A stretch of 64,000 nt of DNA. Origin: Candidatus Woesebacteria bacterium RBG_13_46_13 (GTDB taxonomy: Bacteria; Patescibacteriota; Microgenomatia; UBA8517). Numbering within the stretch: the stretch's first letter is position 1; the number at the start of each line of letters is the position of its first letter. The notes beneath the pieces are model-generated. The model saw only the letters and a list, made by a program, of their open reading frames with translations. It had not been told where the DNA came from and searched no databases. The translations under genes were made by a program, and so were the position numbers. The stretch covers positions 14,880-78,879 of the forward strand of contig MGFR01000001.1 of NCBI GenBank assembly GCA_001791995.1, read 5' to 3'. Below are positions 1 through 64,000 of the stretch, piece by piece.

Positions 1-225
1 GAAAGGGCTAAAATTGCGCCTGAAGTTAAAAGCAAACCGCCTCCGATGACCTGGAGACTGATTCCCGCCAAACCGGCCGGAACCGGCTCGTGGGTCTTGG
101 CACCGCAAACTACCCCGACTCCACCGCCGTAAACCTGAACCTCGACGCAGGTTTCTTCGGCATAAACGGGAGCGGCCTTAAAAAGACCGAGTGTCAAGAT
201 CGCTGCCAAAAGTAACTTTTTCATT
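1..225 (-). CDS. Partial small secreted protein (N-terminus in window, runs off the left edge). Signal peptide MKKLLLAAILTLGLFKAAPVYA, two Cys, then a Gly-rich hydrophobic C-terminal segment. Possible sortase substrate or pilin-like.
   Basis: I translated the minus strand myself starting at the ATG at 222-224: MKKLLLAAILTLGLFKAAPVYAEETCVEVQVYGGGVGVVCGAKTHEPVPAGLAGISLQVIGGGLLLTSGAILAL, open to position 1. It is not in the ORF track because it is truncated by the window edge. It lies directly downstream of a sortase gene on the same strand. Confidence 0.35.
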
Positions 226-273
226 CGAGTACGGAATTATAATCCATTATCCCATAACCTGTCAATCCAGCTT

Positions 274-972
274 CTAAACTTCCAAAAGTCTGGCGTATTT
301 AAAGATCCTGACCGACGAATTTAAGGCTTCGCAGGTATAGAGAATCAGGTCCCCGGAATAGTCGTTGATCTCTCCCCCTTCGCTTTGGGCGTAAACCTCG
401 TAGATATAGCGTCTTTGCTTCCAATAAACTTCCACCGTATCCCCGATCTTAAGCTTGGGGAGGTTATAGAAAGAGTTTTTCTTTCTAAAGGAGTTACTCC
501 AAACCAAGTATCCGTATCTGTGGGCCGCCAGGATGGTTGGTGTACTCCTGTCGGCAGGGGTCCCGAAATCGGAAACTCTCCAAGTCCCCTTTTTGAGAGC
601 CTGTTCGAAATTGTCTGCGGTTGCCTCTCCAATGGCCGTATCCACCCCGAGGGTAGGAATTTTGATTCTGGCTTCCTTGGTAATCTTGGCGTCAAAACGC
701 GGCTGAAAGGTCTTATCGATGACGGTAAAGGGTTTGCCCGGTTCGGTTACGTCTTTGACCAGAACCCTGGAGATTGCCTCCCCGGTTCCCTTGGTCAGGG
801 CAAACCAGGCCGACGGTAAGTACGAAGCCGTCAGAATGAGAACTCCGGCCACGGCGAGACCTTTAACGAGTTTTACCAGATTTTTGGGCAATGAAGTAAC
901 CACCTCGATGCTCTCAGGCAGAGGTTCGGGCTGATACGTATAGCAGTGATAGATTATTCCGTGACCTTGCAT
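274..972 (-). CDS. Sortase-family transpeptidase, membrane-anchored (track ORF 274..1137; start probably the Met at 970-972).
   Basis: N-terminal TM helix LAVAGVLILTASYLPSAWFAL. Sortase catalytic elements are present: His in TILAAHRYGY, TLXTC-like LILYTCE, and a downstream Arg. The long upstream extension of the track ORF has no support. Confidence 0.8.
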   Translation of the reverse strand: MQGHGIIYHCYTYQPEPLPESIEVVTSLPKNLVKLVKGLAVAGVLILTASYLPSAWFALTKGTGEAISRVLVKDVTEPGKPFTVIDKTFQPRFDAKITKEARIKIPTLGVDTAIGEATADNFEQALKKGTWRVSDFGTPADRSTPTILAAHRYGYLVWSNSFRKKNSFYNLPKLKIGDTVEVYWKQRRYIYEVYAQSEGGEINDYSGDLILYTCEALNSSVRIFKYARLLEV

Positions 973-1395
973 GTTTAATACCAAAATCGGCTCCACAAGG
1001 AACGGGTAGCACGCCTGCCCTACATGCCACCCGTCCCCTCTGGAGCCGAAGCTATTTATTCCATTAGGGTCTTGACAAAGTCTTTGGTTAAAGACTAGTC
1101 TATTTGTGATTTGTCTTGTAAACAAACCTGTCCTCAAGACAAGTCATCAAGAGCATTGCTGCTCGTGGCGAGTCCATCCTCTTAACACGATGAAAACCCA
1201 ACGGTAGCGATGCTCTTTTTTTGTTTAAGTACGAAAATAGTTTAACACCCGAAACCCTCTTTGTCAAAACCTATAATTTATTAGTTTTCACTAAATGCCC
1301 TTCCTATAGTAACAAGTGTTCAAAAACCGGCTTCAATCTTCGGTAATTATTTGGAGCTGAAAATAAATGTGGACAACTTGGGGAAAACCTGTAAC

Positions 1396-2700
1396 TTAGG
1401 CCAAAAGACCCTTGACAGCTTGGGAGACATACTTGTATTTTGCCTGGGTAACGGGTAGGCCGAATCCGAGGCGTCTAGCCTCCCTTACCCTTTTGGCCTC
1501 GGCAACCACTTCCCTGACCTCCCCCAATAGACCAACCTCACCTACCGCCACAACCTTGGGAGAAACCGCCTTGTCGTAAAAAGCGGAGGCAATCGAAAGG
1601 CAGATGGCCAGGTCACAGGCCGGCTCACGGACACTTATCCCCCCGGCCACGTTTACAAAAACATCGTATTCGTATAAAGGCATGCCTACCCGTCTGATAA
1701 GTACCGCCAGAAGCATTTCCAGCCTCCTGGCGTCAACCCCCTGGGCCGTGCGCTTGGGGAAGGCCATCTTGGTGGGAACCACCAGGCTTTGAATCTCCAC
1801 CAGCATCGGCCGGGTGCCGTTTAAGATGGAAGAGATGACACTTCCGGGGATTCCGGTCTTGCCTTTCTTGCTTAAAAATATCTTCTCGGCGTTATCCTGC
1901 GGGATAAGACCCTTCTCCTCCATGGAAAAGATCCCCACCTCATCTGTCGGCCCGAATCTGTTCTTGACCGCCCGGAGTAGCCTCAAAGACAGGCTTTTTT
2001 CGCCTTCGAACCAAAGAACGGTATCGACAATATGGGCCAAAACCGCCGGTCCGGCAACTGTTCCTTCTTTGGTCACATGCCCGACCATAAACAGAGGAAT
2101 ATTGCGCTGCTTGGCCAGCCTAAGAAGGCGTGAGGCACACTCCCTGACCTGACCCACCGAACCCGGAAGCCCGGTTAAATCATTGGTGTAAAAGGTTTGA
2201 ATCGAATCGATGATTACGGCCGTGGGTTGGTCTATTGTCTCGATGACCGCATCCACATCCGTTTCCTCCAACAGCTGAACGGCTTTATTCTTAATACCCA
2301 GCCTACGGCCCCGGAGGGCAATTTGCCCGGCGGATTCCTCCCCCGAGACATAAAAGACTTTTCCCAGCTTATCGGCCAACTGCAGAAGTAGAGTGGATTT
2401 ACCTATCCCCGGCTCCCCGGCGATTAAGATTACCTGTCCGGGCACAAGACCCCCGCCCAAAACCCTATCCAGCTCGGAGATTCTGGTTGAAATCCTCGCT
2501 GTTTTACTTGAAGAAATCGAAGAGAGGTTAACAGGCTTTGCCGCGCTTAGCCTTGTAGTTTTATTCTTTCCGCTTCTAGGCTCGCTGGTTACGGTTTCCA
2601 CCAAGGACCCCCAACTGCCGCAGTTGGGGCATTTTCCCGCCCAGCCCACTTGGGCATAGCCACACTGCTGACAAACATACTGGGAGTGAGCTTTGGCCAT
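1396..2700 (-). CDS. radA: DNA repair protein RadA/Sms
   Basis: N-terminal C4 zinc finger (CQQCGY...CPNCGSWGS), Walker A GEPGIGKSTLLLQ, and a Lon-like C-terminal domain. Length is 434 aa. Confidence 0.95.
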   Translation of the reverse strand: MAKAHSQYVCQQCGYAQVGWAGKCPNCGSWGSLVETVTSEPRSGKNKTTRLSAAKPVNLSSISSSKTARISTRISELDRVLGGGLVPGQVILIAGEPGIGKSTLLLQLADKLGKVFYVSGEESAGQIALRGRRLGIKNKAVQLLEETDVDAVIETIDQPTAVIIDSIQTFYTNDLTGLPGSVGQVRECASRLLRLAKQRNIPLFMVGHVTKEGTVAGPAVLAHIVDTVLWFEGEKSLSLRLLRAVKNRFGPTDEVGIFSMEEKGLIPQDNAEKIFLSKKGKTGIPGSVISSILNGTRPMLVEIQSLVVPTKMAFPKRTAQGVDARRLEMLLAVLIRRVGMPLYEYDVFVNVAGGISVREPACDLAICLSIASAFYDKAVSPKVVAVGEVGLLGEVREVVAEAKRVREARRLGFGLPVTQAKYKYVSQAVKGLLA

Positions 2701-2709
2701 TTGGGGCCA

Positions 2710-3093
2710 TTATACTACAGTGGTTTTGCCTTCGGTGGCCTCTTTTATTCTTTGCCTAATCGGAGAATTTTCGTCAAACATGGAGCCTAATCCCCTAGCC
2801 AAACTGACCCTATCCAACCTGCTGACATCATCCGTACCTTGAAATTGTCTAATAACCTCTGCCCTTCTGATAACCTCCCCCATAAATTTAGCTTCATACA
2901 TCAACTCCCCTGCCAGTTGAATCTCCCCAGAGGAAGGAAGGGGAGCAAAAATCAGGTTCCTGGCTTTAACCAGAAGATCCATTCTGAAAAGTCCAGCCTC
3001 TTCCAACATCTCGGGATCACACGCGAAATCCTTAGAGAACAAGGCTATTGCTTCTTCGTCTTCGGGTAGAAATTGAGTTGATCTTTCCGTCAT
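2710..3093 (-). CDS. Hypothetical small acidic protein, tandem paralog A.
   Basis: 127-aa ORF. It aligns with the adjacent 108-aa ORF: shared FAP...SS...EV.R.A..IRQ..G.D block. Confidence 0.5.
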   Translation of the reverse strand: MTERSTQFLPEDEEAIALFSKDFACDPEMLEEAGLFRMDLLVKARNLIFAPLPSSGEIQLAGELMYEAKFMGEVIRRAEVIRQFQGTDDVSRLDRVSLARGLGSMFDENSPIRQRIKEATEGKTTVV

Positions 3094-3097
3094 TAGA

Positions 3098-3424
3098 TTA
3101 AACCAGGGGTTCCTGGCCGATTTTATCTTGTGCCAAAAGGTGGTTACAGTAAGAGTCCATTCCTGTCAGTTGTCTTATTGCCTGTGCCTGTCGCATAACC
3201 TCCTCCATGATTGCGGCATCCTCGTTTAATCTCCTTACCAGTTCGGCCGAACTGTCGTTTTTGGGAGCAAACAGCAATATATGAGCTGCAGTGATGACGA
3301 GTCTGCCCTTGGCAGTAGCATATTCAATAAATGCTACCTCGTCCTGCCCGGCAAGTTCCCTGGCCAAAAAGGCAATATGTTCTCTTAGCTCTTCGTTAAA
3401 ATATGGTCTAGCTTGTTCTACCAT
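3098..3424 (-). CDS. Hypothetical small acidic protein, tandem paralog B.
   Basis: 108-aa ORF, paralogous to 2710..3093 (LLFAPKNDSSAELVRRL...EEVMRQAQAIRQLTGMD vs LIFAPLPSSGEIQLAGEL...GEVIRRAEVIRQFQGTD). Confidence 0.5.
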   Translation of the reverse strand: MVEQARPYFNEELREHIAFLARELAGQDEVAFIEYATAKGRLVITAAHILLFAPKNDSSAELVRRLNEDAAIMEEVMRQAQAIRQLTGMDSYCNHLLAQDKIGQEPLV

Positions 3425-3451
3425 AGTCAGGGGGTATTATATCAAACTATA

Positions 3452-4549
3452 TCACTTGTAGCCAATCGGCTTTGAAGTTAAGACCAATCCCAGGGATATT
3501 TTTTTGGTTTTTGTATCCAAATCCTGAACATAACAATCGATCTCTTCGCCTTCCGTGAATTTCTTTCCGGGAGGAATCTGGGTGATATGGACCAGCCCTT
3601 CTATCCCCGGCTCAAGTTCGATGAAGACTCCGAAGTCCGAGACCTTCACAACCTTGCCCCTAACTTTGGATTCGGCCTTGTATTTTTCTCCGATCTCTTC
3701 CCAGGGGTCTTTTTGGGCCTGCTTCAAGGACAGGGCGATTCTGCCGTCCTTGATGCCTAAAACTTTAACTTTGACTTTATCCCCCACCGAGACAATATCG
3801 GAAACTTGGATGACCTTGCCCCAGGCAAGCTCCGAAATATGGACCAGGCCTTCAACCAAAGGAGAATCCTTGCCCAAATCCAACTTGACAAAACAGCCGA
3901 AGCCGGCAACCGTGGTCACAACGCCGTCATAAAGGCTGCCTTCTTTAATCTTTTTAATCGCCTCTTTGGCTTTTTTGATATCTTCCGCCTCCGAGACCGC
4001 TTTTTCGGAAAGCACAACTTTGTTTGCCAGTTTATCCACGTCCAATACGACCGCCTTGAAATATTTCCCGACCAGTCCGTTGGTATCCTTATTGGCCTCT
4101 TTACCCAGCTGTGATCCAGGTATGAATCCCAATACTCCTTCGACATCAACCGTTACTCCCGAGGGGTTAACCCCTTTGCCGAATACCGCAACCGGCGTTC
4201 CGTCTCTCTGGGCCTGTTCGAGTCTCTCCCAAGAGGCATCAAAGGCCGCCTGCCTAAGCGACAAAAGAACCGTACCGTCTCGGGTTTCGGGAATTAAGAC
4301 CGTAGCCGTTACCTCATCCCCGATTTTAAGATTTTTAATCAAATCGCGGGCCTCGGTGAAGGCTTTCTCGGCCACTACTCCTTCGGCCTTGCCGCCGACA
4401 TCAAGAATTAAACTTGCGGGGCCTTTGGCCAGAATTTTTCCCCTGACCCTTTGGCCAGCGGAGAATGCTTTGACTTTGTTTTGGGCCATGGCAAGAAGCT
4501 CCGCCATGGTTTTCGGCTCTGAAGAGTTAGTCTTGGTAGTTTTGCTCAC
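3452..4549 (-). CDS. rpsA: 30S ribosomal protein S1, short four-S1-domain form
   Basis: Repeated S1 domains (GxV..G.V....G.FV.L ... GLVHISE). The 365-aa length is typical of CPR S1. It starts about 30 nt downstream of the 5S rRNA with an AAGGA RBS. Confidence 0.9.
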   Translation of the reverse strand: MSKTTKTNSSEPKTMAELLAMAQNKVKAFSAGQRVRGKILAKGPASLILDVGGKAEGVVAEKAFTEARDLIKNLKIGDEVTATVLIPETRDGTVLLSLRQAAFDASWERLEQAQRDGTPVAVFGKGVNPSGVTVDVEGVLGFIPGSQLGKEANKDTNGLVGKYFKAVVLDVDKLANKVVLSEKAVSEAEDIKKAKEAIKKIKEGSLYDGVVTTVAGFGCFVKLDLGKDSPLVEGLVHISELAWGKVIQVSDIVSVGDKVKVKVLGIKDGRIALSLKQAQKDPWEEIGEKYKAESKVRGKVVKVSDFGVFIELEPGIEGLVHITQIPPGKKFTEGEEIDCYVQDLDTKTKKISLGLVLTSKPIGYK

Positions 4550-4579
4550 TGATCATGTCCTTCTTTCTTTTTTGAGAGC

Positions 4580-4706
4580 ACTGTTCTGGCGATGAAGTAT
4601 TTTCGCGCCCAGTTGCCCGGGAACTATCGTCCTCGCTGAGGCGTTTGACTTCTGAGTTCGGAATGGGATCAGGTCGTTCCACCTCGCTCCAATCACCAGA
4701 ACAGTG
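4580..4706 (-). rRNA. rrf: 5S rRNA
   Basis: The minus-strand sequence contains the 5S core CCTGATCCCATTCCGAACTCAGAAGTCAAACGCC. The terminal helix CACTGTTCTGGTG pairs with CATCGCCAGAACAGTG. Ends are approximate within 5 nt. Confidence 0.8.
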
Positions 4707-4749
4707 CCCTCAACTAATGCTATTTTGTACTTTTAAATCTGAAGAGAAA

Positions 4750-7668
<2,919 letters not shown>

Positions 7669-7750
7669 TTTCTCTTCAGATTTTAAAGTACAAATCAAAC
7701 GTTAATGAGCAGTGGACAGCCCCGATATCAAATCGGGGCTCACCACTACC

Positions 7751-7827
7751 CACTGGTGGACCCGGGGAGAGTCGAACTCCCTGCCTCATCATTGCAAATG
7801 ATGCGTTCAAACCGGGTAAACTTCGGG
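7751..7827 (-). tRNA. tRNA-Ala (anticodon UGC), CCA encoded
   Basis: Minus strand: GGGCCCGAAGTTTACCCGGTTTGAACGCATCATTTGCAATGATGAGGCAGGGAGTTCGACTCTCCCCGGGTCCACCA. G3-U70 wobble pair in the acceptor stem, anticodon loop TTTGCAA. It lies about 80 nt upstream of the 23S. Confidence 0.9.
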
Positions 7828-7863
7828 CCCTCTGGGAACTTAAATTAGGCTGTTAGGTGCAAC

Positions 7864-7890
7864 TAAAAAACCGGCAATTGAAGCCGGTTT
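7864..7890 (-). terminator. Hairpin plus U-tract (intrinsic-terminator-like) in the leader of the tRNA-Ala/23S unit. It may be read through by rRNA antitermination.
   Basis: Minus strand AACCGGC-TTCAATT-GCCGGTT followed by TTTTTTAG. It is preceded by a boxA-like CACGCTTTTAAATTAAA. Confidence 0.35.
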
Positions 7891-7986
7891 AATTTAAAAG
7901 CGTGTTTGCTCCACGCAGTTTCCCGCGTGTTTATTTTGGAATATAAGAAACGCTTGTCATTAAATTTGCTTCAATTAGCAAGGCAT

Positions 7987-8016
7987 ATTATATAGGAGAA
8001 TTGCAAGAAGCGTCAA
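7987..8016 (-). promoter_or_regulatory. Strong sigma70-like promoter reading leftwards into tRNA-Ala/23S/5S.
   Basis: Minus strand: TTGACG (plus 8011-8016), 16-18 nt spacer, TATATAAT (plus 7987-7994). It lies between the end of the upstream minus-strand CDS (8092) and tRNA-Ala. Confidence 0.5.
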
Positions 8017-8091
8017 GGGGACAAAAGAACAGGGCCAGGAACCAGAAATCGCACGAGGCGAAACTGGGCCTGGCCCAAGCATCGAATCTTC

Positions 8092-8661
8092 TCACCAAGC
8101 CGCACAAACCTGATCCACAGCGCTCTCCCCCAAGACGGCACCTGCCAGTTCATCGACAAAGCAGTAGAGTGTGTCGTCTGGAAGGTGCATCGTCCAGGTT
8201 TCCCACGGCCTTCCGGGGATTTTTTCCCACTCTCTACCTGAAATTCGGTAATAGAGCTCGCCTCCCAAGCACTCGGGTGCGGGGAAATCATCCACAATGC
8301 AGTGGGCAGAATTCAACCGCCTCGTGGCTAGAAAGCGAATGGCCTCCCCCTCATCGGGTGCCTGGGAAGGGATGGCCTGCTGTCCGGCTTGCCGATGGAG
8401 ATCGAGCTCCTCCTGCTCCATGGCCAGAATGCTCTCTATCAGATCGAGCATCGCCGAATCTGAAGCAAACAGATCCGAAATGCTCTGCTCGTCGTTGGCC
8501 AGGCGCTGGTTGTTTAAAGTTATGTACTCACCTATATAGCCTAGCCCCTCGACGGTCAGACCCCTCGAGGCCTCAAGGCCTTCGACCTTGACCCACAAAC
8601 CCACAACGAACAGGGCCAAGACAATAACCGCAACTGCCAAGATCCAGGTGATCGCTTTCAT
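8092..8661 (-). CDS. Hypothetical membrane-anchored protein (N-terminal TM plus an extracytoplasmic domain of about 150 aa). GC is elevated.
   Basis: 189-aa ORF with TM WILAVAVIVLALFVVGLWV. GC is roughly high-50s percent by eye against a mid-40s background. The overlapping plus-strand ORFs 8001..8591 and 8297..8539 look like shadow ORFs. Confidence 0.55.
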   Translation of the reverse strand: MKAITWILAVAVIVLALFVVGLWVKVEGLEASRGLTVEGLGYIGEYITLNNQRLANDEQSISDLFASDSAMLDLIESILAMEQEELDLHRQAGQQAIPSQAPDEGEAIRFLATRRLNSAHCIVDDFPAPECLGGELYYRISGREWEKIPGRPWETWTMHLPDDTLYCFVDELAGAVLGESAVDQVCAAW

Positions 8662-8806
8662 GCTCCCCTCCTTTGGGAATCAGGTTTATGATTTCAGGGT
8701 GCAAGACTCCGCCAAATGCGGATGCCGAAGTATATCCTATAGATGTTATCAAATCAAACAGGGGCAGTAATCAATTCGCTTTCGCGAAAGGCACTTGCCC
8801 CCGAAC

Positions 8807-9340
8807 TTACTCTACCTGTCCATTGAAACGCTCAATGGCTACCAATATCCCCTCGCCGGTCCGGAAGAAGGCTGGAAGGCTCCATTCATCGGGAGAAACC
8901 ACATCTTGGGCACTTCCCGAGTCTGGATCGTACCAGGCGATGAGCAGATCCCCCGCTCCGATATTGGACAGCGTGGTTTCGGCGATAACCGTTCCGCCTT
9001 TCTCGCGCAAGCAGATGCGCAATTCCTCGCCAATAGGAACATTGACGTAGGTGTTGGCGTCGTAAGGCCCCACCCCCGAGTAGTCTTGCATCTCTCCGAT
9101 GGTGAAATACTCTCCCGCCTCTCCCCGGTGTCCGAAAAAGACCAACGCGTTGTTGTCTAACCCCCGGACCCGGGCCTCGAAGATCATCTGCCTAAACCAG
9201 GCAACGGCCTGCTCCCTCTCCAGACCCGAGACCCTGGCATCGACCGATGAAGCCCTCAAGCCCAGGGTGTAGAGATTGATAATCAACAACAGGAGCAACG
9301 AGTGCAGCAATATCAGGCCAACCTTCAACCACTTGTTCAT
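8807..9340 (-). CDS. Hypothetical membrane-anchored protein. GC is elevated.
   Basis: 177-aa ORF with TM LKVGLILLHSLLLLLIINLY and a GGAGGAG RBS 8 nt upstream. It sits upstream of and co-oriented with 8092..8661. Confidence 0.55.
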   Translation of the reverse strand: MNKWLKVGLILLHSLLLLLIINLYTLGLRASSVDARVSGLEREQAVAWFRQMIFEARVRGLDNNALVFFGHRGEAGEYFTIGEMQDYSGVGPYDANTYVNVPIGEELRICLREKGGTVIAETTLSNIGAGDLLIAWYDPDSGSAQDVVSPDEWSLPAFFRTGEGILVAIERFNGQVE

Positions 9341-9434
9341 TCTTCTCCTCCGGTTTTTAAAGGGCGAATTCGGCGTGGCTCAATATACACCCAAATTGTT
9401 TTCGAGGCAAAATTGTGCTAAATTATGCCAATCC

Positions 9435-9508
9435 CGGGCGATTGGTTCAGCGGTAGAACGCTTTCCTGATAAGAAAGAGGTGGATGGTTCGACTCCATCA
9501 TCGCCCAC
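9435..9508 (+). tRNA. tRNA-Ile (anticodon GAU)
   Basis: GGGCGATTGGTTCAGCGGTAGAACGCTTTCCTGATAAGAAAGAGGTGGATGGTTCGACTCCATCATCGCCCACC. Anticodon loop CTGATAA. This is the canonical rRNA-spacer tRNA, but it is on the opposite strand to the rRNA genes. Confidence 0.9.
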
Positions 9509-9571
9509 CCCATATCCCACGGGGAGTGTGCACTACAATTTAGCCAAACTCGCATATATAATAGAAATCGT

Positions 9572-11704
9572 ATGACCAACCTGACCACCCTACTTCTTAG
9601 GCTTCCCCGTAATATCGAAGTCACACCGGAGGCCGCGCAAACCTTCCTCTCCGCCCTGACCCAGATTAACGGAGTTTCCTTTTTTCAAAGAATAACCGGG
9701 ACTTCTTCTCAGCCTCTTTCTCTCGAAATTGCCCTTATCAACCAACAAATCCAGTTTCTGATTACCTGCGATACGGAGCTGGTTCCGTTTGTTACCACCC
9801 AGATTCAATCCAACTACCCACTGGTAATCACCGAGAAAGTCCAGGACCCGATTGCCCAAAGGCAATTGTTTGTTACCAACCTGACTCTCAGAAACGGCAG
9901 CTATTACCCTTTGGCAACCTACGCCAACTTCACCGACATCGACCCTTTGGCCTCCATTCTTTCAGTTTTATCCAAAAGCAACCCCGACGATGTGGCAATA
10001 GTCCAGGTCGCACTGGAATCCACTTCCTCTTCTTGGCAATCGGCAGGAGCCTCTTTTGCCGAAAAAGGCAGGAAAAACGAGGATGGAACATATGCCCCAA
10101 GGCAGGACCAAAACGTAATTAAAGAGAAGATTTCTTACCCAGGCTTCAAGGTCTCCATTAGGGTTGCTGCCAATACGAATGAAACCCGAAAGGAGATGGT
10201 TTCCGCTTTCGGTGTTTTTTCCAGGGCAGACGGGAATTCTTTTAAGGCCAAGGGTTCTCCCCTGTTTAATAAGTCCGCCCTTTACCAAAATCTTTTCTCC
10301 CGAAAGGTTACCGACAATCAAATTTTAAACATCGTCGAGCTGGCAACTATCTGGCACCTTCCTTCCGACAAAATCAAAACACCAACTATAGCTTGGGGCC
10401 AGGCGGTTCTATCCGAACCTCCTGAAAACCTGCCGGTTGCCCTGGATGCCAACGAAGAGGAGAAAAAGCATATCAACTTCTTCGCCAAGACGCTTTACAA
10501 AAACCACGAAACGATTTTCGGAATTAAAGACATCGACAGAAGAAGACACATTTGGACAATCGGAAAAACGGGTACGGGTAAGTCTACCCTAATTGCCAAC
10601 ATGGCCATCGACGATTTGAAAAAGGGCCGGGGTTTGGCAGTCATTGACCCGCACGGAGACCTTTGCGAGATCATCCTGGACTACATTCCCAAAAGCAGGA
10701 TAGCTGATGTGGTCTACTTTAACCCGGCGGATAAGGATTACCCCATTGTCATCAACCCCCTGGAGGTCACCAACAAGGAGGAGGCGGAACTGGTGGTTTC
10801 AGGAATAGTTTCCATTTTTAACAAGATCTTCGGTTTCTCCTGGGGGCCAAGACTCGAGTACATCTTGAGAAACTCTTTAATGACCCTGGCCGAGATGCCC
10901 GATTCCACCTTAAAAGACGTGCCGCTTCTTCTTACCGACAGGGGCTTTAGAACCCGAGCCGTGGAAACCATCAATGATACGGTGCTGAAAGACTACTGGA
11001 CCTACGAATTTAACAAAATGACGGAAAAGCTGCAGCAGGAAGCCATTGCCCCGATCTTAAATAAAGTCGGGCAGTTTGTGACTTCCCCTTTAATCAGGAG
11101 CGTCATCGGCTCCCCCAAAAGCACGATTCAACTCGATGATGTTATGAACGGAGGCAAAATCCTTTTGGCCAACCTTTCCCAGGGACGCTTGGGAGAGGAT
11201 AACGCGGCCCTTTTAGGAGCAATGCTGATTACCAAACTCCAACTCGCCGCCATGCACCGGGTAGATATGCCGGAGGAACAAAGGCGGGATTTCTATCTTT
11301 ACGTCGACGAGTTCCAAAACTTTGCCACCGGGAGCTTTATCAAGATCATGTCCGAAGCCAGAAAGTACCGCTTAAACATTATGCTGGCGAATCAATACAT
11401 GGCCCAAATTCCCGAAGAGGTCCAAAAGGCAATTTTGGGAAATGCCGGGACAATAGTTTCGTTTGCGGTCGGGGCCTCCGACGGAGAAATTCTTTACAAA
11501 GAGTTTGCGGAGGTCTTCTCCCAAAACGATTTGGTCAATCTTTCCAATTACCAGGTCGCCATCAAAATGACCATCGACGGCTTAACTACCCGGCCGTATC
11601 TTGCCCATACCCTACCCCTGCCGATCTCCATCAACCAAAACAGGGAGAAGGTCATCCGTATCTCGCGCGAGCGCTGGAGCAAGAAGCTCGCAGGCAACCT
11701 ATAA
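9572..11704 (+). CDS. VirD4/TraD/TrwB-like (FtsK-HerA superfamily) P-loop ATPase, a type IV coupling-protein-like protein. Copy 1, with no N-terminal TM.
   Basis: Walker A IGKTGTGKST, then DPHGDL, Walker B FYLYVDEFQNF, and ANQ motifs. 710 aa. It aligns along its whole length with the ORF at 46725..49049 but lacks that ORF's roughly 35-aa N-terminal TM segment. Confidence 0.85.
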   Translation: MTNLTTLLLRLPRNIEVTPEAAQTFLSALTQINGVSFFQRITGTSSQPLSLEIALINQQIQFLITCDTELVPFVTTQIQSNYPLVITEKVQDPIAQRQLFVTNLTLRNGSYYPLATYANFTDIDPLASILSVLSKSNPDDVAIVQVALESTSSSWQSAGASFAEKGRKNEDGTYAPRQDQNVIKEKISYPGFKVSIRVAANTNETRKEMVSAFGVFSRADGNSFKAKGSPLFNKSALYQNLFSRKVTDNQILNIVELATIWHLPSDKIKTPTIAWGQAVLSEPPENLPVALDANEEEKKHINFFAKTLYKNHETIFGIKDIDRRRHIWTIGKTGTGKSTLIANMAIDDLKKGRGLAVIDPHGDLCEIILDYIPKSRIADVVYFNPADKDYPIVINPLEVTNKEEAELVVSGIVSIFNKIFGFSWGPRLEYILRNSLMTLAEMPDSTLKDVPLLLTDRGFRTRAVETINDTVLKDYWTYEFNKMTEKLQQEAIAPILNKVGQFVTSPLIRSVIGSPKSTIQLDDVMNGGKILLANLSQGRLGEDNAALLGAMLITKLQLAAMHRVDMPEEQRRDFYLYVDEFQNFATGSFIKIMSEARKYRLNIMLANQYMAQIPEEVQKAILGNAGTIVSFAVGASDGEILYKEFAEVFSQNDLVNLSNYQVAIKMTIDGLTTRPYLAHTLPLPISINQNREKVIRISRERWSKKLAGNL

Positions 11705-11706
11705 TC

Positions 11707-11734
11707 TTGCAATCCTTGCATTCTGTGGTATAAT
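11707..11734 (+). promoter_or_regulatory. Sigma70-like promoter TTGCAA-N16-TATAAT upstream of the GC-rich gene, with a 5' UTR of about 240 nt.
   Basis: TTGCAA at 11707-11712, a 16-nt spacer, and TATAAT at 11729-11734. Confidence 0.5.
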
Positions 11735-11799
11735 ATCGCAGTTCCCAATTGGCCCTTAAGCGGGCTTCAGATATGGGGTTTTTAGGTTCCTAGTACATT

Positions 11800-11815
11800 A
11801 ACAACGGGAGAACAA
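11800..11815. repeat. Left copy of a perfect 16-bp inverted repeat, AACAACGGGAGAACAA.
   Basis: It is the exact reverse complement of 13224-13239. It lies in the 5' UTR of the GC-rich gene. Confidence 0.6.
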
Positions 11816-11977
11816 AAACAAACGCCATCCCTGGCGATAATCAGGGAAACGCACGGTTTGCCTTAGACGGAGAAGTCTCTTGAGACTGCTAGCATGCAAA
11901 TCTCATGAGGAGCAGTCTCCCAAGGAGATCTATCCGCCAAGGGCAATCCTATTTCAAACGCACAACGGAGGTGCACA

Positions 11978-13159
11978 ATGAAAGGTCGCGGAATCAAGCT
12001 TCTGGCTTTGTTCGCGATCCTCGTTTTGGCTCTCGGCGCCACCGGCGCGGCCTTCGCGGCCCCGCCTCCGGCACCGAACGCCACCGGTCAGGACCAGGTC
12101 TGTCCGCACGACACGGATGGTTGGTCGTCCCATCAGGATCCCGGAACCTTCGGGGCTGTTGAGGGCGCTACCAACTACTGCGTCAAGGGCGGCAGTGAGC
12201 AGTCCGAATGCACCGGCTACCTCGAGATCGGCTCCTTCGAGTTTGTCTCGGGGATCCTCGGCGCTGAAGGCGCCTGCGGCCTTTCCCACTGGTCCTACCA
12301 GATGGAAGATGAGCCGGAGGTGGCCAGCGTTAGCGTCGACCCCGGCTCGTGTTACTGGGATGGCGCGTCCTACACGGACGTCGTCGTCGACATGACCGGC
12401 GCCGGCACGCTGACCATCACCGGGCCTGGCGGGCCGTACACCCGAACGGGTGACGACACGCTGACCTTGGGACCCGGCAGCTACAGCTGGACTTTCGTTC
12501 CGGCCGAGGGCTACGAACTTGAAGGACCCGGCTCGGGTTCCTTCGAAGTCGGGACGTGTGAACCCGAAACGGATCCCGCCTCGGTGAGTGTCGAACTCGG
12601 AACCTGCCGCTGGAGCGAGCAGTCAGGGTCTCAGACCCCACTGTCTTTCACCATCAGCGGCGAGGGCACGTTCTCGATCAACGGTTCCGACTACACCTCC
12701 GACGACGAGATCCTGCTCACGCCGGGAACCTACGGCTGGACTTTCGTTCCGGCCGAGGGGTATCACCTGGTTGGGCCGGGCTCCGGGAGCGTCGAAGTGC
12801 TCTCTTGTGAGCCTCCGCCTCCTGGCGGGGCATCGGGTTCGTTTGCGCTGTACTGCGGTGGCGGGATCAACGTCGCCCTGTCCAATGCCCAGCTCACGAT
12901 CGACGACCTGGACCCGATCCTCGAGAACGGGTCGTACGGGCTGAGCCTCGGTGAGCACACCTTCCTCTGGGAGGCTTTGCAGGGGTTTGAATTCCCTGAG
13001 GGCTTCCTGCTGCGAGGCGTCTTCACCATCGTCCCGTGCGGACCGCCCGACGAGCCGCCTACCGGCCCCGAAGGAGCTCTTCCCATCGCGGAAGGACTCG
13101 CTTTCCTGGCCTTCAGCGGCCTTGGAGCGCTCGGCATCCGGCGCATGAAGAAGCACTAG
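11978..13159 (+). CDS. Secreted Cys-rich repeat protein. Strongly GC-rich and compositionally foreign.
   Basis: 393 aa with signal peptide MKGRGIKLLALFAILVLALGATGAAFA. Two copies of a module of about 75 aa (PGSYSWTFVPAEGYELEGPGSGSFEVGTCEP / PGTYGWTFVPAEGYHLVGPGSGSVEVLSCEP). C-terminus is LPIAEGLAFLAFSGLGALGIRRMKKH, a hydrophobic helix plus a basic tail. Codon usage is dominated by GCC/GGC/CCG, with GC roughly 60-65% by eye. RBS is GGAGG. Confidence 0.8.
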   Translation: MKGRGIKLLALFAILVLALGATGAAFAAPPPAPNATGQDQVCPHDTDGWSSHQDPGTFGAVEGATNYCVKGGSEQSECTGYLEIGSFEFVSGILGAEGACGLSHWSYQMEDEPEVASVSVDPGSCYWDGASYTDVVVDMTGAGTLTITGPGGPYTRTGDDTLTLGPGSYSWTFVPAEGYELEGPGSGSFEVGTCEPETDPASVSVELGTCRWSEQSGSQTPLSFTISGEGTFSINGSDYTSDDEILLTPGTYGWTFVPAEGYHLVGPGSGSVEVLSCEPPPPGGASGSFALYCGGGINVALSNAQLTIDDLDPILENGSYGLSLGEHTFLWEALQGFEFPEGFLLRGVFTIVPCGPPDEPPTGPEGALPIAEGLAFLAFSGLGALGIRRMKKH

Positions 13160-13177
13160 CTTCTCTCTGCCGCCCAA

Positions 13178-13220
13178 CTGAGGGGCACCTGCACCTTTTG
13201 GTGCCCCTCAGTTTCAGTTT
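13178..13220 (+). terminator. Rho-independent terminator of the GC-rich gene.
   Basis: Perfect 12-bp stem CTGAGGGGCACC / GGTGCCCCTCAG with a 10-nt loop, followed by TTTCAGTTTC. Confidence 0.7.
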
Positions 13221-13223
13221 CTC

Positions 13224-13239
13224 TTGTTCTCCCGTTGTT
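13224..13239. repeat. Right copy of the 16-bp inverted repeat, TTGTTCTCCCGTTGTT.
   Basis: Reverse complement of 11800-11815. It lies immediately after the terminator. Confidence 0.6.
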
Positions 13240-13262
13240 CTACTTCATCTGCTAAAATAACC

Positions 13263-14267
13263 ATGAAAGAACAAAAACCAATTCATATGTCCGAACAGAA
13301 TAAATCATCCCTCGATTCTTGGCGCAGCAAACCCGCCGAGACCCCCAAACCCAAACTCTCAAGAAGAGGTTTTCTCAAAGGCGCCGTTTTGGGCGGAATC
13401 GGTCTCGGAGGAGCAGTCTATTCGGGTTTGAAGTTTTTGGAAGGATTGGGGCTTGAGCTGCCGCATAACTCCTTCGAACAAGAGCTACAGGCTCTTCCCA
13501 GGGAAGCTACGCCTACCCCCTTTCAGCCACGGGAGACCACTCCCGCGTCTTCGACTCAAACTCCTGAAGCAACGCCTGAACCATCCCCTACTCCGGAGGC
13601 CATCAATTATTGGGCTTTTGCCAAGGCGGATTTTTCCGATTCCGAACACTTAATTGACATGATGATTACCCTGAGGGATTCTTCCAGCCTTTTGGTTCCA
13701 TCCTTCATCCCCATCTCCTGGCATGATGGTCTTCAGCTAAGCGTAGATTTTGATCGGAGAAGAAATACCGGCCTTACCTATCTTGACGAGGACAGACGAA
13801 AAATACTTAATTTACACTCAGGAAGAGAAGGACCTTTGCACTCCGGCTACACCATGTGGGAAACCCAACTGGCTATTGAAACGGATGGACGGGGCAATAG
13901 AATTTATCCTGCCCAAGCCGACGAAAAACTTAGAACCCAGTTTATGGGAGCGGATGTCTTAATAAGACAAACCGAGGCAGGACTTGCCAAGATAGTAGCC
14001 GCGGTCAGGGTCCCCCCCAGCCTGGTCTACGAATCCACCCAGCACGTCTATGAAGAAACAGACCCTTCAGGTAGTGTCACCAACGAAGGGATAATCCCCT
14101 GGCTGGCAGCCAACTTCCCGGACAGCGGATTTGCGGATGTTGTCAACGACCGGGAGGTTTTAATTATTAAATTCTGCGGCAGAATCTTAAGCGGAGAGCG
14201 GGAGGATACCAGAATCGATTCGCCTTATCAGCAGGCACGCTTCTTCTTTGCCCTAAAGCAAAGTTAA
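13263..14267 (+). CDS. Hypothetical exported protein with a twin-arginine (Tat)-type signal, a PT-rich linker, and a C-terminal domain of about 200 aa.
   Basis: The track ORF is 13224..14267; the likely start is the ATG at 13263 (MKEQKP...). Signal SRRGFLKGAVLGGIGLGGAVYS matches S-R-R-x-F-L-K. The linker is rich in P/T/E. Confidence 0.7.
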   Translation: MKEQKPIHMSEQNKSSLDSWRSKPAETPKPKLSRRGFLKGAVLGGIGLGGAVYSGLKFLEGLGLELPHNSFEQELQALPREATPTPFQPRETTPASSTQTPEATPEPSPTPEAINYWAFAKADFSDSEHLIDMMITLRDSSSLLVPSFIPISWHDGLQLSVDFDRRRNTGLTYLDEDRRKILNLHSGREGPLHSGYTMWETQLAIETDGRGNRIYPAQADEKLRTQFMGADVLIRQTEAGLAKIVAAVRVPPSLVYESTQHVYEETDPSGSVTNEGIIPWLAANFPDSGFADVVNDREVLIIKFCGRILSGEREDTRIDSPYQQARFFFALKQS

Positions 14268-14281
14268 CTTATTTTCCCACT

Positions 14282-14312
14282 AAAAAACCACCTCATTAAA
14301 GGGTGGTTTTTT
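14282..14312. terminator. Bidirectional intrinsic terminator. It ends the plus-strand CDS and lies about 100 nt beyond the 16S 3' end on the minus strand.
   Basis: AAAAAACCACC-TCATTAAAG-GGTGGTTTTTT, with A-tract and T-tract on either side. Confidence 0.7.
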
Positions 14313-14411
14313 GTTGTCTTTGACGACCAGGAAATGACTAGGAGGAAGCCCGTTTTCTTAACAGTGAAACGGCGAATTTAAAACTGGGGTGTAAAATACC
14401 ACACTCCTTAG

Positions 14412-15869
14412 AAAGGAGGTGATCCATCCGCACCTTCCAGTACGGATACCTTGTTACGACTTAATCTTCATCGCTGGTGTCACCTTCTGCCCGAACATCG
14501 GACATTCGGGTGCCCCCAACTTTGCTGACTTGACGGGCGGTGTGTACAAGACCTGAGAACGTATTCACCGCGACATAGCTGATTCGCGATTACTACCAAT
14601 TCCGCGTTCATGAGGGCGAGTTGCAGCCCTCAATCCCTACTGAGAAGCCGTTTGATGGGATTAGCTCCGTGTTACCACTTGGCAACCCATTGTCGGCTTC
14701 ATTGTAGCATGTGTGTTGCCCCGGACATAAGGGCCATGCTGACTTGACGTCGTCCCCACTTCCTCCTCGCAAAGCGAGGCTGTACCATATGAATATTCAA
14801 CATATGGAAGGGGTTGCGCTCGTTACCCCACTGAAGGGAACACCCCACGGCACGAGCTGACGACAGCCATGCAACACCTGTGCTATCATCCTTACGGATC
14901 GGTCTCCGTTTCTGGAGACTTAAACGATAGCATGTCAAACCCGGGTAAGGTCCTTCGGTTCGTCTCGAATTAAACCACATGCTCCACTGGTTGTGCAGGT
15001 CCCCGTCAATTCCTTTGAGTTTTAAGCTTGCGCTCGTACTCCCCAGGCGGCTCGCTTAACGCGTTAGCTTACGGAACCCCCGATAAATCGAGGATCCCTA
15101 GCGAGCAAAGTTTACGGCTAGGACTACAGGGGTCTCTAATCCCTTTCGCTCCCCTAGCTGTCGTTCCTCAGCGTCAAAGATTCCCTAGCTACTTGCCTTC
15201 GCCCTTGGTGTTCCTCTCGATATCAACGGATTTCACCCCTACACCGAGAGTTCCAGTAGCCCCGAGAACTTTCAATCTAAGTAGTATTACACCCCTTCCC
15301 AAGGTTAAGCCCTGGTCTTTGAAGTGTAACTTACCTAGTCGCCTACGAAACGCTTTACGCCCAGTAAATCCGGATAACGCTTGCACCCTCTGTATTACCG
15401 CGGCTGCTGGCACAGAGTTAGCAGGTGCTGATTCTCCAAGCTCATTGGTGCTTGGCAAAAGAGGTTTACAACCCGAAGGCCTTCATCCCTCACGCGGCGT
15501 CGCGGCGTCAGACTTTCGTCCATTGCGCACGATTCCCAGTTGCTGCCACCCGTAGGTGTATGGGCCGTGTCTCAGTCCCATTCTGGGGGGTCACGCTCTC
15601 ACGTCCCCTACCCGTCATAGCCTTGGTAGGCCATTACCCTACCAACAAGCTGATGGGAGATAGGCTCATCCCTCGGTGCGCAGTTACGCGCTTTCTCCTT
15701 GCGGACTTATGCGGTATTAGCCCGTCTTTCGACGGGGTATTCCCCGCCAAGGGGTAGATTCCTATCTTATACTCAGCCGTTCGCAACTTGCCTCTTGCGA
15801 GGCCCGTTTTACTTGCATGCTTAAAGCACGCCGCCAGCGTTCATCCTGGACCAGGATCAAATCCTCAAA
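14412..15869 (-). rRNA. rrs: 16S rRNA, about 1.46 kb, no intron apparent
   Basis: Minus-strand 5' end GAGGATTTGATCCTGGTCCAGGATGAACGCTGGCGGCGTGC. The 3' end is ...GTAACAAGGTATCCGTACTGGAAGGTGCGGATGGATCACCTCCTTTC. Confidence 0.95.
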
Positions 15870-16201
15870 TTGTGACGGAAGGAAAACCACACGAACGTGG
15901 CTCTCCCGTCCTATATAAAGCACTCCTAGTCATTTCCTGATTGCCGAATATTAGCATTCGGTCCCGCATGGCTCCCGTTAGAGCCTGGTGGGATCAAGAA
16001 ATATTAATTGCTGTCTTTAATTGTTAAGGTTCAAGCTAAAAGTAACAGGAAACAAGCTATAAGTAGGCAGAAAAGACGAAAAATCAAACTAATGAAAATA
16101 AACTAAGCCTTTCTTTACTTGTAACTTGTTGCCTAATACTTTTAAGGTCCTGAAGTTGTTACCCTAAAGGGAAGTTAACCTCTACTGAAGAAAATTTTGA
16201 C

Positions 16202-16226
16202 TAAAAAACCCACCGGATGGTGGGTT
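16202..16226 (-). terminator. Intrinsic terminator ending the minus-strand kinase/small-ORF transcript, upstream of the 16S promoter region.
   Basis: Minus strand AACCCACC-ATCC-GGTGGGTT followed by TTTTAG. Confidence 0.6.
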
Positions 16227-16330
16227 GCTCGACTGCCTTTCGGCCCATCTGGTCAAACTTTTCTCATCTGTGGAGCTATCATATCCCAATTTTTGCTCCT
16301 CGTCAATGCCCTTCCTTTGTCAAATTTCTC

Positions 16331-16528
16331 TTAGGCGGCTTTTTTAAGAGGTTGTTCTTGAATAGAAGCAGTTGGGGCCATCGGTTCCAGAAGTTTTTGC
16401 GTCTGTCTTCTTGCTTCCTCGGGCGGGAATTTCATCTCCAGAGCCTCCTCCATCAGTAACTGCTCGACACGACGATAGGCCTCAATTTCCCTATTGCCCA
16501 TCGGACTCTCAACCATATCCTCACTCAA
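16331..16528 (-). CDS. Hypothetical small acidic protein, 65 aa.
   Basis: An ORF between the kinase gene and a terminator. No recognisable motif. Confidence 0.3.
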   Translation of the reverse strand: MSEDMVESPMGNREIEAYRRVEQLLMEEALEMKFPPEEARRQTQKLLEPMAPTASIQEQPLKKAA

Positions 16529-16576
16529 TCGTTGCTCTAAACAAGGTATAAGTCAAGTTTCCCCAAAGAGGAAGAG

Positions 16577-17185
16577 TTAGCGACGCTCGCTCCCCCGCCT
16601 GCGGCGGGAGCCCTCTTTACTGGCCACTATGGTTTCTTTGAGAATCTTTCTTAAGTTATCCATTAAATCATCGGCCGTTCCTTCGTTCGTTATCACATAA
16701 TTGGCCATTTCAAGACAACCCGTCACGTTTATTTTCGAGGGATCGCTGCATTTTTCGGTTTCGCGCCTGTCCATGGCCAAAAAATCCTCCCAGCTTTTGG
16801 GTTCACCCTCCCTGGCTCTTGCCAAGACACGCTTAAATCTTGCCTCGGGAGAGGCTGTAACTCCAATAATTATTGCCCCCAGATGGCTTCTGAGAAGTTC
16901 TATCTCGGCGGGATTCCTGATACTATCTATTACTACTTTTGTTTGGGAAGAGATGTCCACTTTCTCCCCTGTTCGTATCGCCAAGACCCCATCTCCGAAT
17001 TCTTTTCTTAGCTCATCACCCATATCCTGGAGGCTCTCGCGGTTTATCGGAAGACCTCTTTTTTTGAGTTCCTCCCGGATTACATCCGAGAGCGAATAAT
17101 ATTCAAATCCAAGATCTTTTAAGATCTGTCCAACGCTACCTTTACCGCTGGCAATGGGACCTACCAAACCAAAAACTTGGCGCAT
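16577..17185 (-). CDS. P-loop nucleotide/nucleoside kinase-like protein (dephospho-CoA kinase / NMP kinase fold).
   Basis: Walker A GLVGPIASGKGSV at the N-terminus. 202 aa with a basic C-terminal tail. Confidence 0.7.
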   Translation of the reverse strand: MRQVFGLVGPIASGKGSVGQILKDLGFEYYSLSDVIREELKKRGLPINRESLQDMGDELRKEFGDGVLAIRTGEKVDISSQTKVVIDSIRNPAEIELLRSHLGAIIIGVTASPEARFKRVLARAREGEPKSWEDFLAMDRRETEKCSDPSKINVTGCLEMANYVITNEGTADDLMDNLRKILKETIVASKEGSRRRRGSERR

Positions 17186-17190
17186 GAGGA

Positions 17191-17409
17191 TTATTCTACC
17201 ACAGGGCTAGGATGCCCGGGGGCTACATTGGCAGAAATTCTATCAAGCCTACGCGAGACTCTTTCTAAATCCCTACTTCCCCTGACCGGCCTGATGCTTT
17301 CTCGTAAGCTAGCGGCAACCGAAGATAGCTCGCCTGCAATTTTCTGAAGCCTTCCTTCCACCAAAGACAATCTGCTTCCAATTTCTTGTGCTTCGTGTCT
17401 TTCGTGCAT
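17191..17409 (-). CDS. Hypothetical small coiled-coil protein of about 72 aa, translationally coupled to the upstream gene.
   Basis: Its ATG overlaps the stop of 17409..17651 in a TAATG arrangement. The track lists a longer ORF, 17191..17607, that would overlap the upstream gene. Confidence 0.35.
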   Translation of the reverse strand: MHERHEAQEIGSRLSLVEGRLQKIAGELSSVAASLRESIRPVRGSRDLERVSRRLDRISANVAPGHPSPVVE

Positions 17410-17651
17410 TACTTCTTGCCTTTTTTTTGGAAAAAGGCAAGGTAAATGATCGGGAGGATCCCTACGCTGTTGACGATCAACAGCGCCAGAAACCACCCTT
17501 TCTGTGCTTTTCTGGCGGATTTCCAAAGCGCCATCCCCCTCCAAACGAGGTCCCAGAGGATGACGGGAACCATTACCCACCAGAAATAAAAGGGCATATT
17601 CGCCCAATTATTGTAATTCATGGCCCAAAACATAAATATATTATAGAACAA
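17409..17651 (-). CDS. Small membrane protein, PLDc_N-like (cardiolipin synthase N-terminal-like) family.
   Basis: 80 aa with two TM segments and the W-rich motif WDLVWRGMALWKSARK. Confidence 0.6.
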   Translation of the reverse strand: MFYNIFMFWAMNYNNWANMPFYFWWVMVPVILWDLVWRGMALWKSARKAQKGWFLALLIVNSVGILPIIYLAFFQKKGKK

Positions 17652-17659
17652 GAAGGATA

Positions 17660-17720
17660 AAAAAGAGAAGCCCTGGAGAGATTCGACGAGTTGCGTGTCG
17701 AAATTTCCCTCTCCAGGGCG
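17660..17720 (-). terminator. Strong intrinsic terminator at the end of the GC-rich non-coding region.
   Basis: 11-bp perfect stem (plus 17671-17681 with 17710-17720) and a 28-nt loop. On the minus strand it is followed by CTTCTCTTTTTTATCC. Confidence 0.6.
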
Positions 17721-18072
17721 GAAACAATGGTGGTCGCCAGGGCGATATCGGGGTCTTTTTCAACGGGGGCTGGCGGTTTTGCCACCTACGAACTACGCTT
17801 CCTGCGGCCTTGCATCTCCCGCGAAGGGTTTCGACTAGGCACCGCGTTGGCGCCAATGTCGAGCATAAGCCGCGACTGACCCGGCGGTGTATTTCTTGTG
17901 CCAGATCTTGCCTTATCCGCGCAGACCCGATGTCAAACCACGAATGTGCTGCTTCCCCGCAGCAGACGGAATGGCCCCTCGGTAACTCCCGTGTCGCCCT
18001 GACGACCCCGAGAAACCAGCAAGAATTATGTAAGCTTCTCGGGGGCGTCAGTTAAACAACAAAATCAATGTG
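17660..18072 (-). ncRNA. Candidate structured non-coding RNA of about 410 nt, GC-rich, identity unresolved.
   Basis: There is no credible ORF in any frame. GC is roughly 60% against a mid-40s background. On the minus strand there is a near-consensus promoter TTGACA-N16-TAAAAT (plus 18080-18107). Then multiple GC-rich hairpins, for example TGCTGC-GGGGAA-GCAGCA and CCCGAGAA...TTCTCGGG. It ends in an 11-bp perfect stem GCCCTGGAGAG/CTCTCCAGGGC followed by TTCTCTTTTTT. Confidence 0.4.
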
Positions 18073-18079
18073 CGCAATT

Positions 18080-18107
18080 ATTTTAGCAAGAATAGGAAAG
18101 TTGTCAA
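18080..18107 (-). promoter_or_regulatory. Near-consensus sigma70 promoter TTGACA-N16-TAAAAT reading leftwards into the GC-rich non-coding region.
   Basis: Minus-strand -35 TTGACA is plus 18102-18107. The -10 TAAAAT is plus 18080-18085. Confidence 0.5.
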
Positions 18108-18130
18108 TTCCCTACCTAAAATGGTAAAAT
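18101..18130 (+). promoter_or_regulatory. Candidate promoter TTGTCA-N18-TAAAAT for the tRNA Glu-Lys-Gln cluster. It is back-to-back with the minus-strand promoter.
   Basis: TTGTCA at 18101-18106 and TAAAAT at 18125-18130. tRNA-Glu starts at 18149. Confidence 0.4.
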
Positions 18131-18148
18131 AACTCGCTTCCTGGGTTT

Positions 18149-18221
18149 GACGCCATCGTCTAACGGCTTAGGACGAGGCCCTTTCAAGGCCTAAATACGA
18201 GTTCGATTCTCGTTGGCGTCA
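18149..18221 (+). tRNA. tRNA-Glu (anticodon UUC)
   Basis: GACGCCATCGTCTAACGGCTTAGGACGAGGCCCTTTCAAGGCCTAAATACGAGTTCGATTCTCGTTGGCGTCA. Anticodon loop CTTTCAA. Confidence 0.9.
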
Positions 18222-18232
18222 CAGAAGAGCTT

Positions 18233-18304
18233 GGGCCCATAGCTCAACGGCAGAGCAAGTGCCTTTTAAGCACGTGGTTGGGGGTTCGAATCCCTCTGGG
18301 CTCA
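18233..18304 (+). tRNA. tRNA-Lys (anticodon UUU)
   Basis: GGGCCCATAGCTCAACGGCAGAGCAAGTGCCTTTTAAGCACGTGGTTGGGGGTTCGAATCCCTCTGGGCTCA. Anticodon loop CTTTTAA. Confidence 0.9.
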
Positions 18305-18309
18305 CATAA

Positions 18310-18383
18310 TGCGGGATCGTCTAATGGTAGGACAGTGGTCTTTGGAACCATCAATCGGGGTTCGAATCCCTGTCCCGCAGCCA
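18310..18383 (+). tRNA. tRNA-Gln (anticodon UUG), U1-A72 pair, CCA encoded
   Basis: TGCGGGATCGTCTAATGGTAGGACAGTGGTCTTTGGAACCATCAATCGGGGTTCGAATCCCTGTCCCGCAGCCA. Anticodon loop CTTTGGA. Confidence 0.9.
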
Positions 18384-18403
18384 AACAGGACACTCCAAAA
18401 GGC

Positions 18404-18940
18404 TTATTTTTTGCTTCGACCGTTTGGCGTGTTTCCTTTTCTTGGACCATTTGGAATATCGTTTCCTTGATTTTCAATTCCCTGATAAAACTTTCTCATC
18501 ATGCCCCGACGTGACCAAACATCATTCAGTCCCAACTGATCGATGACAAATCCGGCAATAATTATCGAAGCTATAAAACCGGCAGTTATGACCAAGAAGT
18601 TTTTCTTGTATGAAAAATCGTATTTCTTTAATAACCACACGCCCAAGGAAATTCCCAAGATTGCCAATATCGGTATCCACAACGGGAAACTTTCCAGCAT
18701 TGCCTCAAGTCTCCACTGGCCCATCGGACCGTGCTTACGAAGCGAAAACATGATAATGTTGACCAGGAATACGGATGCAACGCTTAAGGCCGCAAGTCCG
18801 CCAATTGAAAACACAGAACCGAGGACAAAATACCACTTCGGTTTCATGGTGATTTGACCGGAAGTTACTTTTGACATAACTTCTTTTTCAAAATCAACCA
18901 TCTTTTGTTTCTTTGATATTATTTTTTTATTTTTTGACAT
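18404..18940 (-). CDS. Multi-pass membrane protein co-transcribed with an ECF sigma factor. It may be an anti-sigma or regulon partner. AT-rich.
   Basis: 178 aa with a short cytoplasmic N-terminus then 4 TM segments. It overlaps the sigma gene's end by 22 nt. GC is clearly lower, roughly mid-30s percent by eye. Confidence 0.5.
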   Translation of the reverse strand: MSKNKKIISKKQKMVDFEKEVMSKVTSGQITMKPKWYFVLGSVFSIGGLAALSVASVFLVNIIMFSLRKHGPMGQWRLEAMLESFPLWIPILAILGISLGVWLLKKYDFSYKKNFLVITAGFIASIIIAGFVIDQLGLNDVWSRRGMMRKFYQGIENQGNDIPNGPRKGNTPNGRSKK

Positions 18941-19467
18941 ATGTTTTTCATTATAATTTTGGCACGGTTGATTCTTGTTCCCACCGTGCCTATCGGAATC
19001 CTTAAGACATCACTAATTTCTTCATATGATTTTTCTTCTAGATAGTAAAGCGATAGGGGTTCTCTATAAGATACGGCCATCTGGCTTAGACAGTTGTGGG
19101 CACGGGTTTTTAATTCCTTTTTAATGAAATCGTCCTCAATATCTATTCCGCTGTCAAAATCTTTCTCTTTATATAAAGAAACCTGTTTTTTCTGTTTATT
19201 AATTAGGTTCATCGCTTGGTTATGGACAATCCTATATATCCAACTACTGAACTTCTTTCTTGTATCAAAGCCGTTTAAGTTTATGTAGGCCTTGATAAAA
19301 GACTCCTGAACGATGTCGGCCGCATTATTTTCATCACCGATTAAATAATTTGCATACCTCATAAGCTTATCCTGATAGCGTTTAATGACATGAACATAAA
19401 GTTCCTTGTCTTTTTTGCAAATCAGCTCGATTATTTTCTCGTCCGATAATGTCGATGGGTCTTTCAT
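18919..19467 (-). CDS. ECF-type RNA polymerase sigma-70 factor
   Basis: Region 2 (DIVQESFIKAY, FSSWIYRIVHNQAMNLI) and region 4 HTH (SYEEISDVLRIPIGTVGTRINRAK). 182 aa. Confidence 0.85.
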   Translation of the reverse strand: MKDPSTLSDEKIIELICKKDKELYVHVIKRYQDKLMRYANYLIGDENNAADIVQESFIKAYINLNGFDTRKKFSSWIYRIVHNQAMNLINKQKKQVSLYKEKDFDSGIDIEDDFIKKELKTRAHNCLSQMAVSYREPLSLYYLEEKSYEEISDVLRIPIGTVGTRINRAKIIMKNICQKIKK

Positions 19468-19569
19468 AATTTCCTATTTTAGTATAAATCCCGTACATCT
19501 ATTCTCCTGTTTACTTCCATTACCAAAACCCCACTTTCGAGGTGAGGTTTGGTAATTACTCTCTGGCTT

Positions 19570-19953
19570 TCAGCGGTTAGCGTTTCGGCCATAACCCGAC
19601 CTTTGTCCCTGGCCCTGTCCTGAACCGTCTCTAAGACCGAGTCCAAGTTCGGTTCTGATTTTATTTGCTTCTTCGGTTTTACCCTCAAGCATTAACTTAT
19701 GCATTTCGGCAAACCTGGCAAAATTACCTTCGTTAACCACTTGGGTAACCCTACCCTTGCCCAGCATCAGTTCTTTCCAGGCATTGTAATCCCTATTTTC
19801 AAACGCCTTGGTCATCGCCTCGTGCCTCTCGGGAGAGTAGTTAGGACCCTGAACATTGGGGTCCCCCCTGTAGGCCAACGCACTTGATGTGGTGGCAAAT
19901 AATACCCCTGCCCCAAGTGCAATTGCAGATAAAGTTAAAATTGTTTTATTCAT
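19570..19953 (-). CDS. Secreted hypothetical protein with a signal peptide and a Gly/Gln-rich tail. It heads the ECF sigma cluster.
   Basis: 127 aa with signal peptide MNKTILTLSAIALGAGVLFATTSSALA. A strong SD, AAGGGGGTG, sits 8 nt upstream, which is unusual for this window. Confidence 0.6.
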   Translation of the reverse strand: MNKTILTLSAIALGAGVLFATTSSALAYRGDPNVQGPNYSPERHEAMTKAFENRDYNAWKELMLGKGRVTQVVNEGNFARFAEMHKLMLEGKTEEANKIRTELGLGLRDGSGQGQGQRSGYGRNANR

Positions 19954-20141
19954 ATTTTTTCACCCCCCTTCATTTTGTTATCCACATGTAATACAAATGA
20001 GGAGAGAATTTTCTTTCAAGGAAATTTATAAGACCTTTTATGCTGTCCCAAATATCTCATTTAGCTTTAGATGTGGTACACGAATCCAAGAAGTTATGGG
20101 CTAAAACGGGTCTAGACCGAGCTGCTCAGCAATAGCGAAGA

Positions 20142-20891
20142 TTACTTCAAAGCCTCTTCAATGGTGACCTTCAGGCTCTCAAAAGGAACCGCTCCGGGGA
20201 CAAGCCAAACATCGCCATTTTTGTTCATAATATAGTTACCCGGTGTACCGTTGACCCCAGCATTTGAACCGCTTTGATAATCCGCATCGACAATGTTTTC
20301 GTACTTCTTGGCCGCATAGCAGGAAGAGAAATCCGCTGCTTTGACTCCCGCTTTGGTTGCTGCAGTTTTTAAACCAGCCTCGGAAAGGGTTGTTTCTTGG
20401 TTGGCAAATACATAGTCCGAAAATTTCCAGAAAGCATCGTTCCCCCCAAGGGCCGAGACGCACTCCGCGGCATTGGCCGCGGGTCTGGCCCAGGGATGGA
20501 GTGTATCCAGAGGAAAGTGTCTATAAACCCAGGCCAACTTGTCTCCGTATTCGGCCACCGCCTGTTGAGCGGTTGTATCGAAAGTTTTACAGAAAGGACA
20601 CTGGTAATCCGAATATTCGATTAAGAAGACTTCAGCATTCAAAGACCCCCTGATGTGATCTTTGTCGCTGGGTTTTTCTAACTTAGAGGCCTCATCGGCG
20701 GTTAGTTTGCCGCTGGTATCCCCAACCGTATCCGTGGGGCTGCCCGTAGATGGGGTGCCTTTTTCCAAGACCGTTACTTTTTGCCACAAAGCCCCAACCG
20801 CTCCGGCAAGAATAATGGTCAAAACCAGAAGCACGGGAACAAATTTATCCAGAAGACCCTTGTTGGAAAGTTTCGGAAGCGATACGGACAT
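20142..20891 (-). CDS. DsbA-family thiol:disulfide oxidoreductase, membrane-anchored
   Basis: N-terminal TM helix, thioredoxin-fold CPFC active site (YSDYQCPFCKTF), 249 aa. Confidence 0.8.
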   Translation of the reverse strand: MSVSLPKLSNKGLLDKFVPVLLVLTIILAGAVGALWQKVTVLEKGTPSTGSPTDTVGDTSGKLTADEASKLEKPSDKDHIRGSLNAEVFLIEYSDYQCPFCKTFDTTAQQAVAEYGDKLAWVYRHFPLDTLHPWARPAANAAECVSALGGNDAFWKFSDYVFANQETTLSEAGLKTAATKAGVKAADFSSCYAAKKYENIVDADYQSGSNAGVNGTPGNYIMNKNGDVWLVPGAVPFESLKVTIEEALK

Positions 20892-20923
20892 GGAAACTAT
20901 TCTTCACCAAAAGCAAATACTTG

Positions 20924-21880
20924 TCAACCCTTAAGTTCGGCGAGGTAACTTAATACATCCATGCCTGCCATGCAGCCGTATCCTGCAGCTGTCACCGCCT
21001 GGCGATAGTGCCAATCGTGCACATCTCCGGCAACAAAAATGCCCGGGACGTTGGTTTTGGAGTTCTCGTAAACTTTGATATATCCCTTCTCGTCAAGCTC
21101 AATGGGGCCTTTAAAAAGCTCACTTTCCGGTCTATGACCGATTGCAATAAATATCCCGTCTAGGGCAAGTTCAGAAGTTGTATTGTCCTTGTTGTTTTTT
21201 AAGATTGCCTTCTCCAGTTTTTGCTCACCTTTCGCTTCAACTACCTCGGTATTCCACAATATTTTAACTTTGGGGTTAGCCATCACTTTTTGCTGCATGG
21301 CCTGGGAGGCCCGGAATGCATCCCTGCGGTGGATAATCGTGACCGAGGTTGCATACTTTGTCAGAACCAAAGCCTCCTCCATTGCAGAATCCCCTCCTCC
21401 GACCACCGCCACGTTCTTGTCCTTGAAAAAAGGAGCATCGCAGGGAGCGCAGGAGGAAACCCCCCTGCCGATAAGTTTGGAGATTCCGGGAGCATCGAGC
21501 CAGAGTGTTGCTGCACCGGTTGCGATGACTATCGTCTTGGCCAGATATTTCTCTCCGGCTGAGCTAATCTCGAAAGGTTTCTTGCCCAGATCAACGCTTT
21601 GGACATTGGACTGGATAAACTCGGCCCCGAACCTCTCGGCTTGTTTCCTCATGGCCATCATTAGGTCGGGCCCCTGAATTCCGTCGGGAAAACCGGGAAA
21701 GTTATCAACGCCGGTTGTGAGCATTAGCTGTCCGCCCCACTTTTCTCCTCCAAGAATAACCGATGAAGCAGCACCGCGAGTGGTATAAATTGCGGCAGTT
21801 AAGGCAGCCGGACCCGAACCAATAATCGCAACATCCCAAGCTTCCCCCTCTTTTGGTTTGAGAGCAAAAACTTCGTCCAT
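20924..21880 (-). CDS. trxB: Thioredoxin-disulfide reductase
   Basis: FAD motif IIGSGPAALTAAIY, a redox-active CAPC pair, NAD(P) motif VVGGGDSAMEEA. 318 aa. Confidence 0.9.
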   Translation of the reverse strand: MDEVFALKPKEGEAWDVAIIGSGPAALTAAIYTTRGAASSVILGGEKWGGQLMLTTGVDNFPGFPDGIQGPDLMMAMRKQAERFGAEFIQSNVQSVDLGKKPFEISSAGEKYLAKTIVIATGAATLWLDAPGISKLIGRGVSSCAPCDAPFFKDKNVAVVGGGDSAMEEALVLTKYATSVTIIHRRDAFRASQAMQQKVMANPKVKILWNTEVVEAKGEQKLEKAILKNNKDNTTSELALDGIFIAIGHRPESELFKGPIELDEKGYIKVYENSKTNVPGIFVAGDVHDWHYRQAVTAAGYGCMAGMDVLSYLAELKG

Positions 21881-21890
21881 TTTTCCTTGA

Positions 21891-22163
21891 CTACATTACG
21901 GGAGCTGCCGGCGGTGTACCACCGGTAGATCCAGTCCCTTCTTCCTTGGCTGGTTCCTCAGCGGTCGTAGCTGTCGGCTCCTCTGTGGAAGCGGGCACTG
22001 TCGGTTCAGGTGTTACAACCGGTGTCTCCGGAACAACTGTCGGCTCGGGAGTAACTACCGGTGTCGGCATAGGTGCTTGAACTGGCGTATCTACCGCCGG
22101 TGCGGCGGGAGTGTCAGTTGGAGCTCCTGGTACTTGCGGGTTCTGTGTTTGATTCGGATCCAA
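21891..22163 (-). CDS. Low-complexity Pro/Thr/Glu-rich ORF filling the trxA-trxB gap. It may use a TTG start, and may not be coding.
   Basis: 90 aa; PT-repeat composition only. Confidence 0.3.
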   Translation of the reverse strand: MDPNQTQNPQVPGAPTDTPAAPAVDTPVQAPMPTPVVTPEPTVVPETPVVTPEPTVPASTEEPTATTAEEPAKEEGTGSTGGTPPAAPVM

Positions 22164-22487
22164 TTAACTCACCCCCTTTTTCAATAAATCTGCGAATGCT
22201 TGTTTTCCGGCAAAGCCCACCTGGCGGTCCAACTCTTTTCCTTCTTTAAAAAGAATCGTTGTGGGGATACTCATCACTCCGAATTTCTGAGCAATGGCTG
22301 GGTTTTCATCAACATTAAGCTTGGCTATGCCTATTTTTCCTTTGTATTCATCGGAGAGCTCCTCAAGGACAGGCTCGGCCATCTTGCAAGGACCGCACCA
22401 GGAAGCCCAAAAATCTACAAGTACCGGAGTTGCGCCTTTTATGACCTTCTCTTCAAAATCTTTCTCGCTGGTATCAAAGGTTGCCAT
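22164..22487 (-). CDS. trxA: Thioredoxin
   Basis: WCGPC active site (FWASWCGPCKM). 107 aa. Confidence 0.9.
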   Translation of the reverse strand: MATFDTSEKDFEEKVIKGATPVLVDFWASWCGPCKMAEPVLEELSDEYKGKIGIAKLNVDENPAIAQKFGVMSIPTTILFKEGKELDRQVGFAGKQAFADLLKKGVS

Positions 22488-22542
22488 GTCGTTTCAATAT
22501 AACGATTGGTGTATAGCTTAGTCAACCTTCAATTTTCACAAT

Positions 22543-24723
22543 CTAAATCTTTTTCAGCTTTAACCTTAAGGAGTTCCCGACCACGGAGACGGAACTGGCG
22601 GCCATCGCGGCCGAGGCAAACATGGGGTTAAGCAACAATCCGAAAAAAGGGTAAAGGACTCCCATGGCAACCGGAATTAATAGCACGTTATAGCCAAAAG
22701 CCCAGAACAAATTTTGCTTGATAATTGCCAAGGTGGCCCTGCTTAAATCCAGAGCGGAGAGAACACTACCAAGATTGCTGTTAACCAAGGTTATTCCCGA
22801 TGTTTCGATGGCCACATCGGTTCCGGTACCCATGGAGATGCCGACGTCGGCAGCCGCCAAGGCCGGGGCGTCGTTGATACCATCCCCCACAAAAGCAACA
22901 CCACCCGTAAACTCTCGAACTTTTTGGGCTTTTTGAGAAGGTAAAACGCCTGCCAAAATATTCTTTATTCCGATTTTTCCCGCAATTCCCTTTGCCGTTC
23001 TCGGGTTATCCCCCGTTACCATCCAAACGTCAATCCTTCTCTTGTCTAATTCCCCGATGACCTCCTTGGCCTCCGGTTTTTCGGTATCGGAAATGGCGAT
23101 AGCCCCCATCGCTTTTCCGTTTACCCCTAAGAGGGCTACTGTTTTCCCCGTTTCTTCCAAGAGTCTGATCCTGTTTTCAAATTTGCCAAAATCGATATTT
23201 TCCTTTTCCATCAGGAGTCTATTTCCCAATACCGATTTTTTCCCGTCAACAACCCCGACTACTCCCATCCCGGAAAAGGATCTAAAACTCTCAACTTTGG
23301 AAAGTGCTGTTTGTTTGTCTTTGGCATACTCCAATACCGCCTCGGCCAAGGAATGCTCCGAACCTTGCTCCAGACTGGCTGCAACTCGGATAATCTCCGC
23401 AGCGCCGATTATCCGGGTAACCCGAGGTTTACCTTGGGTCAATGTTCCGGTTTTATCAAAAATCAAGGTCTTGGTTTTGTTGAGTATTTCAAGCGATGCC
23501 GCGTCTTTAATCAGAATTCCCCTGGAGGCTCCCTTACCGATGGCAACGATAATTGCCGTGGGGGTTGCCAAACCCAGTGCGCAAGGACAAGCGATAATCA
23601 GTACCGAGATCATGCTGACAATGGCCTGGTCCAGGGTTCCAAAACTAATCCAGACAAGAAATGTAAGAGCGGCCAGAGCCAAGACAACCGGAACAAAATA
23701 CGAAGATACCGAATCCGCCAGTCTTTCTATCGGAGCTTTTGAGCCTTGGGCTTCGGAAACAAGCTTGATAATGCCTGCCAACACAGTATCTCCAGCATTA
23801 CTTGTTGCCTTAACCAGCAAGGTTCCGTTGATATTTAAAGTCGCCCCAATTACGTTTGAGCCGATTTGTTTATCAACGGGCAAGCTCTCGCCGGTAACCA
23901 TGGCTTCATCGATGCTGGCCTCTCCCTGAACGATAATTCCGTCAATGGGAATTTTCTCCCCTGGCCTGATGCGCAGCAAATCCCCCACTTTCACCTCTTC
24001 GATGGGGATATCTATCTCTTCTTTACCCCGAACGACACGGGCGCTTTTAGGCTGAAGCATGCCCAGTTTTTTAATCGCATCCGAAGTTCTGGCTTTGGCT
24101 TTGGCCTCCAAATAGCGGCCCAAGAGTATCAGGGTAATAATTACCGCCGAAGTGTCGAAATAGAGATTACCCCCGGGGAATATTTTCGGAAAAAAGAGGT
24201 TGACTATGGAAAATCCGTAGGCGGCGGTAGTTCCCAGCGCCACCAGGGTATCCATACTCGCTGTTTTGTTTTTGAGTCCCGACCAGGCCGCCAAATAAAA
24301 GTCTCTGCCTCCCCAAAACTGGACCACCGAAGCAAAGATGAAGGTTGTGTAGACTTCAAAAAATATTTTCGGTATAAAGGAGAAAATGCCGGGAAAAGTT
24401 CCCGCCATAATAAAAAGGCTTAATATCACCGATACCAGAAATTTAGCCCTCAGCCCCTTAAGCTCCTTGACTTTCTCAGCTTCCTTGATCTTCTGTGTGC
24501 CCTGGGCGGTATCGGTAATGATTGCTCTATAACCCGCTTTGGCTACCTCAGCCGCAAAATCCTTGGGTTTGGCAATCTTGGCATCATATTCCAGAATCGC
24601 CTGCTCGCTGCCGTAATTTACCGAAGCCGAAAGTACCCCTTTTGTTTTTGTAAGATGCTTCTCGAGGAGTTTCGCGCAGGAAGCGCAGTGCATTCCGACA
24701 ATCGGAAATGAAGTTTTTGTCAC
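22543..24723 (-). CDS. copA: Copper-translocating P1B-type ATPase
   Basis: N-terminal HMA domain GMHCASCAKLLE, CPC in TM6 (IIACPCALGLATP), DKTGTLT, and GDGINDAP. 726 aa. Confidence 0.95.
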   Translation of the reverse strand: MTKTSFPIVGMHCASCAKLLEKHLTKTKGVLSASVNYGSEQAILEYDAKIAKPKDFAAEVAKAGYRAIITDTAQGTQKIKEAEKVKELKGLRAKFLVSVILSLFIMAGTFPGIFSFIPKIFFEVYTTFIFASVVQFWGGRDFYLAAWSGLKNKTASMDTLVALGTTAAYGFSIVNLFFPKIFPGGNLYFDTSAVIITLILLGRYLEAKAKARTSDAIKKLGMLQPKSARVVRGKEEIDIPIEEVKVGDLLRIRPGEKIPIDGIIVQGEASIDEAMVTGESLPVDKQIGSNVIGATLNINGTLLVKATSNAGDTVLAGIIKLVSEAQGSKAPIERLADSVSSYFVPVVLALAALTFLVWISFGTLDQAIVSMISVLIIACPCALGLATPTAIIVAIGKGASRGILIKDAASLEILNKTKTLIFDKTGTLTQGKPRVTRIIGAAEIIRVAASLEQGSEHSLAEAVLEYAKDKQTALSKVESFRSFSGMGVVGVVDGKKSVLGNRLLMEKENIDFGKFENRIRLLEETGKTVALLGVNGKAMGAIAISDTEKPEAKEVIGELDKRRIDVWMVTGDNPRTAKGIAGKIGIKNILAGVLPSQKAQKVREFTGGVAFVGDGINDAPALAAADVGISMGTGTDVAIETSGITLVNSNLGSVLSALDLSRATLAIIKQNLFWAFGYNVLLIPVAMGVLYPFFGLLLNPMFASAAMAASSVSVVGNSLRLKLKKI

Positions 24724-24968
24724 CTTTTTTTAAGTACCTGCATCACCTCGGATATGGCTTCTCTGCTTTTACCTGCTTTTATCGAATCCGAGACGCAGGT
24801 CTCGAGATGGTTTTTAAGAACAACCTCGTCGGCTTTCCTCAGGGCAGCCTGAACTGCTATGGATTGATGAACAACGTTGATGCAGTACTCCCCTTGCTCC
24901 AGCATCTTCACCACTTTATCCAAATGGCCCCGGGCAATCTGGTAACGATGTAAGGCTTGGCTTTTCAT
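24720..24968 (-). CDS. csoR: CsoR/RcnR-family metal-sensing transcriptional repressor
   Basis: 82-aa all-helical protein with conserved Cys/His positions (C...H...C). It lies immediately upstream of and overlapping copA. Confidence 0.8.
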   Translation of the reverse strand: MKSQALHRYQIARGHLDKVVKMLEQGEYCINVVHQSIAVQAALRKADEVVLKNHLETCVSDSIKAGKSREAISEVMQVLKKR

Positions 24969-24969
24969 C

Positions 24970-24997
24970 TTGACACTAAAATCGGATATACTATACT
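24970..24997 (+). promoter_or_regulatory. Sigma70-like promoter TTGACA-N16-TATACT for the plus-strand copper operon. A mirror-image TTGACT/TATACT promoter for csoR-copA is on the minus strand, about 24991-25026.
   Basis: TTGACA at 24970-24975 and TATACT at 24992-24997. On the minus strand TTGACT is plus 25021-25026. The palindrome sits between the two -10 and -35 elements of both. Confidence 0.5.
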
Positions 24998-25001
24998 AGT
25001 A

Positions 25002-25020
25002 TATCCCCCCAGGGGGGATA
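25002..25020. promoter_or_regulatory. CsoR-type operator: 19-bp palindrome TATCCCCCCAGGGGGGATA.
   Basis: A perfect inverted repeat around a central A, with AT-flanked C6/G6 tracts. It resembles known CsoR operators of the ATACCC...GGGTAT type. It overlaps the predicted TSS of the plus-strand promoter. Confidence 0.6.
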
Positions 25021-25037
25021 CAGTCAAGAAGAATAAT

Positions 25038-26033
25038 ATGCAGCAAATCTGGTTGGCATTTCTGACGGGCCTGACAAGTGGAGCGATTTCTTGTTTTGCC
25101 ATTCAAGGCGGTCTTTTGGCCTCCTCTCTGGCTCAAGACAAAGAGCCCCAAAAGGATAGTAAATCTCTTAAGATTCTGATTTTCCTGGGTTTTAAAATTC
25201 TTTTTTACAGCCTTCTTGGTTTGGGTTTAGGACTTGCGGGTTCAAAATTGGCGATTTCAACCAATATCCAGGCCGCTCTGCAAATCTTGGTCGGACTATT
25301 TCTCTTGGCAACGGCCGCCAGAATTGTAAATTTGCATCCCCTATTCCGTTATTTTGTAATTCAGCCCCCAACTTTCCTTTACAAAATTATCAAGAAACAA
25401 ACCAAGCTGGGTTCCTATTTTGCCCCGGCGACATTGGGCGCAATGACAATACTTATCCCCTGCGGGGTAACCCAAGCTATGATGCTTTTGGCAATTGCAT
25501 CAGGAAGTGCTCTCTATGGGGCAGCCATTATGTTTGCCTTTAGTCTGGGTACCTCCCCCGTATTTTTTGCCCTCGGTCTGGCAGCCGCCGAAATGTTAAA
25601 AAGGAAGGCCTTCGTTGTAGCCTCCGCAATTCTGATACTCCTGCTCGGCGTGCTCTCATTCAACGCGGGCCTGGCCATCCTCGGCTCAAAATATACAATT
25701 CAGAACCTTTATAAGAGTTTGTTTTCCGTAAATGGCTCCGCCAAACAGGCCAGAATCATCCAGGGTAAACAGGAAGCAACGATTAATGTGACTGCGACAG
25801 GATACAGAGCTGACGTGGACACCCTCAAAGCCGGAGTTCCGGTGAGCCTAAAGCTGGTTAGTCAAAATTCATATAGCTGTGCCAGGGCTTTTGCCATACC
25901 GGAAATGGGAATATCAATACTGCTTGCCCCGACCGGAACCAGGGTTTTGGAGTTTACTCCCACAAAAACCGGCTCTCTTGTCTACACCTGCAGTATGGGT
26001 ATGTATACCGGAAGCTTTAATATCGTTCCATGA
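25038..26033 (+). CDS. Polytopic membrane protein with a DsbD_2/TauE-like TM region carrying Cys, plus a C-terminal cupredoxin-like domain. A putative copper-handling protein.
   Basis: The track ORF 24957..26033 overlaps the promoter and operator, so the start is probably MQQIWLAF at 25038. TM Cys motifs are SGAISCFAIQGG and ILIPCGVTQAMM. The C-terminal beta-domain ends PTKTGSLVYTCSMGMYTGSFNIV. Confidence 0.65.
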   Translation: MQQIWLAFLTGLTSGAISCFAIQGGLLASSLAQDKEPQKDSKSLKILIFLGFKILFYSLLGLGLGLAGSKLAISTNIQAALQILVGLFLLATAARIVNLHPLFRYFVIQPPTFLYKIIKKQTKLGSYFAPATLGAMTILIPCGVTQAMMLLAIASGSALYGAAIMFAFSLGTSPVFFALGLAAAEMLKRKAFVVASAILILLLGVLSFNAGLAILGSKYTIQNLYKSLFSVNGSAKQARIIQGKQEATINVTATGYRADVDTLKAGVPVSLKLVSQNSYSCARAFAIPEMGISILLAPTGTRVLEFTPTKTGSLVYTCSMGMYTGSFNIVP

Positions 26034-26227
26034 GCGGAAAAACTTACAAAATTACGGGCATGGATTGTCCCAGTTGCGCAATGTATATCCAGAGCGAACT
26101 TGAAGATGCGGGGGTTGATGCCGAGGTAAATTATGCATCGCAAAAGCTAATCCTAAAAAATGGAAATCTAAGCTTCTCCGAGGTAAAAAAACTGGTTGAA
26201 AAGGCGGGTTATAAGCTTATTCCATAG
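26030..26227 (+). CDS. copZ: Copper chaperone, HMA domain
   Basis: 65 aa with the GMDCPSCAMYI (MxCxxC) metal-binding motif. Confidence 0.85.
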   Translation: MSGKTYKITGMDCPSCAMYIQSELEDAGVDAEVNYASQKLILKNGNLSFSEVKKLVEKAGYKLIP

Positions 26228-26897
26228 TCTTTTCTGGACCATGGTCGTGGAAAGCCTGGATAAAGGCCACTATTCGGGCCTCATCTACAGATTCCAGTCT
26301 GTCTATCCTCCCCCAGGCTGTTAGGGCCAGGGCGGTATCCATGCCCACTCTGGGGGTCACTATCACCAGCTTGGCTACCTTTGTAAACTCCGAAAGCCTG
26401 CTAACCAGCACCTTACAACTCTCCGTATTGAAGGATTCCGGGAGCGCAACTTCCTTCTCGGGAGGGTTGGCTGGTGTAAACCAACTTATATCCCCTACCG
26501 GCTGGACCTTCATATGCTTTAACAGTTCCCCACTGTCAGTAGACTGGGTAACCGGTTCGTCGTGGGCATATGCCCTGCCGACCGCAAAAGGGCTATATCC
26601 GGAACTTAATTTGGAGCAGTCATACCAAATAACGACGTAGCCGTGTTCCATGGAGTGAATAAAGTAGCCATCGGAAATAAGCCTGTCGTAGACTCCCGGC
26701 TTGGCCCAAACGGCAAAATGCGGGCCCGACGTGGGCGGGTTGGAATTATAGTCAACACCGGCAATATCGGTTACATGATCCCTGCTCAAGGAAGGAACCG
26801 CCTGGCCGGGCAGCGGTTTGGTGACCAATTTATAGATTCCGTAGGAGGCCAAAACAATTACCAAGAAAAACACAAATACGATTTGTCTTTTGCGCAT
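26217..26897 (-). CDS. DUF3105-like membrane-anchored protein
   Basis: N-terminal TM helix, with SGPH and HSMEHGYVVIWY (HxxEHG) motifs. Confidence 0.65.
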   Translation of the reverse strand: MRKRQIVFVFFLVIVLASYGIYKLVTKPLPGQAVPSLSRDHVTDIAGVDYNSNPPTSGPHFAVWAKPGVYDRLISDGYFIHSMEHGYVVIWYDCSKLSSGYSPFAVGRAYAHDEPVTQSTDSGELLKHMKVQPVGDISWFTPANPPEKEVALPESFNTESCKVLVSRLSEFTKVAKLVIVTPRVGMDTALALTAWGRIDRLESVDEARIVAFIQAFHDHGPEKTME

Positions 26898-26907
26898 TTC
26901 AAATACC

Positions 26908-27438
26908 CTACAGCAAAAACGCGAAGATTAAAAGTAGTGCCAGATTTGCCAGCCAATACTGTTTCTCCCTGCCCTCGAGGATGAGCGGAAAATTTCTAAA
27001 CCAGGTCGCAAGATTCCCCGTCTGGGTCAGATCCACGATTTGATCAACCAGCATATGCAGCAGAAAAGCCAAAACCAAACCCCTGCCCAAAATGCTTCCC
27101 GAGGAGGTTAAAACCCAAAAAGCCAAGACCGTAAAAATAAGCTGAAAGGTGGCGGTATGAAAGATAATTTTGGTTCTTTCGTACCTGGTTTCCGCCAAAA
27201 GCTGGAGTGTGGCCAGAATGTTTTTCCTATCCAGCATTGAGCTTGCCCTTTGCGAAGAAAGCTCATAGGGTCTTAAGAAAAAGATATATATAAAATGGTC
27301 GACATCGGGCAGAATCGTTCCCAGTATTCCACCTACCCAAAAAGGCCAGAAGGAAAGATCCAGATAGCCTTTGATTAAGGAGACAAAGATTAAAAAGGAG
27401 ATTAAAAAGGCAAAATGGATGAAAATTTCTTTCTTCAT
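26908..27438 (-). CDS. Membrane protein, possible membrane-bound metal-dependent hydrolase (YdjM-like)
   Basis: 176 aa, 4-5 TM segments, His-rich motifs HFIYIFF and LLHMLVDQIVD. Confidence 0.5.
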   Translation of the reverse strand: MKKEIFIHFAFLISFLIFVSLIKGYLDLSFWPFWVGGILGTILPDVDHFIYIFFLRPYELSSQRASSMLDRKNILATLQLLAETRYERTKIIFHTATFQLIFTVLAFWVLTSSGSILGRGLVLAFLLHMLVDQIVDLTQTGNLATWFRNFPLILEGREKQYWLANLALLLIFAFLL

Positions 27439-27464
27439 TGGCAGGATAAACTCATTTTACACTA

Positions 27465-27740
27465 TTACCTAATTTCAAAATCAGAAAATTCACCCGTTGC
27501 TTTTTCGAAAACTACGTCGACGTGGATAACCTTGGCCAACCTGGGTCCAGCCTGGCAACTTTTAACCATTTCTTTTACTTTTCCTTTAGAGCCTTCCAAA
27601 ACCGCTTCGACCTTGCCGTCCGCAAGATTACTAACCCAACCAGTTAATGTTAATTCTTGGGAGCGTTTTTTGGTCCAATCACGAAAAAATACTCCCTGGA
27701 CCCTACCCTCTACATAGAGATGTGCCCTTATGGAGTCCAT
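27465..27740 (-). CDS. acyP: Acylphosphatase
   Basis: VQGVFFR signature and GWVSNLADGKVE. 91 aa. Confidence 0.85.
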   Translation of the reverse strand: MDSIRAHLYVEGRVQGVFFRDWTKKRSQELTLTGWVSNLADGKVEAVLEGSKGKVKEMVKSCQAGPRLAKVIHVDVVFEKATGEFSDFEIR

Positions 27741-28027
27741 AAATGTTTTTTCAAATCAACTTCCCCCTTTTTGTTAAATGTCACACCCTCTTTTAGGAGT
27801 CTGATTTTTTGTTCTTTCTCTCCATCAAAAGCAAAATTGGCGGCAAGCCCACCTTTTCTGTTCACCACCCTGTGGCAGGGAGTGCCCTCGTCGCGGTTGG
27901 CATGTAGCGCCCAGCCCACCCTTCTGGCATCTTTTGTTCCCAACATCTCGGCAATCTGACCGTAGGTGGCAACCTTGCCTTTGGGGATTTTCTTCACTAT
28001 TTGATAGATCTTCTCAAAAAAAGCCAT
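27728..28027 (-). CDS. Methylated-DNA-protein-cysteine methyltransferase DNA-binding domain protein (MGMT/Ogt C-terminal-domain-only)
   Basis: VATYGQIA HTH and PCHRVV active-site motif. 99 aa. Confidence 0.75.
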   Translation of the reverse strand: MAFFEKIYQIVKKIPKGKVATYGQIAEMLGTKDARRVGWALHANRDEGTPCHRVVNRKGGLAANFAFDGEKEQKIRLLKEGVTFNKKGEVDLKKHLWTP

Positions 28028-29004
28028 TAATCGCTAAATACCTGAACAAACATTTTTCCGTAAAAACCGTTGTCGATTACCCCGATTCCTACTTTTTTAA
28101 ATTTGGCCTCAAGGATGTTTGCTCTGTGGCCCGGTGAATTTAACAACCCGTTCATGGCCGTTACAACCGTTGGGGCCAAAGCCAGGTTCTCTCCGGCAAA
28201 ACCATAGTCTATCCTGGCCTTGTTCAGCCTGTCCCCGACATCGTCTCCTTCCGGGGAAACGTGCCCAAAATAGTGCCGAACCCACATATCGGCGGCGTGT
28301 TTGCGGGCAACCACCACTATCTCCACCGACCAGGCAAGTGGCGCTACCCCGTTTTTGGCCCGTTCAGCATTTACCAAGGAAAACATTTCGCTCTCGCTTT
28401 TCTCGTCATCCTTAAGGGTTCCGACTACACTATTTAAAGTAATCCTCTCCCGGCTACCCGGCTTGACGGTCAGGTAGGTTAAGGAATCCTCGATTACTCC
28501 CCCGAAGACTTCGTTAATCGCGGTCTCCACGTTTGAGGTTTTGTTAAGAATCAAGCTCCCGATTTTTGATTTGGCGATATCGGTTTTTAACGACGGCTTA
28601 ATGGGAAGGCCTAACGCCAGGGTCAAAAGAAAGGCAATCAAGACGAGTCCTTCCCCCAGGGCCGGAATAACTGCCAGAACTTTGTTCAGCCTGCCTTTCC
28701 AATACTTCTTGGGAATTCTGACTATCAAATGCGCCAAAACAAATCCCAAAACACCCTCGATCACTATTGCCGAAACCAAAAAACCCAAAGCATTGGCAAC
28801 CGAATGAGGCAGGGAAAAATTCGAACGCAAAATCTCGGCGCCAAACTTATACGTTCGCAGTGAAATTACCAAGGACCCCAAGAAAGCCGCAAAGTCCGCC
28901 AGAATAACCCAAAAACCGTGTCGGATGGCCTCGCTGGCGAAATAAACAAGAACGACAGCTATTATTAAGTCTATATAGTTGGCCCCCAGGGAAGGCAGAT
29001 TCAT
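28027..29004 (-). CDS. CvpA-like membrane domain fused to a CAP/SCP (PR-1-like) extracellular domain
   Basis: Four N-terminal TM segments. The C-terminal domain carries CAP motifs (HYFGHVSPEG, GENLA, SPGHRANIL). Confidence 0.7.
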   Translation of the reverse strand: MNLPSLGANYIDLIIAVVLVYFASEAIRHGFWVILADFAAFLGSLVISLRTYKFGAEILRSNFSLPHSVANALGFLVSAIVIEGVLGFVLAHLIVRIPKKYWKGRLNKVLAVIPALGEGLVLIAFLLTLALGLPIKPSLKTDIAKSKIGSLILNKTSNVETAINEVFGGVIEDSLTYLTVKPGSRERITLNSVVGTLKDDEKSESEMFSLVNAERAKNGVAPLAWSVEIVVVARKHAADMWVRHYFGHVSPEGDDVGDRLNKARIDYGFAGENLALAPTVVTAMNGLLNSPGHRANILEAKFKKVGIGVIDNGFYGKMFVQVFSD

Positions 29005-29279
29005 TTGGATTTCTTAAGTTTAGCTTCTTCTTTTAATTGGGCAAGTTTCCACATAAAAAGACGCGGCCGCGACTTTACCTGATATGCATCTTTAACGAAG
29101 TTCCTCGCGGTTTCAAGAAAGCCTCTCGAGTTGGTTTTGGCCAGCTTGATATATAAAGACTTGTTCTTTAAATCTCCGAGCTCTTTGGCAAGTTCATAGC
29201 CGTACTTTTGGAACTCGAAAGAGATGTATTTATCCTCGTCGGAATCAAACTTTTTTAAGATGTCGCTAATTTTTTGCAT
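29001..29279 (-). CDS. Hypothetical Lys-rich small protein
   Basis: 92-aa ORF with no motif. It overlaps the pth end by about 25 nt. Confidence 0.4.
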   Translation of the reverse strand: MQKISDILKKFDSDEDKYISFEFQKYGYELAKELGDLKNKSLYIKLAKTNSRGFLETARNFVKDAYQVKSRPRLFMWKLAQLKEEAKLKKSK

Positions 29280-29728
29280 ATTTCCTGGCTTACCTTATCC
29301 AGAATATTCTTCTCTTCTTGGCTAAAATCCTGCAAAACATATTCCTCTCCAGTTGTCCTGTCGTTTGGATTTCGATTATCAACCCCAACTCTTACTCTCC
29401 AGAACTCGTCCGACCCCAATTCCCTTTCTATGGAGTTGACCCCGTTATGAAGTTTGGGGCCTTTGCCTTTCTGGATTTTAAAGCTTCCCAGGGGGATATC
29501 CAAATCATCATGAATGACCCATAAATCCGATGTGTTTGTGTGGTATTGTTCAACTAATCCCTTCACAAATAGACCCGAGTCGTTCATAAACGAGTTACAC
29601 TTTTTTACCATAAAATCGCCAACTGGAGATTTTGCAAGGAAGGCTTCGACAACCATATATCCAACATTGTGGCGGTTGTTTTTGTATTTATCCCCGGGGT
29701 TACCGAGTCCGACAATCAGTTTTTGCAT
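29255..29728 (-). CDS. pth: Peptidyl-tRNA hydrolase
   Basis: MQKLIVGLGNPGDKYKNNRHNVGYMVV N-terminal signature. The track ORF extends to 29761; the start is probably the Met at 29728. Confidence 0.85.
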   Translation of the reverse strand: MQKLIVGLGNPGDKYKNNRHNVGYMVVEAFLAKSPVGDFMVKKCNSFMNDSGLFVKGLVEQYHTNTSDLWVIHDDLDIPLGSFKIQKGKGPKLHNGVNSIERELGSDEFWRVRVGVDNRNPNDRTTGEEYVLQDFSQEEKNILDKVSQEICKKLATS

Positions 29729-29764
29729 TTCCTCTTGTATCTTAATATCTTGGCAGCCCAATAT

Positions 29765-30385
29765 CTACTCCTCAACGAAGGGCACGAAGTGAAAGATGCC
29801 GTATTGTTTTTTGATAATCTTTTTGCCCCTTTTACTGTACTTTATCATCACCTTATCCATTCCCCTACCAACGGGTGCTACCAATACTCCCCCGTCTTTA
29901 AGTTGTCTAAAAAGCTCCTCCGGCACCCACTCCAGCCCGGCCGTTACCAGAATGGCATCATATGGAGCCTCTTGGTTCCACCCGTACTCTCCACTCCCCG
30001 TTTTTACCTCAACGTTTTTATAACCCAATCGTCTGAGCCTTTTCCTGGCCTCTCGGGATAACGCATCGATTCTTTCAACGGTAAACACTTTTCCGGCCAG
30101 AAGTGATAACAGTGCCGCCTGATAACCGGAGCCTGTTCCAACCTCCAAAACTTTTTCGTCTCCTTTTAAACCCAAGAGATCGGTCATAAAGGCAACCGTA
30201 TAGGGCTGGGAGATTGTCTGCCCGTGGCCAATGGGAACGGGGCCGTCGGAATAGGCAATTTTACGAAATTTGTCTGCAATAAATTCCTCACGGGGAATAC
30301 GAAGCATAGCGGCAAGAACCTGGGGAGATTTAAGGCCATACTTTTCCCTAATCTCTCCGACCATCATCTCCCCCTTACGATTCAT
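29765..30385 (-). CDS. pcm: Protein-L-isoaspartate O-methyltransferase
   Basis: SAM motif VLEVGTGSGYQAALLS, and the ISQPYTVAFM motif. Confidence 0.85.
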   Translation of the reverse strand: MNRKGEMMVGEIREKYGLKSPQVLAAMLRIPREEFIADKFRKIAYSDGPVPIGHGQTISQPYTVAFMTDLLGLKGDEKVLEVGTGSGYQAALLSLLAGKVFTVERIDALSREARKRLRRLGYKNVEVKTGSGEYGWNQEAPYDAILVTAGLEWVPEELFRQLKDGGVLVAPVGRGMDKVMIKYSKRGKKIIKKQYGIFHFVPFVEE

Positions 30386-30394
30386 CCTAAAAAA

Positions 30395-30712
30395 TTACAC
30401 TTTCTTTACAAGATTCTTGGCGATTTTCCCAAGAACAGGAACCGACCACTCCTCACCTTGCCAAGCTTTGTAAATAAGAATCAACCAAAGGACGAAGCTT
30501 ACTATACCGATTATCGGTACCAAAGGAAGCAAGATTATCGTAAAGCCCAATATCCACTGCAGGATGAAAAGCCCTACAAAGACCACGGTAGACTGCATAG
30601 CGTGGAAGCGTACGAAAGGATCTTTATCGATAATCAAGAAAATTATTCCGGTGATTGGACCCAAGACGTAAGCAAGCGCTCCTGCCGTGGTTTTTTTAAG
30701 TCCAGATGCCAT
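30395..30712 (-). CDS. Small membrane protein (DUF4870-like)
   Basis: 105 aa with 3 TM segments. Confidence 0.5.
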   Translation of the reverse strand: MASGLKKTTAGALAYVLGPITGIIFLIIDKDPFVRFHAMQSTVVFVGLFILQWILGFTIILLPLVPIIGIVSFVLWLILIYKAWQGEEWSVPVLGKIAKNLVKKV

Positions 30713-30772
30713 TATTTATCACCCCCTATTCCACTTTCATGATTTCAGAAAGAGAGGGGGCTGTCAAGCAAA

Positions 30773-32077
30773 TCAAAATAGCATTCCCTGATCGGTATCA
30801 TCCTCTACCACCTCTTCCTCTTCTTTCCAAATCTTAACCTTCCCGAATACCCCGTCGTATCCGGGTGCAATGGTAATATCCCCGCTTCTGACTTTGGCAA
30901 TCGCTTCCGAAACTCTCTCCCCTGCCACCCTTTCGATGTCGGCTAAGGACGAGCTCAGAAGTGTGGAAAATTCGCTGCCGCAAGAGGCAATCAGCTGTTC
31001 ATAGACCAAGAGTACCTTTTGGCTACCCACTCCCGACTCAAGCGCTTCGGCCAATATCTCCAGAAGCGGTACCAGCATGACATATGGAGGTCTTTTGCCT
31101 TCTTTATCTCCTATCCACCTCACCCCGTACTTATCGAACCAGCTTTTGGTCTCGACATCCCCCGTTGCCAGCGCTTCTACTCGGCTAGACACCCCCAGGG
31201 TCAGCTCCCTACCGCAAACGGGGCAGACTGTACCCAGCTTCCTGGCTTCGTTGGGAGAATAAACCACCTTGCAGTTTCGGTGACCCGTATAGTGGTATTT
31301 GCCCTCTTCGGGGTAAAACTCGATAGTGTAGGCGATTTTTTCTTCGGCCTGACCGCTAATCGCTTTACGGATATTCTCGAAGCTGACGGTGCTTAGATCG
31401 AATACGGTTGCCTCTCGGCCGAGTTTACTCGGGGAATGTGCATCCGAAAAAGAAACTATTCTGCGATTTGTAAGCTCGCCTACCCTCCAATTCATTGCCG
31501 GATCGGATGAAAGGCCGGTTTCTATCGCATAGATATTCGGGGAAAGCTCCTCAAAACACTCCTCAATGCTGTCAAAGCCCGACATGGCCCCGTAGATGGA
31601 AAAATGGGGCGTCCAGGCGTGGGCCGGGATTATTAGGCACTTTTCATCCACCCCCAGGGCAATCTCCGCGACATTCTTGGCCGTTAAGCCCACTATCGGC
31701 CTGCCGTCGGAGAGCAGATTTGCCCCCCGTAAAACCAGTTCCCGGTTAATTTTTTCAACAACCGTAAAGCTTGGGGCAAAAACTAGGGTGTGTACTCGTC
31801 TGCCCCGACCGCCTTGGGTGTAAATTGAGCTGATCTCGGTTGAAAGTAAAAAGTTGGGTGCATACTCGCCGGCATCTTTAGCCCGATATATTCCCTGGCC
31901 GATCTCATCCAGACTGGCCTGAAGCTCTCTCAGCCAAATGGGGTGGGTCCAATCCCCCGTTGCCACCAGGTCTATGCCTTTTTTTCCGGCCCACTCCGAG
32001 ATAACCGAGACCGTCATCTGTGGTGAAACCGCCCGGGAAAAACGCGAGTGAATTTGGAGATCAGCCAATACCTGCAT
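30773..32077 (-). CDS. PHP-domain protein with a C-terminal zinc ribbon, endonuclease Q-like
   Basis: N-terminus ADLQIHSRFSRA (PHP His motif). Length about 430 aa. C-terminal CPVCGRELTLG. The architecture matches EndoQ / TIGR00375. Confidence 0.55.
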   Translation of the reverse strand: MQVLADLQIHSRFSRAVSPQMTVSVISEWAGKKGIDLVATGDWTHPIWLRELQASLDEIGQGIYRAKDAGEYAPNFLLSTEISSIYTQGGRGRRVHTLVFAPSFTVVEKINRELVLRGANLLSDGRPIVGLTAKNVAEIALGVDEKCLIIPAHAWTPHFSIYGAMSGFDSIEECFEELSPNIYAIETGLSSDPAMNWRVGELTNRRIVSFSDAHSPSKLGREATVFDLSTVSFENIRKAISGQAEEKIAYTIEFYPEEGKYHYTGHRNCKVVYSPNEARKLGTVCPVCGRELTLGVSSRVEALATGDVETKSWFDKYGVRWIGDKEGKRPPYVMLVPLLEILAEALESGVGSQKVLLVYEQLIASCGSEFSTLLSSSLADIERVAGERVSEAIAKVRSGDITIAPGYDGVFGKVKIWKEEEEVVEDDTDQGMLF

Positions 32078-32095
32078 TGTGCAGGCATTGTAGCA

Positions 32096-33073
32096 TCAGA
32101 AGAATTCCGCGACAACAAAGCCGATATAAAGAAGGAGCAATATCCCCGCCTCCCAGCGATCGAGTCTCAATTTACTTCTCACAAAGAACCAAAATGTCAA
32201 AAAGACCACTACAAAAGCGGCTGCTGCTATTGAAACTTCTTTTACGGCAACAACCTCGATGGGATAAATCGTGGCCGCCATTCCCAGTATCAAGGTTGAG
32301 TTGGCAATTATCGAACCCAATAGGTTGCCGAGAAACATGGTAGGCTCCTTGTCTTCCAGGCTCCTGATGGAAAAAGCCAGCTCGGGCAGAGTTGTACCGA
32401 CCGAAAGCAATATTAAACCAACCAGAAATATGGGAAAGTTAGAAATTATCGCAATCTCTTTGGCAACTTTAACGATGACATCGGCTGAAAAGATAAGCAG
32501 GGCAACGCCGATAAAGAGTTTGGCAAATTCTCGAGCCTTATGAATATCCATTTGCGGATTGGTAAAATTCCTCAGGAACCGATGAACATAACCTTCTTTT
32601 CTGTGCTGATGTGCGATCTGCAAAAAACGCTCTTTAAAGAAACTTGTCACATAGGCGCCATAGACAGCCAGCAGAATCAAGCCGTCAACTCTGCTAAGAC
32701 TCCCGTCTATGAGCATGACCAGCGGAATAATTCCGGCAACCAGAGCAATCCCTACTTCCCTTCTGATAAACTCGCTGTGAACATTGACTCGACCGATGAT
32801 AAACGCGGAAAGGCCGGCAACGAGAGTAATGTTGGCAATGTTTGCGCCAAGCACGTTGCCCAAAGACAGATGCGGCGCTTCCTCAAGGGCGGAGGTTATT
32901 CCCACGAACAGCTCGGGAAAAGAAGTGGCCATGGCCAGAAGAACCGCGGACAAAGCAAATACTTTGGTATGTGTTTCGACACTCAATCTCTTTAGAGACA
33001 CAACCACAATATCAGCTGACCTAATCAGAAGAAGAACAAACAGAAAAAATAAAATTACCAAACCCGGTATCAT
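32096..33073 (-). CDS. Na+/Ca2+ exchanger (CaCA family) membrane protein
   Basis: Two alpha-repeat motifs, GNVLGANIANITLVAGL and GNLLGSIIANSTLILG. About 10 TM segments. Confidence 0.8.
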   Translation of the reverse strand: MIPGLVILFFLFVLLLIRSADIVVVSLKRLSVETHTKVFALSAVLLAMATSFPELFVGITSALEEAPHLSLGNVLGANIANITLVAGLSAFIIGRVNVHSEFIRREVGIALVAGIIPLVMLIDGSLSRVDGLILLAVYGAYVTSFFKERFLQIAHQHRKEGYVHRFLRNFTNPQMDIHKAREFAKLFIGVALLIFSADVIVKVAKEIAIISNFPIFLVGLILLSVGTTLPELAFSIRSLEDKEPTMFLGNLLGSIIANSTLILGMAATIYPIEVVAVKEVSIAAAAFVVVFLTFWFFVRSKLRLDRWEAGILLLLYIGFVVAEFF

Positions 33074-34791
33074 TTTTTCGACAGAGACTTCTGCATTTCA
33101 AACAAGGTATTTAGTTCTGTAATGGAAGTTGCCTGCTCAGGGGACTTCTCGTCCCTGAAACGGATCAGCCGGGGAAACCTCAGGGCCAACCCGGCGGTAT
33201 GGATGGGGCTACGGGTTATCTCGTCGGCCAAAATCTCCACAACCAAAGACGGCTTGACCCACGCATCCGGAGTCAGATTCTTGGGTACCTCATATTCTTT
33301 AGGTCTATCCTTTATCTTAAGACTCCTGGCTCTTTTGTCCATTTCCCGCCACTGCTCATCCGTTAAGCCCGTTCCTATCTTGGAAACGGACAAAAACCTG
33401 GTACCCTCCTTTACCCCTACCAAAAATGCGCCAGCCCCGAAACCGGCTCTTTTGCCCCGACCTTTATATATTCCCAGCACCAAACAATCGACGGTATCCG
33501 CCAGACCACCTTCCGTGGTTTTTTTGTATTTGACCCAATGGTAGCCCCTACCCCCGGCTTTATAGGGGGCATCAATCTTTTTAATCAGAGCCCCCTCCAA
33601 ACCCTCCGCCAAGTATTTTTTGATCAGGTCCCGGATGACCTCTGCCGAGGCAACCTTCTCCTGCCGGGTGATCTCGATCGCCTCCCCTGCTTCGGGGATT
33701 ACCCCCTCAAGAGTCTTTCGCCTTTGGTCAAAAGGGACATTGAGAAAGCTTTTGCCGTTGAGATAAAGGACGTCAAAGATAAAAAGTTTGAGGGGGAAAT
33801 CCTTGACCGCCTGCTCGATGCCGTGTTTTCTCTTCCTCTGAACCGTTTCCTGAAAAGGCAGGAATCTCTTGCTCTTGGGTTCATAACCGATTGCCTCACC
33901 GTCGAAAATCGCGTTTTTGACCTTTAAACCTTTGGCGGCTGCCACCAAATCGGGAAACATCGGGGTAGTGTTTTCCAAATTCCTGGAGAAGATGGCTACG
34001 GTTTTTGCCCCGTCTTGCTCGTAAATATGCACTTGGGACCTAAACCCGTCGTATTTGGGTTCAACGTAGACCTCGCGGCCGACCTTTTCCAGTATTTTCT
34101 CGGCCGAGGGCAGCCTCTCCGCCAAAGAGGGTCTAATCGGGGTCCCGGGCTCTGGAACAATCGCCTCAAGGGAGGATAGCCCCCGGGCTTTGACTTTTTG
34201 GGCAATTTTGCCGATATCGGCCGTGACGTTGAAAGCGTGTTCGATCTCAACCCGGGCACCTTTGTCGCCCTTAACCATATAAGAAAGGGCATCCAGAATC
34301 GTCATGTCGGAAAAACCGAGCCTGAGCTTGCCGACGGGAATTCTGGCCACGAATCTGGCGCTTAAGGGATCTAGCTCTCCCAAGAGTTTTGCGGTTCCGC
34401 TGACCTTTCTTTCCTGGCTACCCGCACCTGCCTCCCTGGCAATTTCCATTAGCTTGTCATAGACAGCACTCACACTTAAGGCACCTCCGTCGGCGATGGC
34501 CAAACTCTGGGCAACATTACCCAAATCACCCATCTGTTTGTATAAGGCTTTGACTTTATTGATATCCTCGTCGTAGGCCTGGGCAATAACTCTCAACATC
34601 ATCCTCTCGGCGATATTTAGGGTTATGGCCATGTAGTTGGGTGCCAGCTGCCCCAAAAGCAGATAGATAACCTTGTCTATTTCTTCCTTGTCTGCGGTTT
34701 TGAAAAGTTGGGATAGTATCTGGGTGATTTCGTTTCTCGAAGCAGTTTTTTCTAGTTTGTCCAGGTATTGGGAGAGTGCTTTGAAAGTCAT
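33070..34791 (-). CDS. ATP-dependent DNA ligase
   Basis: KxDG motif EPKYDGFRSQVHI, plus an OB-fold and a DNA-binding domain. The track ORF extends to 34896; the start is probably MTFKALSQYLDKLE at 34791. Confidence 0.85.
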   Translation of the reverse strand: MTFKALSQYLDKLEKTASRNEITQILSQLFKTADKEEIDKVIYLLLGQLAPNYMAITLNIAERMMLRVIAQAYDEDINKVKALYKQMGDLGNVAQSLAIADGGALSVSAVYDKLMEIAREAGAGSQERKVSGTAKLLGELDPLSARFVARIPVGKLRLGFSDMTILDALSYMVKGDKGARVEIEHAFNVTADIGKIAQKVKARGLSSLEAIVPEPGTPIRPSLAERLPSAEKILEKVGREVYVEPKYDGFRSQVHIYEQDGAKTVAIFSRNLENTTPMFPDLVAAAKGLKVKNAIFDGEAIGYEPKSKRFLPFQETVQRKRKHGIEQAVKDFPLKLFIFDVLYLNGKSFLNVPFDQRRKTLEGVIPEAGEAIEITRQEKVASAEVIRDLIKKYLAEGLEGALIKKIDAPYKAGGRGYHWVKYKKTTEGGLADTVDCLVLGIYKGRGKRAGFGAGAFLVGVKEGTRFLSVSKIGTGLTDEQWREMDKRARSLKIKDRPKEYEVPKNLTPDAWVKPSLVVEILADEITRSPIHTAGLALRFPRLIRFRDEKSPEQATSITELNTLFEMQKSLSKK

Positions 34792-34796
34792 TCGGG

Positions 34797-35000
34797 TTAG
34801 CCTTTTTGTCCGAGATAGGTCGAAAAGAAAAGATAAGCAAAGACAACAACGGCCAGAAACATCAGTCCAAAAAGGATGCTGATGACCCCGCTCCACTCCT
34901 CGTGGATTATTTTGTTTAAGCCCTCACCAATTAAAGTCAGCCCGAAAAGCGAAGGCAAAACCAAAATCATATATAAAAATTGTGGGTCGGTTGCGCTCAT
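34797..35000 (-). CDS. Small 2-TM membrane protein
   Basis: 67-aa hydrophobic ORF between fic and the ligase. Confidence 0.35.
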   Translation of the reverse strand: MSATDPQFLYMILVLPSLFGLTLIGEGLNKIIHEEWSGVISILFGLMFLAVVVFAYLFFSTYLGQKG

Positions 35001-36061
35001 GTTCGTGCGATCACATACCTTGACGCCTTGGTGCTTCCTTCTTTTTTGATTATACCTTTATCCCAGAGGTCTTTAAGATCCCTTAAAACCGTGTCTTCCG
35101 AGACCATGGACAAAACTTTCTTGAGCTCCTGCATGTTGGCCGAACCTTGATCGCTAAGATATTCCACCAGCCTCATTTGACGCTCCGAAAGGGCTATCTG
35201 CTCACCGATCTTGACCTTCAAGCGTGTATCGATGGAAAGTTTTCTGACCCTCTCTTTTATTTTGGAGAGTTCAGCCGCCACAACCTGGGTAAAATACTCA
35301 AGCCAGGGGGTCAAATCCCTGGCCGCGATATTGCGAGACTGTTTATCCACCACCGAAAATGCCTGATAATAGCTTTCCGGGTCGCTGTCGAAGTGTTCCT
35401 CCAAAGAGAAAAATCTTTTAATGTTGTAGTTCTCGCGCATCAGAATTAAAGTGGCAAAAGCCCTGGCGCTTCTGCCGTTTCCCTCCACAAAGGGATGGAT
35501 CGCAACCAGGATATAGTGGGCAATCCCGGCCCTTAAGATGGGGTGGACCTCGAGTGCCCCCGGAGAATTAAGCCAGGCAAAAAAATCGTCAATCAAATAC
35601 GGCACTTCCACAAAGGGAGGCGGCTGAAAAATAATTTCCCCTGTCCCCTCCTCCTTAACTACCACCTGGCTGGTTCTGAATACTCCTATCTTTTCCTCGG
35701 CAACAATTTTATATACGGTAGTTTTATGAATATCTTTAAGCATCTCGGACTCATAACCCCCTCTTTTGACCGACAATTCCTCAAGTAGGGTTACCGCGTT
35801 GCGGTAGTTGACCACCTCCTGGATATCTCTGGCCCTGCCGTAAACCTCTTCTCCTTCCAGCACTTTCTTGGTCTGGATTAAGGTCAGGTCATTGCCCTCA
35901 ATATGGGTTCCGTGGTAAATGGTCCTGACGATGGCATCGGATTGAAATTGTTTTTCGAAAGAAGGAACCAGGGGCGCATTTTCGATAACTTCCTTGGCCG
36001 CCTCTATCTCGCCGATGCTCTTTAAGATTTTATTGGAGATTGCGAATTTGGGAGAATACAT
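34997..36061 (-). CDS. Fic/DOC-family protein (AMPylator-type) with a C-terminal winged helix
   Basis: Fic motif HPFVEGNGRSARAF, which matches HxFx(D/E)GNGRxxR. 354 aa. Confidence 0.85.
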   Translation of the reverse strand: MYSPKFAISNKILKSIGEIEAAKEVIENAPLVPSFEKQFQSDAIVRTIYHGTHIEGNDLTLIQTKKVLEGEEVYGRARDIQEVVNYRNAVTLLEELSVKRGGYESEMLKDIHKTTVYKIVAEEKIGVFRTSQVVVKEEGTGEIIFQPPPFVEVPYLIDDFFAWLNSPGALEVHPILRAGIAHYILVAIHPFVEGNGRSARAFATLILMRENYNIKRFFSLEEHFDSDPESYYQAFSVVDKQSRNIAARDLTPWLEYFTQVVAAELSKIKERVRKLSIDTRLKVKIGEQIALSERQMRLVEYLSDQGSANMQELKKVLSMVSEDTVLRDLKDLWDKGIIKKEGSTKASRYVIART

Positions 36062-36100
36062 GGCAATCTAATTATCGCAATTTTTGCGGAAAAAACAAGG

Positions 36101-36946
36101 CTATTTCGTAAGTTCATGCAGGACAGAAGGAACCAAATCGGCCAAGTCGTCGGCACTATAGTTGGGCCCGACACTCCCGAACAATTCATCCCCCGCCGCT
36201 TTTGTTACATATGAGGCAGCGCAAGCCGCCAAAAACGGTTCGTTTTTGGCCAGCAGGGCAACACTTAGCCCCGCCAGGACGTCCCCGGTTCCGCCCTTGG
36301 TCAGACCGGCGTTTCCGTTGGAAATTTCAACCAGCTTTCCTTCCCCGGCCACCAGCGTCTTTGGGCCTTTCTGGACAACGATGCAGTGGTTTTTCTCGGC
36401 TGCCGATGAAGCATCCAGACCTCCGAATAAAAGCTCAAACTCTTTTTTATTAGGAGTAACTATCGCACCTTCAGGAATCCAGTCTGCATCCATGACCTGG
36501 AGGGAACCGGCATCGATTACCCATTTTTTGTGGGGAAATTCTTGCAGTAATTTTTTGGTCAGCTCTTTTGTAACTTGGCAGGCCTCATCGCAGACATGGC
36601 TTCTTTCCCCGTGAGGAGTTTTTTCGCTTCTGAAACGCATAAAACCGGGGCCAATCAAAACCGCCTCGGACTTTTCGATATAGTCCCCTACCTCTTCCCA
36701 GGGAACCCAAATGAAAGAAGAAAGCCGGGATTTCAGCTGTTCGGCAACCGGGCCGAGGGAGCCCTCCGGGGAAGAAAAGAAAACCATATCAACTATTCTT
36801 GCGGCAACTTTTAAGGACAAAAGAGGAGCGCCGTGGAAAAGTGACGAGCCTCCGATTATCGTAACCTGACCGTTGTCCTCACCGGCGGATTCGCGGGCGG
36901 GTTGATAGAGTCTCTTCAGAAGTTCCTTATCGAATATTTGCCCCAT
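36101..36946 (-). CDS. ADP-dependent NAD(P)H-hydrate dehydratase (YjeF C-terminal-domain / carbohydrate-kinase-like)
   Basis: GGTGDVLAG motif; 281 aa. Confidence 0.8.
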   Translation of the reverse strand: MGQIFDKELLKRLYQPARESAGEDNGQVTIIGGSSLFHGAPLLSLKVAARIVDMVFFSSPEGSLGPVAEQLKSRLSSFIWVPWEEVGDYIEKSEAVLIGPGFMRFRSEKTPHGERSHVCDEACQVTKELTKKLLQEFPHKKWVIDAGSLQVMDADWIPEGAIVTPNKKEFELLFGGLDASSAAEKNHCIVVQKGPKTLVAGEGKLVEISNGNAGLTKGGTGDVLAGLSVALLAKNEPFLAACAASYVTKAAGDELFGSVGPNYSADDLADLVPSVLHELTK

Positions 36947-36949
36947 TTA

Positions 36950-37258
36950 TCAATCCAGATCGCCTCTCGGTACTCCACCCATAGGCACGTTTTCCCGAGG
37001 AGGCTTATCAGTCGGGAACATGGAGGAACGGCGGTTTCCCGGTTGTGGCTCCTGTGGAGGAAGCTCCCCCAGCGTCGGCGGCTCTGTGTCTAACTTCTCG
37101 AGTCTCCATCTTAAAGGATAGTTTTTGTCAAAGTGTTTTTCTACGACCACCCATCTGTGCCCTTCCGGAGTGCGTTTCGGAGGCTTATACGGACTATAAA
37201 GAATGTCTCCCGCTTCCAGTTTTTTTCTTTTTGGGGGTTTTTCTCCGAATTCCGGCAT
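36950..37258 (-). CDS. Hypothetical Pro/Lys-rich protein
   Basis: 102-aa ORF with no motif. Confidence 0.4.
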   Translation of the reverse strand: MPEFGEKPPKRKKLEAGDILYSPYKPPKRTPEGHRWVVVEKHFDKNYPLRWRLEKLDTEPPTLGELPPQEPQPGNRRSSMFPTDKPPRENVPMGGVPRGDLD

Positions 37259-37270
37259 TCTTGGACTATT

Positions 37271-38329
37271 CTACCCTCCTATACTTATTTTTTCTACCCC
37301 TTTTAAGCCTTTAACAAAATGCGGGTCGGCGGTGGTAATAATCGTCTGCTGGTCCAAAGCAGATTTGACGACTATCTCCCTGTGTTCATCGTCAAGCTCC
37401 GAGAAGATATCATCCAGTAGAAGCGTCGGCCTCTCGCCCGACTTTTGTTCAATGAAGGCAAGCTCCGCCAACTTCAACCACAATACTCCCATCCTTTGCT
37501 CTCCCCGGCTGCCGAACCTGGCCAAATCCCTATTCTTCAATTTAAAAATAAAATCGTCCCTGTGGGGCCCGACCAGGGTGGTGGCTGCAGCAACTTCTTC
37601 TTCCGCGTATTGCTCCAGCCTTGCCTCGCTGATCGCGCTTTTATCGTAATAAAGCTCCAGCTTTTCTTTATTTAAGGCGTGAGTGCTGTTGATAAATTCA
37701 ATCAGCCCTTGTCTTGCAAGCGAGATATAATCGCCGTTTTTGATCAAGAGCTTGTCCCAAAAAAGAAGTTGATTTCTTGAAAGGCCTTCCTCTCTTATCC
37801 TCAAAAGCAGCCTGTTTCTTTGCCTTAAGCCTTTTTCGTAAGATAAAGAGGCGCGCCGATACTCCCTGTCCACCTGGGAAAGTACCGTGTCTAAAAAATT
37901 ACGCCTTAAAGACGGTGACTCCGTCACCAAATCCAAATCCCAAGGCCCAAAAAGCGTAACTTTAAAATTGCCGGCAAAATCCACCAGGCGCTTGGCAACC
38001 CCGTTGACCAGAAGTTTTTTCCTGGCAATCTTCTCCGGAGCGGATTTGCCGATATCGATAAGGCCCCTGGTCAAAACCGCCTCCAAATCAGACTGCGCAC
38101 CCCCCACCGTTACCCTACATTTTACCCTGGCGATCTCGGCATCGTAATTGACCATCTCCTCCTCGATCCTGGCTCTGAAGCTTTTACCTGTTGCCAAAAC
38201 AAACATGCTCTCGAGAATGTTGGTCTTGCCCGAAGCGTTGGGTCCCACGATAACCGTAATCTTTGGAGAAAATTCCAAAAGTTTGGTTTTGAAATTCCGA
38301 AAATTATTTAACCGAAGTTTGGAAATCAT
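37271..38329 (-). CDS. recF: DNA replication and repair protein RecF
   Basis: N-terminus LRLNNFRNF plus Walker A GPNASGKTNILES; 352 aa. Confidence 0.9.
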   Translation of the reverse strand: MISKLRLNNFRNFKTKLLEFSPKITVIVGPNASGKTNILESMFVLATGKSFRARIEEEMVNYDAEIARVKCRVTVGGAQSDLEAVLTRGLIDIGKSAPEKIARKKLLVNGVAKRLVDFAGNFKVTLFGPWDLDLVTESPSLRRNFLDTVLSQVDREYRRASLSYEKGLRQRNRLLLRIREEGLSRNQLLFWDKLLIKNGDYISLARQGLIEFINSTHALNKEKLELYYDKSAISEARLEQYAEEEVAAATTLVGPHRDDFIFKLKNRDLARFGSRGEQRMGVLWLKLAELAFIEQKSGERPTLLLDDIFSELDDEHREIVVKSALDQQTIITTADPHFVKGLKGVEKISIGG

Positions 38330-39145
38330 CTATTTCTGGCAAACGGGGCAGGCATACGTTCCTCGACCTCCAAGAAAAAACTTTTGCATCTTGGCTTTGC
38401 CGCAGCGGACACAGAGCTTACCCTGTGTCCCGTAAGCCAAGAAGTGCTCCTGATAGCTTCCTTTTTTGCCTTCGGCGGTTACATACCATTGGTCCGAGGC
38501 CCCCTGATACTTAATCCCGTCTTTCAAGACCTTAAGTATCGCCCCAAAGAGGGTTTCGGCTTCCTTGGAGGCAAGGCCATTCGCCGGGCGCCGAGGATCA
38601 ATCTTTGCCAACCACAAGGCATCGTTGGCGTAGATATTCCCTACCCCACTCATCTTGGTCTGGTCCAGGAGCAGGATTTTAATCGGTCGGCGGGAGGCGG
38701 AAAGAAGTTTGACAAATCGCTCCAAGGTCAGATCGCGCAAGGGCTCGGGGCCGAGCTTGGCCACAAAAGCTTCTTTGGCGACATCGGTTGTTTTTTCCAC
38801 CTTAATCCAGCCAAATTTGCGTGAATCGTTAAAAAAGAGCTTGCTGCCCTTATCCAAACTAAAAACGACATGGGTGAATTTGTTGGGCTGGTTTGGAAAT
38901 CCGGGGGAAGAAAAGACGACCTGACCGGTCAATTTAAGATGGACCAAAAAGGAAAAGCCGTTGTCCAAATCGACAATCAACACTTTACCCAGGCGGCGTA
39001 CGGAGATAACATTGCCCCCTACCAGTTTCTCTTTTCCCTGGGGAAAAATTTTGGCAACACTGACCTCCACACCTAAAATCCGATGACCGATCAGGTGCTT
39101 CTCCAAACCCGTTCTGATGGTTTCAACCTCTGGTAGTTCCGGCAT
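38330..39145 (-). CDS. mutM: Formamidopyrimidine-DNA glycosylase
   Basis: MPELPEVE N-terminus (catalytic Pro2 and Glu3) and a C-terminal zinc finger CVRCG...CPVCQ. Confidence 0.9.
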   Translation of the reverse strand: MPELPEVETIRTGLEKHLIGHRILGVEVSVAKIFPQGKEKLVGGNVISVRRLGKVLIVDLDNGFSFLVHLKLTGQVVFSSPGFPNQPNKFTHVVFSLDKGSKLFFNDSRKFGWIKVEKTTDVAKEAFVAKLGPEPLRDLTLERFVKLLSASRRPIKILLLDQTKMSGVGNIYANDALWLAKIDPRRPANGLASKEAETLFGAILKVLKDGIKYQGASDQWYVTAEGKKGSYQEHFLAYGTQGKLCVRCGKAKMQKFFLGGRGTYACPVCQK

Positions 39146-40244
39146 ATCTGGTTATATATTTTTTAATCTGCTCGACAAATCTTTCTTTGGCAAACCTTCT
39201 GGCATTAGCAAGAAGTTTATCTTTATCCCACCTTGTGCTCTCCAACCGCCCGATGGCCTTTTTTATGGTTGCCTCATCGGTTGCGTCGATTAAAATTCCC
39301 GTTTCTCCGTCAACGACCGATTCCCTAAACCCTCCCCCGTTAAAGGCGATCACCGGTGTTCCCGCGGCTTGGGCTTCAACAACACTCATGCCGAAATCCT
39401 CGTCACGGGCCAGGGCGATAAAGCCCTTGGCCTTCCCGTATAGTGCGTAAAGTTCTTTGTCCGGAACCCTGCCCAAAAGTTCTATCTTGCCCCCGCTTAA
39501 CTTTTCCAACTCCTTCTTAACTCCCGCATAGCCGTGGGTTTCCCCCACTATCTTAAGTTTGAAATTGAGTTTTTTTGCCAACCTGGCCGATTCCTCCAGT
39601 CCCTTGGCCCCTACCAATCTGGAGACAATCAAAAAATAATCTTCTTTTGCCAAATCTTTGGTGGCTCTGATTATTGCTTCGACATCTACAGGGGGGTAGA
39701 CCACCTCCGAGGGCTTACGGTAAAACTTCTCTATTCTGGCCTGAACGTTTTTGGAATTTGCCAGCCAATAATCTACGGCCTGGGCGGAGGTAAAATCGTA
39801 CATCCTGAGAAAATGCCCCACGATGGCGGCATAGACCTTAACCGGCCAGTATTTGCCAAATCTGACGCTGGTTTCGTATCCGTAGAGCCATCTGGGAGGG
39901 GTATGGCAGTAACAAACTACTTTTGTCTTGGGAGAAACCTTAAATCCCCGGGTTATATACCAGCTGGATGAGGTGATTACCAAATCGTACCCGGATAAAT
40001 CCATGTTTTTCCAAATGGCGGGAATTAAAAACCTCAAAGGGCTATATAAATTGTCAATTTTTAGGATCGGGGCCAAGGCACTCTCGATAATTTTTTTGCC
40101 TTTAAATTCTTTGTCGGCGGTTGAACCCTTAACCCTAAAGGCCGTATAGATTGGGGCTTGGGGAAATATCCCGGTTAAGGTTTTTAAAACCCTCTCGGCT
40201 CCGCCGTACTCCCGGATATAGTCGTGAACCAAAGCTATTTTCAT
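39123..40244 (-). CDS. Glycosyltransferase family 4
   Basis: GT-B fold with the EDFGMSVVEAQAAGTPVIA (E-x7-E-like) motif. Confidence 0.8.
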   Translation of the reverse strand: MKIALVHDYIREYGGAERVLKTLTGIFPQAPIYTAFRVKGSTADKEFKGKKIIESALAPILKIDNLYSPLRFLIPAIWKNMDLSGYDLVITSSSWYITRGFKVSPKTKVVCYCHTPPRWLYGYETSVRFGKYWPVKVYAAIVGHFLRMYDFTSAQAVDYWLANSKNVQARIEKFYRKPSEVVYPPVDVEAIIRATKDLAKEDYFLIVSRLVGAKGLEESARLAKKLNFKLKIVGETHGYAGVKKELEKLSGGKIELLGRVPDKELYALYGKAKGFIALARDEDFGMSVVEAQAAGTPVIAFNGGGFRESVVDGETGILIDATDEATIKKAIGRLESTRWDKDKLLANARRFAKERFVEQIKKYITRYAGTTRG

Positions 40245-41135
40245 TTAAAGAAGAGGTATTTGTTTTTCTTGGTCGAGCTCCTTCCCGACCTTTTTAACCC
40301 TTTCCGTTAAGGTTTTAAATCCAAATTCCGCAAACAAATCCAGAACTTTCTTGCCGTCTACGTCCCAACGGGAACACTCCTCTATTTTAAAACCGATCGG
40401 CACGTCTTTAACAATGGTTGCCAGTTTTTTGGAAATTTCGGAATATTTTCTGCCTTTAGTAAGCTTCTGCCCTGTTGCGGCGGGAATTTCTTTTAGGTTC
40501 TTGTAGATATTATCCAGGGTTCCGTATTTCTCCAAAAGGGAGACTGCCGTTTTCGGACCGATTCCGGGAACCCCGGGATAGTTATCCGAGGGATCCCCCA
40601 CCAAAGCCTTGTAATCATCAATTAAGCTGGGGGCAACGCCCATTTTTTCTTTGACTTCCGCCTCTCCCATCAGCTTGGCATTCGCCAAACCCACAATCGG
40701 CATATAGACCTTAACCCGGCCGTTAACCAGCTGCAGTTGGTCTTTGTCTCCGGTGACGATAACCACGTCCTCTTTAACCAGGGTTGAAATTGTCCCGATA
40801 ACGTCGTCGGCTTCAAACCCCGCTTTGTCGTAGATAGGAATGCCAAAGGCTTCGACTACCCGCCTAGCTTTAGCAAATTGACTGATAAGTTCATTGGCCG
40901 TCGCCGGTCTTTGGGCCTGATACTCCTTAAAGGCTTTATGTCTAAAGGTTGGTTCCTTCCTGTCGAAGGCCACGGCAATATGGGTCGGTTTTAAATCTGT
41001 GATAACCCTTAAGAGCATTGAAACCAAACCGTAAACCGCGTTAATCGGCTCCCCGTTTTTGGTGGTTAAAGGAGGCAGTGCATGGAAAGCCCGGTGAAGG
41101 ATGGCGTTCCCGTCGATTATTACAAGTTTGCTCAC
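40245..41135 (-). CDS. 5'-3' exonuclease (FEN-like; Pol I N-terminal-domain homolog)
   Basis: LVIIDGNAILHRAFHA N-terminus, DKDQLQL, and an H3TH domain; 296 aa. Confidence 0.85.
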   Translation of the reverse strand: MSKLVIIDGNAILHRAFHALPPLTTKNGEPINAVYGLVSMLLRVITDLKPTHIAVAFDRKEPTFRHKAFKEYQAQRPATANELISQFAKARRVVEAFGIPIYDKAGFEADDVIGTISTLVKEDVVIVTGDKDQLQLVNGRVKVYMPIVGLANAKLMGEAEVKEKMGVAPSLIDDYKALVGDPSDNYPGVPGIGPKTAVSLLEKYGTLDNIYKNLKEIPAATGQKLTKGRKYSEISKKLATIVKDVPIGFKIEECSRWDVDGKKVLDLFAEFGFKTLTERVKKVGKELDQEKQIPLL

Positions 41136-41136
41136 G

Positions 41137-42981
41137 CTATTTTTCCGAACTCTTTTTGCCTACAATTCTTTCAAATTCTTCCCTGTCTATGGTCTCTTTG
41201 GTAAGCAGTCTAGATACCAATTTATCCAGCCTTTTTTTGTTTTTCTTAATGATTGCCAGTGCTGCTTTATAGCAGGAGTCGACCAATTTTTTTACCTCGA
41301 CATCCACTTTTTCTTGCATGGCGGGAGAAATCTGGGCCGGCTCATACCAGTCGGGTGCGCCGAATTCTCCCATTTCTATCTGTGGTCCCAGATTAATTGG
41401 GCCCAGGTTACTCATGCCAAAATCGATTACCATGGCCCGGGCCACCTGTGTTGCTTTCTGGATGTCGTTTGACGCTCCGGAGGTCATCTCGTTAAAGATA
41501 ATCTCCTCCGCAGCACGTCCGCCGAGTATGGCAGTTATCTGGTCTAAAAGACGGCTTTTGGTCTCGTGAGATCTATCGGAAGCTGCTGGGATAAGCGTAT
41601 GGCCCAGACTCATGCCCCTGGCAACAATTGAGATACGCTCAACCGGGTCGGTCTTGGGCAAAACGTGGGACACTACCGCATGTCCCGCTTCGTGGTAGGC
41701 CGTAATTTTCCTGTCCTCTTCGGATTGAAGCTTTTTCTTAGCAGGGCCCAACTTGACCTTGGTGGCTGCTTCTTCAACATCTTTGGTCTCGATAAAGTTC
41801 TTGTCTTCTCTGGCTGCCAAGATTGCGGCTTCGTTTAACATGTTTTCCAAATCCGCTCCTGAAAAGCCCACTGTTCTGTCGGCGACCTTTCCCCAACTTA
41901 TCCCTCTGATAAACTTCTTCCCCCTGGCGTGAATCTTGAGTATGGCCAGTCTGCCTTCCTTGTCCGGCATATCCAAAACCACTCTTCTGTCAAACCTGCC
42001 TGGCCTTAAAAGCGCGGGGTCGAGTAAATCCCCTCTGTTGGTTGCGGCGATAACGATCACGTTGTCGTTGGGGGTAAATCCGTCCATTTCGACCAATATC
42101 TGGTTTAGGGTCTGTTCCCGCTCGTCGTGCCCGCCGATAAAACCCCTCCCCCGCTGCCGTCCTATGGCGTCAATTTCGTCGATAAAGATAATCGCGGGGG
42201 CACTGGCTTTAGCCTGGGCAAAGAGATCCCTGACCCTGGATGCCCCGACTCCGACCAGCATTTCCATAAATTCACTTCCCGCCATGGAAAAGAAAGGAAC
42301 ATCCGCCTCTCCGGCAACCGCGCGGGCCAAAAGGGTTTTGCCTACCCCGGCGGGCCCGAAAAGCAGCGCTCCCTTGGGTGTACGGGCGCCTATTTTGCGA
42401 TATTTACCTGGGTTTTTGAGGAAATCGACCACCTCTTCTAATTCCTTTTTGGCTTCATCCACGCCGGCAACGTCGGCGAAACTGACCGGCTGCTTACCTT
42501 TGGCAAAAAGCTTGGCGCGGCTCTTGCCGAAAGAAAAAATATCCTGTGCTCCCCTATTTTGGGCCCGGATAATAAAGAAGAAGAAGGCCGCCATCAAAAG
42601 AATCGGTAAAACTATACCCAAGACGCTACCGATTGCCTTGGTGATTGTCTGGTCGGTAATGTTGTAGTTCACACTCGTCGGGGCTATTCCGGATTTCTCA
42701 AGCAGGTCGGTAAAGGTTTCGTTGGGTTCCTTGCTGGTGAGCTTGGTCGAACCGTCTTTATAGGAGAGAAGCAGGTTATCGTTTTCAACCACAACCTTCT
42801 CGACTTTCCCGTCCTTGATGTCAACCAATGCCTGGGAAAGCTCCACCTTGCCCTTGCCGCTCTGGGTATCAAAAAGGGAAAGCAAAAAAGGAGCTATAAA
42901 AATCAGAATAAAAAAGCCGAAGATTATCGTCCAGAGATTAATCTTCAACTTCAGCCCAAACCGCTTCGAGTTTTTCTTCAT
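41137..42981 (-). CDS. ftsH: ATP-dependent zinc metalloprotease FtsH
   Basis: 2 TM segments, Walker A GPAGVGKTLLARA, SRH, and Zn motif HEAGHA. Confidence 0.95.
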   Translation of the reverse strand: MKKNSKRFGLKLKINLWTIIFGFFILIFIAPFLLSLFDTQSGKGKVELSQALVDIKDGKVEKVVVENDNLLLSYKDGSTKLTSKEPNETFTDLLEKSGIAPTSVNYNITDQTITKAIGSVLGIVLPILLMAAFFFFIIRAQNRGAQDIFSFGKSRAKLFAKGKQPVSFADVAGVDEAKKELEEVVDFLKNPGKYRKIGARTPKGALLFGPAGVGKTLLARAVAGEADVPFFSMAGSEFMEMLVGVGASRVRDLFAQAKASAPAIIFIDEIDAIGRQRGRGFIGGHDEREQTLNQILVEMDGFTPNDNVIVIAATNRGDLLDPALLRPGRFDRRVVLDMPDKEGRLAILKIHARGKKFIRGISWGKVADRTVGFSGADLENMLNEAAILAAREDKNFIETKDVEEAATKVKLGPAKKKLQSEEDRKITAYHEAGHAVVSHVLPKTDPVERISIVARGMSLGHTLIPAASDRSHETKSRLLDQITAILGGRAAEEIIFNEMTSGASNDIQKATQVARAMVIDFGMSNLGPINLGPQIEMGEFGAPDWYEPAQISPAMQEKVDVEVKKLVDSCYKAALAIIKKNKKRLDKLVSRLLTKETIDREEFERIVGKKSSEK

Positions 42982-43014
42982 GAGTTTTACCCCGAAATTA
43001 TAGCACTAACAACA

Positions 43015-43353
43015 CTAATGCACTTTTGTCCCCGGGGCAATGGGTTTATCAGGGATAAGAAGGACACAGTTTTCGCTGGCATCATCCTCGGCCGCCATAA
43101 TCATGCCTTGAGACTCCTCACCCAACATCTTTTTCGGTTCCAAATTAAAAACAAAGATAAAACTGCCCCCCTTAAGGTCTTTGGGTTTATACCATTTCTT
43201 TATCCCGGAAAGGATAACCCTTTCCCCGAGAGATCCGAAATCTACGGTTAAGCGCATCAGGGTATCTGCTCCCTCAATGTTTTCGGCCTTAACCACCTTG
43301 CCCACCCTGAAGTCTATCTTGGAAAAATCGTCAAAGGAAACCGAGTCTTTCAT
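43015..43353 (-). CDS. tRNA-binding domain protein (CsaA/EMAP-like OB fold)
   Basis: DFRVGKVVKAE ... LLIPD motifs; 112 aa. Confidence 0.75.
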   Translation of the reverse strand: MKDSVSFDDFSKIDFRVGKVVKAENIEGADTLMRLTVDFGSLGERVILSGIKKWYKPKDLKGGSFIFVFNLEPKKMLGEESQGMIMAAEDDASENCVLLIPDKPIAPGTKVH

Positions 43354-44343
43354 TTAGATAAGTCCCATCGCTTTCTTGGTCTCGGCGAGGGTTTCTTTGG
43401 CAACCTTGCCGGCCTTAACGGCTCCCTCTTTGAGGATTCTATCTACCAACGAGGAATCGTTCTCAAAAACTTTTCTCTTCTCCTGTAAAGGCTTAAGTTC
43501 GGCAAAAATGGCCTCTGCTAGCTCACCTTTTAACTCGGAGTACTTGATACCTTCCCCAATATAGGCCTCTTCGTAATCTTTCTTTTTGGTCTCTCCCAAA
43601 AATAGCCCTACCAGCTTTAAGAGGTTGGCTACTCCTCCTTCGGCTGGAACTTTCTCTCCCTTTCCCGAATCTGTCGGGGCTCCAGCCAGGGCCTGTCTGA
43701 TACTTGCCAAATCGTCGGTGAGGTTGATATAGCTGCCCTCGACGGTTTTGCTCATCTTTCCTTCCCCTTTGAGGCTGGGAATGTATTCGCTGCCTTTAAT
43801 TGTGAATCTTTTCGGCTCGGGAAACGAAAGCCCGTACGCTTCGTTCATTTTTCCGGCTATTTCCCTGGCGATTTCCAAATGCGGCTCCTGGTCGATCCCG
43901 ACCGGTACGGAATCTGCCTTATAGGTCAAAATGTCAGCCGCCATCAAGACCGGGTAATGCAAAAGGGCCATCGAGTTGGCCTGGGGATATTGTTTGACCT
44001 TGTCCTTGTAAGTCGGTAAATGCTGCATTCTGGCAATTGTGACCACGGTGGAGAAAAGATAGGCCAGCTCAACATGTTCCGGAACTTGGGATTGGACAAA
44101 AATTACCGACTTTTCTGGGTCCAGCCCGGCTGCGAGGTAGTCCAGAACCACTTCGCGTACACTATCTTTTAGAGTTTTGGCATCATAGGGAGTGGTTAGG
44201 GTATGCAAATCGGCAACCATATAAAAAGTTTCGTATTCGGGGTTATCCTGCAGGGCCAGCATGCCTTTGACCGCACCTAAATAGTTGCCTATATGTAGGC
44301 GGCCTGTTGCTCTGATGCCTGATAAAACTCGCTTTTGAGCCAT
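43354..44343 (-). CDS. trpS: Tryptophan--tRNA ligase
   Basis: HIGNYLGA (HIGH) and KMSKT (KMSKS) motifs. The start is probably MAQKRVLSGI. The track ORF extends to 44361. Confidence 0.9.
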   Translation of the reverse strand: MAQKRVLSGIRATGRLHIGNYLGAVKGMLALQDNPEYETFYMVADLHTLTTPYDAKTLKDSVREVVLDYLAAGLDPEKSVIFVQSQVPEHVELAYLFSTVVTIARMQHLPTYKDKVKQYPQANSMALLHYPVLMAADILTYKADSVPVGIDQEPHLEIAREIAGKMNEAYGLSFPEPKRFTIKGSEYIPSLKGEGKMSKTVEGSYINLTDDLASIRQALAGAPTDSGKGEKVPAEGGVANLLKLVGLFLGETKKKDYEEAYIGEGIKYSELKGELAEAIFAELKPLQEKRKVFENDSSLVDRILKEGAVKAGKVAKETLAETKKAMGLI

Positions 44344-44363
44344 ACATTCGGATTTTACCACTG

Positions 44364-44392
44364 TTGAGGCTAAAGATGAAGCGTGTTATAAT
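44364..44392 (+). promoter_or_regulatory. Sigma70-like promoter TTGAGG-N17-TATAAT for tRNA-Met
   Basis: TTGAGG at 44364-44369 and TATAAT at 44387-44392. The tRNA starts about 95 nt downstream. Confidence 0.45.
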
Positions 44393-44487
44393 ACTGGGCT
44401 GCTACATGCGGGGTAGTGTACGGCTGCACGGAAGGCTCATAATCTTCCAGGCTAGGTTCAACTCCTAGCCCCGCAACACGGATTTGA

Positions 44488-44559
44488 GCCAACGTAGCTC
44501 AGCGGTAGAGCAAGGATTTCATAAGTCCGAGGCCAGAGGTTCGAATCCTCTCGTTGGCA
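44488..44559 (+). tRNA. tRNA with CAU anticodon (elongator Met or Ile2-lysidine type; G1-C72 pair, so not an initiator)
   Basis: GCCAACGTAGCTCAGCGGTAGAGCAAGGATTTCATAAGTCCGAGGCCAGAGGTTCGAATCCTCTCGTTGGCA. Anticodon loop TTCATAA. Confidence 0.85.
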
Positions 44560-44561
44560 CT

Positions 44562-44951
44562 TCAAAGGAATAACTTCAGCCACTTTTTCCAGGTCGGGTC
44601 AGGCAGCTCCTCCTCCTCTTCCGCCGGTGCCGGAGCAATCTGTCTTAGGGTCTCGGCATCGGGCAAGACGACTATTATCTCCTCGTCTTTGGACAAACCC
44701 AGCTTGTCCCGCAACTGGGTTTCGATATAGGTTTCGGATTGGGCCTCTGCCAACCTTCTTTTTAGATCCTCGTTTTCATCCTTTAGTTTCTCTACCCTGC
44801 CTTTGGCTTCGTCTATCCTTTTTGAGGCCGCCAGGATTCTGAAGATGTTTCTAACCAGGGAAAGACTGAAGAGCAAGGCCAAACCCAGCAGCAGATATTT
44901 CCAGTATCTGCCCAGCTTTAATTTGAACCCTTCCCCCTTATTTTTGTGCAT
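44562..44951 (-). CDS. Septum formation initiator (FtsB/DivIC-like) cell division protein
   Basis: N-terminal TM segment, a coiled coil, and RDKLGL; 129 aa. Confidence 0.65.
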   Translation of the reverse strand: MHKNKGEGFKLKLGRYWKYLLLGLALLFSLSLVRNIFRILAASKRIDEAKGRVEKLKDENEDLKRRLAEAQSETYIETQLRDKLGLSKDEEIIVVLPDAETLRQIAPAPAEEEEELPDPTWKKWLKLFL

Positions 44952-45044
44952 AGTTTGCGTTATTCGAAATCTTCGCCTATAATACGTTGACTATAAAGAT
45001 ATTTGTGTTATTATTATAGTCCGCCGACTGCTCCATAAACTAGA

Positions 45045-45911
45045 ATGGCCCAAGAAGCATTAAAAACTCTGCTCCCAAAATTTATCGACAGCCTGAAAGA
45101 AAAAGGCCGCTCTCCTGCTACCGTGCTGGCCTATAGAGCAGACCTTGAACAGCTGATCGTTTTTCTGCATGGAAAGAACAAAGTTATGCCCGAAGGCATT
45201 ACCTCTTCCGACCTTGAGGCATTCCGCGACACCCTTTTGGCGGAAAAATACACACCCAAATCGGTCTCCAGGAAGCTAAATGCCGTCAAGACTTTCTTTA
45301 GATGGCTGATCTCTGAGAATCACCTCACCTCCGACCCTTCCGTTAATGTTGCCCATCCCAAAATCGAATCTTCGCTGCCGAAGTTTCTCTCGCAGCTGGA
45401 GTACCGCGCTCTAAGGGACGTGGTCAGAGCCGACACCAGAATTGCCGCGATCGTGGAATTGATCCTTCAGGCCGGATTGAGAATTTCCGAGGTGGCAAGT
45501 CTGAAAACGGAAAATGTCAAAGCGGATAGCCTTAAAGTTGAGGCCTATGCCACCCAGCCGGAAAGGACTATTCCCTTAAACAGGCCCGCCAAGGATGCGC
45601 TTGCCGGCTATATGTCCGATCGACCCACCAAGATTGCCTCCGTCTATGTTTTCATCAGCAAAAACGGCAAAGCCTTGGCGGTCAGGAATATCCGGGCCGC
45701 AATCGACAGATATATGCAGAGGGCAGAAATTCCTAACTATTCGGTTAACGATTTAAGAACCACTTTTATGGTCGAAAATATTAAATCCGGTGTGGATTTG
45801 GTACTTCTTTCCCAGGTTTCCGGACACAAGCGGCTTTCAACTACGGAGCGCTATTTGGAACTGGCGCAGGTTAAAGAACCCGGCAAGAGACAATCTTTGA
45901 TTGAGCTTTAA
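45045..45911 (+). CDS. Tyrosine site-specific recombinase, XerC/XerD-like
   Basis: N-terminal SAM-like domain. Catalytic domain with R...HxxR...Y (LSQVSGHKRLSTTERYLEL); 288 aa. Confidence 0.85.
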   Translation: MAQEALKTLLPKFIDSLKEKGRSPATVLAYRADLEQLIVFLHGKNKVMPEGITSSDLEAFRDTLLAEKYTPKSVSRKLNAVKTFFRWLISENHLTSDPSVNVAHPKIESSLPKFLSQLEYRALRDVVRADTRIAAIVELILQAGLRISEVASLKTENVKADSLKVEAYATQPERTIPLNRPAKDALAGYMSDRPTKIASVYVFISKNGKALAVRNIRAAIDRYMQRAEIPNYSVNDLRTTFMVENIKSGVDLVLLSQVSGHKRLSTTERYLELAQVKEPGKRQSLIEL

Positions 45912-45913
45912 GC

Positions 45914-46615
45914 CTATTCGAAGGTTTTGGCCAACTCCCCTATTTGTCTGCGTCTGATTACCAATTTCTCGTCGCTAGCGGCAATTTCCTGGGCCAGCTT
46001 GAGGTGTTTTTTGGCCTCAAAGGGGTTATCCTCCCTTAAAAGCTCCGCCAATCTCATGTGTACCCCGGATTCCCAGACGTGGATCAAAAAAGGATCCAGT
46101 TCGCTGGCCCCTTGTTGAATTTCGGCCAGTCCGGCCAGTATGGTTGACTTCCCTTCCTCTTTCTGGCCGTTACGGTACTGCGCCTCCCCCAGGTGATAGC
46201 GAAAATCTCCCTTTTCCGAGATAGGCCCCTGATAAACAACCAAGGCCTTCTGGTAAAAATTGATGGCGGTCGGATAATCCTCAAAAAGCATTGCTACCTC
46301 CCCCAACCTGAAATAGGAGGTGTCGAGTTTATCCTCCAAATGATATTCCTGAGATATCGACAGCATCGCCTCCGCGTCTTTTTGAGCCAAAATCGCATAA
46401 GCTTTATCGTTGCTGGTTAAAAATAGATGCTTCCAGGTCAGGGTTCTGTCTTTTAAGGCATCTATCAATCCCCGATAGTTGCCTTCTTTCTGGTAAGCCA
46501 CAACGGCCAGTGTCAAATACTGAAGTGCCTCAAGGTGTTTATCCTCTTCCCGGAGTTGCCCCCCTTTTGAATGCAACTCCTGTCCGCTTAGTTCCTCGAT
46601 CTTTTTCTCTTGCAT
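45914..46615 (-). CDS. TPR-repeat protein
   Basis: 233 aa, repeated 34-residue TPR-like helical motifs. Confidence 0.6.
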   Translation of the reverse strand: MQEKKIEELSGQELHSKGGQLREEDKHLEALQYLTLAVVAYQKEGNYRGLIDALKDRTLTWKHLFLTSNDKAYAILAQKDAEAMLSISQEYHLEDKLDTSYFRLGEVAMLFEDYPTAINFYQKALVVYQGPISEKGDFRYHLGEAQYRNGQKEEGKSTILAGLAEIQQGASELDPFLIHVWESGVHMRLAELLREDNPFEAKKHLKLAQEIAASDEKLVIRRRQIGELAKTFE

Positions 46616-46619
46616 ACTG

Positions 46620-46690
46620 TGGGCTCTGAGAGAGTCGAACTCCCGCGTCGACTTTATAAGAGTCGTGTCCTGCCGTTAAACGAAGAGCCC
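46620..46690 (-). tRNA. tRNA-Ile with the unusual UAU anticodon (the AUA decoder)
   Basis: Minus strand: GGGCTCTTCGTTTAACGGCAGGACACGACTCTTATAAAGTCGACGCGGGAGTTCGACTCTCTCAGAGCCCA. Perfect 7-bp acceptor stem, perfect 5-bp anticodon stem, loop CTTATAA. Confidence 0.8.
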
Positions 46691-46724
46691 CTGAAGCTGA
46701 ATTATATCATTTTAGCCTTGAAAA

Positions 46725-49049
46725 TTAAAGCTTGGCCCTTCGGGTAATCTCTGCTTCCACCAGACGCATATCGCGACCGTAGCGTAATTTGCTCATTTCT
46801 TTGATTATCTGGGCAACCCTCTCGTTTTCCACTTCCTTGAGTTTCCCCATATCGCGGGTCAAATCCATTGAAAAAGGCGGAACCGGCTCGTTATTGACAG
46901 TAGTTTTGGCGTAGACGTGGTAGCGCTCGATATTTAAGAGGTCATCCTCGGCGAAGGTCGGGGTAAATTCATGAGCCAGGTAGGAAGCGTCGGTTACCCC
47001 TACCCTAAAGGCGATAATCGTTCCGACGTTGCCGAAGACGGCATTTTTAACCTCTTCTTCTACCTGACCAATAAATTGGTTGGCAACAGTGAGGTTAAGC
47101 CGATACTTTCTGGCTTCGGAAAGGATCTGGGCGAAGTCCGGAGTGGCAAAGTTTTGAAACTCGTCAACATAAAGATAGAAGTCCCGCCTTTTATCCTCGG
47201 GCACATCTTGCCTGCTCATGGCCGCCATTAGAATTCTCGGGACCAAAACCAGGCCCAGGAAGTTCGAGTTTTCCTCCCCAATCTCGCCTTTGGCCAGATT
47301 GATAAGGAGGATCTTGCCGGAATCCATCACCTCGCGGAAAGAGAATGAAGACTGGGATTGCCCGATGATGTTTCTGATCATCTTGTTGGTAACAAACCTG
47401 CCGAATTTGGAAACAATGTAGTCCAAGACCTCGGACTTGTGGAAATCCGCCGTCTGGGCGATTTGGTCGGTCCAATAGCGCCGGACAATGGGGTCGGTTA
47501 CTTTTGGCAGGAGTTCGGCCACAAACTGGGAGTCGGTCAGAATCCTCATGACCTCGACAAAAGTTGAGCCCTCGTCGCTCATGGCCGTCAGCATGGCATT
47601 TCTGACCGCGTGTTCAAATCTGGGTCCGACAATGCCGGTCTTATATGGATCGAAGAGCTTGTACATCATGTTAATCACCGAGGTGGCCACAAAGTGTTTC
47701 TCGTCTTCGGTATGGGCCTCAAGCAAATTTAGGCCCATCGGCCGTTCGGTATCCCCGGGGTTAAAGTAGATGACATCCTCGGCGCGCTCGGGCGGGATAA
47801 GCTTTAGAAGGTCCTCGATGGCATCTCCGTGCGGGTCCATAAAACAAAGGCCGCGTCCGGCGCGGATATCCTGCATAATCAAATCCTTCAAAAGTTCGGT
47901 CTTACCCGTCCCGGTTTTACCGATGATATAGACGTGTCTTCTTCTGTCGTCGTCTCCGATATAGACCGGTCTTTTGATTCCCCGGTAACTGCTTAATCCC
48001 AAATAAAGACCTTGCGAGGGAATCTCCGAGGGAGCCGGGGCTGTTTTGGAGTAGAGCCAATAAATATGGGGGGTGGTAACCTGCTTGTTGGGAAAATGAT
48101 AGACGGTGGAAAGTTCCTCGGAATTAAGTATCGATGAATGGCTACCTAAGACATGGAACATCGGCTGATACCTGTAGAGAAAGTCTTCCATAAAAGCACC
48201 CTTGCTTCTTATTTTTCTGCCTTTAAAGCCGTTGGCTTCCGAGCTGAACTGTTCAAAACTGGAGGCGATATTCTCGATATGCATTTTGGCAACCTCGATG
48301 GTTGGGGCCGTGGTTACAATTCTGGTTGAAACCTCGAATCCGGGCTTACCGATTTTTGCCTCAACCGCTTCCAGAGTTTTGGCCGAGGTGGAAAACTTGG
48401 CCTTTTGAGGATCGGATTCCTGTTTTTTGGTGTCTGAAATAAAACTTCGTCCTTCTTTCTGCCAGGAAGAATCGGCGGGAGAAACCAAAATTTGGATTGC
48501 GGCTGCCTCACCCTCCCCCATTTTTGCTAACGCCGATGTCAAAAGAGCCAGAGAATCGGTGGGTAATTCCTTATAAGTCTTGATCGGATAAAAATTGCCC
48601 CGGGAGAGCTGGAAAGATTTATAGGCAACCTTACCCTTTTCCGGAAAGATATTATATTCTTCGACCTCGACAACCTCTGCCTCCGGGTAGGCCCCGTGGA
48701 TTTGTTTTTCCACCAAATCCTTAAGTTTTCTTGATGTCCAAACGTAAAAACGGATGTCTTCTTTCTTGGCTACAATCTCGAACGAAACCGTCGGCTGAAC
48801 CGAGAATTTTTGTTTAAAGCCTCCCTTTTTAATTGAATAAAGCGAGGCGAAGAGCTGTTCCATGGCATCGATCTTTATTTCATTCCCGCGTGGAACCGCC
48901 ACCTGCAGTAAAACGGAGTCCAAAGACCTGCCCTCCCTGCCGCGATTGCGGAATAAGGTAAAGGCGACATAGCCCGTAAAAGCCACCAAAAGGGATCCCA
49001 GTCCCAAAAGGATTAGGGCAGCTACGATCGTATTTAAACTAGGCAGCAC
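46725..49049 (-). CDS. VirD4/TraD/TrwB-like type IV coupling-protein-like ATPase, copy 2, with an N-terminal TM anchor
   Basis: 774 aa. N-terminal TM segment IVAALILLGLGSLLVAFTGYVAFTLF. Walker A IIGKTGTGKTELL, DPHGD, Walker B FYLYVDEFQNF, and ANQ. It is a full-length paralog of 9572..11704. Confidence 0.85.
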   Translation of the reverse strand: MLPSLNTIVAALILLGLGSLLVAFTGYVAFTLFRNRGREGRSLDSVLLQVAVPRGNEIKIDAMEQLFASLYSIKKGGFKQKFSVQPTVSFEIVAKKEDIRFYVWTSRKLKDLVEKQIHGAYPEAEVVEVEEYNIFPEKGKVAYKSFQLSRGNFYPIKTYKELPTDSLALLTSALAKMGEGEAAAIQILVSPADSSWQKEGRSFISDTKKQESDPQKAKFSTSAKTLEAVEAKIGKPGFEVSTRIVTTAPTIEVAKMHIENIASSFEQFSSEANGFKGRKIRSKGAFMEDFLYRYQPMFHVLGSHSSILNSEELSTVYHFPNKQVTTPHIYWLYSKTAPAPSEIPSQGLYLGLSSYRGIKRPVYIGDDDRRRHVYIIGKTGTGKTELLKDLIMQDIRAGRGLCFMDPHGDAIEDLLKLIPPERAEDVIYFNPGDTERPMGLNLLEAHTEDEKHFVATSVINMMYKLFDPYKTGIVGPRFEHAVRNAMLTAMSDEGSTFVEVMRILTDSQFVAELLPKVTDPIVRRYWTDQIAQTADFHKSEVLDYIVSKFGRFVTNKMIRNIIGQSQSSFSFREVMDSGKILLINLAKGEIGEENSNFLGLVLVPRILMAAMSRQDVPEDKRRDFYLYVDEFQNFATPDFAQILSEARKYRLNLTVANQFIGQVEEEVKNAVFGNVGTIIAFRVGVTDASYLAHEFTPTFAEDDLLNIERYHVYAKTTVNNEPVPPFSMDLTRDMGKLKEVENERVAQIIKEMSKLRYGRDMRLVEAEITRRAKL

Positions 49050-49383
49050 TTTGTTCTCTCCTTCCTGTAACTATCCTCCAGCCAAAATGGACGGCCCTTT
49101 TAAAGACCCTCATCCAAAAGGCCGCAAACCAGGTGATGGCCTCGTCCGGAGTTCCTTTGGACAAAGCCGAAAGCTGATCTTTTTCCCCGGGAAGTTCGAT
49201 GGTAACGGGCTCCGTTGCCGAAGTTCCGATGAGGGCCCTACCGCTATCATCCGTTACCTGGGCCTTAAATTGGCTGGGAGTTGGAACTACTACCCCCTTA
49301 TTCTCAACGGTAATGGGAATCTCGGGAAATTCCTCTGCCCTATCTTCGACCGGTAAATGCTCTCTTTCTGGAGATGCAACCAT
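49039..49383 (-). CDS. Hypothetical protein immediately upstream of and overlapping the VirD4-like gene. The C-terminus is amphipathic and Trp-rich.
   Basis: 114-aa ORF ending AITWFAAFWMRVFKRAVHFGWRIV. It overlaps the downstream gene by 11 nt. Confidence 0.45.
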   Translation of the reverse strand: MVASPEREHLPVEDRAEEFPEIPITVENKGVVVPTPSQFKAQVTDDSGRALIGTSATEPVTIELPGEKDQLSALSKGTPDEAITWFAAFWMRVFKRAVHFGWRIVTGRREQSAA

Positions 49384-49398
49384 GACAAATTCATTGTA

Positions 49399-49935
49399 TC
49401 ACTTCCCCCTGCCTCTCCAAGCCTCCTCTGTCATCCCGTCCCGGTGATTGACCTGCCGCCCCAGCATAAATAAATAGTCGGAGAGCCTATTGATATAGAC
49501 CAAAAGCTCCGGCTTAAGCGGGGTTATTGCGTTTAAGCGAACTAGGGCCCTCTCGGCTCTTCTGACCAGAGTCCTGGCAAAAAAAAGCCTGGCCCCTACC
49601 CCAGAGCCTCCCGGAAGAATAAAGTTTTTAAGAACAGGTAAGGCTCCTTCAATCTTATCAATCGCCCTTTCGATCTTTTTGGTTTTGGATTTGGCAAATC
49701 TTAAAGGAGCTCCTGCCAGAATGGAGCCCACCGTAAAAAGATTCCTCTGCACCTCCTTCAGCTCTTGCAATCCGGAATCTTCAGCCAGAATTATACCGAG
49801 GTAGCTGTTGGCCTCATCGATGGCTCCGATTGCCCGAATCCGCAAGGAAGATTTATCTACCCTGGTTCCCCGAAAAAGTGAAGTCTCCCCTTTATCCCCC
49901 TTCTTGGTGTAGACGGCCATGGCAAATTCTATCAC
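49399..49935 (-). CDS. PduO-type ATP:cob(I)alamin adenosyltransferase
   Basis: Signature VYTKKGDKGETSL near the N-terminus; about 175 aa. It lies directly downstream of the two B12-dependent RNR genes. Confidence 0.85.
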   Translation of the reverse strand: MIEFAMAVYTKKGDKGETSLFRGTRVDKSSLRIRAIGAIDEANSYLGIILAEDSGLQELKEVQRNLFTVGSILAGAPLRFAKSKTKKIERAIDKIEGALPVLKNFILPGGSGVGARLFFARTLVRRAERALVRLNAITPLKPELLVYINRLSDYLFMLGRQVNHRDGMTEEAWRGRGK

Positions 49936-52074
49936 TCAGAGCTCACAAGTGGAAAACCCGCAGCGTTCACACTTATAGCACTTTCCGTCTTTGATTAAAT
50001 CTATGTCGCAGTTGGGGCATTTCATTTTCTTTTGCGAATAATTCTGGCTGCCGCCGAATTCAAATACCTGGTTGGCCTTGGTCCGGTCGCGGTAGACGGT
50101 TAGACCTTTGCAGCCCAATTTCCAGGCTAGGATATAGGCCTCCTCGATTTCTTTGGGGGTCACGGTTGAGGCCATATTGATGGTTTTGGTAATGGCATTA
50201 TCGGTTGCGCTCTGGAAAGCGGCCTGCATTTTGATATGGTCCCGCCAGGAAATATCGTGGGCAACCCGAAAAACTCTCTGTAGGGATTTAGGAACTCCTT
50301 TGACCCCCTGCACGCTGCCGTGGTTGTCTATAATTTTCTGGATAAGATCCTCGGAGAAAATTCCTTTTTCTTTGAGCTTTTCCACAAAAAGAGGGATAAC
50401 CGTTTTAAGCCTCACGCCCTCCAGCACGTTTTGCTCGTAGGCAACCGCAAAATAGGGTTCAATCCCAAATGAGGTATCACAGATTACAGCGTTTGAGGAG
50501 CTTGGGGGGAAGGTTAATAGGGCAACATTCCTGGGCTTCCTTTTGGTCTTCGCCCAGATGGAATCCTTAACCAGAGGAAAGGAGCCCTTCTCTTTCGCCA
50601 GCTTACAGGATTCATCGAATGCGTTGGTATACATAGTCCCAACCACTTTTTTGGCCAGGGCGAAAGCGCGGGGGCTGTCGTAAGGAATGTCAAGCCGGCT
50701 TAAAGTCTCCGCCCAGCCGACGGCACCTATTCCGATTCTCCTGTGCTCCCGAACGGCTTTTCTGACCTCGGCTACCGGAAACCACGAGGCCGTAATCACG
50801 TTATCCATCAGTCTTACCGCAACCCTAATAACCCTGGCCATTCTCTCAAAATCGAATCTTTTGCCTTTGACGAAATTCGCAAAATTAAGATAGCCCAGGT
50901 TACAGGACTCATAAGGATATAAAGGCACTTCCCCGCAGGGATTGGTGGCTGTAATCGGACCCTTTTTGGCCAAGAGCGGATTGGCCTGGGCAGTGCCTCT
51001 GTTCATCGCCGAAAGATTGATTATTCCGGGATCCCCCGTTGACCAGGCCATGTTGGCCATCAAGTCAAGAATGCTTTTGGCATCGACGGTGTTTACAATT
51101 TGAGCGGTTCTGGGGTTAATTAGATTCCAGCTTTTACCGGCTACCGCCGCTTTCATAAACTCATCGGTTACCCCTACCGAAATATTCGTCTTGGAAAGAT
51201 ACCCATCCGAGGCCTTGGCCGAGATAAAATTGAAAATGTCGGGATGGTTGGCGTTTAAAATCGCCATATTTCCGCTTTCGTATTTGCCTTCCTGTCTAAA
51301 AAGCGAGGTCATCAGGTTAAACATCTCAATCATCTTGACCGGCCCCGCGGCCAAGTCCGGAATGCCGCCGACGATATCCCCTTCGGGTCTGATACCGGAA
51401 AAGTTATAGCCGCAACCACCCCCGTGTTTTTTGATCAGGGTGGATTTATGCAAGATGGCAAAGATATCGTTGATATCATCCTTAATCGGCCAGACAAAAC
51501 AGTTGGCCAACTGGGCAGAAATCTTGCCGGCATTGGCCAAGGTTCTGGAGCCCGGCAGAAAATCGAAAGAAGTCATCATTTCTTTGAATTTAAGGTACCA
51601 CTCATTTACTTTCTCTTTGCCCTTTTCTACCCTTGCCAGGGCCTTGGCCACCCTGTCGATCATCTCGGCCGGGGTTTCAACGATTTCCCCATCGGCATTT
51701 CTTTTGAGGTACCTCTGTTTGAGGATATAAAGGGTGTTATAGGGAAGACCGATATCATCCTTAATCCCTAAAGAGCTTTTGTCCTGATGCAGATGTTTTT
51801 TGTTTTCTCTATAAACGATAAAAGCCTTGGCGGTTCGGGCATGTCCGTTTTCGATCAGAACTTTTTCAACCAGGTTTCCGATCTCGGCGGTTGAGACAGT
51901 CTCGCCGTTGGTAAATTTAACTTTTAATAGCTTTAATACCTGGTTAGCCAAAACCACCGAGAGGCTTTTGTCCGTTCCCCCGACATTCTGGGCAGCCATA
52001 AAAATACTGCTGGAGATTTTTTCCGGCTTAAACTCTTCCTGGCTGCCGTCGAGTTTGGCTACTTTTTTGAGCAT
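49936..52074 (-). CDS. nrdJ: Class II (adenosylcobalamin-dependent) ribonucleotide reductase, 712-aa paralog
   Basis: Active-site NPCGEVPLYPYESCNLGYLN, a glycine-rich B12 region, and a C-terminal Cys4 ribbon CPNCD...CYKCERCG. Confidence 0.9.
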   Translation of the reverse strand: MLKKVAKLDGSQEEFKPEKISSSIFMAAQNVGGTDKSLSVVLANQVLKLLKVKFTNGETVSTAEIGNLVEKVLIENGHARTAKAFIVYRENKKHLHQDKSSLGIKDDIGLPYNTLYILKQRYLKRNADGEIVETPAEMIDRVAKALARVEKGKEKVNEWYLKFKEMMTSFDFLPGSRTLANAGKISAQLANCFVWPIKDDINDIFAILHKSTLIKKHGGGCGYNFSGIRPEGDIVGGIPDLAAGPVKMIEMFNLMTSLFRQEGKYESGNMAILNANHPDIFNFISAKASDGYLSKTNISVGVTDEFMKAAVAGKSWNLINPRTAQIVNTVDAKSILDLMANMAWSTGDPGIINLSAMNRGTAQANPLLAKKGPITATNPCGEVPLYPYESCNLGYLNFANFVKGKRFDFERMARVIRVAVRLMDNVITASWFPVAEVRKAVREHRRIGIGAVGWAETLSRLDIPYDSPRAFALAKKVVGTMYTNAFDESCKLAKEKGSFPLVKDSIWAKTKRKPRNVALLTFPPSSSNAVICDTSFGIEPYFAVAYEQNVLEGVRLKTVIPLFVEKLKEKGIFSEDLIQKIIDNHGSVQGVKGVPKSLQRVFRVAHDISWRDHIKMQAAFQSATDNAITKTINMASTVTPKEIEEAYILAWKLGCKGLTVYRDRTKANQVFEFGGSQNYSQKKMKCPNCDIDLIKDGKCYKCERCGFSTCEL

Positions 52075-52080
52075 ATGAAA

Positions 52081-54672
52081 TCAACACTCCGAGTGACCAC
52101 AAGCGTGACATTTGGAGCAGCCCTCTTCATAGACGAGGGCAGAAGCACCGCAGGAGGGACAAATATCACCTGTCGCCTCCTGTATTCCGAAAGATAAGTT
52201 CGAACTTTTTGTTGTTTCTAGGTCAAGGACGGCTTTTACTCCGTTGGCGTGGGTCTTGCCATTTGCTAAGTGGCCATTAGTATAGCCTCCGTTGGGGGCC
52301 TCTGCAGCACCGTCATACGCGGCCGAAGCCATTGTGGGGTCGGATGAACCCGTTAGGGTTTGTTCCGCAGGGGCAGAACTACTCGCCGCCATAACAGCTC
52401 CAGCCACGTGTGACGTGGCTTCAGAATGACCGTTGCCGTTGATTCTAAATCCATAGTGGGTCGAAAGAGCAACGCTGATAGCATCGGGCAGGGAGCGGAT
52501 TTTATTCGGACCAAATCCAACCGAACGCCTACCCCCGATTCCGGAAAGCTGGTGCGCAATTTCCTTGGCTTTCTCCCTCGGATTAAGACTACCACGAAAA
52601 CGCAGGGCCGTGGAGATTGTCCTGCCTAAAGCCTCGGCCATGGCGGCGACATCGCTACCCGCCTTGCCGACATTGATAAATACCTCCAAGGGGTCTCCGG
52701 TTGCGTCCTGATTGATGGTCACAAAGGCGCTTCCCACCGGAGTCATGAGCTTATAAGTTACTCCCATCACCTTCAGGGGCCGCTCCCTCAAAGGTGCGCT
52801 TCCTTCTTCGACGGTATCCTTGACTCCCAAATTTAATACTTGGGCATCTTTGGAGCCGTCCCGAAATATGGTTATACCCCGACAGCCCGTCTCCCAGGCC
52901 GAAAGGTAAGCTTTTTTGACATCCTCAACCGTAGCGTCGTGGCTTAGGTTGATAGTTTTGGAAACCGCATTTTCGGTATATTTCTGGAATGCCGATTGCA
53001 TCTTTACATGCCAGGTCGGATCAATTTCGTGGGCCGTACCGAAAACCTGCCTGACATCTTCGGGAATTTCGGCAATTTGCCTGACTACTCCCTCCTCTCC
53101 CACCTTTTCTCTTAGCCCGTCCGACCAAAATCCCTTTTTCCTGGCAACTTCCTCAAATTTGGGATTAACAAAAGACAGTTTTCTCTCCAAGTGTTTGTCC
53201 TTGACGATATGCTGATAGGCGATGGCAAAAAGAGGTTCTATCCCCGATGAGGCTCCGGCAATAATGGAGATCGATCCTGTTGGGGCAATGGTTGTCACCG
53301 TAGAATTTCTCCTCGGAGCACTACTTTTGTAAATACTTACCGGCCAGAGAGGGAACGGACCCCGCTCGCGGGCTAGCTCAATTGTTTCCGCTTCCGCTTC
53401 TTGCTGAACGGTTTTCATAATCTTTTCCGCCAGGGAAAGCGCTTTCTCGCTATCGTAGGCAATTCCCAAGGCAACCAGCATGTCTGCCCAACCCCCGACC
53501 CCCAGCCCGACCCTTCTGATCGCCAGGGTCGTGCGACGGATGGACTCAAGAGTATAGGGGTTCATCTCGATGACCCCGTCCAAAAACCTGACCGCAAGTC
53601 TGGAGGCCTGCTTTAGCTTTTCCCAATCGACTTCGGCTTTCCCGCCATCTTCTTTGACAAAATAAGTCAAAAAGATACTTCCCAAATTACAGGAGTCGAA
53701 AGGGTAAAGCGGCTGTTCCCCGCAGGGATTGGTGCTTTCCACCGGTCCCAGGCTCGGAGTCGGATTGGCACTACCCGCGTTAATCCTGTCGATAAAGATA
53801 AGACCGGGGTCTCCTGTTCTCCAGGCGCCGTTGACGATTTCCTCAAAAACTTTTCGGGCCGATACCTCCCCCACCTTCTCGCCGTTTTTCGGATTTATCA
53901 AATCGTAATTTTTATCTTTCTTGAAAGCCTCCATGAACTTGTTGGTAATGGCAACCGAAATGTTGAAATTGGTTATTCCCCCTTCTTCCTTGCAGTGGAT
54001 AAACTCCATGATGTCGGGATGGTCCACCCTTAATATCCCCATATTGGCCCCCCGGCGCTTGCCCCCTTGTTTGACTTCGTTGGTGGCGGCATCGAAGATG
54101 CGCATAAAGGAAACCGGACCTGAAGCCGTACCTTTGGAAGACTTGACCATTGAGCCCTTGGGCCTTAAACGGCTAAAGGAAAAGCCTGTTCCTCCCCCGG
54201 TTTGATGAATCAGGGCTTGCCACTTTAAGGCATCGAATATCCCGACCAAAGAATCCTCAACGGGCAAAACAAAACAGGCCGAATACTGCAGGCGGTTACC
54301 CGTCCCGGCATTCATCAGGGTGGGTGAATTGGGCAGAAATTCGTGGCTGGCCAAAAGCAGATAATACTTTCTGGCAATTTCGATCACCTGGCTTTTGTCT
54401 TTCCCCCAGAGAACCTCTGCCGAGGCGATTTCCCAGGCAACCCGCCAACACATCTCTTCTGGGGTTTCAATAATTGCTCCTTCTTTATCCTTATAAAGAT
54501 AGCGTTCCGAAAGCACCCTTAAGGACTGTTCGGTCCAGGCGCCCTTGGGCAAATCCTCGGGCAAGCGGGGTCTTTTCCCCAGCTTTTTATCGATTTGGGT
54601 CCTGACCTCTAAATATGGAGGAAAATTCAAATCTTCGAGTTTTATTTCTTTTTTGGCTTTTGTTTTTGGCAT
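52081..54672 (-). CDS. nrdJ: Class II ribonucleotide reductase, long (about 860-aa) paralog with an extended C-terminal domain
   Basis: NPCGEQPLYPFDSCNLGSIFL and C-terminal CPSCG...CSKCHACG. The start is probably MPKTKAKKEIK at 54672, 7 nt after the nrdR stop. The track ORF runs to 54744. Confidence 0.9.
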   Translation of the reverse strand: MPKTKAKKEIKLEDLNFPPYLEVRTQIDKKLGKRPRLPEDLPKGAWTEQSLRVLSERYLYKDKEGAIIETPEEMCWRVAWEIASAEVLWGKDKSQVIEIARKYYLLLASHEFLPNSPTLMNAGTGNRLQYSACFVLPVEDSLVGIFDALKWQALIHQTGGGTGFSFSRLRPKGSMVKSSKGTASGPVSFMRIFDAATNEVKQGGKRRGANMGILRVDHPDIMEFIHCKEEGGITNFNISVAITNKFMEAFKKDKNYDLINPKNGEKVGEVSARKVFEEIVNGAWRTGDPGLIFIDRINAGSANPTPSLGPVESTNPCGEQPLYPFDSCNLGSIFLTYFVKEDGGKAEVDWEKLKQASRLAVRFLDGVIEMNPYTLESIRRTTLAIRRVGLGVGGWADMLVALGIAYDSEKALSLAEKIMKTVQQEAEAETIELARERGPFPLWPVSIYKSSAPRRNSTVTTIAPTGSISIIAGASSGIEPLFAIAYQHIVKDKHLERKLSFVNPKFEEVARKKGFWSDGLREKVGEEGVVRQIAEIPEDVRQVFGTAHEIDPTWHVKMQSAFQKYTENAVSKTINLSHDATVEDVKKAYLSAWETGCRGITIFRDGSKDAQVLNLGVKDTVEEGSAPLRERPLKVMGVTYKLMTPVGSAFVTINQDATGDPLEVFINVGKAGSDVAAMAEALGRTISTALRFRGSLNPREKAKEIAHQLSGIGGRRSVGFGPNKIRSLPDAISVALSTHYGFRINGNGHSEATSHVAGAVMAASSSAPAEQTLTGSSDPTMASAAYDGAAEAPNGGYTNGHLANGKTHANGVKAVLDLETTKSSNLSFGIQEATGDICPSCGASALVYEEGCSKCHACGHSEC

Positions 54673-54679
54673 TTCTAAT

Positions 54680-55123
54680 CTAAGCTTTATCGATGGCCTT
54701 TTCAAAATCGCTGGTATCCTCAAACTCCAAGTAAACACTGGCAAATCTTAACCAGGCTACCTTGTCAATTTTTTTAAGTCTTTTTAAGACCGCGTTGCCT
54801 ATTATCTTGGACGAGACCTCTTCGGTCCCGCGTCTGAGCATTTCTCTTTCGATATCGTTGACGATGTCATCCACCAGCTCCAGGGAAACCGGTCTTTTCT
54901 CGATGGCTCTTAATATTCCCCTTTTGACCTTCTCCCTTTCGAACGGTTCTCTCCTACCGTTTTTTTTGATTACCCACAAAACCGTTTCTCTGACTTTTTC
55001 GAAAGTGGTAAAACGTTTACCGCATTTGCCACACTCGCGTCTGCGTCTGATCGCTGTTCCTTCATCGACAGTCCTGGATTCTAATACCTGACTGTCTTCC
55101 CCTGCACAAAAAGGACATTTCAT
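54680..55123 (-). CDS. nrdR: Transcriptional repressor NrdR
   Basis: N-terminal zinc ribbon MKCPFC...CGKCGKRF plus an ATP-cone; 147 aa. Confidence 0.9.
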   Translation of the reverse strand: MKCPFCAGEDSQVLESRTVDEGTAIRRRRECGKCGKRFTTFEKVRETVLWVIKKNGRREPFEREKVKRGILRAIEKRPVSLELVDDIVNDIEREMLRRGTEEVSSKIIGNAVLKRLKKIDKVAWLRFASVYLEFEDTSDFEKAIDKA

Positions 55124-55157
55124 ACAATAATTTCCATTTCACAAATGTAAACAAAAA

Positions 55158-55207
55158 TCACTATTACTAGGGACAGGCTAGATATTCCAACACTAGATAT
55201 ATTCAGT
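55158..55207. promoter_or_regulatory. Two imperfect NrdR-box-like palindromic elements upstream of nrdR: TCACTATTACTAGG and ACACTAGATATATTCAGT
   Basis: Both have ACACTA...TAGT-type half-sites about three helical turns apart. The second overlaps a candidate minus-strand promoter TTGACT-N17-GAATAT. The match to the ACACwAtATaTwGTGT consensus is only partial. Confidence 0.25.
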
Positions 55208-55356
55208 CAACTAGCAACTTTTGTGTCAAAAAATATCACCCTACGCATACCCCGAAGCTGTAAAATCTTGTCCGAAAAATATTTTTTGCTTTTTGGAAAG
55301 GAGTCTTTCCTCAAAAAGTTAAAAGGCCAAATTATTTTTTATCCCAAAAAATCTGT

Positions 55357-55974
55357 TTAGTCCCCATTAAAGGGGTTTTCCGGGGCGGGTATTCCGCGGG
55401 AGAGAAGAGAATTTTTACAGAGGGTATAGGCTTCTTTGGAATAGCTAATCGATTTGACGATATCCGGTTTAGCGTCTTCGGGGGCAATATTTAACAGTTG
55501 CTCCTGGACCTGTCGGTGTTTAAGGGCGGCGAGGGCCACCTGTTTGGATAAATTTTTGCTGTCTACCCCACTCTTCCAGCACTCATCAACCAGGGTGCTG
55601 GCCATTTCCAAATATTTCTCGGCTTTGGTCAGAGTTGAGTAAGCCAGACCGGCCTTGCCGTTTTCAAATAAAATCTTGCTGGAAACCAATCTTTTGTCGG
55701 CAAAAAGAAGCATCAACTCCGCCTGGCGTGAGCGGTTGAGTGTGACCAAAAGCCAAAGTTTATCTCTTAGGGCCTTGAGTGGCCAGAGAGGATTGTCGGG
55801 TAAAATTCTGCCCGGATAAGGCAATTGATACTCTATCTCGGGAATAACACCGTTATCTTTATTGGCCCCCTGGTAAAAGGAATATTTAATGGAGGCGGCC
55901 TTTAAAACCGATACGGAAAGAATAAAAAAGGCCAAGAGTATGGTGGAGAACGTTACGGCCAGCTTTTTGTACAT
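55357..55974 (-). CDS. Secreted or membrane-anchored hypothetical protein (DUF5667-like)
   Basis: 205 aa with signal/anchor LAVTFSTILLAFFILSVSVLKAAS. Confidence 0.5.
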   Translation of the reverse strand: MYKKLAVTFSTILLAFFILSVSVLKAASIKYSFYQGANKDNGVIPEIEYQLPYPGRILPDNPLWPLKALRDKLWLLVTLNRSRQAELMLLFADKRLVSSKILFENGKAGLAYSTLTKAEKYLEMASTLVDECWKSGVDSKNLSKQVALAALKHRQVQEQLLNIAPEDAKPDIVKSISYSKEAYTLCKNSLLSRGIPAPENPFNGD

Positions 55975-56023
55975 CGGGTAGAAATCATACTACAACAAAC
56001 CAGCCTCAAAAACAATTCTTGGG

Positions 56024-56680
56024 TTATCTGAACAAAATTATTGGCCAGGCCCAGAGGACATGCAGGAAGATGGAGGAAGCAATGTTTCTGGTTCTGGCGA
56101 AGACAAACGCCGAACCAACTCCGAAGGCTCCGGTCACCAGCAGGTTGATAACAAGTGGTCCAGGTCCGAGTCTTTGGACAAAAAGGAGCCAGGGAACGTG
56201 GATTAGGGTCCAAACGGCATTGGTCGTCAAGTTGGCCAGCCACTCGTTGCCGGTTGCAGACCAAACTCGGCTAAAAATATAACCCCTAAACGTAATCTCT
56301 TCGGAAATTGCCGTGGCAAAGGACAGTCCCAAAGAAAGAAACAGGACACTATCGCCAATGTTGGCGCCGAAATTTAAGCCCCCGTGTTTAAAATAATTCA
56401 GGATTACGGCCTCGATAACAAAGAGCGCGCCCAACCCCAAGGCAAAATAGACCGAGGGGAATAGGTTCTTGAGGGTAATTCCAATCGAGGCCAAATCCAG
56501 TTTTTCTCTGCCGAGTAAGACAAAAACCGGCAGCAACCAAACCAACGGTTTGACTATCAGTTCCTCTATCTCGTCGGGGAGCTTAAACATCAAACGGTAG
56601 AACCCCCAAACGATTAAAAGATAGGCCGCGATGGCGGTTGCGTGCTTAAGCGACTTCTCTTTGGACAGTTTTTTGGCCAT
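56024..56680 (-). CDS. CPBP-family intramembrane metalloprotease (CAAX protease / Abi-like)
   Basis: EEITFRGYIFSRV (EExxxR) plus conserved His motifs; 6 TM segments. Confidence 0.8.
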   Translation of the reverse strand: MAKKLSKEKSLKHATAIAAYLLIVWGFYRLMFKLPDEIEELIVKPLVWLLPVFVLLGREKLDLASIGITLKNLFPSVYFALGLGALFVIEAVILNYFKHGGLNFGANIGDSVLFLSLGLSFATAISEEITFRGYIFSRVWSATGNEWLANLTTNAVWTLIHVPWLLFVQRLGPGPLVINLLVTGAFGVGSAFVFARTRNIASSIFLHVLWAWPIILFR

Positions 56681-57169
56681 CTATCTTTCTATTTTACACT
56701 CTTTGAAAGCCGCGTCTAAAGAATCAAGAATCATATTGCAGCGCTGCCTGGCTTCCTCCAGGGTAATTGCGTTTCTCTCTTTGGGAAACCAATGAAAGAT
56801 CAGGTTTCTTGAAAGCCTCCAGGTGTCCCAAAGCTGATCCGCGAGTTCTTTGCCTCCGCAAAAGCCTACCAGTTTGTCATAAACACTTTCGTTTCTTAGG
56901 TCCGTTTCCAAATTCGGGTTTAGGGCCTTACCCACCCTGAATCTTTTGCCAAAATAGTCCTCCTCACTGATAAAGCCCAGGTCCAGAAAGAGTTTTTTCA
57001 AAAAACCCTCATAGGCCTTAGCCGCAGGAAAAACCACAAAAGCGTAATCGTGGAATTTTTCTTCCCAACCGGAGGTTATGGCGGAGAGTTTTTGGGATTC
57101 CTTAAGAAGCTCTTTTAAATCGGCTTCTATATAGCCCCACCAGGCTTTCTGTTCCAGAGATTCTTGCAT
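56681..57169 (-). CDS. Hypothetical cytoplasmic protein
   Basis: 162-aa ORF, co-oriented with and abutting the CPBP protease gene. Confidence 0.5.
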   Translation of the reverse strand: MQESLEQKAWWGYIEADLKELLKESQKLSAITSGWEEKFHDYAFVVFPAAKAYEGFLKKLFLDLGFISEEDYFGKRFRVGKALNPNLETDLRNESVYDKLVGFCGGKELADQLWDTWRLSRNLIFHWFPKERNAITLEEARQRCNMILDSLDAAFKECKIER

Positions 57170-57172
57170 ACT

Positions 57173-57619
57173 TTATTCTATCCCTAAAGTTACCGAGATT
57201 GCAGTCGTTCCTTTCTCCCCTACTCCTACTCCGATGAATCCCTTTACCAATTCTTTCTCAAAAGAATAGTTAGAAAATCCTTTCCCGCCAAAACTGTTGG
57301 TTATCTTCCAACCCAAGGCTTCTAGGTTACTCTTAAAAAACTCCGCTACTTTGTCCTGGGGATCTGCCGTAGTCCAAAGAGCCGAAATACCTTTTTTCCC
57401 GTCAGTCTCGGTAGACGAGGAACTTTTAAGAGTCGCTCCGGGGTAGATTGGAAAGTCATCGGGAAAATCCGCAGAAATATTATTCTCGGTTTTAGGAGTT
57501 GAATGAGTTTCCTCGGGAGTGACTTTGCCTAAATAGCCGAATTTCCAAACAGCAAGCGCAAATCCGATTGCGATAACAAGGATCAGGCCAACAATTATAA
57601 ATTTCCTTTTTCCTTTCAT
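57173..57619 (-). CDS. Membrane-anchored hypothetical protein
   Basis: 148 aa with N-terminal TM segment FIIVGLILVIAIGFALAVW. Confidence 0.5.
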   Translation of the reverse strand: MKGKRKFIIVGLILVIAIGFALAVWKFGYLGKVTPEETHSTPKTENNISADFPDDFPIYPGATLKSSSSTETDGKKGISALWTTADPQDKVAEFFKSNLEALGWKITNSFGGKGFSNYSFEKELVKGFIGVGVGEKGTTAISVTLGIE

Positions 57620-57679
57620 CCCAGCTTACTGCATGATAGATTCCCCGCATCTAGCCGTCAATATGTCTCCAGGCGCATT

Positions 57680-59917
57680 TTGGGTTATACTTTATCCATG
57701 AAATCACCGCCCGAGTTAAAGAAATTGGGTTGGCTGGCTAGATTTAAAGCTTCCTTGAGGGATATTCATTTCCGCAAAAAAATTGTCTTTTTTTCGGTTT
57801 TGACGATTATTTTTTCCTGGCTTTTTTGGGGAATCCCCTTACCTACCAATTTATCCTCCGAGGAAATGCCGGTATCCACAAAGCTTTTCGACAGAAACGG
57901 AAAACTCATCTACGAAATATATACGGACAAGCGCAGGACCCCGATAAAACTTGCGGACCTCCCCCCTTATGTCCGCGAGGCCACAATTTCGATTGAGGAT
58001 AAGGATTTCTACAAGCACTACGGATTTTCCTTAACCGGAATCACCCGGGCAGCCTACAATATTGTCTTTAAAGGTAAACTCCAGGGGGGCTCCACCCTAA
58101 CCCAACAGCTGGTAAAAAATTCCCTGCTGACCCCCGAAAGAACCGTACGCCGAAAAATCAGGGAGTTTGCCCTAACCCTTTTGGTGGAGGCCATCTATTC
58201 CAAAGACCAGATACTGGAGCTTTATTTGAATCAGATTCCCTACGGCTCAACCGCCTACGGGATTGAGGCGGCTTCGGAGCTTTATCTGGACAAAGCCGCC
58301 AAAGACCTCACCCTCGGGGAGGCGGCTCTCTTGGCGGGATTGCCCCAATCTCCCACCCGATACTCTCCTTTCGGAGCCAACCCCGACATGGCCAAGGGCA
58401 GACAAGAAACGGTTTTAAAGCGCATGGTTGAGGATAAATATCTTACCCAAGAAAAGGCTGATGCTGCTAAAGCCGAGGTAATTAAATATGCAGAGATTAC
58501 CCCGCCCAAAGCGCCGCATTTTGCCCTCTGGATTAAAGAAGCCCTGGCGGAAAAATACGGAGAGGCCCTGGTCGAAAAAGGCGGTCTAAGGGTCACAACC
58601 ACCCTGGATTTGGATTTGCAGGAATTTGCCCAAGACGCGGTAGCCACCGAGGTGGCGAAGCTTAAGAAACAAAAAGTCGGTAACGGTGCGGCCATCGTCA
58701 CCCGCCCCAAGACCGGTGAGATCCTGGCGATGGTCGGGTCCAAAGATTATTTTGCCCAGGACGAGGACGGAAAAGTAAACGTCATCCTGGCCAAAAGGCA
58801 ACCCGGCTCTTCCATCAAACCCGTAAATTATGCGTTGGCCTTAAGCGATAAGAAGATTACTCTGGCCACCGCCCTGGCTGATGTCCCGTCCTGTTTCGCC
58901 GTAGCCGGACAAGCCTTATATTGTCCGGTCAACTATGACGGGACTTTCCACGGATTGGTGCAGGCACGTTTTGCCCTGGGCAACTCGTACAACATCCCTG
59001 CGGTTAGGGTTCTGGCAGTAAACGGCATAGAAAATTTTGTTGATTTCGCCAAGAAAATGGGTTTGTCTACCTTAACCGACCCGTCCGATTACGGCCTTTC
59101 TTTAACCCTCGGTGGAGGAGAAGTCAGGCCCTACGACATGGCGGTTGCCTTTGGGGTTTTTGCCAACCAGGGGATAAAGGCACCTTTGGTCTCAATATTA
59201 AAAGTCGAAGACTGGAAGGGTAAGGTATATGAGGAAACCAAGCCCAGCGAGACTGAAGGAGACAGGGTTCTCTCAAATGAGGTTACGTTTTTAATCTCGC
59301 ATGTTCTGTTGGATAACAATGCCCGCTCCGCGGCTTTCGGAGAAAGTTCATTTTTAAACGTCAAGGGACATCCCGAAGTCTCGGTAAAAACAGGCACCAC
59401 CAATGACAGACGGGACAACTGGACCGTGGGCTACTCCTCTTTAATTACGGTGGTAACCTGGGTCGGAAACAACAACAACACCCCCATGGGTGGAGCGGTA
59501 TCCGGGGTCTCTGGTGCTTCCCCTATCTTTAATAGAATCATCAAAGAGGCTCTCGATAAAGCCGAGAAAGGAACCTACAACAAGGAAGATGACGGGCATT
59601 CCTGGCCAAGACAACCCGAGGGGGTAATCGGCAAAAATATCTGCACCACGGACGGACTACTGCCCCCCGGCGGCGATGACAACCCGGGCTGCCCTACCCG
59701 GTTTGAATACTTTCTCAAAGACGCCCTACCGAAAACAACCGAAGGGGAAAGAAGGGATGTCCTCATCAATAAAACCAACGGCCAACTGGCGGCTCCGGAT
59801 ACTCCGCCCGAGCTAATCGAAACCCAGAATCACCCTATCTATACCGACCCATTGGGAACCATTTACTGCCTGGATTGCCCGATTGCCTCCGCCTCGGCAA
59901 CCATCCGCTACCCCTAA
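57680..59917 (+). CDS. Class A penicillin-binding protein, bifunctional glycosyltransferase/transpeptidase, copy 1
   Basis: GT51 motifs EDKDFYKHYGF and GGSTLTQQLVKN. Transpeptidase motifs SSIKP, SYN, and KTGTTND. Confidence 0.9.
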   Translation: MGYTLSMKSPPELKKLGWLARFKASLRDIHFRKKIVFFSVLTIIFSWLFWGIPLPTNLSSEEMPVSTKLFDRNGKLIYEIYTDKRRTPIKLADLPPYVREATISIEDKDFYKHYGFSLTGITRAAYNIVFKGKLQGGSTLTQQLVKNSLLTPERTVRRKIREFALTLLVEAIYSKDQILELYLNQIPYGSTAYGIEAASELYLDKAAKDLTLGEAALLAGLPQSPTRYSPFGANPDMAKGRQETVLKRMVEDKYLTQEKADAAKAEVIKYAEITPPKAPHFALWIKEALAEKYGEALVEKGGLRVTTTLDLDLQEFAQDAVATEVAKLKKQKVGNGAAIVTRPKTGEILAMVGSKDYFAQDEDGKVNVILAKRQPGSSIKPVNYALALSDKKITLATALADVPSCFAVAGQALYCPVNYDGTFHGLVQARFALGNSYNIPAVRVLAVNGIENFVDFAKKMGLSTLTDPSDYGLSLTLGGGEVRPYDMAVAFGVFANQGIKAPLVSILKVEDWKGKVYEETKPSETEGDRVLSNEVTFLISHVLLDNNARSAAFGESSFLNVKGHPEVSVKTGTTNDRRDNWTVGYSSLITVVTWVGNNNNTPMGGAVSGVSGASPIFNRIIKEALDKAEKGTYNKEDDGHSWPRQPEGVIGKNICTTDGLLPPGGDDNPGCPTRFEYFLKDALPKTTEGERRDVLINKTNGQLAAPDTPPELIETQNHPIYTDPLGTIYCLDCPIASASATIRYP

Positions 59918-59959
59918 GGCTCTTTGTAAGGAAGCTGCGACCTGATAAAATACCGTGCA

Positions 59960-62200
59960 GTGGCGAAAAAAGCCAGAAAGATAACCAATGTCTACCTTGC
60001 CCCAAGAGTAAATAAACAAGTCCCCACTTTCATTGCGGGACTCTTGAGATTTGTCGGAAAACCTTTCTACTACATTCTCTCCGGTCTAATTCTGGCTCTC
60101 GCATTTTTCTTCTCCGTCTGTGTCAGGCTGGCCAAAAAAATTCTGGGCATCAGGATAAAGATTCCCAGACCCAAACCTGTATTGTTGTTGCCGGTTCTGT
60201 TTATTGTTGTCCTTGTTCTTTCCTTCTGGTTCTATGTGTTAAGGGCTCTACCCTCCCCCATAGAGCTTGTCACCCGCAATCAGGAAATCTCCACCAAGAT
60301 CTATGACCGAAACGGAGTTCTGCTGTATAAGATATACAAAAATAAGAATAGAACCCCGGTTGAGCTTGCCCAAATTCCCGCTCAAGTCCAGGCAGCAACC
60401 CTGGCAGCCGAAGATGCGGAATTTTATAACCACATCGGTTTTTCCCCACGCGGAATATTTCGCTCGCTGGTCAAAAATATCAAAAAAGGAGAACTTTCCG
60501 GAGGCTCCACTATCACCCAGCAACTAGTTAAAAACGCTCTCTTATCCCCCGAGAAAACCTTAACCCGAAAACTCAAAGAGCTGATTCTTTCCGTCGAGGT
60601 TGAGATGACCTTTACTAAAGCAAGTATTCTTGAGATGTATTTGAACGAAGTTCCCTACGGGGGTACCGCTTATGGAATCCAGGAGGCCAGCCGTCTTTAT
60701 TTCGGCAAAGACGTAGGCGCCCTCACCCTGGCCGAGGCGGCCCTTCTGGCGGGACTACCCAAATCTCCCACCAAGTTTTCTCCGTTTGGACCCAATCCGG
60801 AGCTGGCCATCCAAAGGCAAAAAGAGGTGCTCTCCTTAATGAGAATCAACGGTTTTATCAACCCCCAGGAAGAAGAGGCGGCCTTAAAAGAAAAGATTGT
60901 TTTTGCTCCCAATAGAATCGATATCAAAGCGCCGCATTTTGTGATGTTTGTCCGAAGCGCCCTGGTTGAGAAATACGGCGAGGAACTGGTCGAGCAGGGC
61001 GGGCTTGAGGTGACCACCACGCTGGATTATTCGATCCAAAAACTCGCCGAGGAGGCGGTTGCCCAAGAGGTCAGGGGGCTAACCTCCTTAAACGTCAAAA
61101 ACGGAGCCGCCCTGGTTCTTGACCCAACTACCGGTGAGGTATTGGCCATGGTGGGTTCGAAAGATTATTTCGATACCTCCTCCGACGGCAACGTCAATAT
61201 TCTAACCTCTTTAAGACAACCCGGCTCCTCTATTAAAGTCGTCAATTATGCCTATGCTTTGGGACACGGCTATACCCCGGCCAGCCTACTGGATGATTCG
61301 CCCGTCACCTTTTCGGTCTCCGGACAGCCACCCTATACTCCCAGAAACTATGACAGCAGATACCGGGGCAGAATTCCTCTACGTTCGGCTTTAGCCGAAT
61401 CAAGGAACATCCCGGCCGTTAAGGTCCTTGCTTCCTACGGTGTGGGCAAAATGATTGAATTGGGCAAGGCCATGGGTATCACCACCTGGAACGATCCTTC
61501 CAGATACGGCTTATCTTTAACTTTAGGGGGAGGCGAAATAAAGATACTGGATTTAGCCAGGGTTTACGCCACCATCGCCAACTACGGAGTCAGGCCGGAG
61601 ATTGCCACAATCGCCAAAATCAGCGATTACAAAGGCAGAATCCTTGAAGAAAATTCCTGTAACGGGGATTGCCAGGGCAAAGCGGTTCTTGATGCGCGGA
61701 TTGCCTTTAGCCTGATCGACATCCTCAAAGACAATGTAGCCAGGACTCCCGCCTTCGGGGCCCGCTCTTCCTTGGTAATTCCGAATCATCCGGAGGTCGC
61801 GGTTAAAACCGGGACAAGTAATGATCTGAAGGATAATCTGACCCTGGGTTTCACCCAGAAATATTTGGTTGCGACCTGGGTAGGCAATAACGACAATTCT
61901 CCCATGGCGAGAATTGCCTCGGGTGTGACCGGTGCGGCCCCCATCTTTAATCGGATTATGACGGCAATCCTAAAGGATAAAGACTCGGTTTCCTGGGACG
62001 TACCGGTCGGGATAGACAAAGTCACGATTTGCTCCTTAACTGGGACTCTGCCTTGTTCGGGATGTGCGCTTTACTCCGAGTGGTTTCTCAAAGAAAACGT
62101 TCCCCAAAAAGCCTGCAGTCCCGAACAGATAGGTAAAATCAAAGAAGAGAAAAAGTCGGAGGGAAAAATATTAGAGCCAGCAGCCGCAACCCAGCGCTAA
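59960..62200 (+). CDS. Class A penicillin-binding protein, copy 2 (tandem paralog)
   Basis: EDAEFYNHIGF, GGSTITQQLVKN, SSIKV, and KTGTSND. It is collinear with copy 1 throughout. Confidence 0.9.
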   Translation: MAKKARKITNVYLAPRVNKQVPTFIAGLLRFVGKPFYYILSGLILALAFFFSVCVRLAKKILGIRIKIPRPKPVLLLPVLFIVVLVLSFWFYVLRALPSPIELVTRNQEISTKIYDRNGVLLYKIYKNKNRTPVELAQIPAQVQAATLAAEDAEFYNHIGFSPRGIFRSLVKNIKKGELSGGSTITQQLVKNALLSPEKTLTRKLKELILSVEVEMTFTKASILEMYLNEVPYGGTAYGIQEASRLYFGKDVGALTLAEAALLAGLPKSPTKFSPFGPNPELAIQRQKEVLSLMRINGFINPQEEEAALKEKIVFAPNRIDIKAPHFVMFVRSALVEKYGEELVEQGGLEVTTTLDYSIQKLAEEAVAQEVRGLTSLNVKNGAALVLDPTTGEVLAMVGSKDYFDTSSDGNVNILTSLRQPGSSIKVVNYAYALGHGYTPASLLDDSPVTFSVSGQPPYTPRNYDSRYRGRIPLRSALAESRNIPAVKVLASYGVGKMIELGKAMGITTWNDPSRYGLSLTLGGGEIKILDLARVYATIANYGVRPEIATIAKISDYKGRILEENSCNGDCQGKAVLDARIAFSLIDILKDNVARTPAFGARSSLVIPNHPEVAVKTGTSNDLKDNLTLGFTQKYLVATWVGNNDNSPMARIASGVTGAAPIFNRIMTAILKDKDSVSWDVPVGIDKVTICSLTGTLPCSGCALYSEWFLKENVPQKACSPEQIGKIKEEKKSEGKILEPAAATQR

Positions 62201-63264
62201 CGGATTTCCGCCTCGTAGATTAACCTGGCCAGCTCGGGAAATAACGTGTCGGCTTCCTTCTCAATAATTCCCTTGGTCATAATCACCAAGACAAACGGTT
62301 TATCGCTAAAGACGATTCCCGCGTCGTTAATCACGTGGACTTCCCGACCGTACTTATGGGCAACCCTAACCTGGGGAATTCCTTTGACCAGCCAGTCGTT
62401 ATAGATAGTATCGGTCAGGTAGTTTAAGATTTCATCCCTGGAATCTTCCGTTACTATTTCTTTGTTCCAAAGTTTCTGAAAAAAGAGGGCAATATCGGCC
62501 GGGGTTGTTTCGTTTTCGGCAAGCGACGTATCCACCATACCTATTTTGGCTATTTCTTGATTGATGGCCCCATCTCCCAGGGTTCTTTTGACTATTCCGA
62601 AGGCCGTATTGTCCGATTGCTTACCCATCAACTCTGCCATCTGCCGATAAGTAATTACTGTCCCGGCCGGCTTGGCCGCTAAGCTCCCTGCTCCGGCTAT
62701 CTTGTCGGAGGCCTTGAGAGTGTATTTAGCGTCAAGATCAATTTTGCCGGCTTCGGCTTGTGAATAAAGGGTTGCCAGAATCGGAAGTTTAATGAGTGAG
62801 GCCGCTTGCATAATTTTATCTTGGGATACCCCGTAGGAAAATCCGTCGCCGAGTCTTAATACCTCAAAGGCATAGATGCCAGAGAACTCATCCGTTTTCC
62901 CTTCGAAAGCGGTAACTGTTTTTTCGGCCTTTTCTTTTTCGGATTTATTGGCGGTAATAATGATTACCTCTTCCTTAAAAGAAGGCCAACTAATTTTTGG
63001 AAAACCCGGCAGTTTCCAACTTCTGGCCGAAGCGGCGAGGGTTAGGGAGAGGATTACGCTTCCCAATAAAAACCCCAACACCAGATAACGTTCTTTTTTA
63101 CCCCAAGGCTTGGGCGGTTCTTTACGTTTTCTCCTGTTTTCGGGTTTTAAATCTTTTATCCTTCTTAAATTGCGTCTGCCTTTGCCCGAAAAAGACTCTT
63201 CGTCTTCATCGAATTCGTCTTCTTGGTAATCATCTTGTCTTTTGGAAAAAATAGACATGGTCAA
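62197..63264 (-). CDS. Membrane-anchored serine hydrolase of the class A beta-lactamase / PBP-like fold
   Basis: SxxK (ASLIKLP), SDN (QSDNTAF), and KYG (a KTG variant) motifs. Basic/acidic N-terminal tail plus a TM segment. Confidence 0.65.
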   Translation of the reverse strand: MTMSIFSKRQDDYQEDEFDEDEESFSGKGRRNLRRIKDLKPENRRKRKEPPKPWGKKERYLVLGFLLGSVILSLTLAASARSWKLPGFPKISWPSFKEEVIIITANKSEKEKAEKTVTAFEGKTDEFSGIYAFEVLRLGDGFSYGVSQDKIMQAASLIKLPILATLYSQAEAGKIDLDAKYTLKASDKIAGAGSLAAKPAGTVITYRQMAELMGKQSDNTAFGIVKRTLGDGAINQEIAKIGMVDTSLAENETTPADIALFFQKLWNKEIVTEDSRDEILNYLTDTIYNDWLVKGIPQVRVAHKYGREVHVINDAGIVFSDKPFVLVIMTKGIIEKEADTLFPELARLIYEAEIR

Positions 63265-63283
63265 CTTTATTACCCAAAAGGAG

Positions 63284-64000
63284 TTATTTCCTTCGTTTCT
63301 CCCAAACTTCTTTATTAACTAAATTTTGGGGTTTTTCTCCTGCCAGGCAATCTAATATTGCCCCCACGGCATCCTCCCCCATTTTGTTCCTGGCCTCCCA
63401 AGTTGCCGAGGCAATGTGCGGAGTGGTGATGGTATTGGGCATTACCAAAAACTCGGGGTCGATATTCGGCTCGTTGTCGTAGACATCCAGGGCGGCTCCT
63501 GAGAGCTGACCGGCCTTAAGTGCCTCAACCAAATCGCGCTCATCCACAATCGGACCCCTGGCGGTATTTATCAAAAAACTACCCTTCTTCATTTTGGCCA
63601 GAGACTCTTTATTTATCATATGTCGGGTCTCCTCCGTTAAAGGAACATGCAGGGAGACAAAGTCGCTTTTGGCCAAAAGCTCATCCAGGGGTGCAAAGAC
63701 TACGCCCAAATCTTTTTCGGCCTCGGGGTCGGGTTCGTGTTTATTATAAAGGACCGTCATGTTATAACCCCTGGCGCGCCGGGCAACCATCGACCCGATT
63801 CTGCCCAAACCGATAACCCCCAGTGTCTTGCCGATTAAATTAACACCCAGAAAGATATCTGGTTCCCAGCCTTTGTATCCGCCCCGCCTGGTTGCCTCAT
63901 CCGCTTCCACTATTCTTCTGGCGATGGCAAGAGCTAACGCCCAGGTATGCTCGGCAACGGCTTCGTTAACTTCCTCCGAAGGTGTATTGGCAACTACTAT
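63284..64000 (-). CDS. D-isomer-specific 2-hydroxyacid dehydrogenase (C-terminal part; N-terminus beyond the window end)
   Basis: NAD-binding GVIGLGRIGSMVARRA. The catalytic region has R (ARGP), E, and the His in HIASAT. The ORF remains open to position 64000. Confidence 0.8.
   Translation of the reverse strand: MVVANTPSEEVNEAVAEHTWALALAIARRIVEADEATRRGGYKGWEPDIFLGVNLIGKTLGVIGLGRIGSMVARRARGYNMTVLYNKHEPDPEAEKDLGVVFAPLDELLAKSDFVSLHVPLTEETRHMINKESLAKMKKGSFLINTARGPIVDERDLVEALKAGQLSGAALDVYDNEPNIDPEFLVMPNTITTPHIASATWEARNKMGEDAVGAILDCLAGEKPQNLVNKEVWEKRRK

Follow-up and report, generated by a model that had tools for sequence, protein, structure and literature searches.

A vertically inherited pair of coupling-protein-like ATPases of Patescibacteria and its adjacency to two tRNA-Ile genes in a Woesebacteria genome

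The two ATPase genes that each adjoin a tRNA-Ile gene in the 64,000-nucleotide stretch of Candidatus Woesebacteria bacterium RBG_13_46_13 DNA that we analysed (hereafter the window) form a gene pair of ancient origin in Patescibacteria (CPR bacteria), which is inherited vertically and conserved to a very high degree. Their position beside tRNA-Ile genes has two unrelated, non-mobile causes, conserved gene order in one case and a split rRNA operon in the other. We consider it probable, taking the evidence together, that this old VirB4/VirD4-superfamily pair consists of coupling-protein-type translocation motors and that its tRNA adjacency does not reflect mobility.

Results

Two paralogous P-loop ATPases

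The copy 1 gene (9572..11704, + strand) encodes a soluble protein of 710 aa with a DUF8128 domain and a coupling-protein-like ATPase, and the copy 2 gene (46725..49049, - strand) encodes its membrane-anchored paralog of 774 aa. The preliminary description of this DNA had recognized them as full-length paralogs with shared Walker A and Walker B motifs, and BLASTP confirmed this with 35% identity over ~708 aligned positions (E-value of 3e-142), the motifs GKTGTGK(S/T), DPHGD, FYLYVDEFQNF and ANQ being common to both copies in the alignment. The Walker A motif of copy 1 (GKTGTGKS) occupies residues 331-338 and its Walker B motif (YLYVDEFQ) residues 575-582. Walker A, Walker B, an RK pair and ANQ are invariant over 94 sequences from the two clades described below, and the motor of both proteins is of the P-loop type found in the VirB4/VirD4 clade, its Walker A and Walker B intact. 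Since all catalytic motifs are kept in both, both should be active ATPases. The GC content of both genes is genome-typical.

Pfam searches with TrwB_AAD_bind, TraG-D_C and DUF87, which had been suggested as a check, returned weak matches above gathering scores that were confined to the C-terminal half. The NCBIfam whole-protein models for TraD, VirD4 and CD1115 reached at best 34-55 bits against cut-offs of 250-650, TIGR00929 (VirB4_CagE), whose cut-off is 643, scored 20.4 bits and for copy 2 only, neither paralog matched AAA_10/CagE_TrbE_VirB in Pfam, and sequence matches of solved T4CPs to the paralogs were restricted to the Walker A region. The N-terminal 320 aa had no match in NCBIfam or in the Pfam set searched, from which the PF26449 model was absent. 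Precomputed Pfam domains of the homologs are PF26449 and PF10412, and PF26449 is annotated on the 100%-identical proteins (P0001, P0121) and their orthologs; the source names of the homologs read Woesebacteria/Patescibacteria [quoted passage not shown]. A literature search for "DUF8128" returned no paper.

Structure prediction gave the N-domain of ~300 aa (PF26449/DUF8128; residues 1-~296 of copy 1, 9572..10459) the fold of the VirB4 N-terminal domain, followed by a VirB4/TrwB-like motor in which an all-alpha insertion (helices at residues 402-512) separates Walker A from Walker B. In the predicted model, 368 of the 420 TrwB residues could be aligned, and the structural matches of the N-domain were to VirB4 only, at 9% identity. 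A sequence profile of the N-domain run against PDB sequences retrieved no VirB4 and yielded only a chance match (E-value of 0.78), so the VirB4 link is a structural one, drawn from predicted models.

Membrane helix and small partner ORF

Copy 2 has the N-terminal membrane anchor noted earlier, a single hydrophobic helix at ~residues 8-33 (~48951..49028) with a Kyte-Doolittle 19-residue maximum of 2.41, and a TM helix is present in 65 of 65 full-length copy 2-type proteins. Copy 1 begins directly with the conserved core, its residue 3 aligning with residue 42 of copy 2. The N-terminal extension with the TM helix is missing from 77 of 82 copy 1-type proteins, including ones encoded far from rRNA genes, and the start methionine and N-terminus are kept in copy 1 orthologs located nowhere near an rRNA operon. 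Copy 1-type proteins are thus natively devoid of the helix and copy 1 is not truncated, which overturns the suggestion that a rearrangement had removed its N-terminus.

A small partner ORF of 114 aa (49039..49383, - strand), also picked out beforehand, shares 11 nt with the start of the copy 2 gene. Its N-terminal part is acidic and of low complexity and its C-terminal helix is basic and amphipathic (ITWFAAFWMRVFKRAVHFGW); the protein has no Pfam or NCBIfam match, and any resemblance to VirB3 would be one of gene position. A same-strand small ORF (100-190 aa) lies immediately upstream of the ATPase gene in 53 of 62 copy 2-type loci, often with an overlap of 1-23 nt, and most of these small upstream ORFs carry the C-terminal motif (R/T)W(L/F)A.W..R.IK.

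Distribution and phylogeny

Using a threshold of E<=1e-10, we counted at least 6121 and at least 7513 homologs of the two paralogs. The DUF8128 profile retrieves 4187 representatives (50% clustering); among the 150 matches listed, the domain is N-terminal in nearly all (start within ~the first 120 residues), full-length proteins measure ~700-1100 aa, and many shorter matches resemble fragments. Orthologs of both genes occur across Microgenomates and other CPR lineages, at 72-86% identity for copy 1, with conserved M1 and N-terminus, and 77-98% for copy 2. Across relatives' loci copy 2 is conserved about as strongly as FtsH (73% versus 71%), and Xer, PduO and TrpRS are far less conserved than copy 2 in the same loci.

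In a neighbour-joining tree of 146 proteins, 80 copy 1-type and 66 copy 2-type sequences separate cleanly into two reciprocally monophyletic clades, with the sequences of lineages that carry the genes in tandem basal within each of the two clades. By this tree the duplication is ancient and did not arise in this genome. The preliminary description had asked whether one copy is native and the other acquired, and both clades turn out to be vertically inherited; its second reading, an ATPase for DNA uptake or secretion that is conserved in CPR bacteria and was duplicated here, is supported as regards a conserved CPR ATPase for secretion or transfer of DNA and fails for the place and age of the duplication.

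Gene order

Distant CPR lineages carry a copy 2-type gene followed by a copy 1-type gene in tandem or overlapping (L148, L152, L157, L160 and L076), and these pairs are flanked by rplJ, rplL, tgt and secDF. Such adjacency in distant lineages suggests a common ancestral operon, in which the pair probably began and which would mean that the two proteins work together. The copy 1 and copy 2 genes are unlinked in Microgenomates; they lie 35 kb apart in the window and, in two relatives that have both copies on a single contig, 37-42 kb apart on opposite strands.

Within the DNA covered, the search for VirB4, VirB6 or pilin partners that had been advised for the whole genome came out empty: the 64-kb window holds no VirB4, VirB6, pilin or relaxase gene, and ~170 related CPR loci show no T4SS gene (VirB4, VirB6, pilin) and no relaxase beside either paralog. 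Clustering the 80 copy 1-type loci by neighbourhood likewise revealed neither a T4SS gene nor a partner gene that is conserved between loci. A link of the pair to a T4SS is therefore made by analogy. The neighbourhood is of a housekeeping kind, with RNR, Xer, DivIC, tgt, secDF and rRNA genes.

A split rRNA operon around copy 1

Both ATPase genes do abut a tRNA-Ile gene, as first reported. On the copy 1 side this is tRNA-Ile(GAU) (anticodon GAT; 9436..9509, + strand; ARAGORN and Rfam), which lies 62 nt before the copy 1 start. The 16S rRNA gene (14412..15872, - strand; Rfam 1377 bits) is convergent with the copy 1 gene block, and its processing stem is formed by inverted repeat I1 (14319-14344 / 15923-15948). 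The downstream part of the split operon consists of tRNA-Ala(UGC) (7754..7830), the 23S rRNA (4751..7666) and the 5S rRNA (4584..4700), all on the - strand and the latter two each with their own processing stem, and a promoter-like site (8016..7987, - strand) precedes this tRNA-Ala-23S-5S block. The distance between the 16S and 23S genes is 6,745 nt (7666 to 14412), above the 1,500 bp that define an unlinked rRNA operon (10.1101/705046). The split operon enclosing tRNA-Ile(GAU) and copy 1 had been overlooked in the preliminary description.

The 16S-23S spacer of 6.6 kb (7831..14411) contains copy 1 and four lineage-specific ORFs, of 189 aa (8092..8661, - strand), 177 aa (8807..9340, - strand), 393 aa (11978..13159, + strand) and 347 aa (13224..14267, + strand). 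These four have no Pfam or NCBIfam match and, within the related loci, homologs only in a contig of the same species (L166); we treat them as putative lineage-specific accessory genes. The copy 1 gene is in antisense orientation, with the 16S gene on one side and the tRNA-Ile, tRNA-Ala, 23S and 5S genes on the other, an arrangement confined to the closest relatives, and 75 of 80 copy 1-type loci occupy other, tRNA-free positions. An rRNA operon normally has tRNA-Ile(GAU) in its spacer. Here this tRNA gene runs opposite to the rRNA genes; among related loci it is on the rRNA strand in L172, L002 and L020 and inverted in L001, L016 and L161/L162. Compared with the unlinked rRNA operons of Patescibacteria (Brewer et al., bioRxiv 10.1101/705046), the spacer here keeps the canonical tRNA-Ile and tRNA-Ala and additionally has a conserved antisense copy 1 and variable accessory ORFs.

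An assembly chimera across the rRNA genes was considered and rejected: the same order is found in five independent contigs (L166, L161/L162, L001, L016 and L172), which indicates that the arrangement is not an artefact. The repeats in 7600-16000 are the stems for rRNA processing and, flanking a GC-rich ORF, an inverted repeat. A transfer of this ORF from a high-GC organism was also discarded, its 18 homologs being of Woesebacteria type and adjoining copy 1 orthologs.

The surroundings of copy 2

The second tRNA gene, tRNA-Ile(UAU) (anticodon TAT; 46619..46690, - strand; ARAGORN and Rfam), lies 34 nt past the copy 2 stop. The same tRNA occurs at most 5 kb downstream of the copy 2-type gene in 38 of 65 related loci, within a housekeeping neighbourhood, and its linkage follows identity class (9 of 10 loci at >=70% identity, 1 of 11 at <50%). 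Two observations had been named as speaking against tRNA-targeting elements, vertical inheritance of both copies and no linkage to tRNA genes; inheritance is vertical, and linkage does exist in relatives, where it takes the form of conserved synteny. A Xer-type tyrosine recombinase gene (45045..45911, + strand; Pfam Phage_integrase and SAM_1; best NCBIfam models XerC/XerD/XerA) is convergent with copy 2. This convergence of recombinase and ATPase recurs in 29 loci with a spacing of -6 to 2774 nt, and the recombinase is a case of conserved synteny, not the integrase of an element.

We searched the window for att-like duplicates of both tRNA-Ile 3' ends (<=3 mismatches) and retrieved only the tRNA genes themselves; no relevant direct repeats bound the ATPase gene in 7600-16000.

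Relation to known ATPases

Outside CPR bacteria, one relative is a Bacillus plasmid protein (26% identity over residues 64-726, E-value of 1e-56) encoded by the first gene of an operon in which Replic_Relax, TcpC and an AAA_10/VirB4 ATPase are encoded as well, and there are further relatives on haloarchaeal and Sulfolobus plasmids; full-length Bacillus plasmid relatives occupy the coupling-protein position, beside a relaxase-family gene. Relatives in phage collections are distant only (<=24% identity, e.g. Bacillus phage G gp156) and uninformative for CPR bacteria.

The paralogs resemble VirD4/TrwB/TraD/DotL coupling proteins in their TrwB_AAD_bind and TraG-D_C matches above gathering scores and in the N-terminal anchor of copy 2. 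VirD4 proteins usually have two TM helices, whereas copy 2 has one and copy 1 none; the paralogs also differ from VirD4-type coupling proteins by an extra VirB4-like domain of ~300 aa before the motor (after the anchor in copy 2), and by being chromosomal, divided into two ancient clades and unlinked to relaxase or T4SS genes. With VirB4/TrwK they appear to share the succession of a VirB4-type N-terminal domain and a C-terminal ATPase domain, as judged from the predicted models, and copy 2 has a translationally coupled small gene upstream, in what may correspond to the position that virB3 takes relative to virB4. They depart from VirB4/TrwK in scoring ~20 bits against 643 with TIGR00929, in having no AAA_10 match and in retrieving no VirB4 from the PDB with the N-domain profile, and a separate canonical VirB4 is encoded in the operons of the Bacillus plasmid relatives. 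According to PMC12102498, most Patescibacteria have such a separate VirB4 as well. From the HerA/FtsK-clade translocases (HerA, the DptH/DndH C-domain, EccC) they differ in having no HAS-barrel, no partner nuclease and a VirB4-like N-domain.

Discussion

In the only Patescibacteria that, to our knowledge, can be manipulated genetically, epibiotic life depends on the T4SS-like apparatus. The gene cluster for this apparatus has no recognisable coupling protein (Wang et al. 2023), and PMC12102498 counts 5,713 VirD4-type homologues in 2,918 Patescibacteria genomes (~2 per genome), only 148 of them near virB4. These homologues and the DUF8128 pair are almost certainly one and the same set of genes. 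The passages of that paper on these homologues give counts, and speak neither of two clades nor of an anchored/soluble split, a tandem order, the N-domain or a small partner.

The analysis shows how the two genes are related to each other and to their homologs, how they are ordered in genomes, which folds their domains have and which motifs are conserved; from there we infer an oligomeric state, a cooperation of the copies, a kind of substrate and a link to a T4SS. The pair most likely functions as a membrane-anchored and a soluble coupling-protein-type translocation ATPase. Copy 2-type proteins are tethered to the membrane by their one N-terminal helix and co-translated with the small partner, whose C-terminal end is a basic amphipathic helix, and copy 1-type proteins are soluble in Microgenomates. 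Both paralogs would form rings, which may be mixed or stacked, act as ATP-driven motors at the cytoplasmic membrane, recruit a macromolecular substrate (DNA or protein) and push it toward an envelope channel, which by analogy would most plausibly be the Patescibacteria T4SS-like apparatus encoded elsewhere.

The main reading of the preliminary description was that integrative elements targeting tRNA-Ile account for the two loci, and it does not survive the analysis. That each ATPase is a part or remnant of an integrative or conjugative element inserted at tRNA-Ile could draw on the adjacency of both genes to such tRNAs, on the tyrosine recombinase 813 nt beyond copy 2, on the 0-4 variable small genes between copy 2 and the recombinase in relatives, on the strain-specific genes in the spacer around copy 1 and on the presence of family relatives on conjugative plasmids. 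Orthologs are found, however, throughout the sampled Microgenomates at tRNA-free sites, as at most copy 1-type loci, the two clades are reciprocally monophyletic and vertically inherited in a housekeeping context, the variable genes flank the ATPases and exclude them, the recombinase is Xer-like and syntenic in ~30 loci, and tRNA-Ile(GAU) is an ordinary rRNA spacer tRNA; with normal GC content, neither tRNA 3' end duplicated in the window and no relaxase, VirB4 or VirB6 there, we regard insertion at tRNA-Ile as highly improbable. We give even less credence to copy 1 being a recent, truncated, possibly decaying duplicate that arose when the rRNA operon was rearranged and split: its missing TM helix and its place in a rearranged rRNA spacer beside an inverted tRNA would fit, but the copies share only 35% identity, the catalytic motifs are all invariant, and orthologs at 72-86% identity conserve M1 and the N-terminus, the helix being equally absent from copy 1-type proteins encoded far from rRNA genes.

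An exaptation of the pair away from type IV secretion, as a HerA/FtsK-like DNA translocase or the motor of another envelope machine, deserves more weight, although we still think it unlikely. Possible exaptation of the VirD4-type homologues has been raised (Quinonero-Coronel et al. 2025, PMC12102498), and DNA uptake, repair, chromosome handling and type IV pili are among the options. The same paper reports that the t4cp homologue of Southlakia epibionticum was not essential where the T4SS genes were, which argues against an obligatory T4SS role, although redundancy of the two paralogs might account for this result, and the rarity of virB4 nearby, the housekeeping neighbours (RNR, Xer, DivIC, tgt, secDF, rRNA genes) and the extreme, FtsH-level conservation point the same way. 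Against it, VirB4 is the only match of the N-domain among the structural comparisons of the predicted models, coupling proteins are the best sequence-model matches, full-length plasmid relatives sit within conjugation operons, and the HerA partners NurA, Sir2 and DUF4297 are absent next to the genes in related loci. More speculative, and in our estimate rather improbable, is a hetero-oligomeric stacked-ring motor in which anchored paralog, soluble paralog and small partner would together form a core CPR translocon independent of any T4SS cluster, with the family linking VirB4 and VirD4. Such a motor would be VirB4-like, and one role might be the membrane transport of DNA or protein, whether taken from the host or made by the cell itself.

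The hook of a class of tRNA-Ile-targeting mobile elements in CPR genomes is removed, and the lesson for annotation is that neither an adjacent tRNA gene nor a Xer gene close by should be taken here for a mark of an integrative element. There remains a coupling-protein-like ATPase pair, ~2 per genome across the sampled Patescibacteria, conserved like FtsH and detached from the T4SS cluster. Its anchored and soluble clades, probable former single operon and predicted VirB4-like N-domain provide testable hypotheses on how minimal cells energise macromolecule transfer, and the results bear on the relationship between VirB4 and VirD4. Should the two paralogs and their small partner indeed form a stacked-ring motor, the DUF8128 family, which has a VirB4-type N-domain on a coupling-protein-type motor, would bridge VirB4 and VirD4 in evolution.

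Paralogous ATPase genes and protein family

We compared two ATPase ORFs of the window, copy 1 (9572..11704, plus strand, 710 aa) and copy 2 (46725..49049, minus strand, 774 aa), which aligned end to end with 35% identity (E 3e-142) and have in common the motifs GKTGTGK(S/T), DPHGD, FYLYVDEFQNF and ANQ. A tRNA-Ile(GAU) gene (9436..9509, plus strand) ends 62 nt before copy 1, and a tRNA-Ile(UAU) gene (46619..46690, minus strand) starts 34 nt after the stop codon of copy 2. Copy 2 carries a single N-terminal hydrophobic helix and its start is overlapped by 11 nt by a 114-aa ORF (49039..49383, minus strand), here called the small partner; copy 1 starts at the conserved core. ORFs, alignment and tRNA positions thus agree with the preliminary description of paralogy, motifs, tRNA-Ile adjacency, helix and overlapping ORF. 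Both genes have a GC content typical of the genome, and the window matches a section of contig DATEXV010000003.1 from the Patescibacteria MAG GCA_035256625.1 with 100% identity.

Profile searches gave weak hits that were confined to the C-terminal half and favoured coupling proteins (TrwB_AAD_bind, TraG-D_C, SXT_TraD and CD1115); the only solved relatives by sequence were TrwB and DotL. The N-terminal domain of about 300 aa corresponds to PF26449 (DUF8128), and a profile search for it returned 4,187 cluster representatives; in the 150 matches listed, a few excepted, the domain is N-terminal. When this domain was used as a query without the P-loop domain, P-loop proteins other than VirB4 were absent from the match lists, from which we infer that it resembles the VirB4 N-terminal domain. 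Neither paralog clade shows variation in Walker A, Walker B, an RK pair or ANQ, so both copies should be active ATPases, judging from sequence. The family to which both genes belong is catalogued but uncharacterised, and its architecture and paralog structure make it a distinct variant of the coupling-protein kind.

Phylogeny and inheritance

Homologs number in the thousands for each copy. Orthologs, from Woesebacteria or Microgenomates, had 77-98% identity to copy 2 and 72-86% to copy 1, and those of both copies carried precomputed PF26449 (DUF8128) and TrwB_AAD_bind annotations. We sampled 80 copy 1-type loci from species-representative genomes (including Woese-, Levy-, Shapiro-, Gottesman-, Roizman-, Ames-, Chisholm-, Davies- and Beckwithbacteria, as well as WWE3, Berkelbacteria and Saccharibacteria) and 80 copy 2-type loci from metagenomes. 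In a neighbour-joining tree, 146 full-length proteins fell into two cleanly separated clades, copy 1 (80) and copy 2 (66), with the same distant lineages basal in both. In distant lineages (L076, from Berkelbacteria, L148, L152, L157 and L160) the two types lie side by side, with a 4-nt overlap, a gap of 1-15 nt or a single ORF of about 175 aa between them, and are surrounded by rplJ, rplL, tgt and secDF. The duplication is therefore older than these lineages and the pair probably began as an operon; of the earlier suggestion of a conserved CPR ATPase duplicated here, conservation stood and a local duplication did not. In two relatives both copies lie on a single contig, on opposite strands and 37-42 kb apart (35 kb in the window). 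Conservation of copy 2 (73%) compares with that of FtsH (71%), and its neighbours Xer, PduO and TrpRS are far less conserved. Old and core-like, both genes have been inherited vertically.

In the tandem lineages a conserved ORF of about 175 aa (cluster c61) lies directly 3' of the copy 2-type gene, and in L076 and L160, which have the copy 1-type gene as well, it lies between the two; ORFs of 170-230 aa adjoin ATPase genes in L076, L075, L153, L156 and L160.

An N-terminal truncation of copy 1 by a rearrangement had been raised as a possibility, which the copy 1-type proteins contradict: the N-terminal extension was absent in 77 of 82 copy 1-type proteins, including about 75 far from any rRNA operon, and their M1 and N-terminus are conserved. 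The helix was found in all full-length copy 2-type proteins (65/65) and, among copy 1-type proteins, only in those of the tandem lineages and one other; the soluble state is therefore old in the Microgenomates clade.

Genomic neighborhood of copy 2

The tRNA-Ile(UAU) gene, whose anticodon is unusual among bacteria, was located at most 5 kb downstream of the copy 2-type gene in 38 of 65 loci (9/10 loci at identities of at least 70%, 1/11 below 50%), at distances of 0 to 4.6 kb and in either orientation. It belongs to a conserved block with the order NrdR, RNR, RNR, PduO adenosyltransferase, small partner, ATPase, tRNA-Ile, Xer (convergent), DivIC, two tRNA-Met, TrpRS and FtsH. In 29 loci the recombinase (best models XerC/XerD/XerA) and the ATPase are convergent, and the interval between them (46691..45045 in the window; equivalents in L083-L159) measures -6 to 2,774 nt and contains 0-4 variable, unrelated small genes, which points to a small variable hotspot around tRNA-Ile(UAU) with the ATPase outside it. 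In 53 of 62 copy 2-type loci the small partner, an ORF 100-190 aa long on the same strand, immediately precedes the ATPase gene and often overlaps its start. The sequence of the partner evolves fast, with a C-terminal (R/T)W(L/F)A.W..R.IK, a basic amphipathic helix, in most versions, and its position is, purely by analogy, reminiscent of virB3 upstream of virB4.

In the window the interval holds a 233-aa TPR protein (45914..46615), and a pair of tRNA-Met(CAU) genes is close by (44407..44560). The segment 49399..55123, syntenic in relatives, encodes NrdR, two adjacent ribonucleotide reductase large-subunit paralogs (887 aa with a TSCPD domain and 712 aa with an ATP-cone) and a PduO-type cobalamin adenosyltransferase. 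Further on, 57680..62200 holds two tandem class A penicillin-binding protein genes (745 and 746 aa), both with transglycosylase and transpeptidase domains.

rRNA operon around copy 1

Using Rfam, we located 5S (4584..4700), 23S (4751..7666), tRNA-Ala(UGC) (7754..7830) and 16S (14412..15872), all on the minus strand; with this full gene set, tRNA-Ile(GAU) is the canonical spacer tRNA. The 6.7-kb 16S-23S spacer holds copy 1, in antisense, and four ORFs matching no family, so that the operon is "unlinked" by the criterion of a 1,500-bp 16S-23S distance (10.1101/705046), as is common in Patescibacteria (10.1101/705046). Long inverted repeats resembling processing stems flank each rRNA gene (4572..4713, 4724..7694 and 14319..15948), a strong match to a sigma-70-like promoter (7987..8016, minus strand, 11/12 match) lies upstream of tRNA-Ala-23S-5S, and a bidirectional terminator-like hairpin with a 13-bp stem (14281..14313) separates 16S from the convergent ORF 13224..14267 of the copy 1 block. 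These elements suggest that 16S and 23S-5S are separate transcription units.

The rRNA association was restricted to the closest relatives, neither rRNA genes nor tRNA-Ile being present at the other 75 copy 1-type loci. The most compact case, L172 (76% identity, 685-kb contig), reads 5S(-), 23S(-), tRNA-Ala(-), tRNA-Ile(GAU)(-), ATPase(+), 16S(-), with the ATPase start 29 nt from tRNA-Ile(GAU); L016 has a similar order and L163 (77% identity) only the 16S link. In the window's sub-lineage (L001, L016, L161/162 and L166) tRNA-Ile(GAU) is inverted, and variable ORFs are gathered on both sides in the window and L161/L162.

At 23S site 5685/5686, uninterrupted in the window, the same-species contig L166 carries about 750 nt (6064-6813) and L016 about 657 nt (4235-4892); L172 has about 293 extra nt at a different 23S site (6423-6716) and L161 about 150 near 16S position 75. 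Introns in the rRNA or insertions, such as have been reported for CPR, may account for these differences. The 715-nt segment 8030..8743, just upstream of the promoter-like site, contains ORF 8092..8661 (minus strand; 189 aa, N-terminal TM helix) and is missing from the otherwise 96-99% identical L166, which makes it a strain-specific indel in the rRNA spacer. ORF 11978..13159 (plus strand), in segment 11800..13239, has 65% GC against about 49% for the genome and is bracketed by a perfect 16-nt inverted repeat (11800-11815/13224-13239). Its 393-aa Gly/Pro/Thr-rich product, with a C-terminal hydrophobic anchor and an internal repeat (12473-12564/12722-12813), differs in the middle between the window and L166 and may be a hypervariable surface protein; its only 18 homologs are all apparently on Woesebacteria-type contigs, some adjoining copy 1 orthologs.

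Assessment of the tRNA-Ile adjacencies and proposed function

The paired adjacency had been taken to suggest integrative elements targeting tRNA-Ile. In the window we found neither att-like copies of either tRNA-Ile end nor relaxase, VirB4, VirB6 or pilin genes, the last three having been proposed as partners. The two adjacencies therefore differ in age and cause, and coincidence best explains that they occur together. We reject the integrative-element reading and consider it almost certain that the pair is ancient and vertically inherited and that tRNA adjacency does not reflect mobile-element biology.

As a tentative mechanism, which may well be wrong in its specifics, copy 2 and the small partner would form a membrane-tethered ring ATPase, with which soluble copy 1 would co-assemble or on which it would dock, the two jointly using ATP to recruit DNA or protein substrates and drive them towards an envelope channel, most plausibly a T4SS-like apparatus. 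The main rival, that the pair was exapted to a T4SS-independent role as a DNA or protein translocase, we consider rather unlikely. Passages of Quinonero-Coronel et al. 2025 (PMC12102498) count 5,713 VirD4-type homologues in 2,918 Patescibacteria genomes (about 2 per genome), only 148 of them near virB4, and report that the S. epibionticum homologue is not essential and may be exapted; an essential T4SS cluster lacking a recognisable coupling protein appears in passages of Wang et al. 2023. The literature passages on VirD4-type homologues describe neither the two clades, the anchored versus soluble split and the tandem arrangement nor the partner ORF and VirB4-like N-terminal domain, and a literature search for DUF8128 returned no mention.

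Relatives outside CPR

Using tblastn, we found matches on 714 plasmid records, 21 of which carried full-length relatives including the N-terminal domain (25-27% identity). On the 27.5-kb Bacillus subtilis plasmid NZ_CP154917.1 (3558-14333), the relative (E 1e-56 against copy 2) takes first place in an operon that also encodes a Replic_Relax protein, TcpC, an AAA_10 (VirB4-type) ATPase and other conjugal-transfer proteins, and so occupies the coupling-protein position. On a haloarchaeal plasmid (Haladaptatus, 5690-12837), the DUF8128-like domain is a separate 350-aa ORF flanked by a VirB4-like ATPase and a TrwB_AAD_bind ATPase. A further full-length relative is gp156 of Bacillus phage G. Given the plasmid relatives in conjugation-type operons, the family appears to be a subtype of coupling protein belonging to conjugation systems of monoderms and archaea, which fits the kinship of Patescibacteria T4SS with MPF-FATA systems described in passages of PMC12102498.

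Follow-up and report, generated by a model that had tools for sequence, protein, structure and literature searches.

The locus raises two linked questions: why does a single gene of 65% GC lie in DNA of 49% GC, and what is the perfect 16-nt inverted repeat that brackets it? The DNA under study, here called the window, is a stretch of 64,000 nucleotides from Candidatus Woesebacteria bacterium RBG_13_46_13. In a first-pass annotation of its letters, the gene was taken for a transferred one and the repeat for the possible ends of a MITE or cassette-like element. The features of the locus, in window coordinates, are as follows.

4735-4749 / 7670-7684: processing stem of the 23S rRNA
9572-11704, plus strand: VirD4/TraD-like coupling ATPase of 710 aa (Pfam TraG-D_C, TrwB_AAD_bind and DUF87; NCBIfam TraD/VirD4-like)
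11707-11734, plus strand: promoter with -35 TTGCAA, 16-nt spacer and extended -10 TGgTATAAT, kept in 5 loci
11742-11977, plus strand: structured 5' leader of about 235 nt, defined from alignments of related loci
about 11744-11777, plus strand: 5' hairpin of the leader
11800-11815, plus strand: left arm of the repeat, AACAACGGGAGAACAA, within the leader, some 59 nt from the predicted start of transcription
11829-11846, plus strand: leader hairpin P2, with compensatory changes
11882-11919, plus strand: leader hairpin P3, with compensatory changes
11967-11971, plus strand: Shine-Dalgarno (SD) sequence GGAGG
11978-13159, plus strand: GC-rich coding sequence (CDS) of 393 aa, with signal peptide (aa 1-27), N-terminal domain, Ig-like repeats, C-terminal beta domain and sorting signal
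12317-12565 and 12566-12814, plus strand: two Ig-like repeats of about 83 aa (direct-repeat period of 249 nt)
13052-13156, plus strand: C-terminal sorting signal, made of EPPTG, about 10 aa, a hydrophobic helix and RRMKKH
13052-13066, plus strand: EPPTG motif (aa 359-363), with E359, P360, P361, T362 and G363 invariant in the homologue alignment
13176-13213, plus strand: GC-rich, terminator-like 14-bp stem-loop after the stop codon (hp2)
13224-13239, plus strand: right arm, TTGTTCTCCCGTTGTT, the exact reverse complement of the left arm, 10 nt past hp2
13250-13258, plus strand: extended -10 of the downstream gene, TGcTAAAAT, in invariant alignment columns
13287-14267, plus strand: sortase-fold protein of 326 aa, with N-terminal membrane anchor, Pro/Thr linker and catalytic-type domain
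14281-14313: bidirectional terminator, separating the sortase-like gene from the convergent 16S rRNA gene
14328-14344 / 15923-15939: processing stem of the 16S rRNA

We searched for related loci. A scan of genome contigs gave one locus and a metagenome scan added 8. The single locus from the genome contigs is labelled as an uncultured 'Gammaproteobacteria' MAG, yet it has the same cluster beside a 16S gene. A conserved order of genes, namely the VirD4-like ATPase, one to three secreted proteins and a protein of 320-340 aa, all convergent with the 16S rRNA gene, holds for all related contigs, at least eight of them independent; in the window, the minus strand carries the rRNA genes. The VirD4-like ATPase, for which DUF8128 is annotated in orthologues, is the conserved upstream neighbour of the slot that holds the secreted-protein cassettes and is syntenic in L001-L003, L005, L006, L013, L018-L020 and L023. 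The position of the slot is kept even where the flanks of a lineage are down to about 67% identity. Finally, between the cassettes of L024 we observed an 'empty' pair of arms that does not enclose a gene.

The compositional anomaly that had been noted by eye is real and sharply bounded. Windows of 400 nt have a GC content of 0.635-0.652 inside the CDS and of 0.47-0.50 on both sides of it, and the most GC-rich of the 64 1-kb bins (12001-13000; 0.648) falls within it. Its GC1, GC2 and GC3 values are 0.63, 0.54 and 0.78, compared to means of 0.52, 0.39 and 0.53 (GC3 standard deviation 0.07) over 60 open reading frames (ORFs) of the window, of which it is the top GC3 outlier. Amino-acid composition accounts for 51% of the excess, the protein being rich in Gly, Pro, Ser and Thr and poor in Lys, Ile and Asn, and synonymous choice, in the form of an avoidance of A-ending codons, accounts for the other 49%. 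The GC contrast is also found in the five syntenic loci L001/L002, L003, L005 and L006, where the gene has a GC content of 0.51-0.64 and the flanking genes one of 0.39-0.52, as well as for the unrelated cassettes of L010, L013 and L018-L020. Without exception, the secreted-protein genes of the slot lie 10-20 GC points above their neighbours, including those whose sequences are mutually unrelated. All genes in the slot share this high GC as a lasting trait, which is probably kept up by recurrent allelic recombination, by selection acting on the mRNA, or by both. Measured against what is expected of a recently acquired island, the composition is atypical, yet all relatives have the gene, and in each of them it is just as atypical. 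Since these relatives share both the syntenic slot and the GC enrichment over their own flanks, the gene is not a recent import. It is a native surface-protein gene, its product matching a protein of Ca. Woesebacteria RBG_13_46_13 to 100%, and is conserved yet rapidly diversifying in a Woesebacteria lineage. The reading as a transferred gene, taken as a recent arrival in this genome, therefore fails on the first-pass annotation's own terms, its homologues being native to the CPR lineage and similarly GC-enriched.

Rapid diversification is visible in a comparison of the window with L003. Here the flanks are 88-96% identical and the N- and C-terminal parts of the gene only 82-83%, while the middle 594 nt of the gene have been replaced. 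This middle segment is 87% identical to L001, although the flanks of L001 are only 69-81% identical. The breakpoints (12219/12814) lie inside the CDS and away from the repeat arms. As judged from these alignments, the gene is mosaic, and lineages swap its modules with one another. The target protein matches no family in Pfam or NCBIfam. Its repeats, each with two conserved Cys, are modelled as Ig-like beta sandwiches; two Cys-rich repeats had indeed been recognized, but their length, given by the period of 249 nt, is about 83 aa and not about 75 aa. An Ig-like repeat relative with 39% identity occurs in an LPFTG-anchored SpaA-type protein encoded on a contig of 62% GC. High-GC homologues had been predicted; the syntenic homologues are on Woesebacteria-like contigs. 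Because the gene is a mosaic and has the SpaA-type relative on a high-GC contig, it is plausible that modules have been exchanged horizontally, perhaps with an ancient high-GC source. Readings as a retron, a DGR or an integron attC site were rejected: a reverse transcriptase, a template/variable repeat pair and an attC-like structure are all absent, and the 249-nt internal direct repeat is a duplication of a protein domain.

The previously recognized signal peptide is present, and the C-terminus is tripartite (EPPTG-PEGALPIAEG-LAFLAFSGLGALGI-RRMKKH). The proposal that the terminal helix and basic tail form a sorting signal holds, as the EPxTG layout is invariant and a sortase-fold protein is encoded next door; the conserved motif, however, is EPPTG, upstream of the 'LPIAEG' that had been singled out. 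EPxTG, hydrophobic helix and basic tail are found in every homologue and also in unrelated neighbouring cassettes, and the same layout recurs in 17 distinct proteins of the related loci. The signal resembles the LPXTG cell-wall sorting signal: the protein has a signal peptide, its pentapeptide has P, T and G where LPXTG has them, and a hydrophobic helix followed by a basic tail completes the C-terminus. It differs in its pentapeptide, whose first residue is always E and is always preceded by an acidic residue or His. The NCBIfam LPXTG-anchor model did not match the target protein at E-values up to 1, and an LPXTG-like signal occurs nowhere in the 64-kb window.

The protein encoded downstream shares with sortases of classes A-F the eight-stranded beta-barrel fold and the N-terminal membrane anchor, and here, too, the genes of enzyme and substrate are adjacent. 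Its candidate catalytic residues follow the sortase order of His, Cys and Arg along the sequence. In 65 diverse members of its family, His177, Gly179 and Cys297 are invariant and Arg318 and Arg241 are at least 90% conserved. Similarity of its sequence to the Pfam Sortase model or to sortases of solved structure was not detectable: Pfam Sortase (PF04203) did not match any of the 65 family members at E-values up to 0.1, neither Pfam nor NCBIfam matched the downstream protein itself, and the family profile gave no match to PDB sequences. An hhalign comparison with an approximate query sequence of S. aureus SrtA returned a probability of 0.3%. Moreover, its motifs are HSG and (K/x)FCGR rather than the TLxTC context, and its spacings are longer (120 aa from His to Cys and 21 aa from Cys to Arg). 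The family comprises 99 clusters among 1.84 billion proteins and has no Pfam model. A related pairing of enzyme and substrate is found twice in L008. The genomic pairing with EPxTG proteins suggests that the downstream protein is most likely an EPxTG-anchoring sortase.

We then turned to the inverted repeat. The two 16-mers match at 16/16 positions, exactly as had been reported, and further copies with up to 2 mismatches are absent from the 64-kb window. The earlier estimate of about one such match by chance anywhere in the window is right (~1 expected per shuffled window at any distance); for a perfect pair within 3 kb, however, the expectation drops to 0.05 per shuffled window. CDS and hp2 lie between the arms, as had been described, but the first ~58 nt of the leader are outside. 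Arm matching in the related loci was scored by ungapped exact runs, and RNAduplex on whole leaders against whole 3' regions was dropped as uninformative because it allows huge interior loops. With this measure, 13 of 18 gene units have the repeat around them at P ≤ 0.01 compared to shuffled 3' regions, a 14th (L013g3) is borderline with P 0.045, and it is missing from the other 4. The right arm of L013 has only 9 nt and lies before the hairpin. Helix length across the relatives is 11-16 bp, the window having the full 16 bp. Compensatory changes occur at 11 of 19 paired positions, observed values that were reached by none of 500 shuffles, and slid controls pair to 44-58%, compared to 80% for the true register. 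In six divergent units, whose arm sequences differ (examples are ACAACGGGAAAGAAA, ATAGCGAGAGA, AACGGGAGAGTAT and AACGAGAGATCAGG), each arm finds its best match in its cognate partner, by row as well as by column of the comparison. Different cassettes of a single genome, L019, each have their own self-matching arms, which excludes a single shared protein-binding motif. Finally, when whole transcripts are folded, with both arms assumed to be transcribed, the arms pair with a probability of 0.90-0.99 in 8 units. The suspicion that the repeat goes beyond chance is thus borne out by its recurrence and covariation, which mark it as a selected long-range complementarity.

The leader that contains the left arm is itself conserved. 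An AT-rich promoter of native type and a leader of 240 nt had been predicted; we find a strong promoter, with TTGCAA, 16 nt and TATAAT with an upstream TG, followed by the leader of about 235 nt. Its fold has a z-score of -3.8 and P2 and P3 show compensatory changes, in line with the suggested structured leader, but Rfam returned nothing, neither for the whole window at gathering thresholds nor for the leader alone at E-values up to 10. Small ORFs within the leader are not conserved among the loci, and an N-terminal extension called in L001 (P0004) amounts to an upstream in-frame ATG within P3. In the leaders of L005, L015, L019g1 and L018g3, SD-like sequences occur far upstream of the start codon. 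The hairpin after the CDS, described earlier as a terminator, is confirmed as hp2. It covaries, as do the leader hairpins, and has U.G pairs on the sense strand. A simple terminator scan did not call hp2, and its U-tract is poor in many orthologues. In the window and in L001 it is followed by a U-rich stretch and could there end transcription before the right arm. U-tracts also follow the right arm itself in L001, L005, L015, L016, L018g3, L019g1 and L020g2. A split terminator, in which right arm and U-tract would act with the left arm, was not taken up as a general mechanism, as these tracts are missing in the window's own clade.

Other explanations place the function of the repeat in DNA. 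The arms might be recombination sites at which a site-specific recombinase flips leader, CDS and hairpin relative to a fixed promoter, causing phase variation of the surface protein. As in known invertons, short inverted repeats flank a segment that would decide whether a variable surface protein is expressed, and such proteins are what phase variation usually affects. The promoter lies outside the repeat and the whole gene inside, the arms are kept as identical inverted sequences, mostly by pure Watson-Crick pairs with few G.U, and the window encodes an Xer-type tyrosine recombinase (45045-45911). Unlike in invertons, however, it is the gene and not the promoter that the repeat encloses. In all of at least 13 independent assemblies, the gene is oriented as ON with respect to its VirD4-like and sortase-like neighbours, a weak test since it draws on assemblies only, and no inverted allele was seen at the target loci. 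The arms lack the internal dyad symmetry typical of recombinase sites, none of the loci has a recombinase gene linked to the cluster, the nearest Xer-type gene being 31 kb away, and the differing arms of one genome would demand an enzyme of relaxed specificity. Moreover, the arms of L006 and L019g1 stay complementary only thanks to G.U pairs. We therefore regard inversion as unlikely. Still less probable, and largely refuted, is that the gene came in recently from a high-GC donor, aboard a small mobile cassette with the 16-mers as terminal inverted repeats. The atypical GC content and codon usage, the SpaA-type relative on the 62% GC contig, the gene-less arm pair of L024 and the movement of modules between lineages would all fit such a cassette. 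The syntenic position is fixed, however, despite the divergence of the flanks, and every orthologue and the unrelated cassettes share the GC enrichment. Conservation (promoter, 5' hairpin and 'TACCTTAAC') runs through and past the left arm, a target-site duplication is absent (ACATT vs CTACT), and the breakpoints between window and L003 are not at the arms. As to other copies of the 16-mer, arm pairs recur in related units, but the position is syntenic in all loci and the window holds neither a second copy nor a transposase.

The strand on which the complementarity acts was weighed in the same way. It might act in an RNA of the minus strand, or on both strands as an outward, terminator-like insulation from rRNA transcription. 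Minus-strand duplexes, calculated for short windows, are longer and more stable in most units (-33.3 vs -27.9 kcal/mol in the window), and the mismatches that flank the helix on the sense strand comprise 20 A.C, equivalent to G.U on the minus strand, and 5 G.U. In addition, a minus-strand hairpin with T-tract (11836-11823) adjoins the left arm, and the rRNA genes are on that strand. The A.C excess could be an artefact of the A-rich leader facing a CU-rich tail, or could reflect a role of the other strand or of the DNA; a flank bias of this kind is expected anyway from such a composition. Against the minus strand stand the strong bidirectional terminator between the 16S gene and the cluster, the U.G pairs of hp2 on the sense strand, the lack of conservation of the minus-strand hairpin in other loci, and a search for a minus-strand promoter between the arms and the sortase gene, which found none. 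We consider this explanation improbable. The remaining one, that the arms are two operators for a DNA-binding regulator or a nucleoid protein that loops or insulates the unit, appears very unlikely. Nearly all arms share the core A(A/G)CG(G/A)GAGA, and the right arm is at the -35 position of the extended -10 promoter of the downstream gene (10 nt before the TG and 13 nt before the TAAAAT hexamer). Positions outside the core, however, covary between the two arms of a unit and differ among units of the same genome, which a common binding protein would not enforce, and the distance from right arm to next promoter ranges from ~10 to ~100 nt.

Our best reading, to which we give an even chance, is that of a native surface-protein unit with an RNA helix between 5' UTR and 3' flank that serves mRNA processing or stability; strand and mechanism are here what we infer. 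The strong extended -10 promoter would produce an mRNA with the structured leader, and in this sense transcript the two arms would pair and close the whole message into a 'panhandle', most likely setting its processing and stability. The double-stranded ends might shield the mRNA from exonucleases and RNase Y-type cleavage. Alternatively, the helix might be an RNase III-type site at which read-through transcripts are trimmed and parted from the sortase message. The protein would be exported by means of its signal peptide, and the adjoining sortase-fold enzyme would then, most likely, cleave the EPxTG signal and join the protein to the cell wall. Somewhat more tentatively, we propose that for each hypervariable gene of the slot a covarying 'processing stem' in the mRNA, together with an A-poor, GC-rich CDS, yields unusually long-lived or precisely trimmed messages, whose products would be anchored to the wall through EPxTG, as a new signal, by a new sortase-fold family.

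Known RNA systems resemble the proposed mRNA helix in part. In the hbs mRNA of B. subtilis, a 14-bp interaction between 5' and 3' UTR modulates RNase Y cleavage (PMC5737220), and in the icaR mRNA of S. aureus, UCCCCUG in the 3' UTR pairs with the SD sequence and creates an RNase III site (PMC3868564). Common to these and to the target unit is a short complementarity (11-16 bp) that links the 5' leader of a gene with its own 3' flank. The length of the target helix is close to that of hbs, and its C-rich right arm (CUCCC) and SD-like left arm (GGGAG) recall icaR. However, the left arm is ~160 nt upstream of the real SD sequence, which makes direct masking of translation unlikely, and in most loci the 3' arm is past rather than before the terminator-like hairpin. 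Whereas hbs and icaR are single-gene cases, the pairing predicted here covaries across paralogous and orthologous cassettes. The only other perfect long-range inverted repeats in the window (at least 14 nt, within 3 kb) are the processing stems of the 16S and 23S rRNA, RNase III sites that likewise bracket an RNA of 1.4-3 kb. These rRNA stems extend to ~20 and ~40 bp, in contrast to the 16 bp of the target helix, which brackets a protein-coding message on the opposite strand. Long stabilizing 5' leaders are known for abundant S-layer mRNAs, and STAB-SD elements are known in Firmicutes. Here, too, a strong promoter precedes a leader that exceeds 200 nt and has a hairpin at its 5' end, and several leaders of the related loci have SD-like sequences well ahead of the start codon, but the 3' partner arm does not have a counterpart there. 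This likeness concerns features of the leader only and does not identify the target protein as an S-layer or abundant protein.

For annotation, the locus cautions that a sharp local anomaly in GC content and codon usage can be a stable, lineage-wide trait of one class of genes and is not necessarily a sign of recent horizontal transfer. Whether the bias stems from a recombination hot spot with biased gene conversion or from selection on the mRNA bears on how the composition of tiny genomes arises. If the proposed helix is real, it would correspond, at the level of the mRNA, to the stems around rRNAs, in cells that have very few ribosomes. To our knowledge, it is the first case of pairing between the 5' and 3' ends of a bacterial mRNA that is backed by covariation in a gene family, and this support opens the idea to simple reporter tests. 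The current view of CPR bacteria is that they live attached to other cells, with surface proteins as the likely points of contact, and we know of almost none of these proteins that has been characterised. With its variable Ig-like proteins, a new sortase-type signal and a divergent sortase-like enzyme adjoining, the locus is a candidate attachment system, whose place next to the rRNA genes and a VirD4-like ATPase is conserved.

The GC-rich gene occupies a slot between a gene for a VirD4-like ATPase and one for a sortase-like protein, inside a split rRNA operon (4584-15872). The 16S and 23S-5S genes, both on the minus strand, are about 6.7 kb apart, and the gap holds a plus-strand cluster of VirD4-like, surface-protein and sortase-like genes together with tRNA-Ile(GAU).

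4751-7666, minus strand: 23S rRNA
9572-11704, upstream of the target gene: VirD4/TraD-like ATPase
11707-11734: promoter, TTGCAA-16-TGgTATAAT
11978-13159, plus strand: target CDS, 393 aa, 100% identical to hypothetical protein A2Y68_01300 of Candidatus Woesebacteria bacterium RBG_13_46_13
13287-14267: downstream 326-aa protein with an N-terminal anchor, without family match
14281-14313: bidirectional terminator between the 326-aa protein gene and the convergent 16S gene
14412-15872, minus strand: 16S rRNA
Minus strand, as the rRNA genes: tRNA-Ala
Plus strand, as the surface-protein cluster: tRNA-Ile(GAU)

The order of a VirD4-like gene, one or more secreted proteins and a 320-340 aa protein recurs on at least 10 independent metagenomic or MAG contigs and extends to lineages in which DNA identity of the VirD4-like gene is down to about 67%. 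Wherever the contig is long enough, the convergent 16S gene comes next (related loci L001, L003, L005, L006, L010, L013, L017 and L018). The first-pass annotation's view of the promoter as native holds up, and the promoter is conserved. The split operon resembles an inverted spacer segment, an arrangement found in these same divergent relatives. One of them, L017 (CAYMZX010000012.1), is labelled 'uncultured Gammaproteobacteria'; its sortase-like gene adjoins the 16S gene, as in L013, and the contig probably comes from a CPR genome and was mis-binned or mislabelled.

A 714-nt segment (8030-8743; region GC 0.55-0.57) is missing from L003, a relative with 95-97% identity. Within it lies ORF189 (8092-8661, minus strand), a 189-aa membrane-anchored protein without family match, which is flanked by an imperfect 17-nt inverted repeat (8103-8119 and 8674-8690, 82% complementary), and beside it ORF177 (8807-9340, minus strand) has the second highest GC3 in the window (0.71). 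LAGLIDADG endonuclease ORFs sit in insertions of about 730-860 nt within the 23S and 16S genes of relatives (L003 1660-2409; L001 2368-3099, 10680-11502 and 11775-12635), and the window lacks them. Farther away, at 46619-46690 (minus strand), ARAGORN predicts a tRNA-Ile whose anticodon is UAU; reading AUA with this anticodon is uncommon in bacteria.

The first-pass annotation had described a GC-rich CDS in lower-GC surroundings, and the composition bears this out. In 400-nt windows the CDS reaches a GC of 0.635-0.652, compared to 0.47-0.50 around it, the bin 12001-13000 ranks highest among the 64 one-kb bins, and the gene is the top GC3 outlier of the window's 60 ORFs. The rise affects all three codon positions (GC1 0.63, GC2 0.54, GC3 0.78; window means 0.52, 0.39 and 0.53). 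At the window's synonymous usage the amino acids of the target would give a GC of 0.569 against a background of 0.486, so that 51% of the excess is due to amino-acid composition (Gly 15.8%, Pro 8.1%, Lys 1.3%) and 49% to codon choice, with no use at all of the A-ending GTA, ACA, CTA and TTA. Comparing ORF composition across the window, we found no GC enrichment in its other signal-peptide proteins. Orthologues in syntenic loci have a GC of 0.51-0.64 compared to 0.39-0.52 in both flanking genes, and a GC3 of 0.40-0.78 compared to 0.27-0.62. Moreover, in L010, L013, L018, L019 and L020 the slot carries between one and three genes for secreted proteins, with N-terminal domains unlike that of the target, and these genes lie 10-20 GC points above their flanks. 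With the enrichment conserved across divergent syntenic lineages, the transfer proposed in the first-pass annotation does not hold up as a recent event, and the idea of a gene foreign to this genome finds no support. As one old transfer would have ameliorated across such lineages, the bias needs an ongoing cause; it would fit recombination-associated GC bias as well as selection on the mRNA. Most likely, it is a class property of the slot cassettes.

Exchange between lineages is shown for modules of the gene. Between the window and L003, its closest relative, identity is 88-96% in the flanks and 82-83% in the N- and C-terminal parts of the target, but in the middle 594 nt are swapped for an unrelated 312 nt. 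With L001, this middle segment shares 87% identity and the flanks share 69-81%. With L010 and L013 the window has no more in common than the leader and the final ~110 nt of the CDS. Finally, a relative of the Ig-like repeat, at 39% identity (E 2e-23), occurs in an LPFTG-anchored protein with a SpaA domain, encoded next to clpX and valS fragments on a contig of 62% GC. An old high-GC origin of one module is therefore possible.

The perfect 16-nt inverted repeat around the gene was confirmed; 0.05 such pairs within 3 kb are expected per shuffled window. Its arms keep their positions among relatives, the left one in the leader past the 5' hairpin and the right one 4-25 nt beyond the post-stop hairpin.

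11800-11815: left arm
11829-11846: leader hairpin P2
11882-11919: leader hairpin P3
13176-13213: post-stop hairpin hp2, 14 bp, GC-rich
13224-13239: right arm

Table. Left and right arms of the window and of related cassettes.
Window: left AACAACGGGAGAACAA; right, exact reverse complement
L005: left ACAACGGGAAAGAAA; right TTTCTTTCCCGTTGT
L015: left AACAACGGGAGAAAA; right, exact reverse complement
L018, third gene: left AACGGGAGAGTAT; right, exact reverse complement
L020, second gene: left AACGAGAGATCAGG; right, exact reverse complement
L019, first gene: left ATAGCGAGAGA; right, exact reverse complement
L019, second gene: left ACAACGGGAGA; right, exact reverse complement

In L019, two genes of one genome have different arms, each with an exact partner of its own, which rules out a simple protein-binding motif common to the arms. 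When all arms are compared with one another, the cognate pair tops both row and column in six divergent units, and 13 of 18 units reach P <= 0.01 against shuffled 3' regions, a fourteenth (third gene of L013) being borderline at 0.045. In an ungapped alignment of 12 units, both partners have changed at 11 of 19 paired positions, and 80% of cells are paired; none of 500 shuffles reaches these values, and sliding the partner brings pairing down to 44-58%. Chance is therefore excluded, and the repeat is non-random, as had been suspected. The property preserved in these alignments is complementarity, or identity in inverted orientation. Between two cassettes of L024 (~425-515) we also noticed an 'empty' arm pair, whose members AACGAGAGACAA and TTGTTCTCTCGTT stand about 75 nt from each other with nothing but a small hairpin and a U-tract between them; it resembles a deleted gene whose paired ends were kept.

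The first-pass annotation suggested that the arms are mobile-element ends. Conservation that runs across the arm, fixed synteny, recombination breakpoints within the CDS and the lack of a target duplication contradict such a cassette with the repeat at its ends. That the arms are the ends of a DNA inversion switch is possible, but no inverted allele occurs among at least 13 assemblies, no recombinase is linked to the cluster and the arms lack dyad symmetry. In the most likely reading, the left arm in the leader would pair with the right arm 3' of hp2 as a helix in the sense-strand mRNA. Judged by its strong conserved promoter, this strand is certainly transcribed. P2, P3 and hp2 all covary, the U.G pairs in hp2 are valid on the sense strand only, and G.U pairs lengthen the arm helix in L006 and the first gene of L019. 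When whole transcripts (0.8-1.7 kb) are folded, the arm-pairing probability is 0.90-0.99 in eight units. In many loci hp2 has no U-tract, so that transcription probably runs on through the arm, and in L013 the candidate arm precedes a canonical terminator. Against the sense helix, transcription in the window could end ahead of the right arm, at the U-rich tail that follows hp2. Also against it are the flank mismatches, mainly A.C on the sense strand (20, with 5 G.U), and calculated antisense duplexes that are stronger than the sense ones; both would arise without selection where an A-rich leader faces a CU-rich tail.

A further point for the sense-strand helix is that, at 14 nt or more and within 3 kb, the window has no perfect long-range repeats besides this one and the rRNA processing stems.

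4735-4749 and 7670-7684: 23S processing stem, perfect 15-nt inverted repeat, extendable to ~40 bp
14328-14344 and 15923-15939: 16S processing stem, perfect 17-nt inverted repeat, extendable to ~20 bp

A second VirD4/TrwB-like coupling-protein paralogue (46725-49049, minus strand) shares identical 16-17-nt stretches with the gene at 9572-11704, which explains several long-distance inverted 16-mers. Precedents for the mRNA pairing are hbs, where a 14-bp interaction modulates RNase Y cleavage (PMC5737220), and icaR, where pairing of the 3'UTR with the SD creates an RNase III site (PMC3868564). Several leaders also carry an SD-like AAGGAGG directly after the left arm, far upstream of the start codon (L005 ~7907-7920, L015 ~140-150, L019 ~478-490, L018 ~4130-4150, L022 ~1385-1395), reminiscent of STAB-SD mRNA stabilisers.

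The C-terminal sorting signal suspected earlier is present in all target homologues and in all other slot cassettes, as [E/D/H/K]-E-P-[P/A/K]-T-G followed ~10 residues later by a hydrophobic helix and then a basic tail. The layout is that of sortase signals, except that E replaces L, and the curated LPXTG model gives no match to it. We aligned 14 close members of the downstream-protein family, which forms 99 clusters among 1.84 billion representatives. RKILNLHSGR, KFCGR and ARFF are conserved. Across 65 diverse members, His177, Gly179 and Cys297 never vary, and at least 90% keep Arg318. None of the sequence methods links the family to sortases. In L008, two substrate/enzyme pairs have a different signal, EPDV[PA]AGG, again followed by a helix and basic tail, and their 270-aa proteins match the downstream-family profile with an hhalign probability of 96.7%. 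These consecutive pairs of a secreted and a 270-aa sortase-like protein (L008 1657-7291) lie in a context without a VirD4-like gene. We infer that the downstream protein is quite likely a divergent sortase-like transpeptidase with the slot proteins as substrates. Elsewhere in the window, two tandem genes (57680-59917 and 59960-62200) encode class A penicillin-binding proteins (transglycosylase and transpeptidase).

UTR-UTR pairing, sortase/substrate pairs and variable adhesins are already known in kind; new are the conserved placement of the cluster inside a split rRNA operon, the covariation of arm pairing across a whole gene family, the EPxTG signal and the unannotated sortase-fold family. 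Comparative sequence evidence suggests that the target is most likely a native, hypervariable surface protein with sortase-type anchoring, whose mRNA ends would be joined by a co-evolving helix.

Follow-up and report, generated by a model that had tools for sequence, protein, structure and literature searches.

Analysis of a 64,000-nt stretch of the genome of Candidatus Woesebacteria bacterium RBG_13_46_13 (contig MGFR01000001.1; this whole stretch is called the window below) revealed an RNA that matches no described family and represents a new family among the orphan large structured bacterial RNAs. On balance, its sequence features point to an independent gene whose product is an abundant RNA of ~415 nt with a stable fold, belonging to an undescribed, clade-restricted family. 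So far this family is confined to one Woesebacteria-related clade around Candidatus Woesebacteria RBG_13_46_13. A novel non-coding RNA with its own transcription unit was among the options left by the original prediction, and it is the option borne out by the conservation of the region, covariation in its helices and the lack of a coding signal. The features of the locus are listed in Table 1.

Table 1. Features of the RNA gene and of the adjoining DUF5652 gene, in 5' to 3' order of the minus strand (window coordinates).
Feature	Position	Strand	Basis
RNA promoter -35 box, TTGACA	18102..18107	-	Read from sequence; kept in every homolog reaching that far
Extended -10 box TGCTAAAAT	18080..18088	-	TAAAAT (18085-18080) invariant in alignment; TG at 18088-18087
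Predicted transcript, ~415 nt	17659..18073	-	5' end GCACAUU placed by -10 spacing and conservation; 3' end in U-tract
5' sequestor (alpha) UGUUGUU...CUGACG	18046..18061	-	Pairs with P1 5' strand, lengthens H1, mutually exclusive with P1
Hairpin H1, CCCGAGAAGCUU / GGUUUCUCGGGG	18006..18043	-	Stem almost invariant, loop variable; A-U to G-C compensatory change in L168
P1 5' strand GGUCGUCAGGGCGA	17994..18007	-	Consensus fold, covariation
P2, P2b and P3 5' strands, in conserved core ACGGGAGUUACCGAGGGGC	17974..17991	-	Consensus fold
Variable multi-branch central domain	17771..17973	-	Hairpins GCUGC...GCAGC and GGYGCC-AAC-GCGGYRCC conserved; CGCGGC/GCCGC three-way junction
P3, P2b and P2 3' strands with conserved internal loop GCCCCCGUUGAAAAAGACCCCG	17749..17770	-	P3 pairs 103/376, 105/374 and 106/373 covary
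P1 3' strand UCGCCCUGGCGACC	17732..17745	-	Compensatory changes at 3 pairs
Terminator hairpin: outer 11-bp stem GCCCUGGAGAG/CUCUCCAGGGC, 5' bulge, inner stem UUCGAC/GUCGAA	17670..17719	-	Compensatory changes in L168 and L170
U-rich tract UUCUCUUUUUU	17659..17669	-	Sequence; U-rich tract in homologs
TATAAT box, 6 nt upstream of DUF5652 ATG	17640..17645	-	Likely -10 box of a leaderless-type promoter, judged from sequence
DUF5652 gene, 74 aa from ATG 17633, small two-helix membrane protein	17409..17633	-	PF18893, E=1.1e-23

Homologs of the RNA were collected by the synteny of neighbouring genes, by scanning for a degenerate 20-base DNA pattern, and from contigs carrying the closest DUF5652 proteins. 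Altogether they comprise 17 loci, representing about 12 distinct sequences and roughly a dozen metagenomes or samples, with nhmmer E-values from 1e-11 to 1e-141. Three contigs (L001-L003), whose kinase homologs are 54-65% identical to that of the window, retain the local gene order and contain a gap of ~450 nt upstream of the DUF5652 gene; alignment of the window RNA to these gaps gave E-values of 1e-38 to 1e-45. With the degenerate pattern, taken from the best-conserved stretch, 84 metagenome loci were picked up, 7 of them true homologs and the others chance matches, and the DUF5652-guided contigs yielded the divergent copies L170 and L168, the 5'-truncated L173 and three partial copies (L174, L169 and L171). 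The nearest relative is L026, with 89% identity, while identity between subgroups is 66-70% for the RNA and 54-75% for the flanking proteins. The sequence hardly changes at the ends of the RNA and in three helices, while the middle is variable, with lineage-specific insertions. The AAA_17 kinase-like protein encoded nearby is 100% identical to a protein of RBG_13_46_13; a search with it in the genome contigs gave no relatives, and exact look-ups of two window proteins returned no record.

The predicted promoter lies on the minus strand and consists of TTGACA, a 16-nt spacer and TAAAAT, matching the consensus at 11 of 12 positions. Three promoter-like sites were present in the 2 kb scanned compared with 1.8±1.4 in shuffled sequences, so the scan by itself is weak proof of an RNA promoter. 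The near-consensus promoter noted in the original prediction nevertheless holds, with an extended -10 box and with conservation across the family: the arrangement TTGACA-16/17-TAAAAT is common to all homologs extending far enough, and copies of sufficient length share the 5' end GCACAUU (or GCUCAUU or GCACUUU) located 7 bases past the -10 box. The transcription start at about position 18073, the 3' end and the abundance of the RNA are all inferred from the sequence.

At the other end, the terminator arms (17709-17719 and 17670-17680) are complementary at all 11 positions and are followed by TTCTCTTTTTT at 17669-17659, as originally described. The same bulged hairpin and U-rich tract terminate all homologs. 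The automatic terminator scan overlooked this hairpin because the loop, with a 6-bp stem inside it, is longer than the 8 nt that the scan allows.

The region had been described as much more GC-rich than its flanks. Enrichment is indeed found, with 59-61.5% GC in 200-nt windows over positions 17700-17999 against 44-48% in the flanks, but the wording was somewhat too strong, since the RNA as a whole has 56.1% GC, compared with 48.8% for the window, 53% for the 16S gene and 54.5% for the tRNAs. A promoter region shared back-to-back with a tRNA cluster had also been proposed. In the window, a divergent plus-strand promoter (TTGTCA-18-TAAAAT, 18101-18130) is directed at the tRNA Glu-Lys-Gln cluster (18149-18383), and its -35 box (18101-18106) overlaps that of the RNA (18102-18107, minus strand). 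This arrangement is present in RBG_13_46_13, in L026 and probably in L170, but it varies across the family.

Nothing in the region behaves as a protein-coding sequence, in line with the initial reading of it as ORF-free. The only ORFs that overlap the RNA are mechanical ones of 55-81 aa. In a Pfam search the internal ORFs gave no convincing match, the single weak one (Bradykinin, E=0.059) being below the cut-off, and no reading frame stays open and no ORF is conserved among the homologs. In the RNA alignment the variable columns are spread evenly over the three codon positions (88/92/91), indicating no codon periodicity, and most internal gap runs (227 of 294) have lengths not divisible by three.

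In contrast to the missing coding signal, the generic marks of a structured non-coding RNA, namely a conserved fold with compensatory substitutions, were found. The multiple stable hairpins first seen by eye correspond to a minimum free energy of -175.9 kcal/mol for a 426-nt stretch (z = -4.89), and none of 100 shuffled sequences folds as well. Independent minimum free energy folds of 13 sequences share one architecture, with which RNAalifold agrees. From 5' to 3' it consists of hairpin H1; helix P1, closing P2, P2b, P3 and the multi-branch centre; and the terminator hairpin. P1 is a 14-bp helix between positions 18007-17994 and 17745-17732, and it encloses ~250 nt; P2, P2b and P3 stack on it via conserved internal loops, ACGGGAGUUACCGAGGG against CCCCGUUGAAAnAGACCCCG.

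The covariation analysis of homologous regions proposed with the original prediction supports this model. In the 13-sequence alignment, 95.6% of the cells of the 67 modelled pairs are paired, compared with 38-51% when partners are slid by 1-3 columns. Compensatory changes, located in H1, P1, P3, two inner hairpins and both terminator stems, were observed at 16 pairs, against 5.2±1.6 in column shuffles (none of 500 reached 16) and 0-5 when partners were slid. This evidence is good without being definitive, as the sequences are few and related, come from one fairly narrow clade, and the shuffles ignore their kinship. Part of the covariation signal, and likewise of the adjacency of the RNA to DUF5652, may reflect shared descent.

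The 5' domain has a second, competing pairing. A sequestor segment near the 5' end, which in most relatives reads GUUCUUUGGCG, is complementary to the P1 5' strand over its full length and pairs with it as an extension of H1. This alternative comprises 21 pairs with 97.8% of cells paired, and it also covaries: within the sequestor helix, pair 28-78 occurs as GC in six sequences, AU in four and GU in one, and pair 25-81 as UG in eight, CG in two and UA in one, while bases 78 and 81 covary also with their P1 partners, 413 and 410. With both pairings under compensatory change, the RNA looks bistable, either passing through two folds or toggling between them. Given this complementarity, in every homolog the first 90-100 nt to be transcribed are predicted to form a hairpin of 26-32 bp, burying the entire P1 5' strand. 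Constrained energy calculations placed the two full-length states 2-8 kcal/mol apart; L002 and L170 favour the long hairpin, the other 9 of the 11 sequences P1.

During transcription, the nascent RNA would thus start out as the long hairpin, and P1 would become formable only once its 3' strand has been transcribed, ~250 nt later. The rearrangement from hairpin to P1 could then be either an obligatory step of co-transcriptional folding or a regulated on/off switch. Early 5' hairpins of this kind have a precedent in the SRP RNA of E. coli, which rearranges co-transcriptionally. In both RNAs the hairpin formed first is displaced by a much later 3' strand to make a long-range helix. Unlike in E. 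coli, the early hairpin here shows compensatory changes and is the predicted more stable state in 2 of 11 sequences; for these reasons it may be a functional state and not merely a folding intermediate.

The most constant feature of the surroundings is the DUF5652 gene, located directly downstream on the same strand in every RNA locus with enough sequence. The outer flanks differ, with at least four different contexts upstream of the RNA and at least five beyond DUF5652. Upstream are divergent tRNAs in the window, L026 and L170, a co-directional tRNA in L020, a gene of ~606 aa in six loci (L001, L002, L003, L015, L087 and L030), and another ORF in L168. Beyond DUF5652, the kinase follows directly or past extra genes in the window, L001-L003, L008 and L015, an ABC transporter in L170, a convergent gene in L168, and other small ORFs in L173 and L174.

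This association is not reciprocal. In 80 DUF5652 loci from GTDB genomes, spanning DPANN archaea, other CPR, Margulisbacteria and others, no RNA was detected by nhmmer or by a covariance model of its 5' domain, and the median upstream gap of these loci is only 50 nt. The RNA is also absent from L172 (e.g. P0127), which represents the DUF5652 subgroup closest to the family without belonging to it. A role of the RNA as a general leader or companion of DUF5652 genes was ruled out on these grounds, and it follows that the DUF5652 protein does not generally need it. The DUF5652 proteins encoded beside the RNA have no special features compared with those without it, and literature searches on DUF5652 and on structured RNAs of CPR bacteria returned nothing relevant.

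The DUF5652 gene appears to have a promoter of its own. A TATAAT-like box precedes its ATG by 5-11 nt (mostly 5-8) in all homologs, and in L173 there is a full TTGACA-17-TAAGAT promoter. Many genes of the window likewise have TAnAAT, often as TGnTAnAAT, located 5-9 nt upstream of the start codon, and a Shine-Dalgarno-like motif was found for only 10 of 64 long ORFs. The frequency of such boxes together with the scarcity of Shine-Dalgarno motifs points to leaderless-type expression, which appears to be the norm here, and to a leaderless-type promoter for DUF5652.

The position of the RNA between a promoter and a same-strand ORF raises the question of a cis-acting leader, in which the ~415 nt would be the 5' UTR of DUF5652, a riboswitch or attenuator where a signal shifts the balance between the early hairpin and P1 and thereby sets terminator formation. 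Invariable placement just upstream of DUF5652 despite varying outer flanks is what such a leader would produce, as are the terminator (17719-17659) lying between the structured RNA and the ORF, with its end ~25-35 nt ahead of the ATG at 17633 as in attenuators, and two mutually exclusive pairings that each have covariation support. The P1 3' strand (GCCCUGGCGA) moreover resembles the terminator 5' arm (GCCCUGGAGA), which would allow the P1 5' strand to pair with the latter as an antiterminator. This pairing, however, is not kept: in L170 a P1 pair has changed from G-C to A-U with the terminator arm unchanged, so that the putative antiterminator gains a mismatch. In addition, the P1 5' strand is occupied in either state, by the sequestor or by the P1 3' strand, and the conserved alternative leaves the terminator untouched and able to fold. 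Further arguments against a leader are the conserved -10-like box, spaced from the ATG as in leaderless genes, in a genome with many such starts and few Shine-Dalgarno motifs; a length of ~415 nt, far in excess of known riboswitch leaders; and the DUF5652 genes of other lineages, which have short upstream gaps and no RNA. Attenuation leaders such as riboswitches and T-boxes share with this locus the promoter, the alternative pairings and the intrinsic terminator directly before a same-strand ORF, but the RNA is 2-4 times longer, has no covariation-supported antiterminator and no Rfam riboswitch match, and its downstream gene appears to be transcribed from its own promoter. The main rival explanation, a cis-acting leader, is therefore considered unlikely; the -10-like box of DUF5652, an alternative pairing that spares the terminator and an antiterminator that is lost in L170 favour a stand-alone RNA.

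The original prediction had considered a divergent version of RNase P RNA, tmRNA or SRP RNA, and 6S RNA may be added to these. The length of ~415 nt, strong promoter and terminator, above-average GC content and location near tRNA and rRNA genes would all suit a stand-alone rnpB or ssrA gene, and canonical genes for RNase P, tmRNA and SRP are missing from both the 64-kb window and ~68 kb of loci from relatives, an observation that is uninformative for genomes of ~1 Mb. The covariance search against Rfam that had been suggested gives a different picture. At the gathering score, Rfam 15 models recovered the rRNAs and tRNAs of the window and nothing in the RNA region. With lax filters and E<=10, the interval 17500-18250 gave only chance miRNA-type matches on the H1 hairpin, and the same chance matches were the only ones at E<=1 in eight homolog loci. 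ARAGORN detected no tmRNA. As for diagnostic elements, no match was obtained to the RNaseP_bact_a/b models, defined by the P4 core and CR-I to CR-V, the consensus fold is fully nested, lacking the P4 pseudoknot of RNase P RNA, and the alignments contain no conserved GGAAAGUCC or ACAGAA-type segments. The 5' end GCACAUU and the 3' terminator do not correspond to the paired ends of a tmRNA, there is no T-arm or CCA, and the place where a tag ORF should be is the middle of the RNA, its least conserved part, where no ORF is kept. The covariance models of SRP RNA, with its domain IV motif, and of 6S RNA, with its central bubble, gave no match, and both size and topology differ. The overall layout of a 5' hairpin, a nested closing helix and a 3' terminator, as well as the restriction to a narrow clade in constant association with DUF5652, are foreign to these housekeeping RNAs, so a highly divergent member of any of them is very improbable. 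By eye, parts of the RNA also resembled the SRP GGAAGCAGC motif and tRNA-Glu acceptor sequences, and the terminator hairpin seemed to contain a T-loop; these likenesses were rejected as short, unconserved among homologs or in conflict with the covarying fold.

Decay of foreign GC-rich DNA, of the same origin as the insert at 8-13 kb, was another earlier suggestion; the region would then be a non-functional remnant or pseudogene folding by chance. It does exceed its flanks in GC content, and the window has other GC-rich insertions, e.g. 65% GC at 12-13 kb. Yet the promoter, 5' end and terminator are kept across about 12 distinct relatives, which come from roughly a dozen metagenomes, with compensatory changes in 16 helix pairs, and the codon-position, indel and ORF data given above, including the sub-threshold Bradykinin hit, also speak against it. 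Nor was a second copy or similar sequence found elsewhere in the window, the 8-13 kb insert included, and the RNA was not found in the phage genomes, plasmids and viral contigs of the collections searched. The probability of this explanation is negligible.

Taking the stand-alone RNA as the preferred reading, it would act in trans as a folded molecule, either as the scaffold of a ribonucleoprotein or as a catalytic or binding RNA. Its closest parallel in genomic setting is the OLE RNA of Bacillota, whose location beside a membrane-protein gene was the clue that revealed the OLE-OapA membrane ribonucleoprotein (PMC11332333). In both cases the gene of a large, structured and conserved non-coding RNA adjoins that of a small membrane protein of unknown function. 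By analogy, the partner of the RNA might be the DUF5652 membrane protein, a speculative proposal. The two systems differ in several respects: OLE RNA is ~600 nt long, compared with ~415 nt here, the host belongs to CPR bacteria rather than Bacillota, and the Rfam OLE model matched neither the window region nor the eight homologs. OapA is a four-helix protein and the 74-aa DUF5652 protein has two helices, the two being unrelated in size; furthermore, DUF5652 occurs widely without the RNA. Somewhat more doubtful still is a broader extension of the analogy, by which the RNA would define a new large class in CPR bacteria, a switchable ribonucleoprotein or ribozyme that works with DUF5652 as an OLE-like membrane machine arisen independently in these ultra-small bacteria and whose two-state 5' domain, backed by covariation, gates the active fold.

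Other large bacterial RNAs provide a comparison at the level of architecture. GOLLD, ROOL, raiA and HEARO are also structured RNAs of several hundred nucleotides with conserved multi-branch folds, whose functions are unknown or only recently glimpsed. Some of them are often located near tRNA genes, and tRNAs flank the RNA described here in the window, L026, L170 and L020. It matches none of their Rfam models, however, is restricted to one clade and is not associated with phages or plasmids, its chromosomal gene lying upstream of the 16S gene in a core region that is conserved.

The genomes of CPR bacteria are very small, and hardly any of their non-coding RNAs are known to have been studied experimentally; the large structured RNAs known in bacteria are few, those that are understood being ribozymes or the cores of ribonucleoproteins. 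The reach of the finding is limited to the one clade in which the RNA occurs so far. Retention in very small genomes of an RNA of ~415 nt whose promoter is of consensus type, whose helices are near-invariant and whose fold covaries makes an important role in these bacteria likely. The RNA also provides an unusually clean case of two mutually exclusive helices that both bear compensatory evolution. It adds a new family of RNAs, and for DUF5652, a widespread protein of unknown function, it offers a testable hypothesis of an RNA partner.

The RNA, a predicted structured non-coding RNA of about 415 nt on the minus strand, is part of a conserved core region recognised in related loci that carry it (L003, 14149-14852; L001, 7241-7475; L002, 5283-5518; L015; and L087). 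The gene order of this core is CopA-type ATPase, thioredoxin, TrxB, DsbA-like gene, tRNA cluster, (606-aa gene), the RNA, the small membrane-protein gene DUF5652, and an AAA_17 kinase-like gene. A 16S gene lies a few kilobases downstream of the core region in L003, and likewise in the window. Between DUF5652 and the kinase the window contains a 72-aa ORF (MHERHEAQ..., 17191-17409), whose ATG overlaps the stop codon of DUF5652 (TAATG); this ORF is missing in L001, L003, L015 and L008, where the kinase directly follows DUF5652.

The rRNA genes of the window are split, with about 6.7 kb (7667-14411) separating the 16S and 23S genes. This interval contains protein ORFs: one of 710 aa is ATPase-like, and another of 393 aa looks secreted and is situated within a kilobase of 65% GC. 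tRNA-Ala is the only tRNA still adjoining the 23S gene. Among the other tRNAs of the window is a tRNA-Ile with a UAU anticodon, which is uncommon among bacteria.

Coordinates of rRNA and tRNA genes and of example gene starts in the window
Feature	Position	Remark
16S gene	15872-14412	
23S gene	7666-4751	
tRNA-Ile(GAT)	9436-9509	opposite strand, inside the 16S-23S interval
tRNA-Ile(TAT)	46619-46690	
tRNA-Met(CAT)	44407-44560	two genes in tandem
Starts with a TAnAAT box upstream	2700, 9572, 17185, 18940, 32077, 44343, 56680, 57698	examples

At positions 18101-18107, the -35 hexamer of the RNA (TTGACA, minus strand) and that of the divergent tRNA Glu-Lys-Gln cluster (TTGTCA, plus strand) overlap nearly base for base. 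Since these hexamers overlap, the two stable-RNA promoters may compete for RNA polymerase. At the other end of the RNA (17709-17745), the 3' strand of its closing helix P1, CGCCCUGGCGA, and the 5' arm of the terminator hairpin, CGCCCUGGAGA, form near-identical direct repeats 24 nt apart; a search for covariation linking this repeat to a switch found none.

A TAnAAT box, which is often extended to TGnTAnAAT, lies 5-9 nt 5' of the ATG in many genes across the whole window, and a Shine-Dalgarno-like motif was found in only 10 of the 64 long ORFs. Judged from these motifs, mRNAs in the RBG_13_46_13 genome seem to be largely leaderless or near-leaderless.

In 80 DUF5652 loci from other lineages lacking the RNA (L088-L167), a tRNA gene ends no more than 400 nt upstream of DUF5652 in six, four of these tRNA genes being on the same strand as DUF5652; the number of such loci expected from the tRNA density of this set is about 1.5. 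None of the 80 loci has a tRNA gene within 400 nt downstream. This arrangement suggests that DUF5652 may have a general tendency to follow stable-RNA genes.
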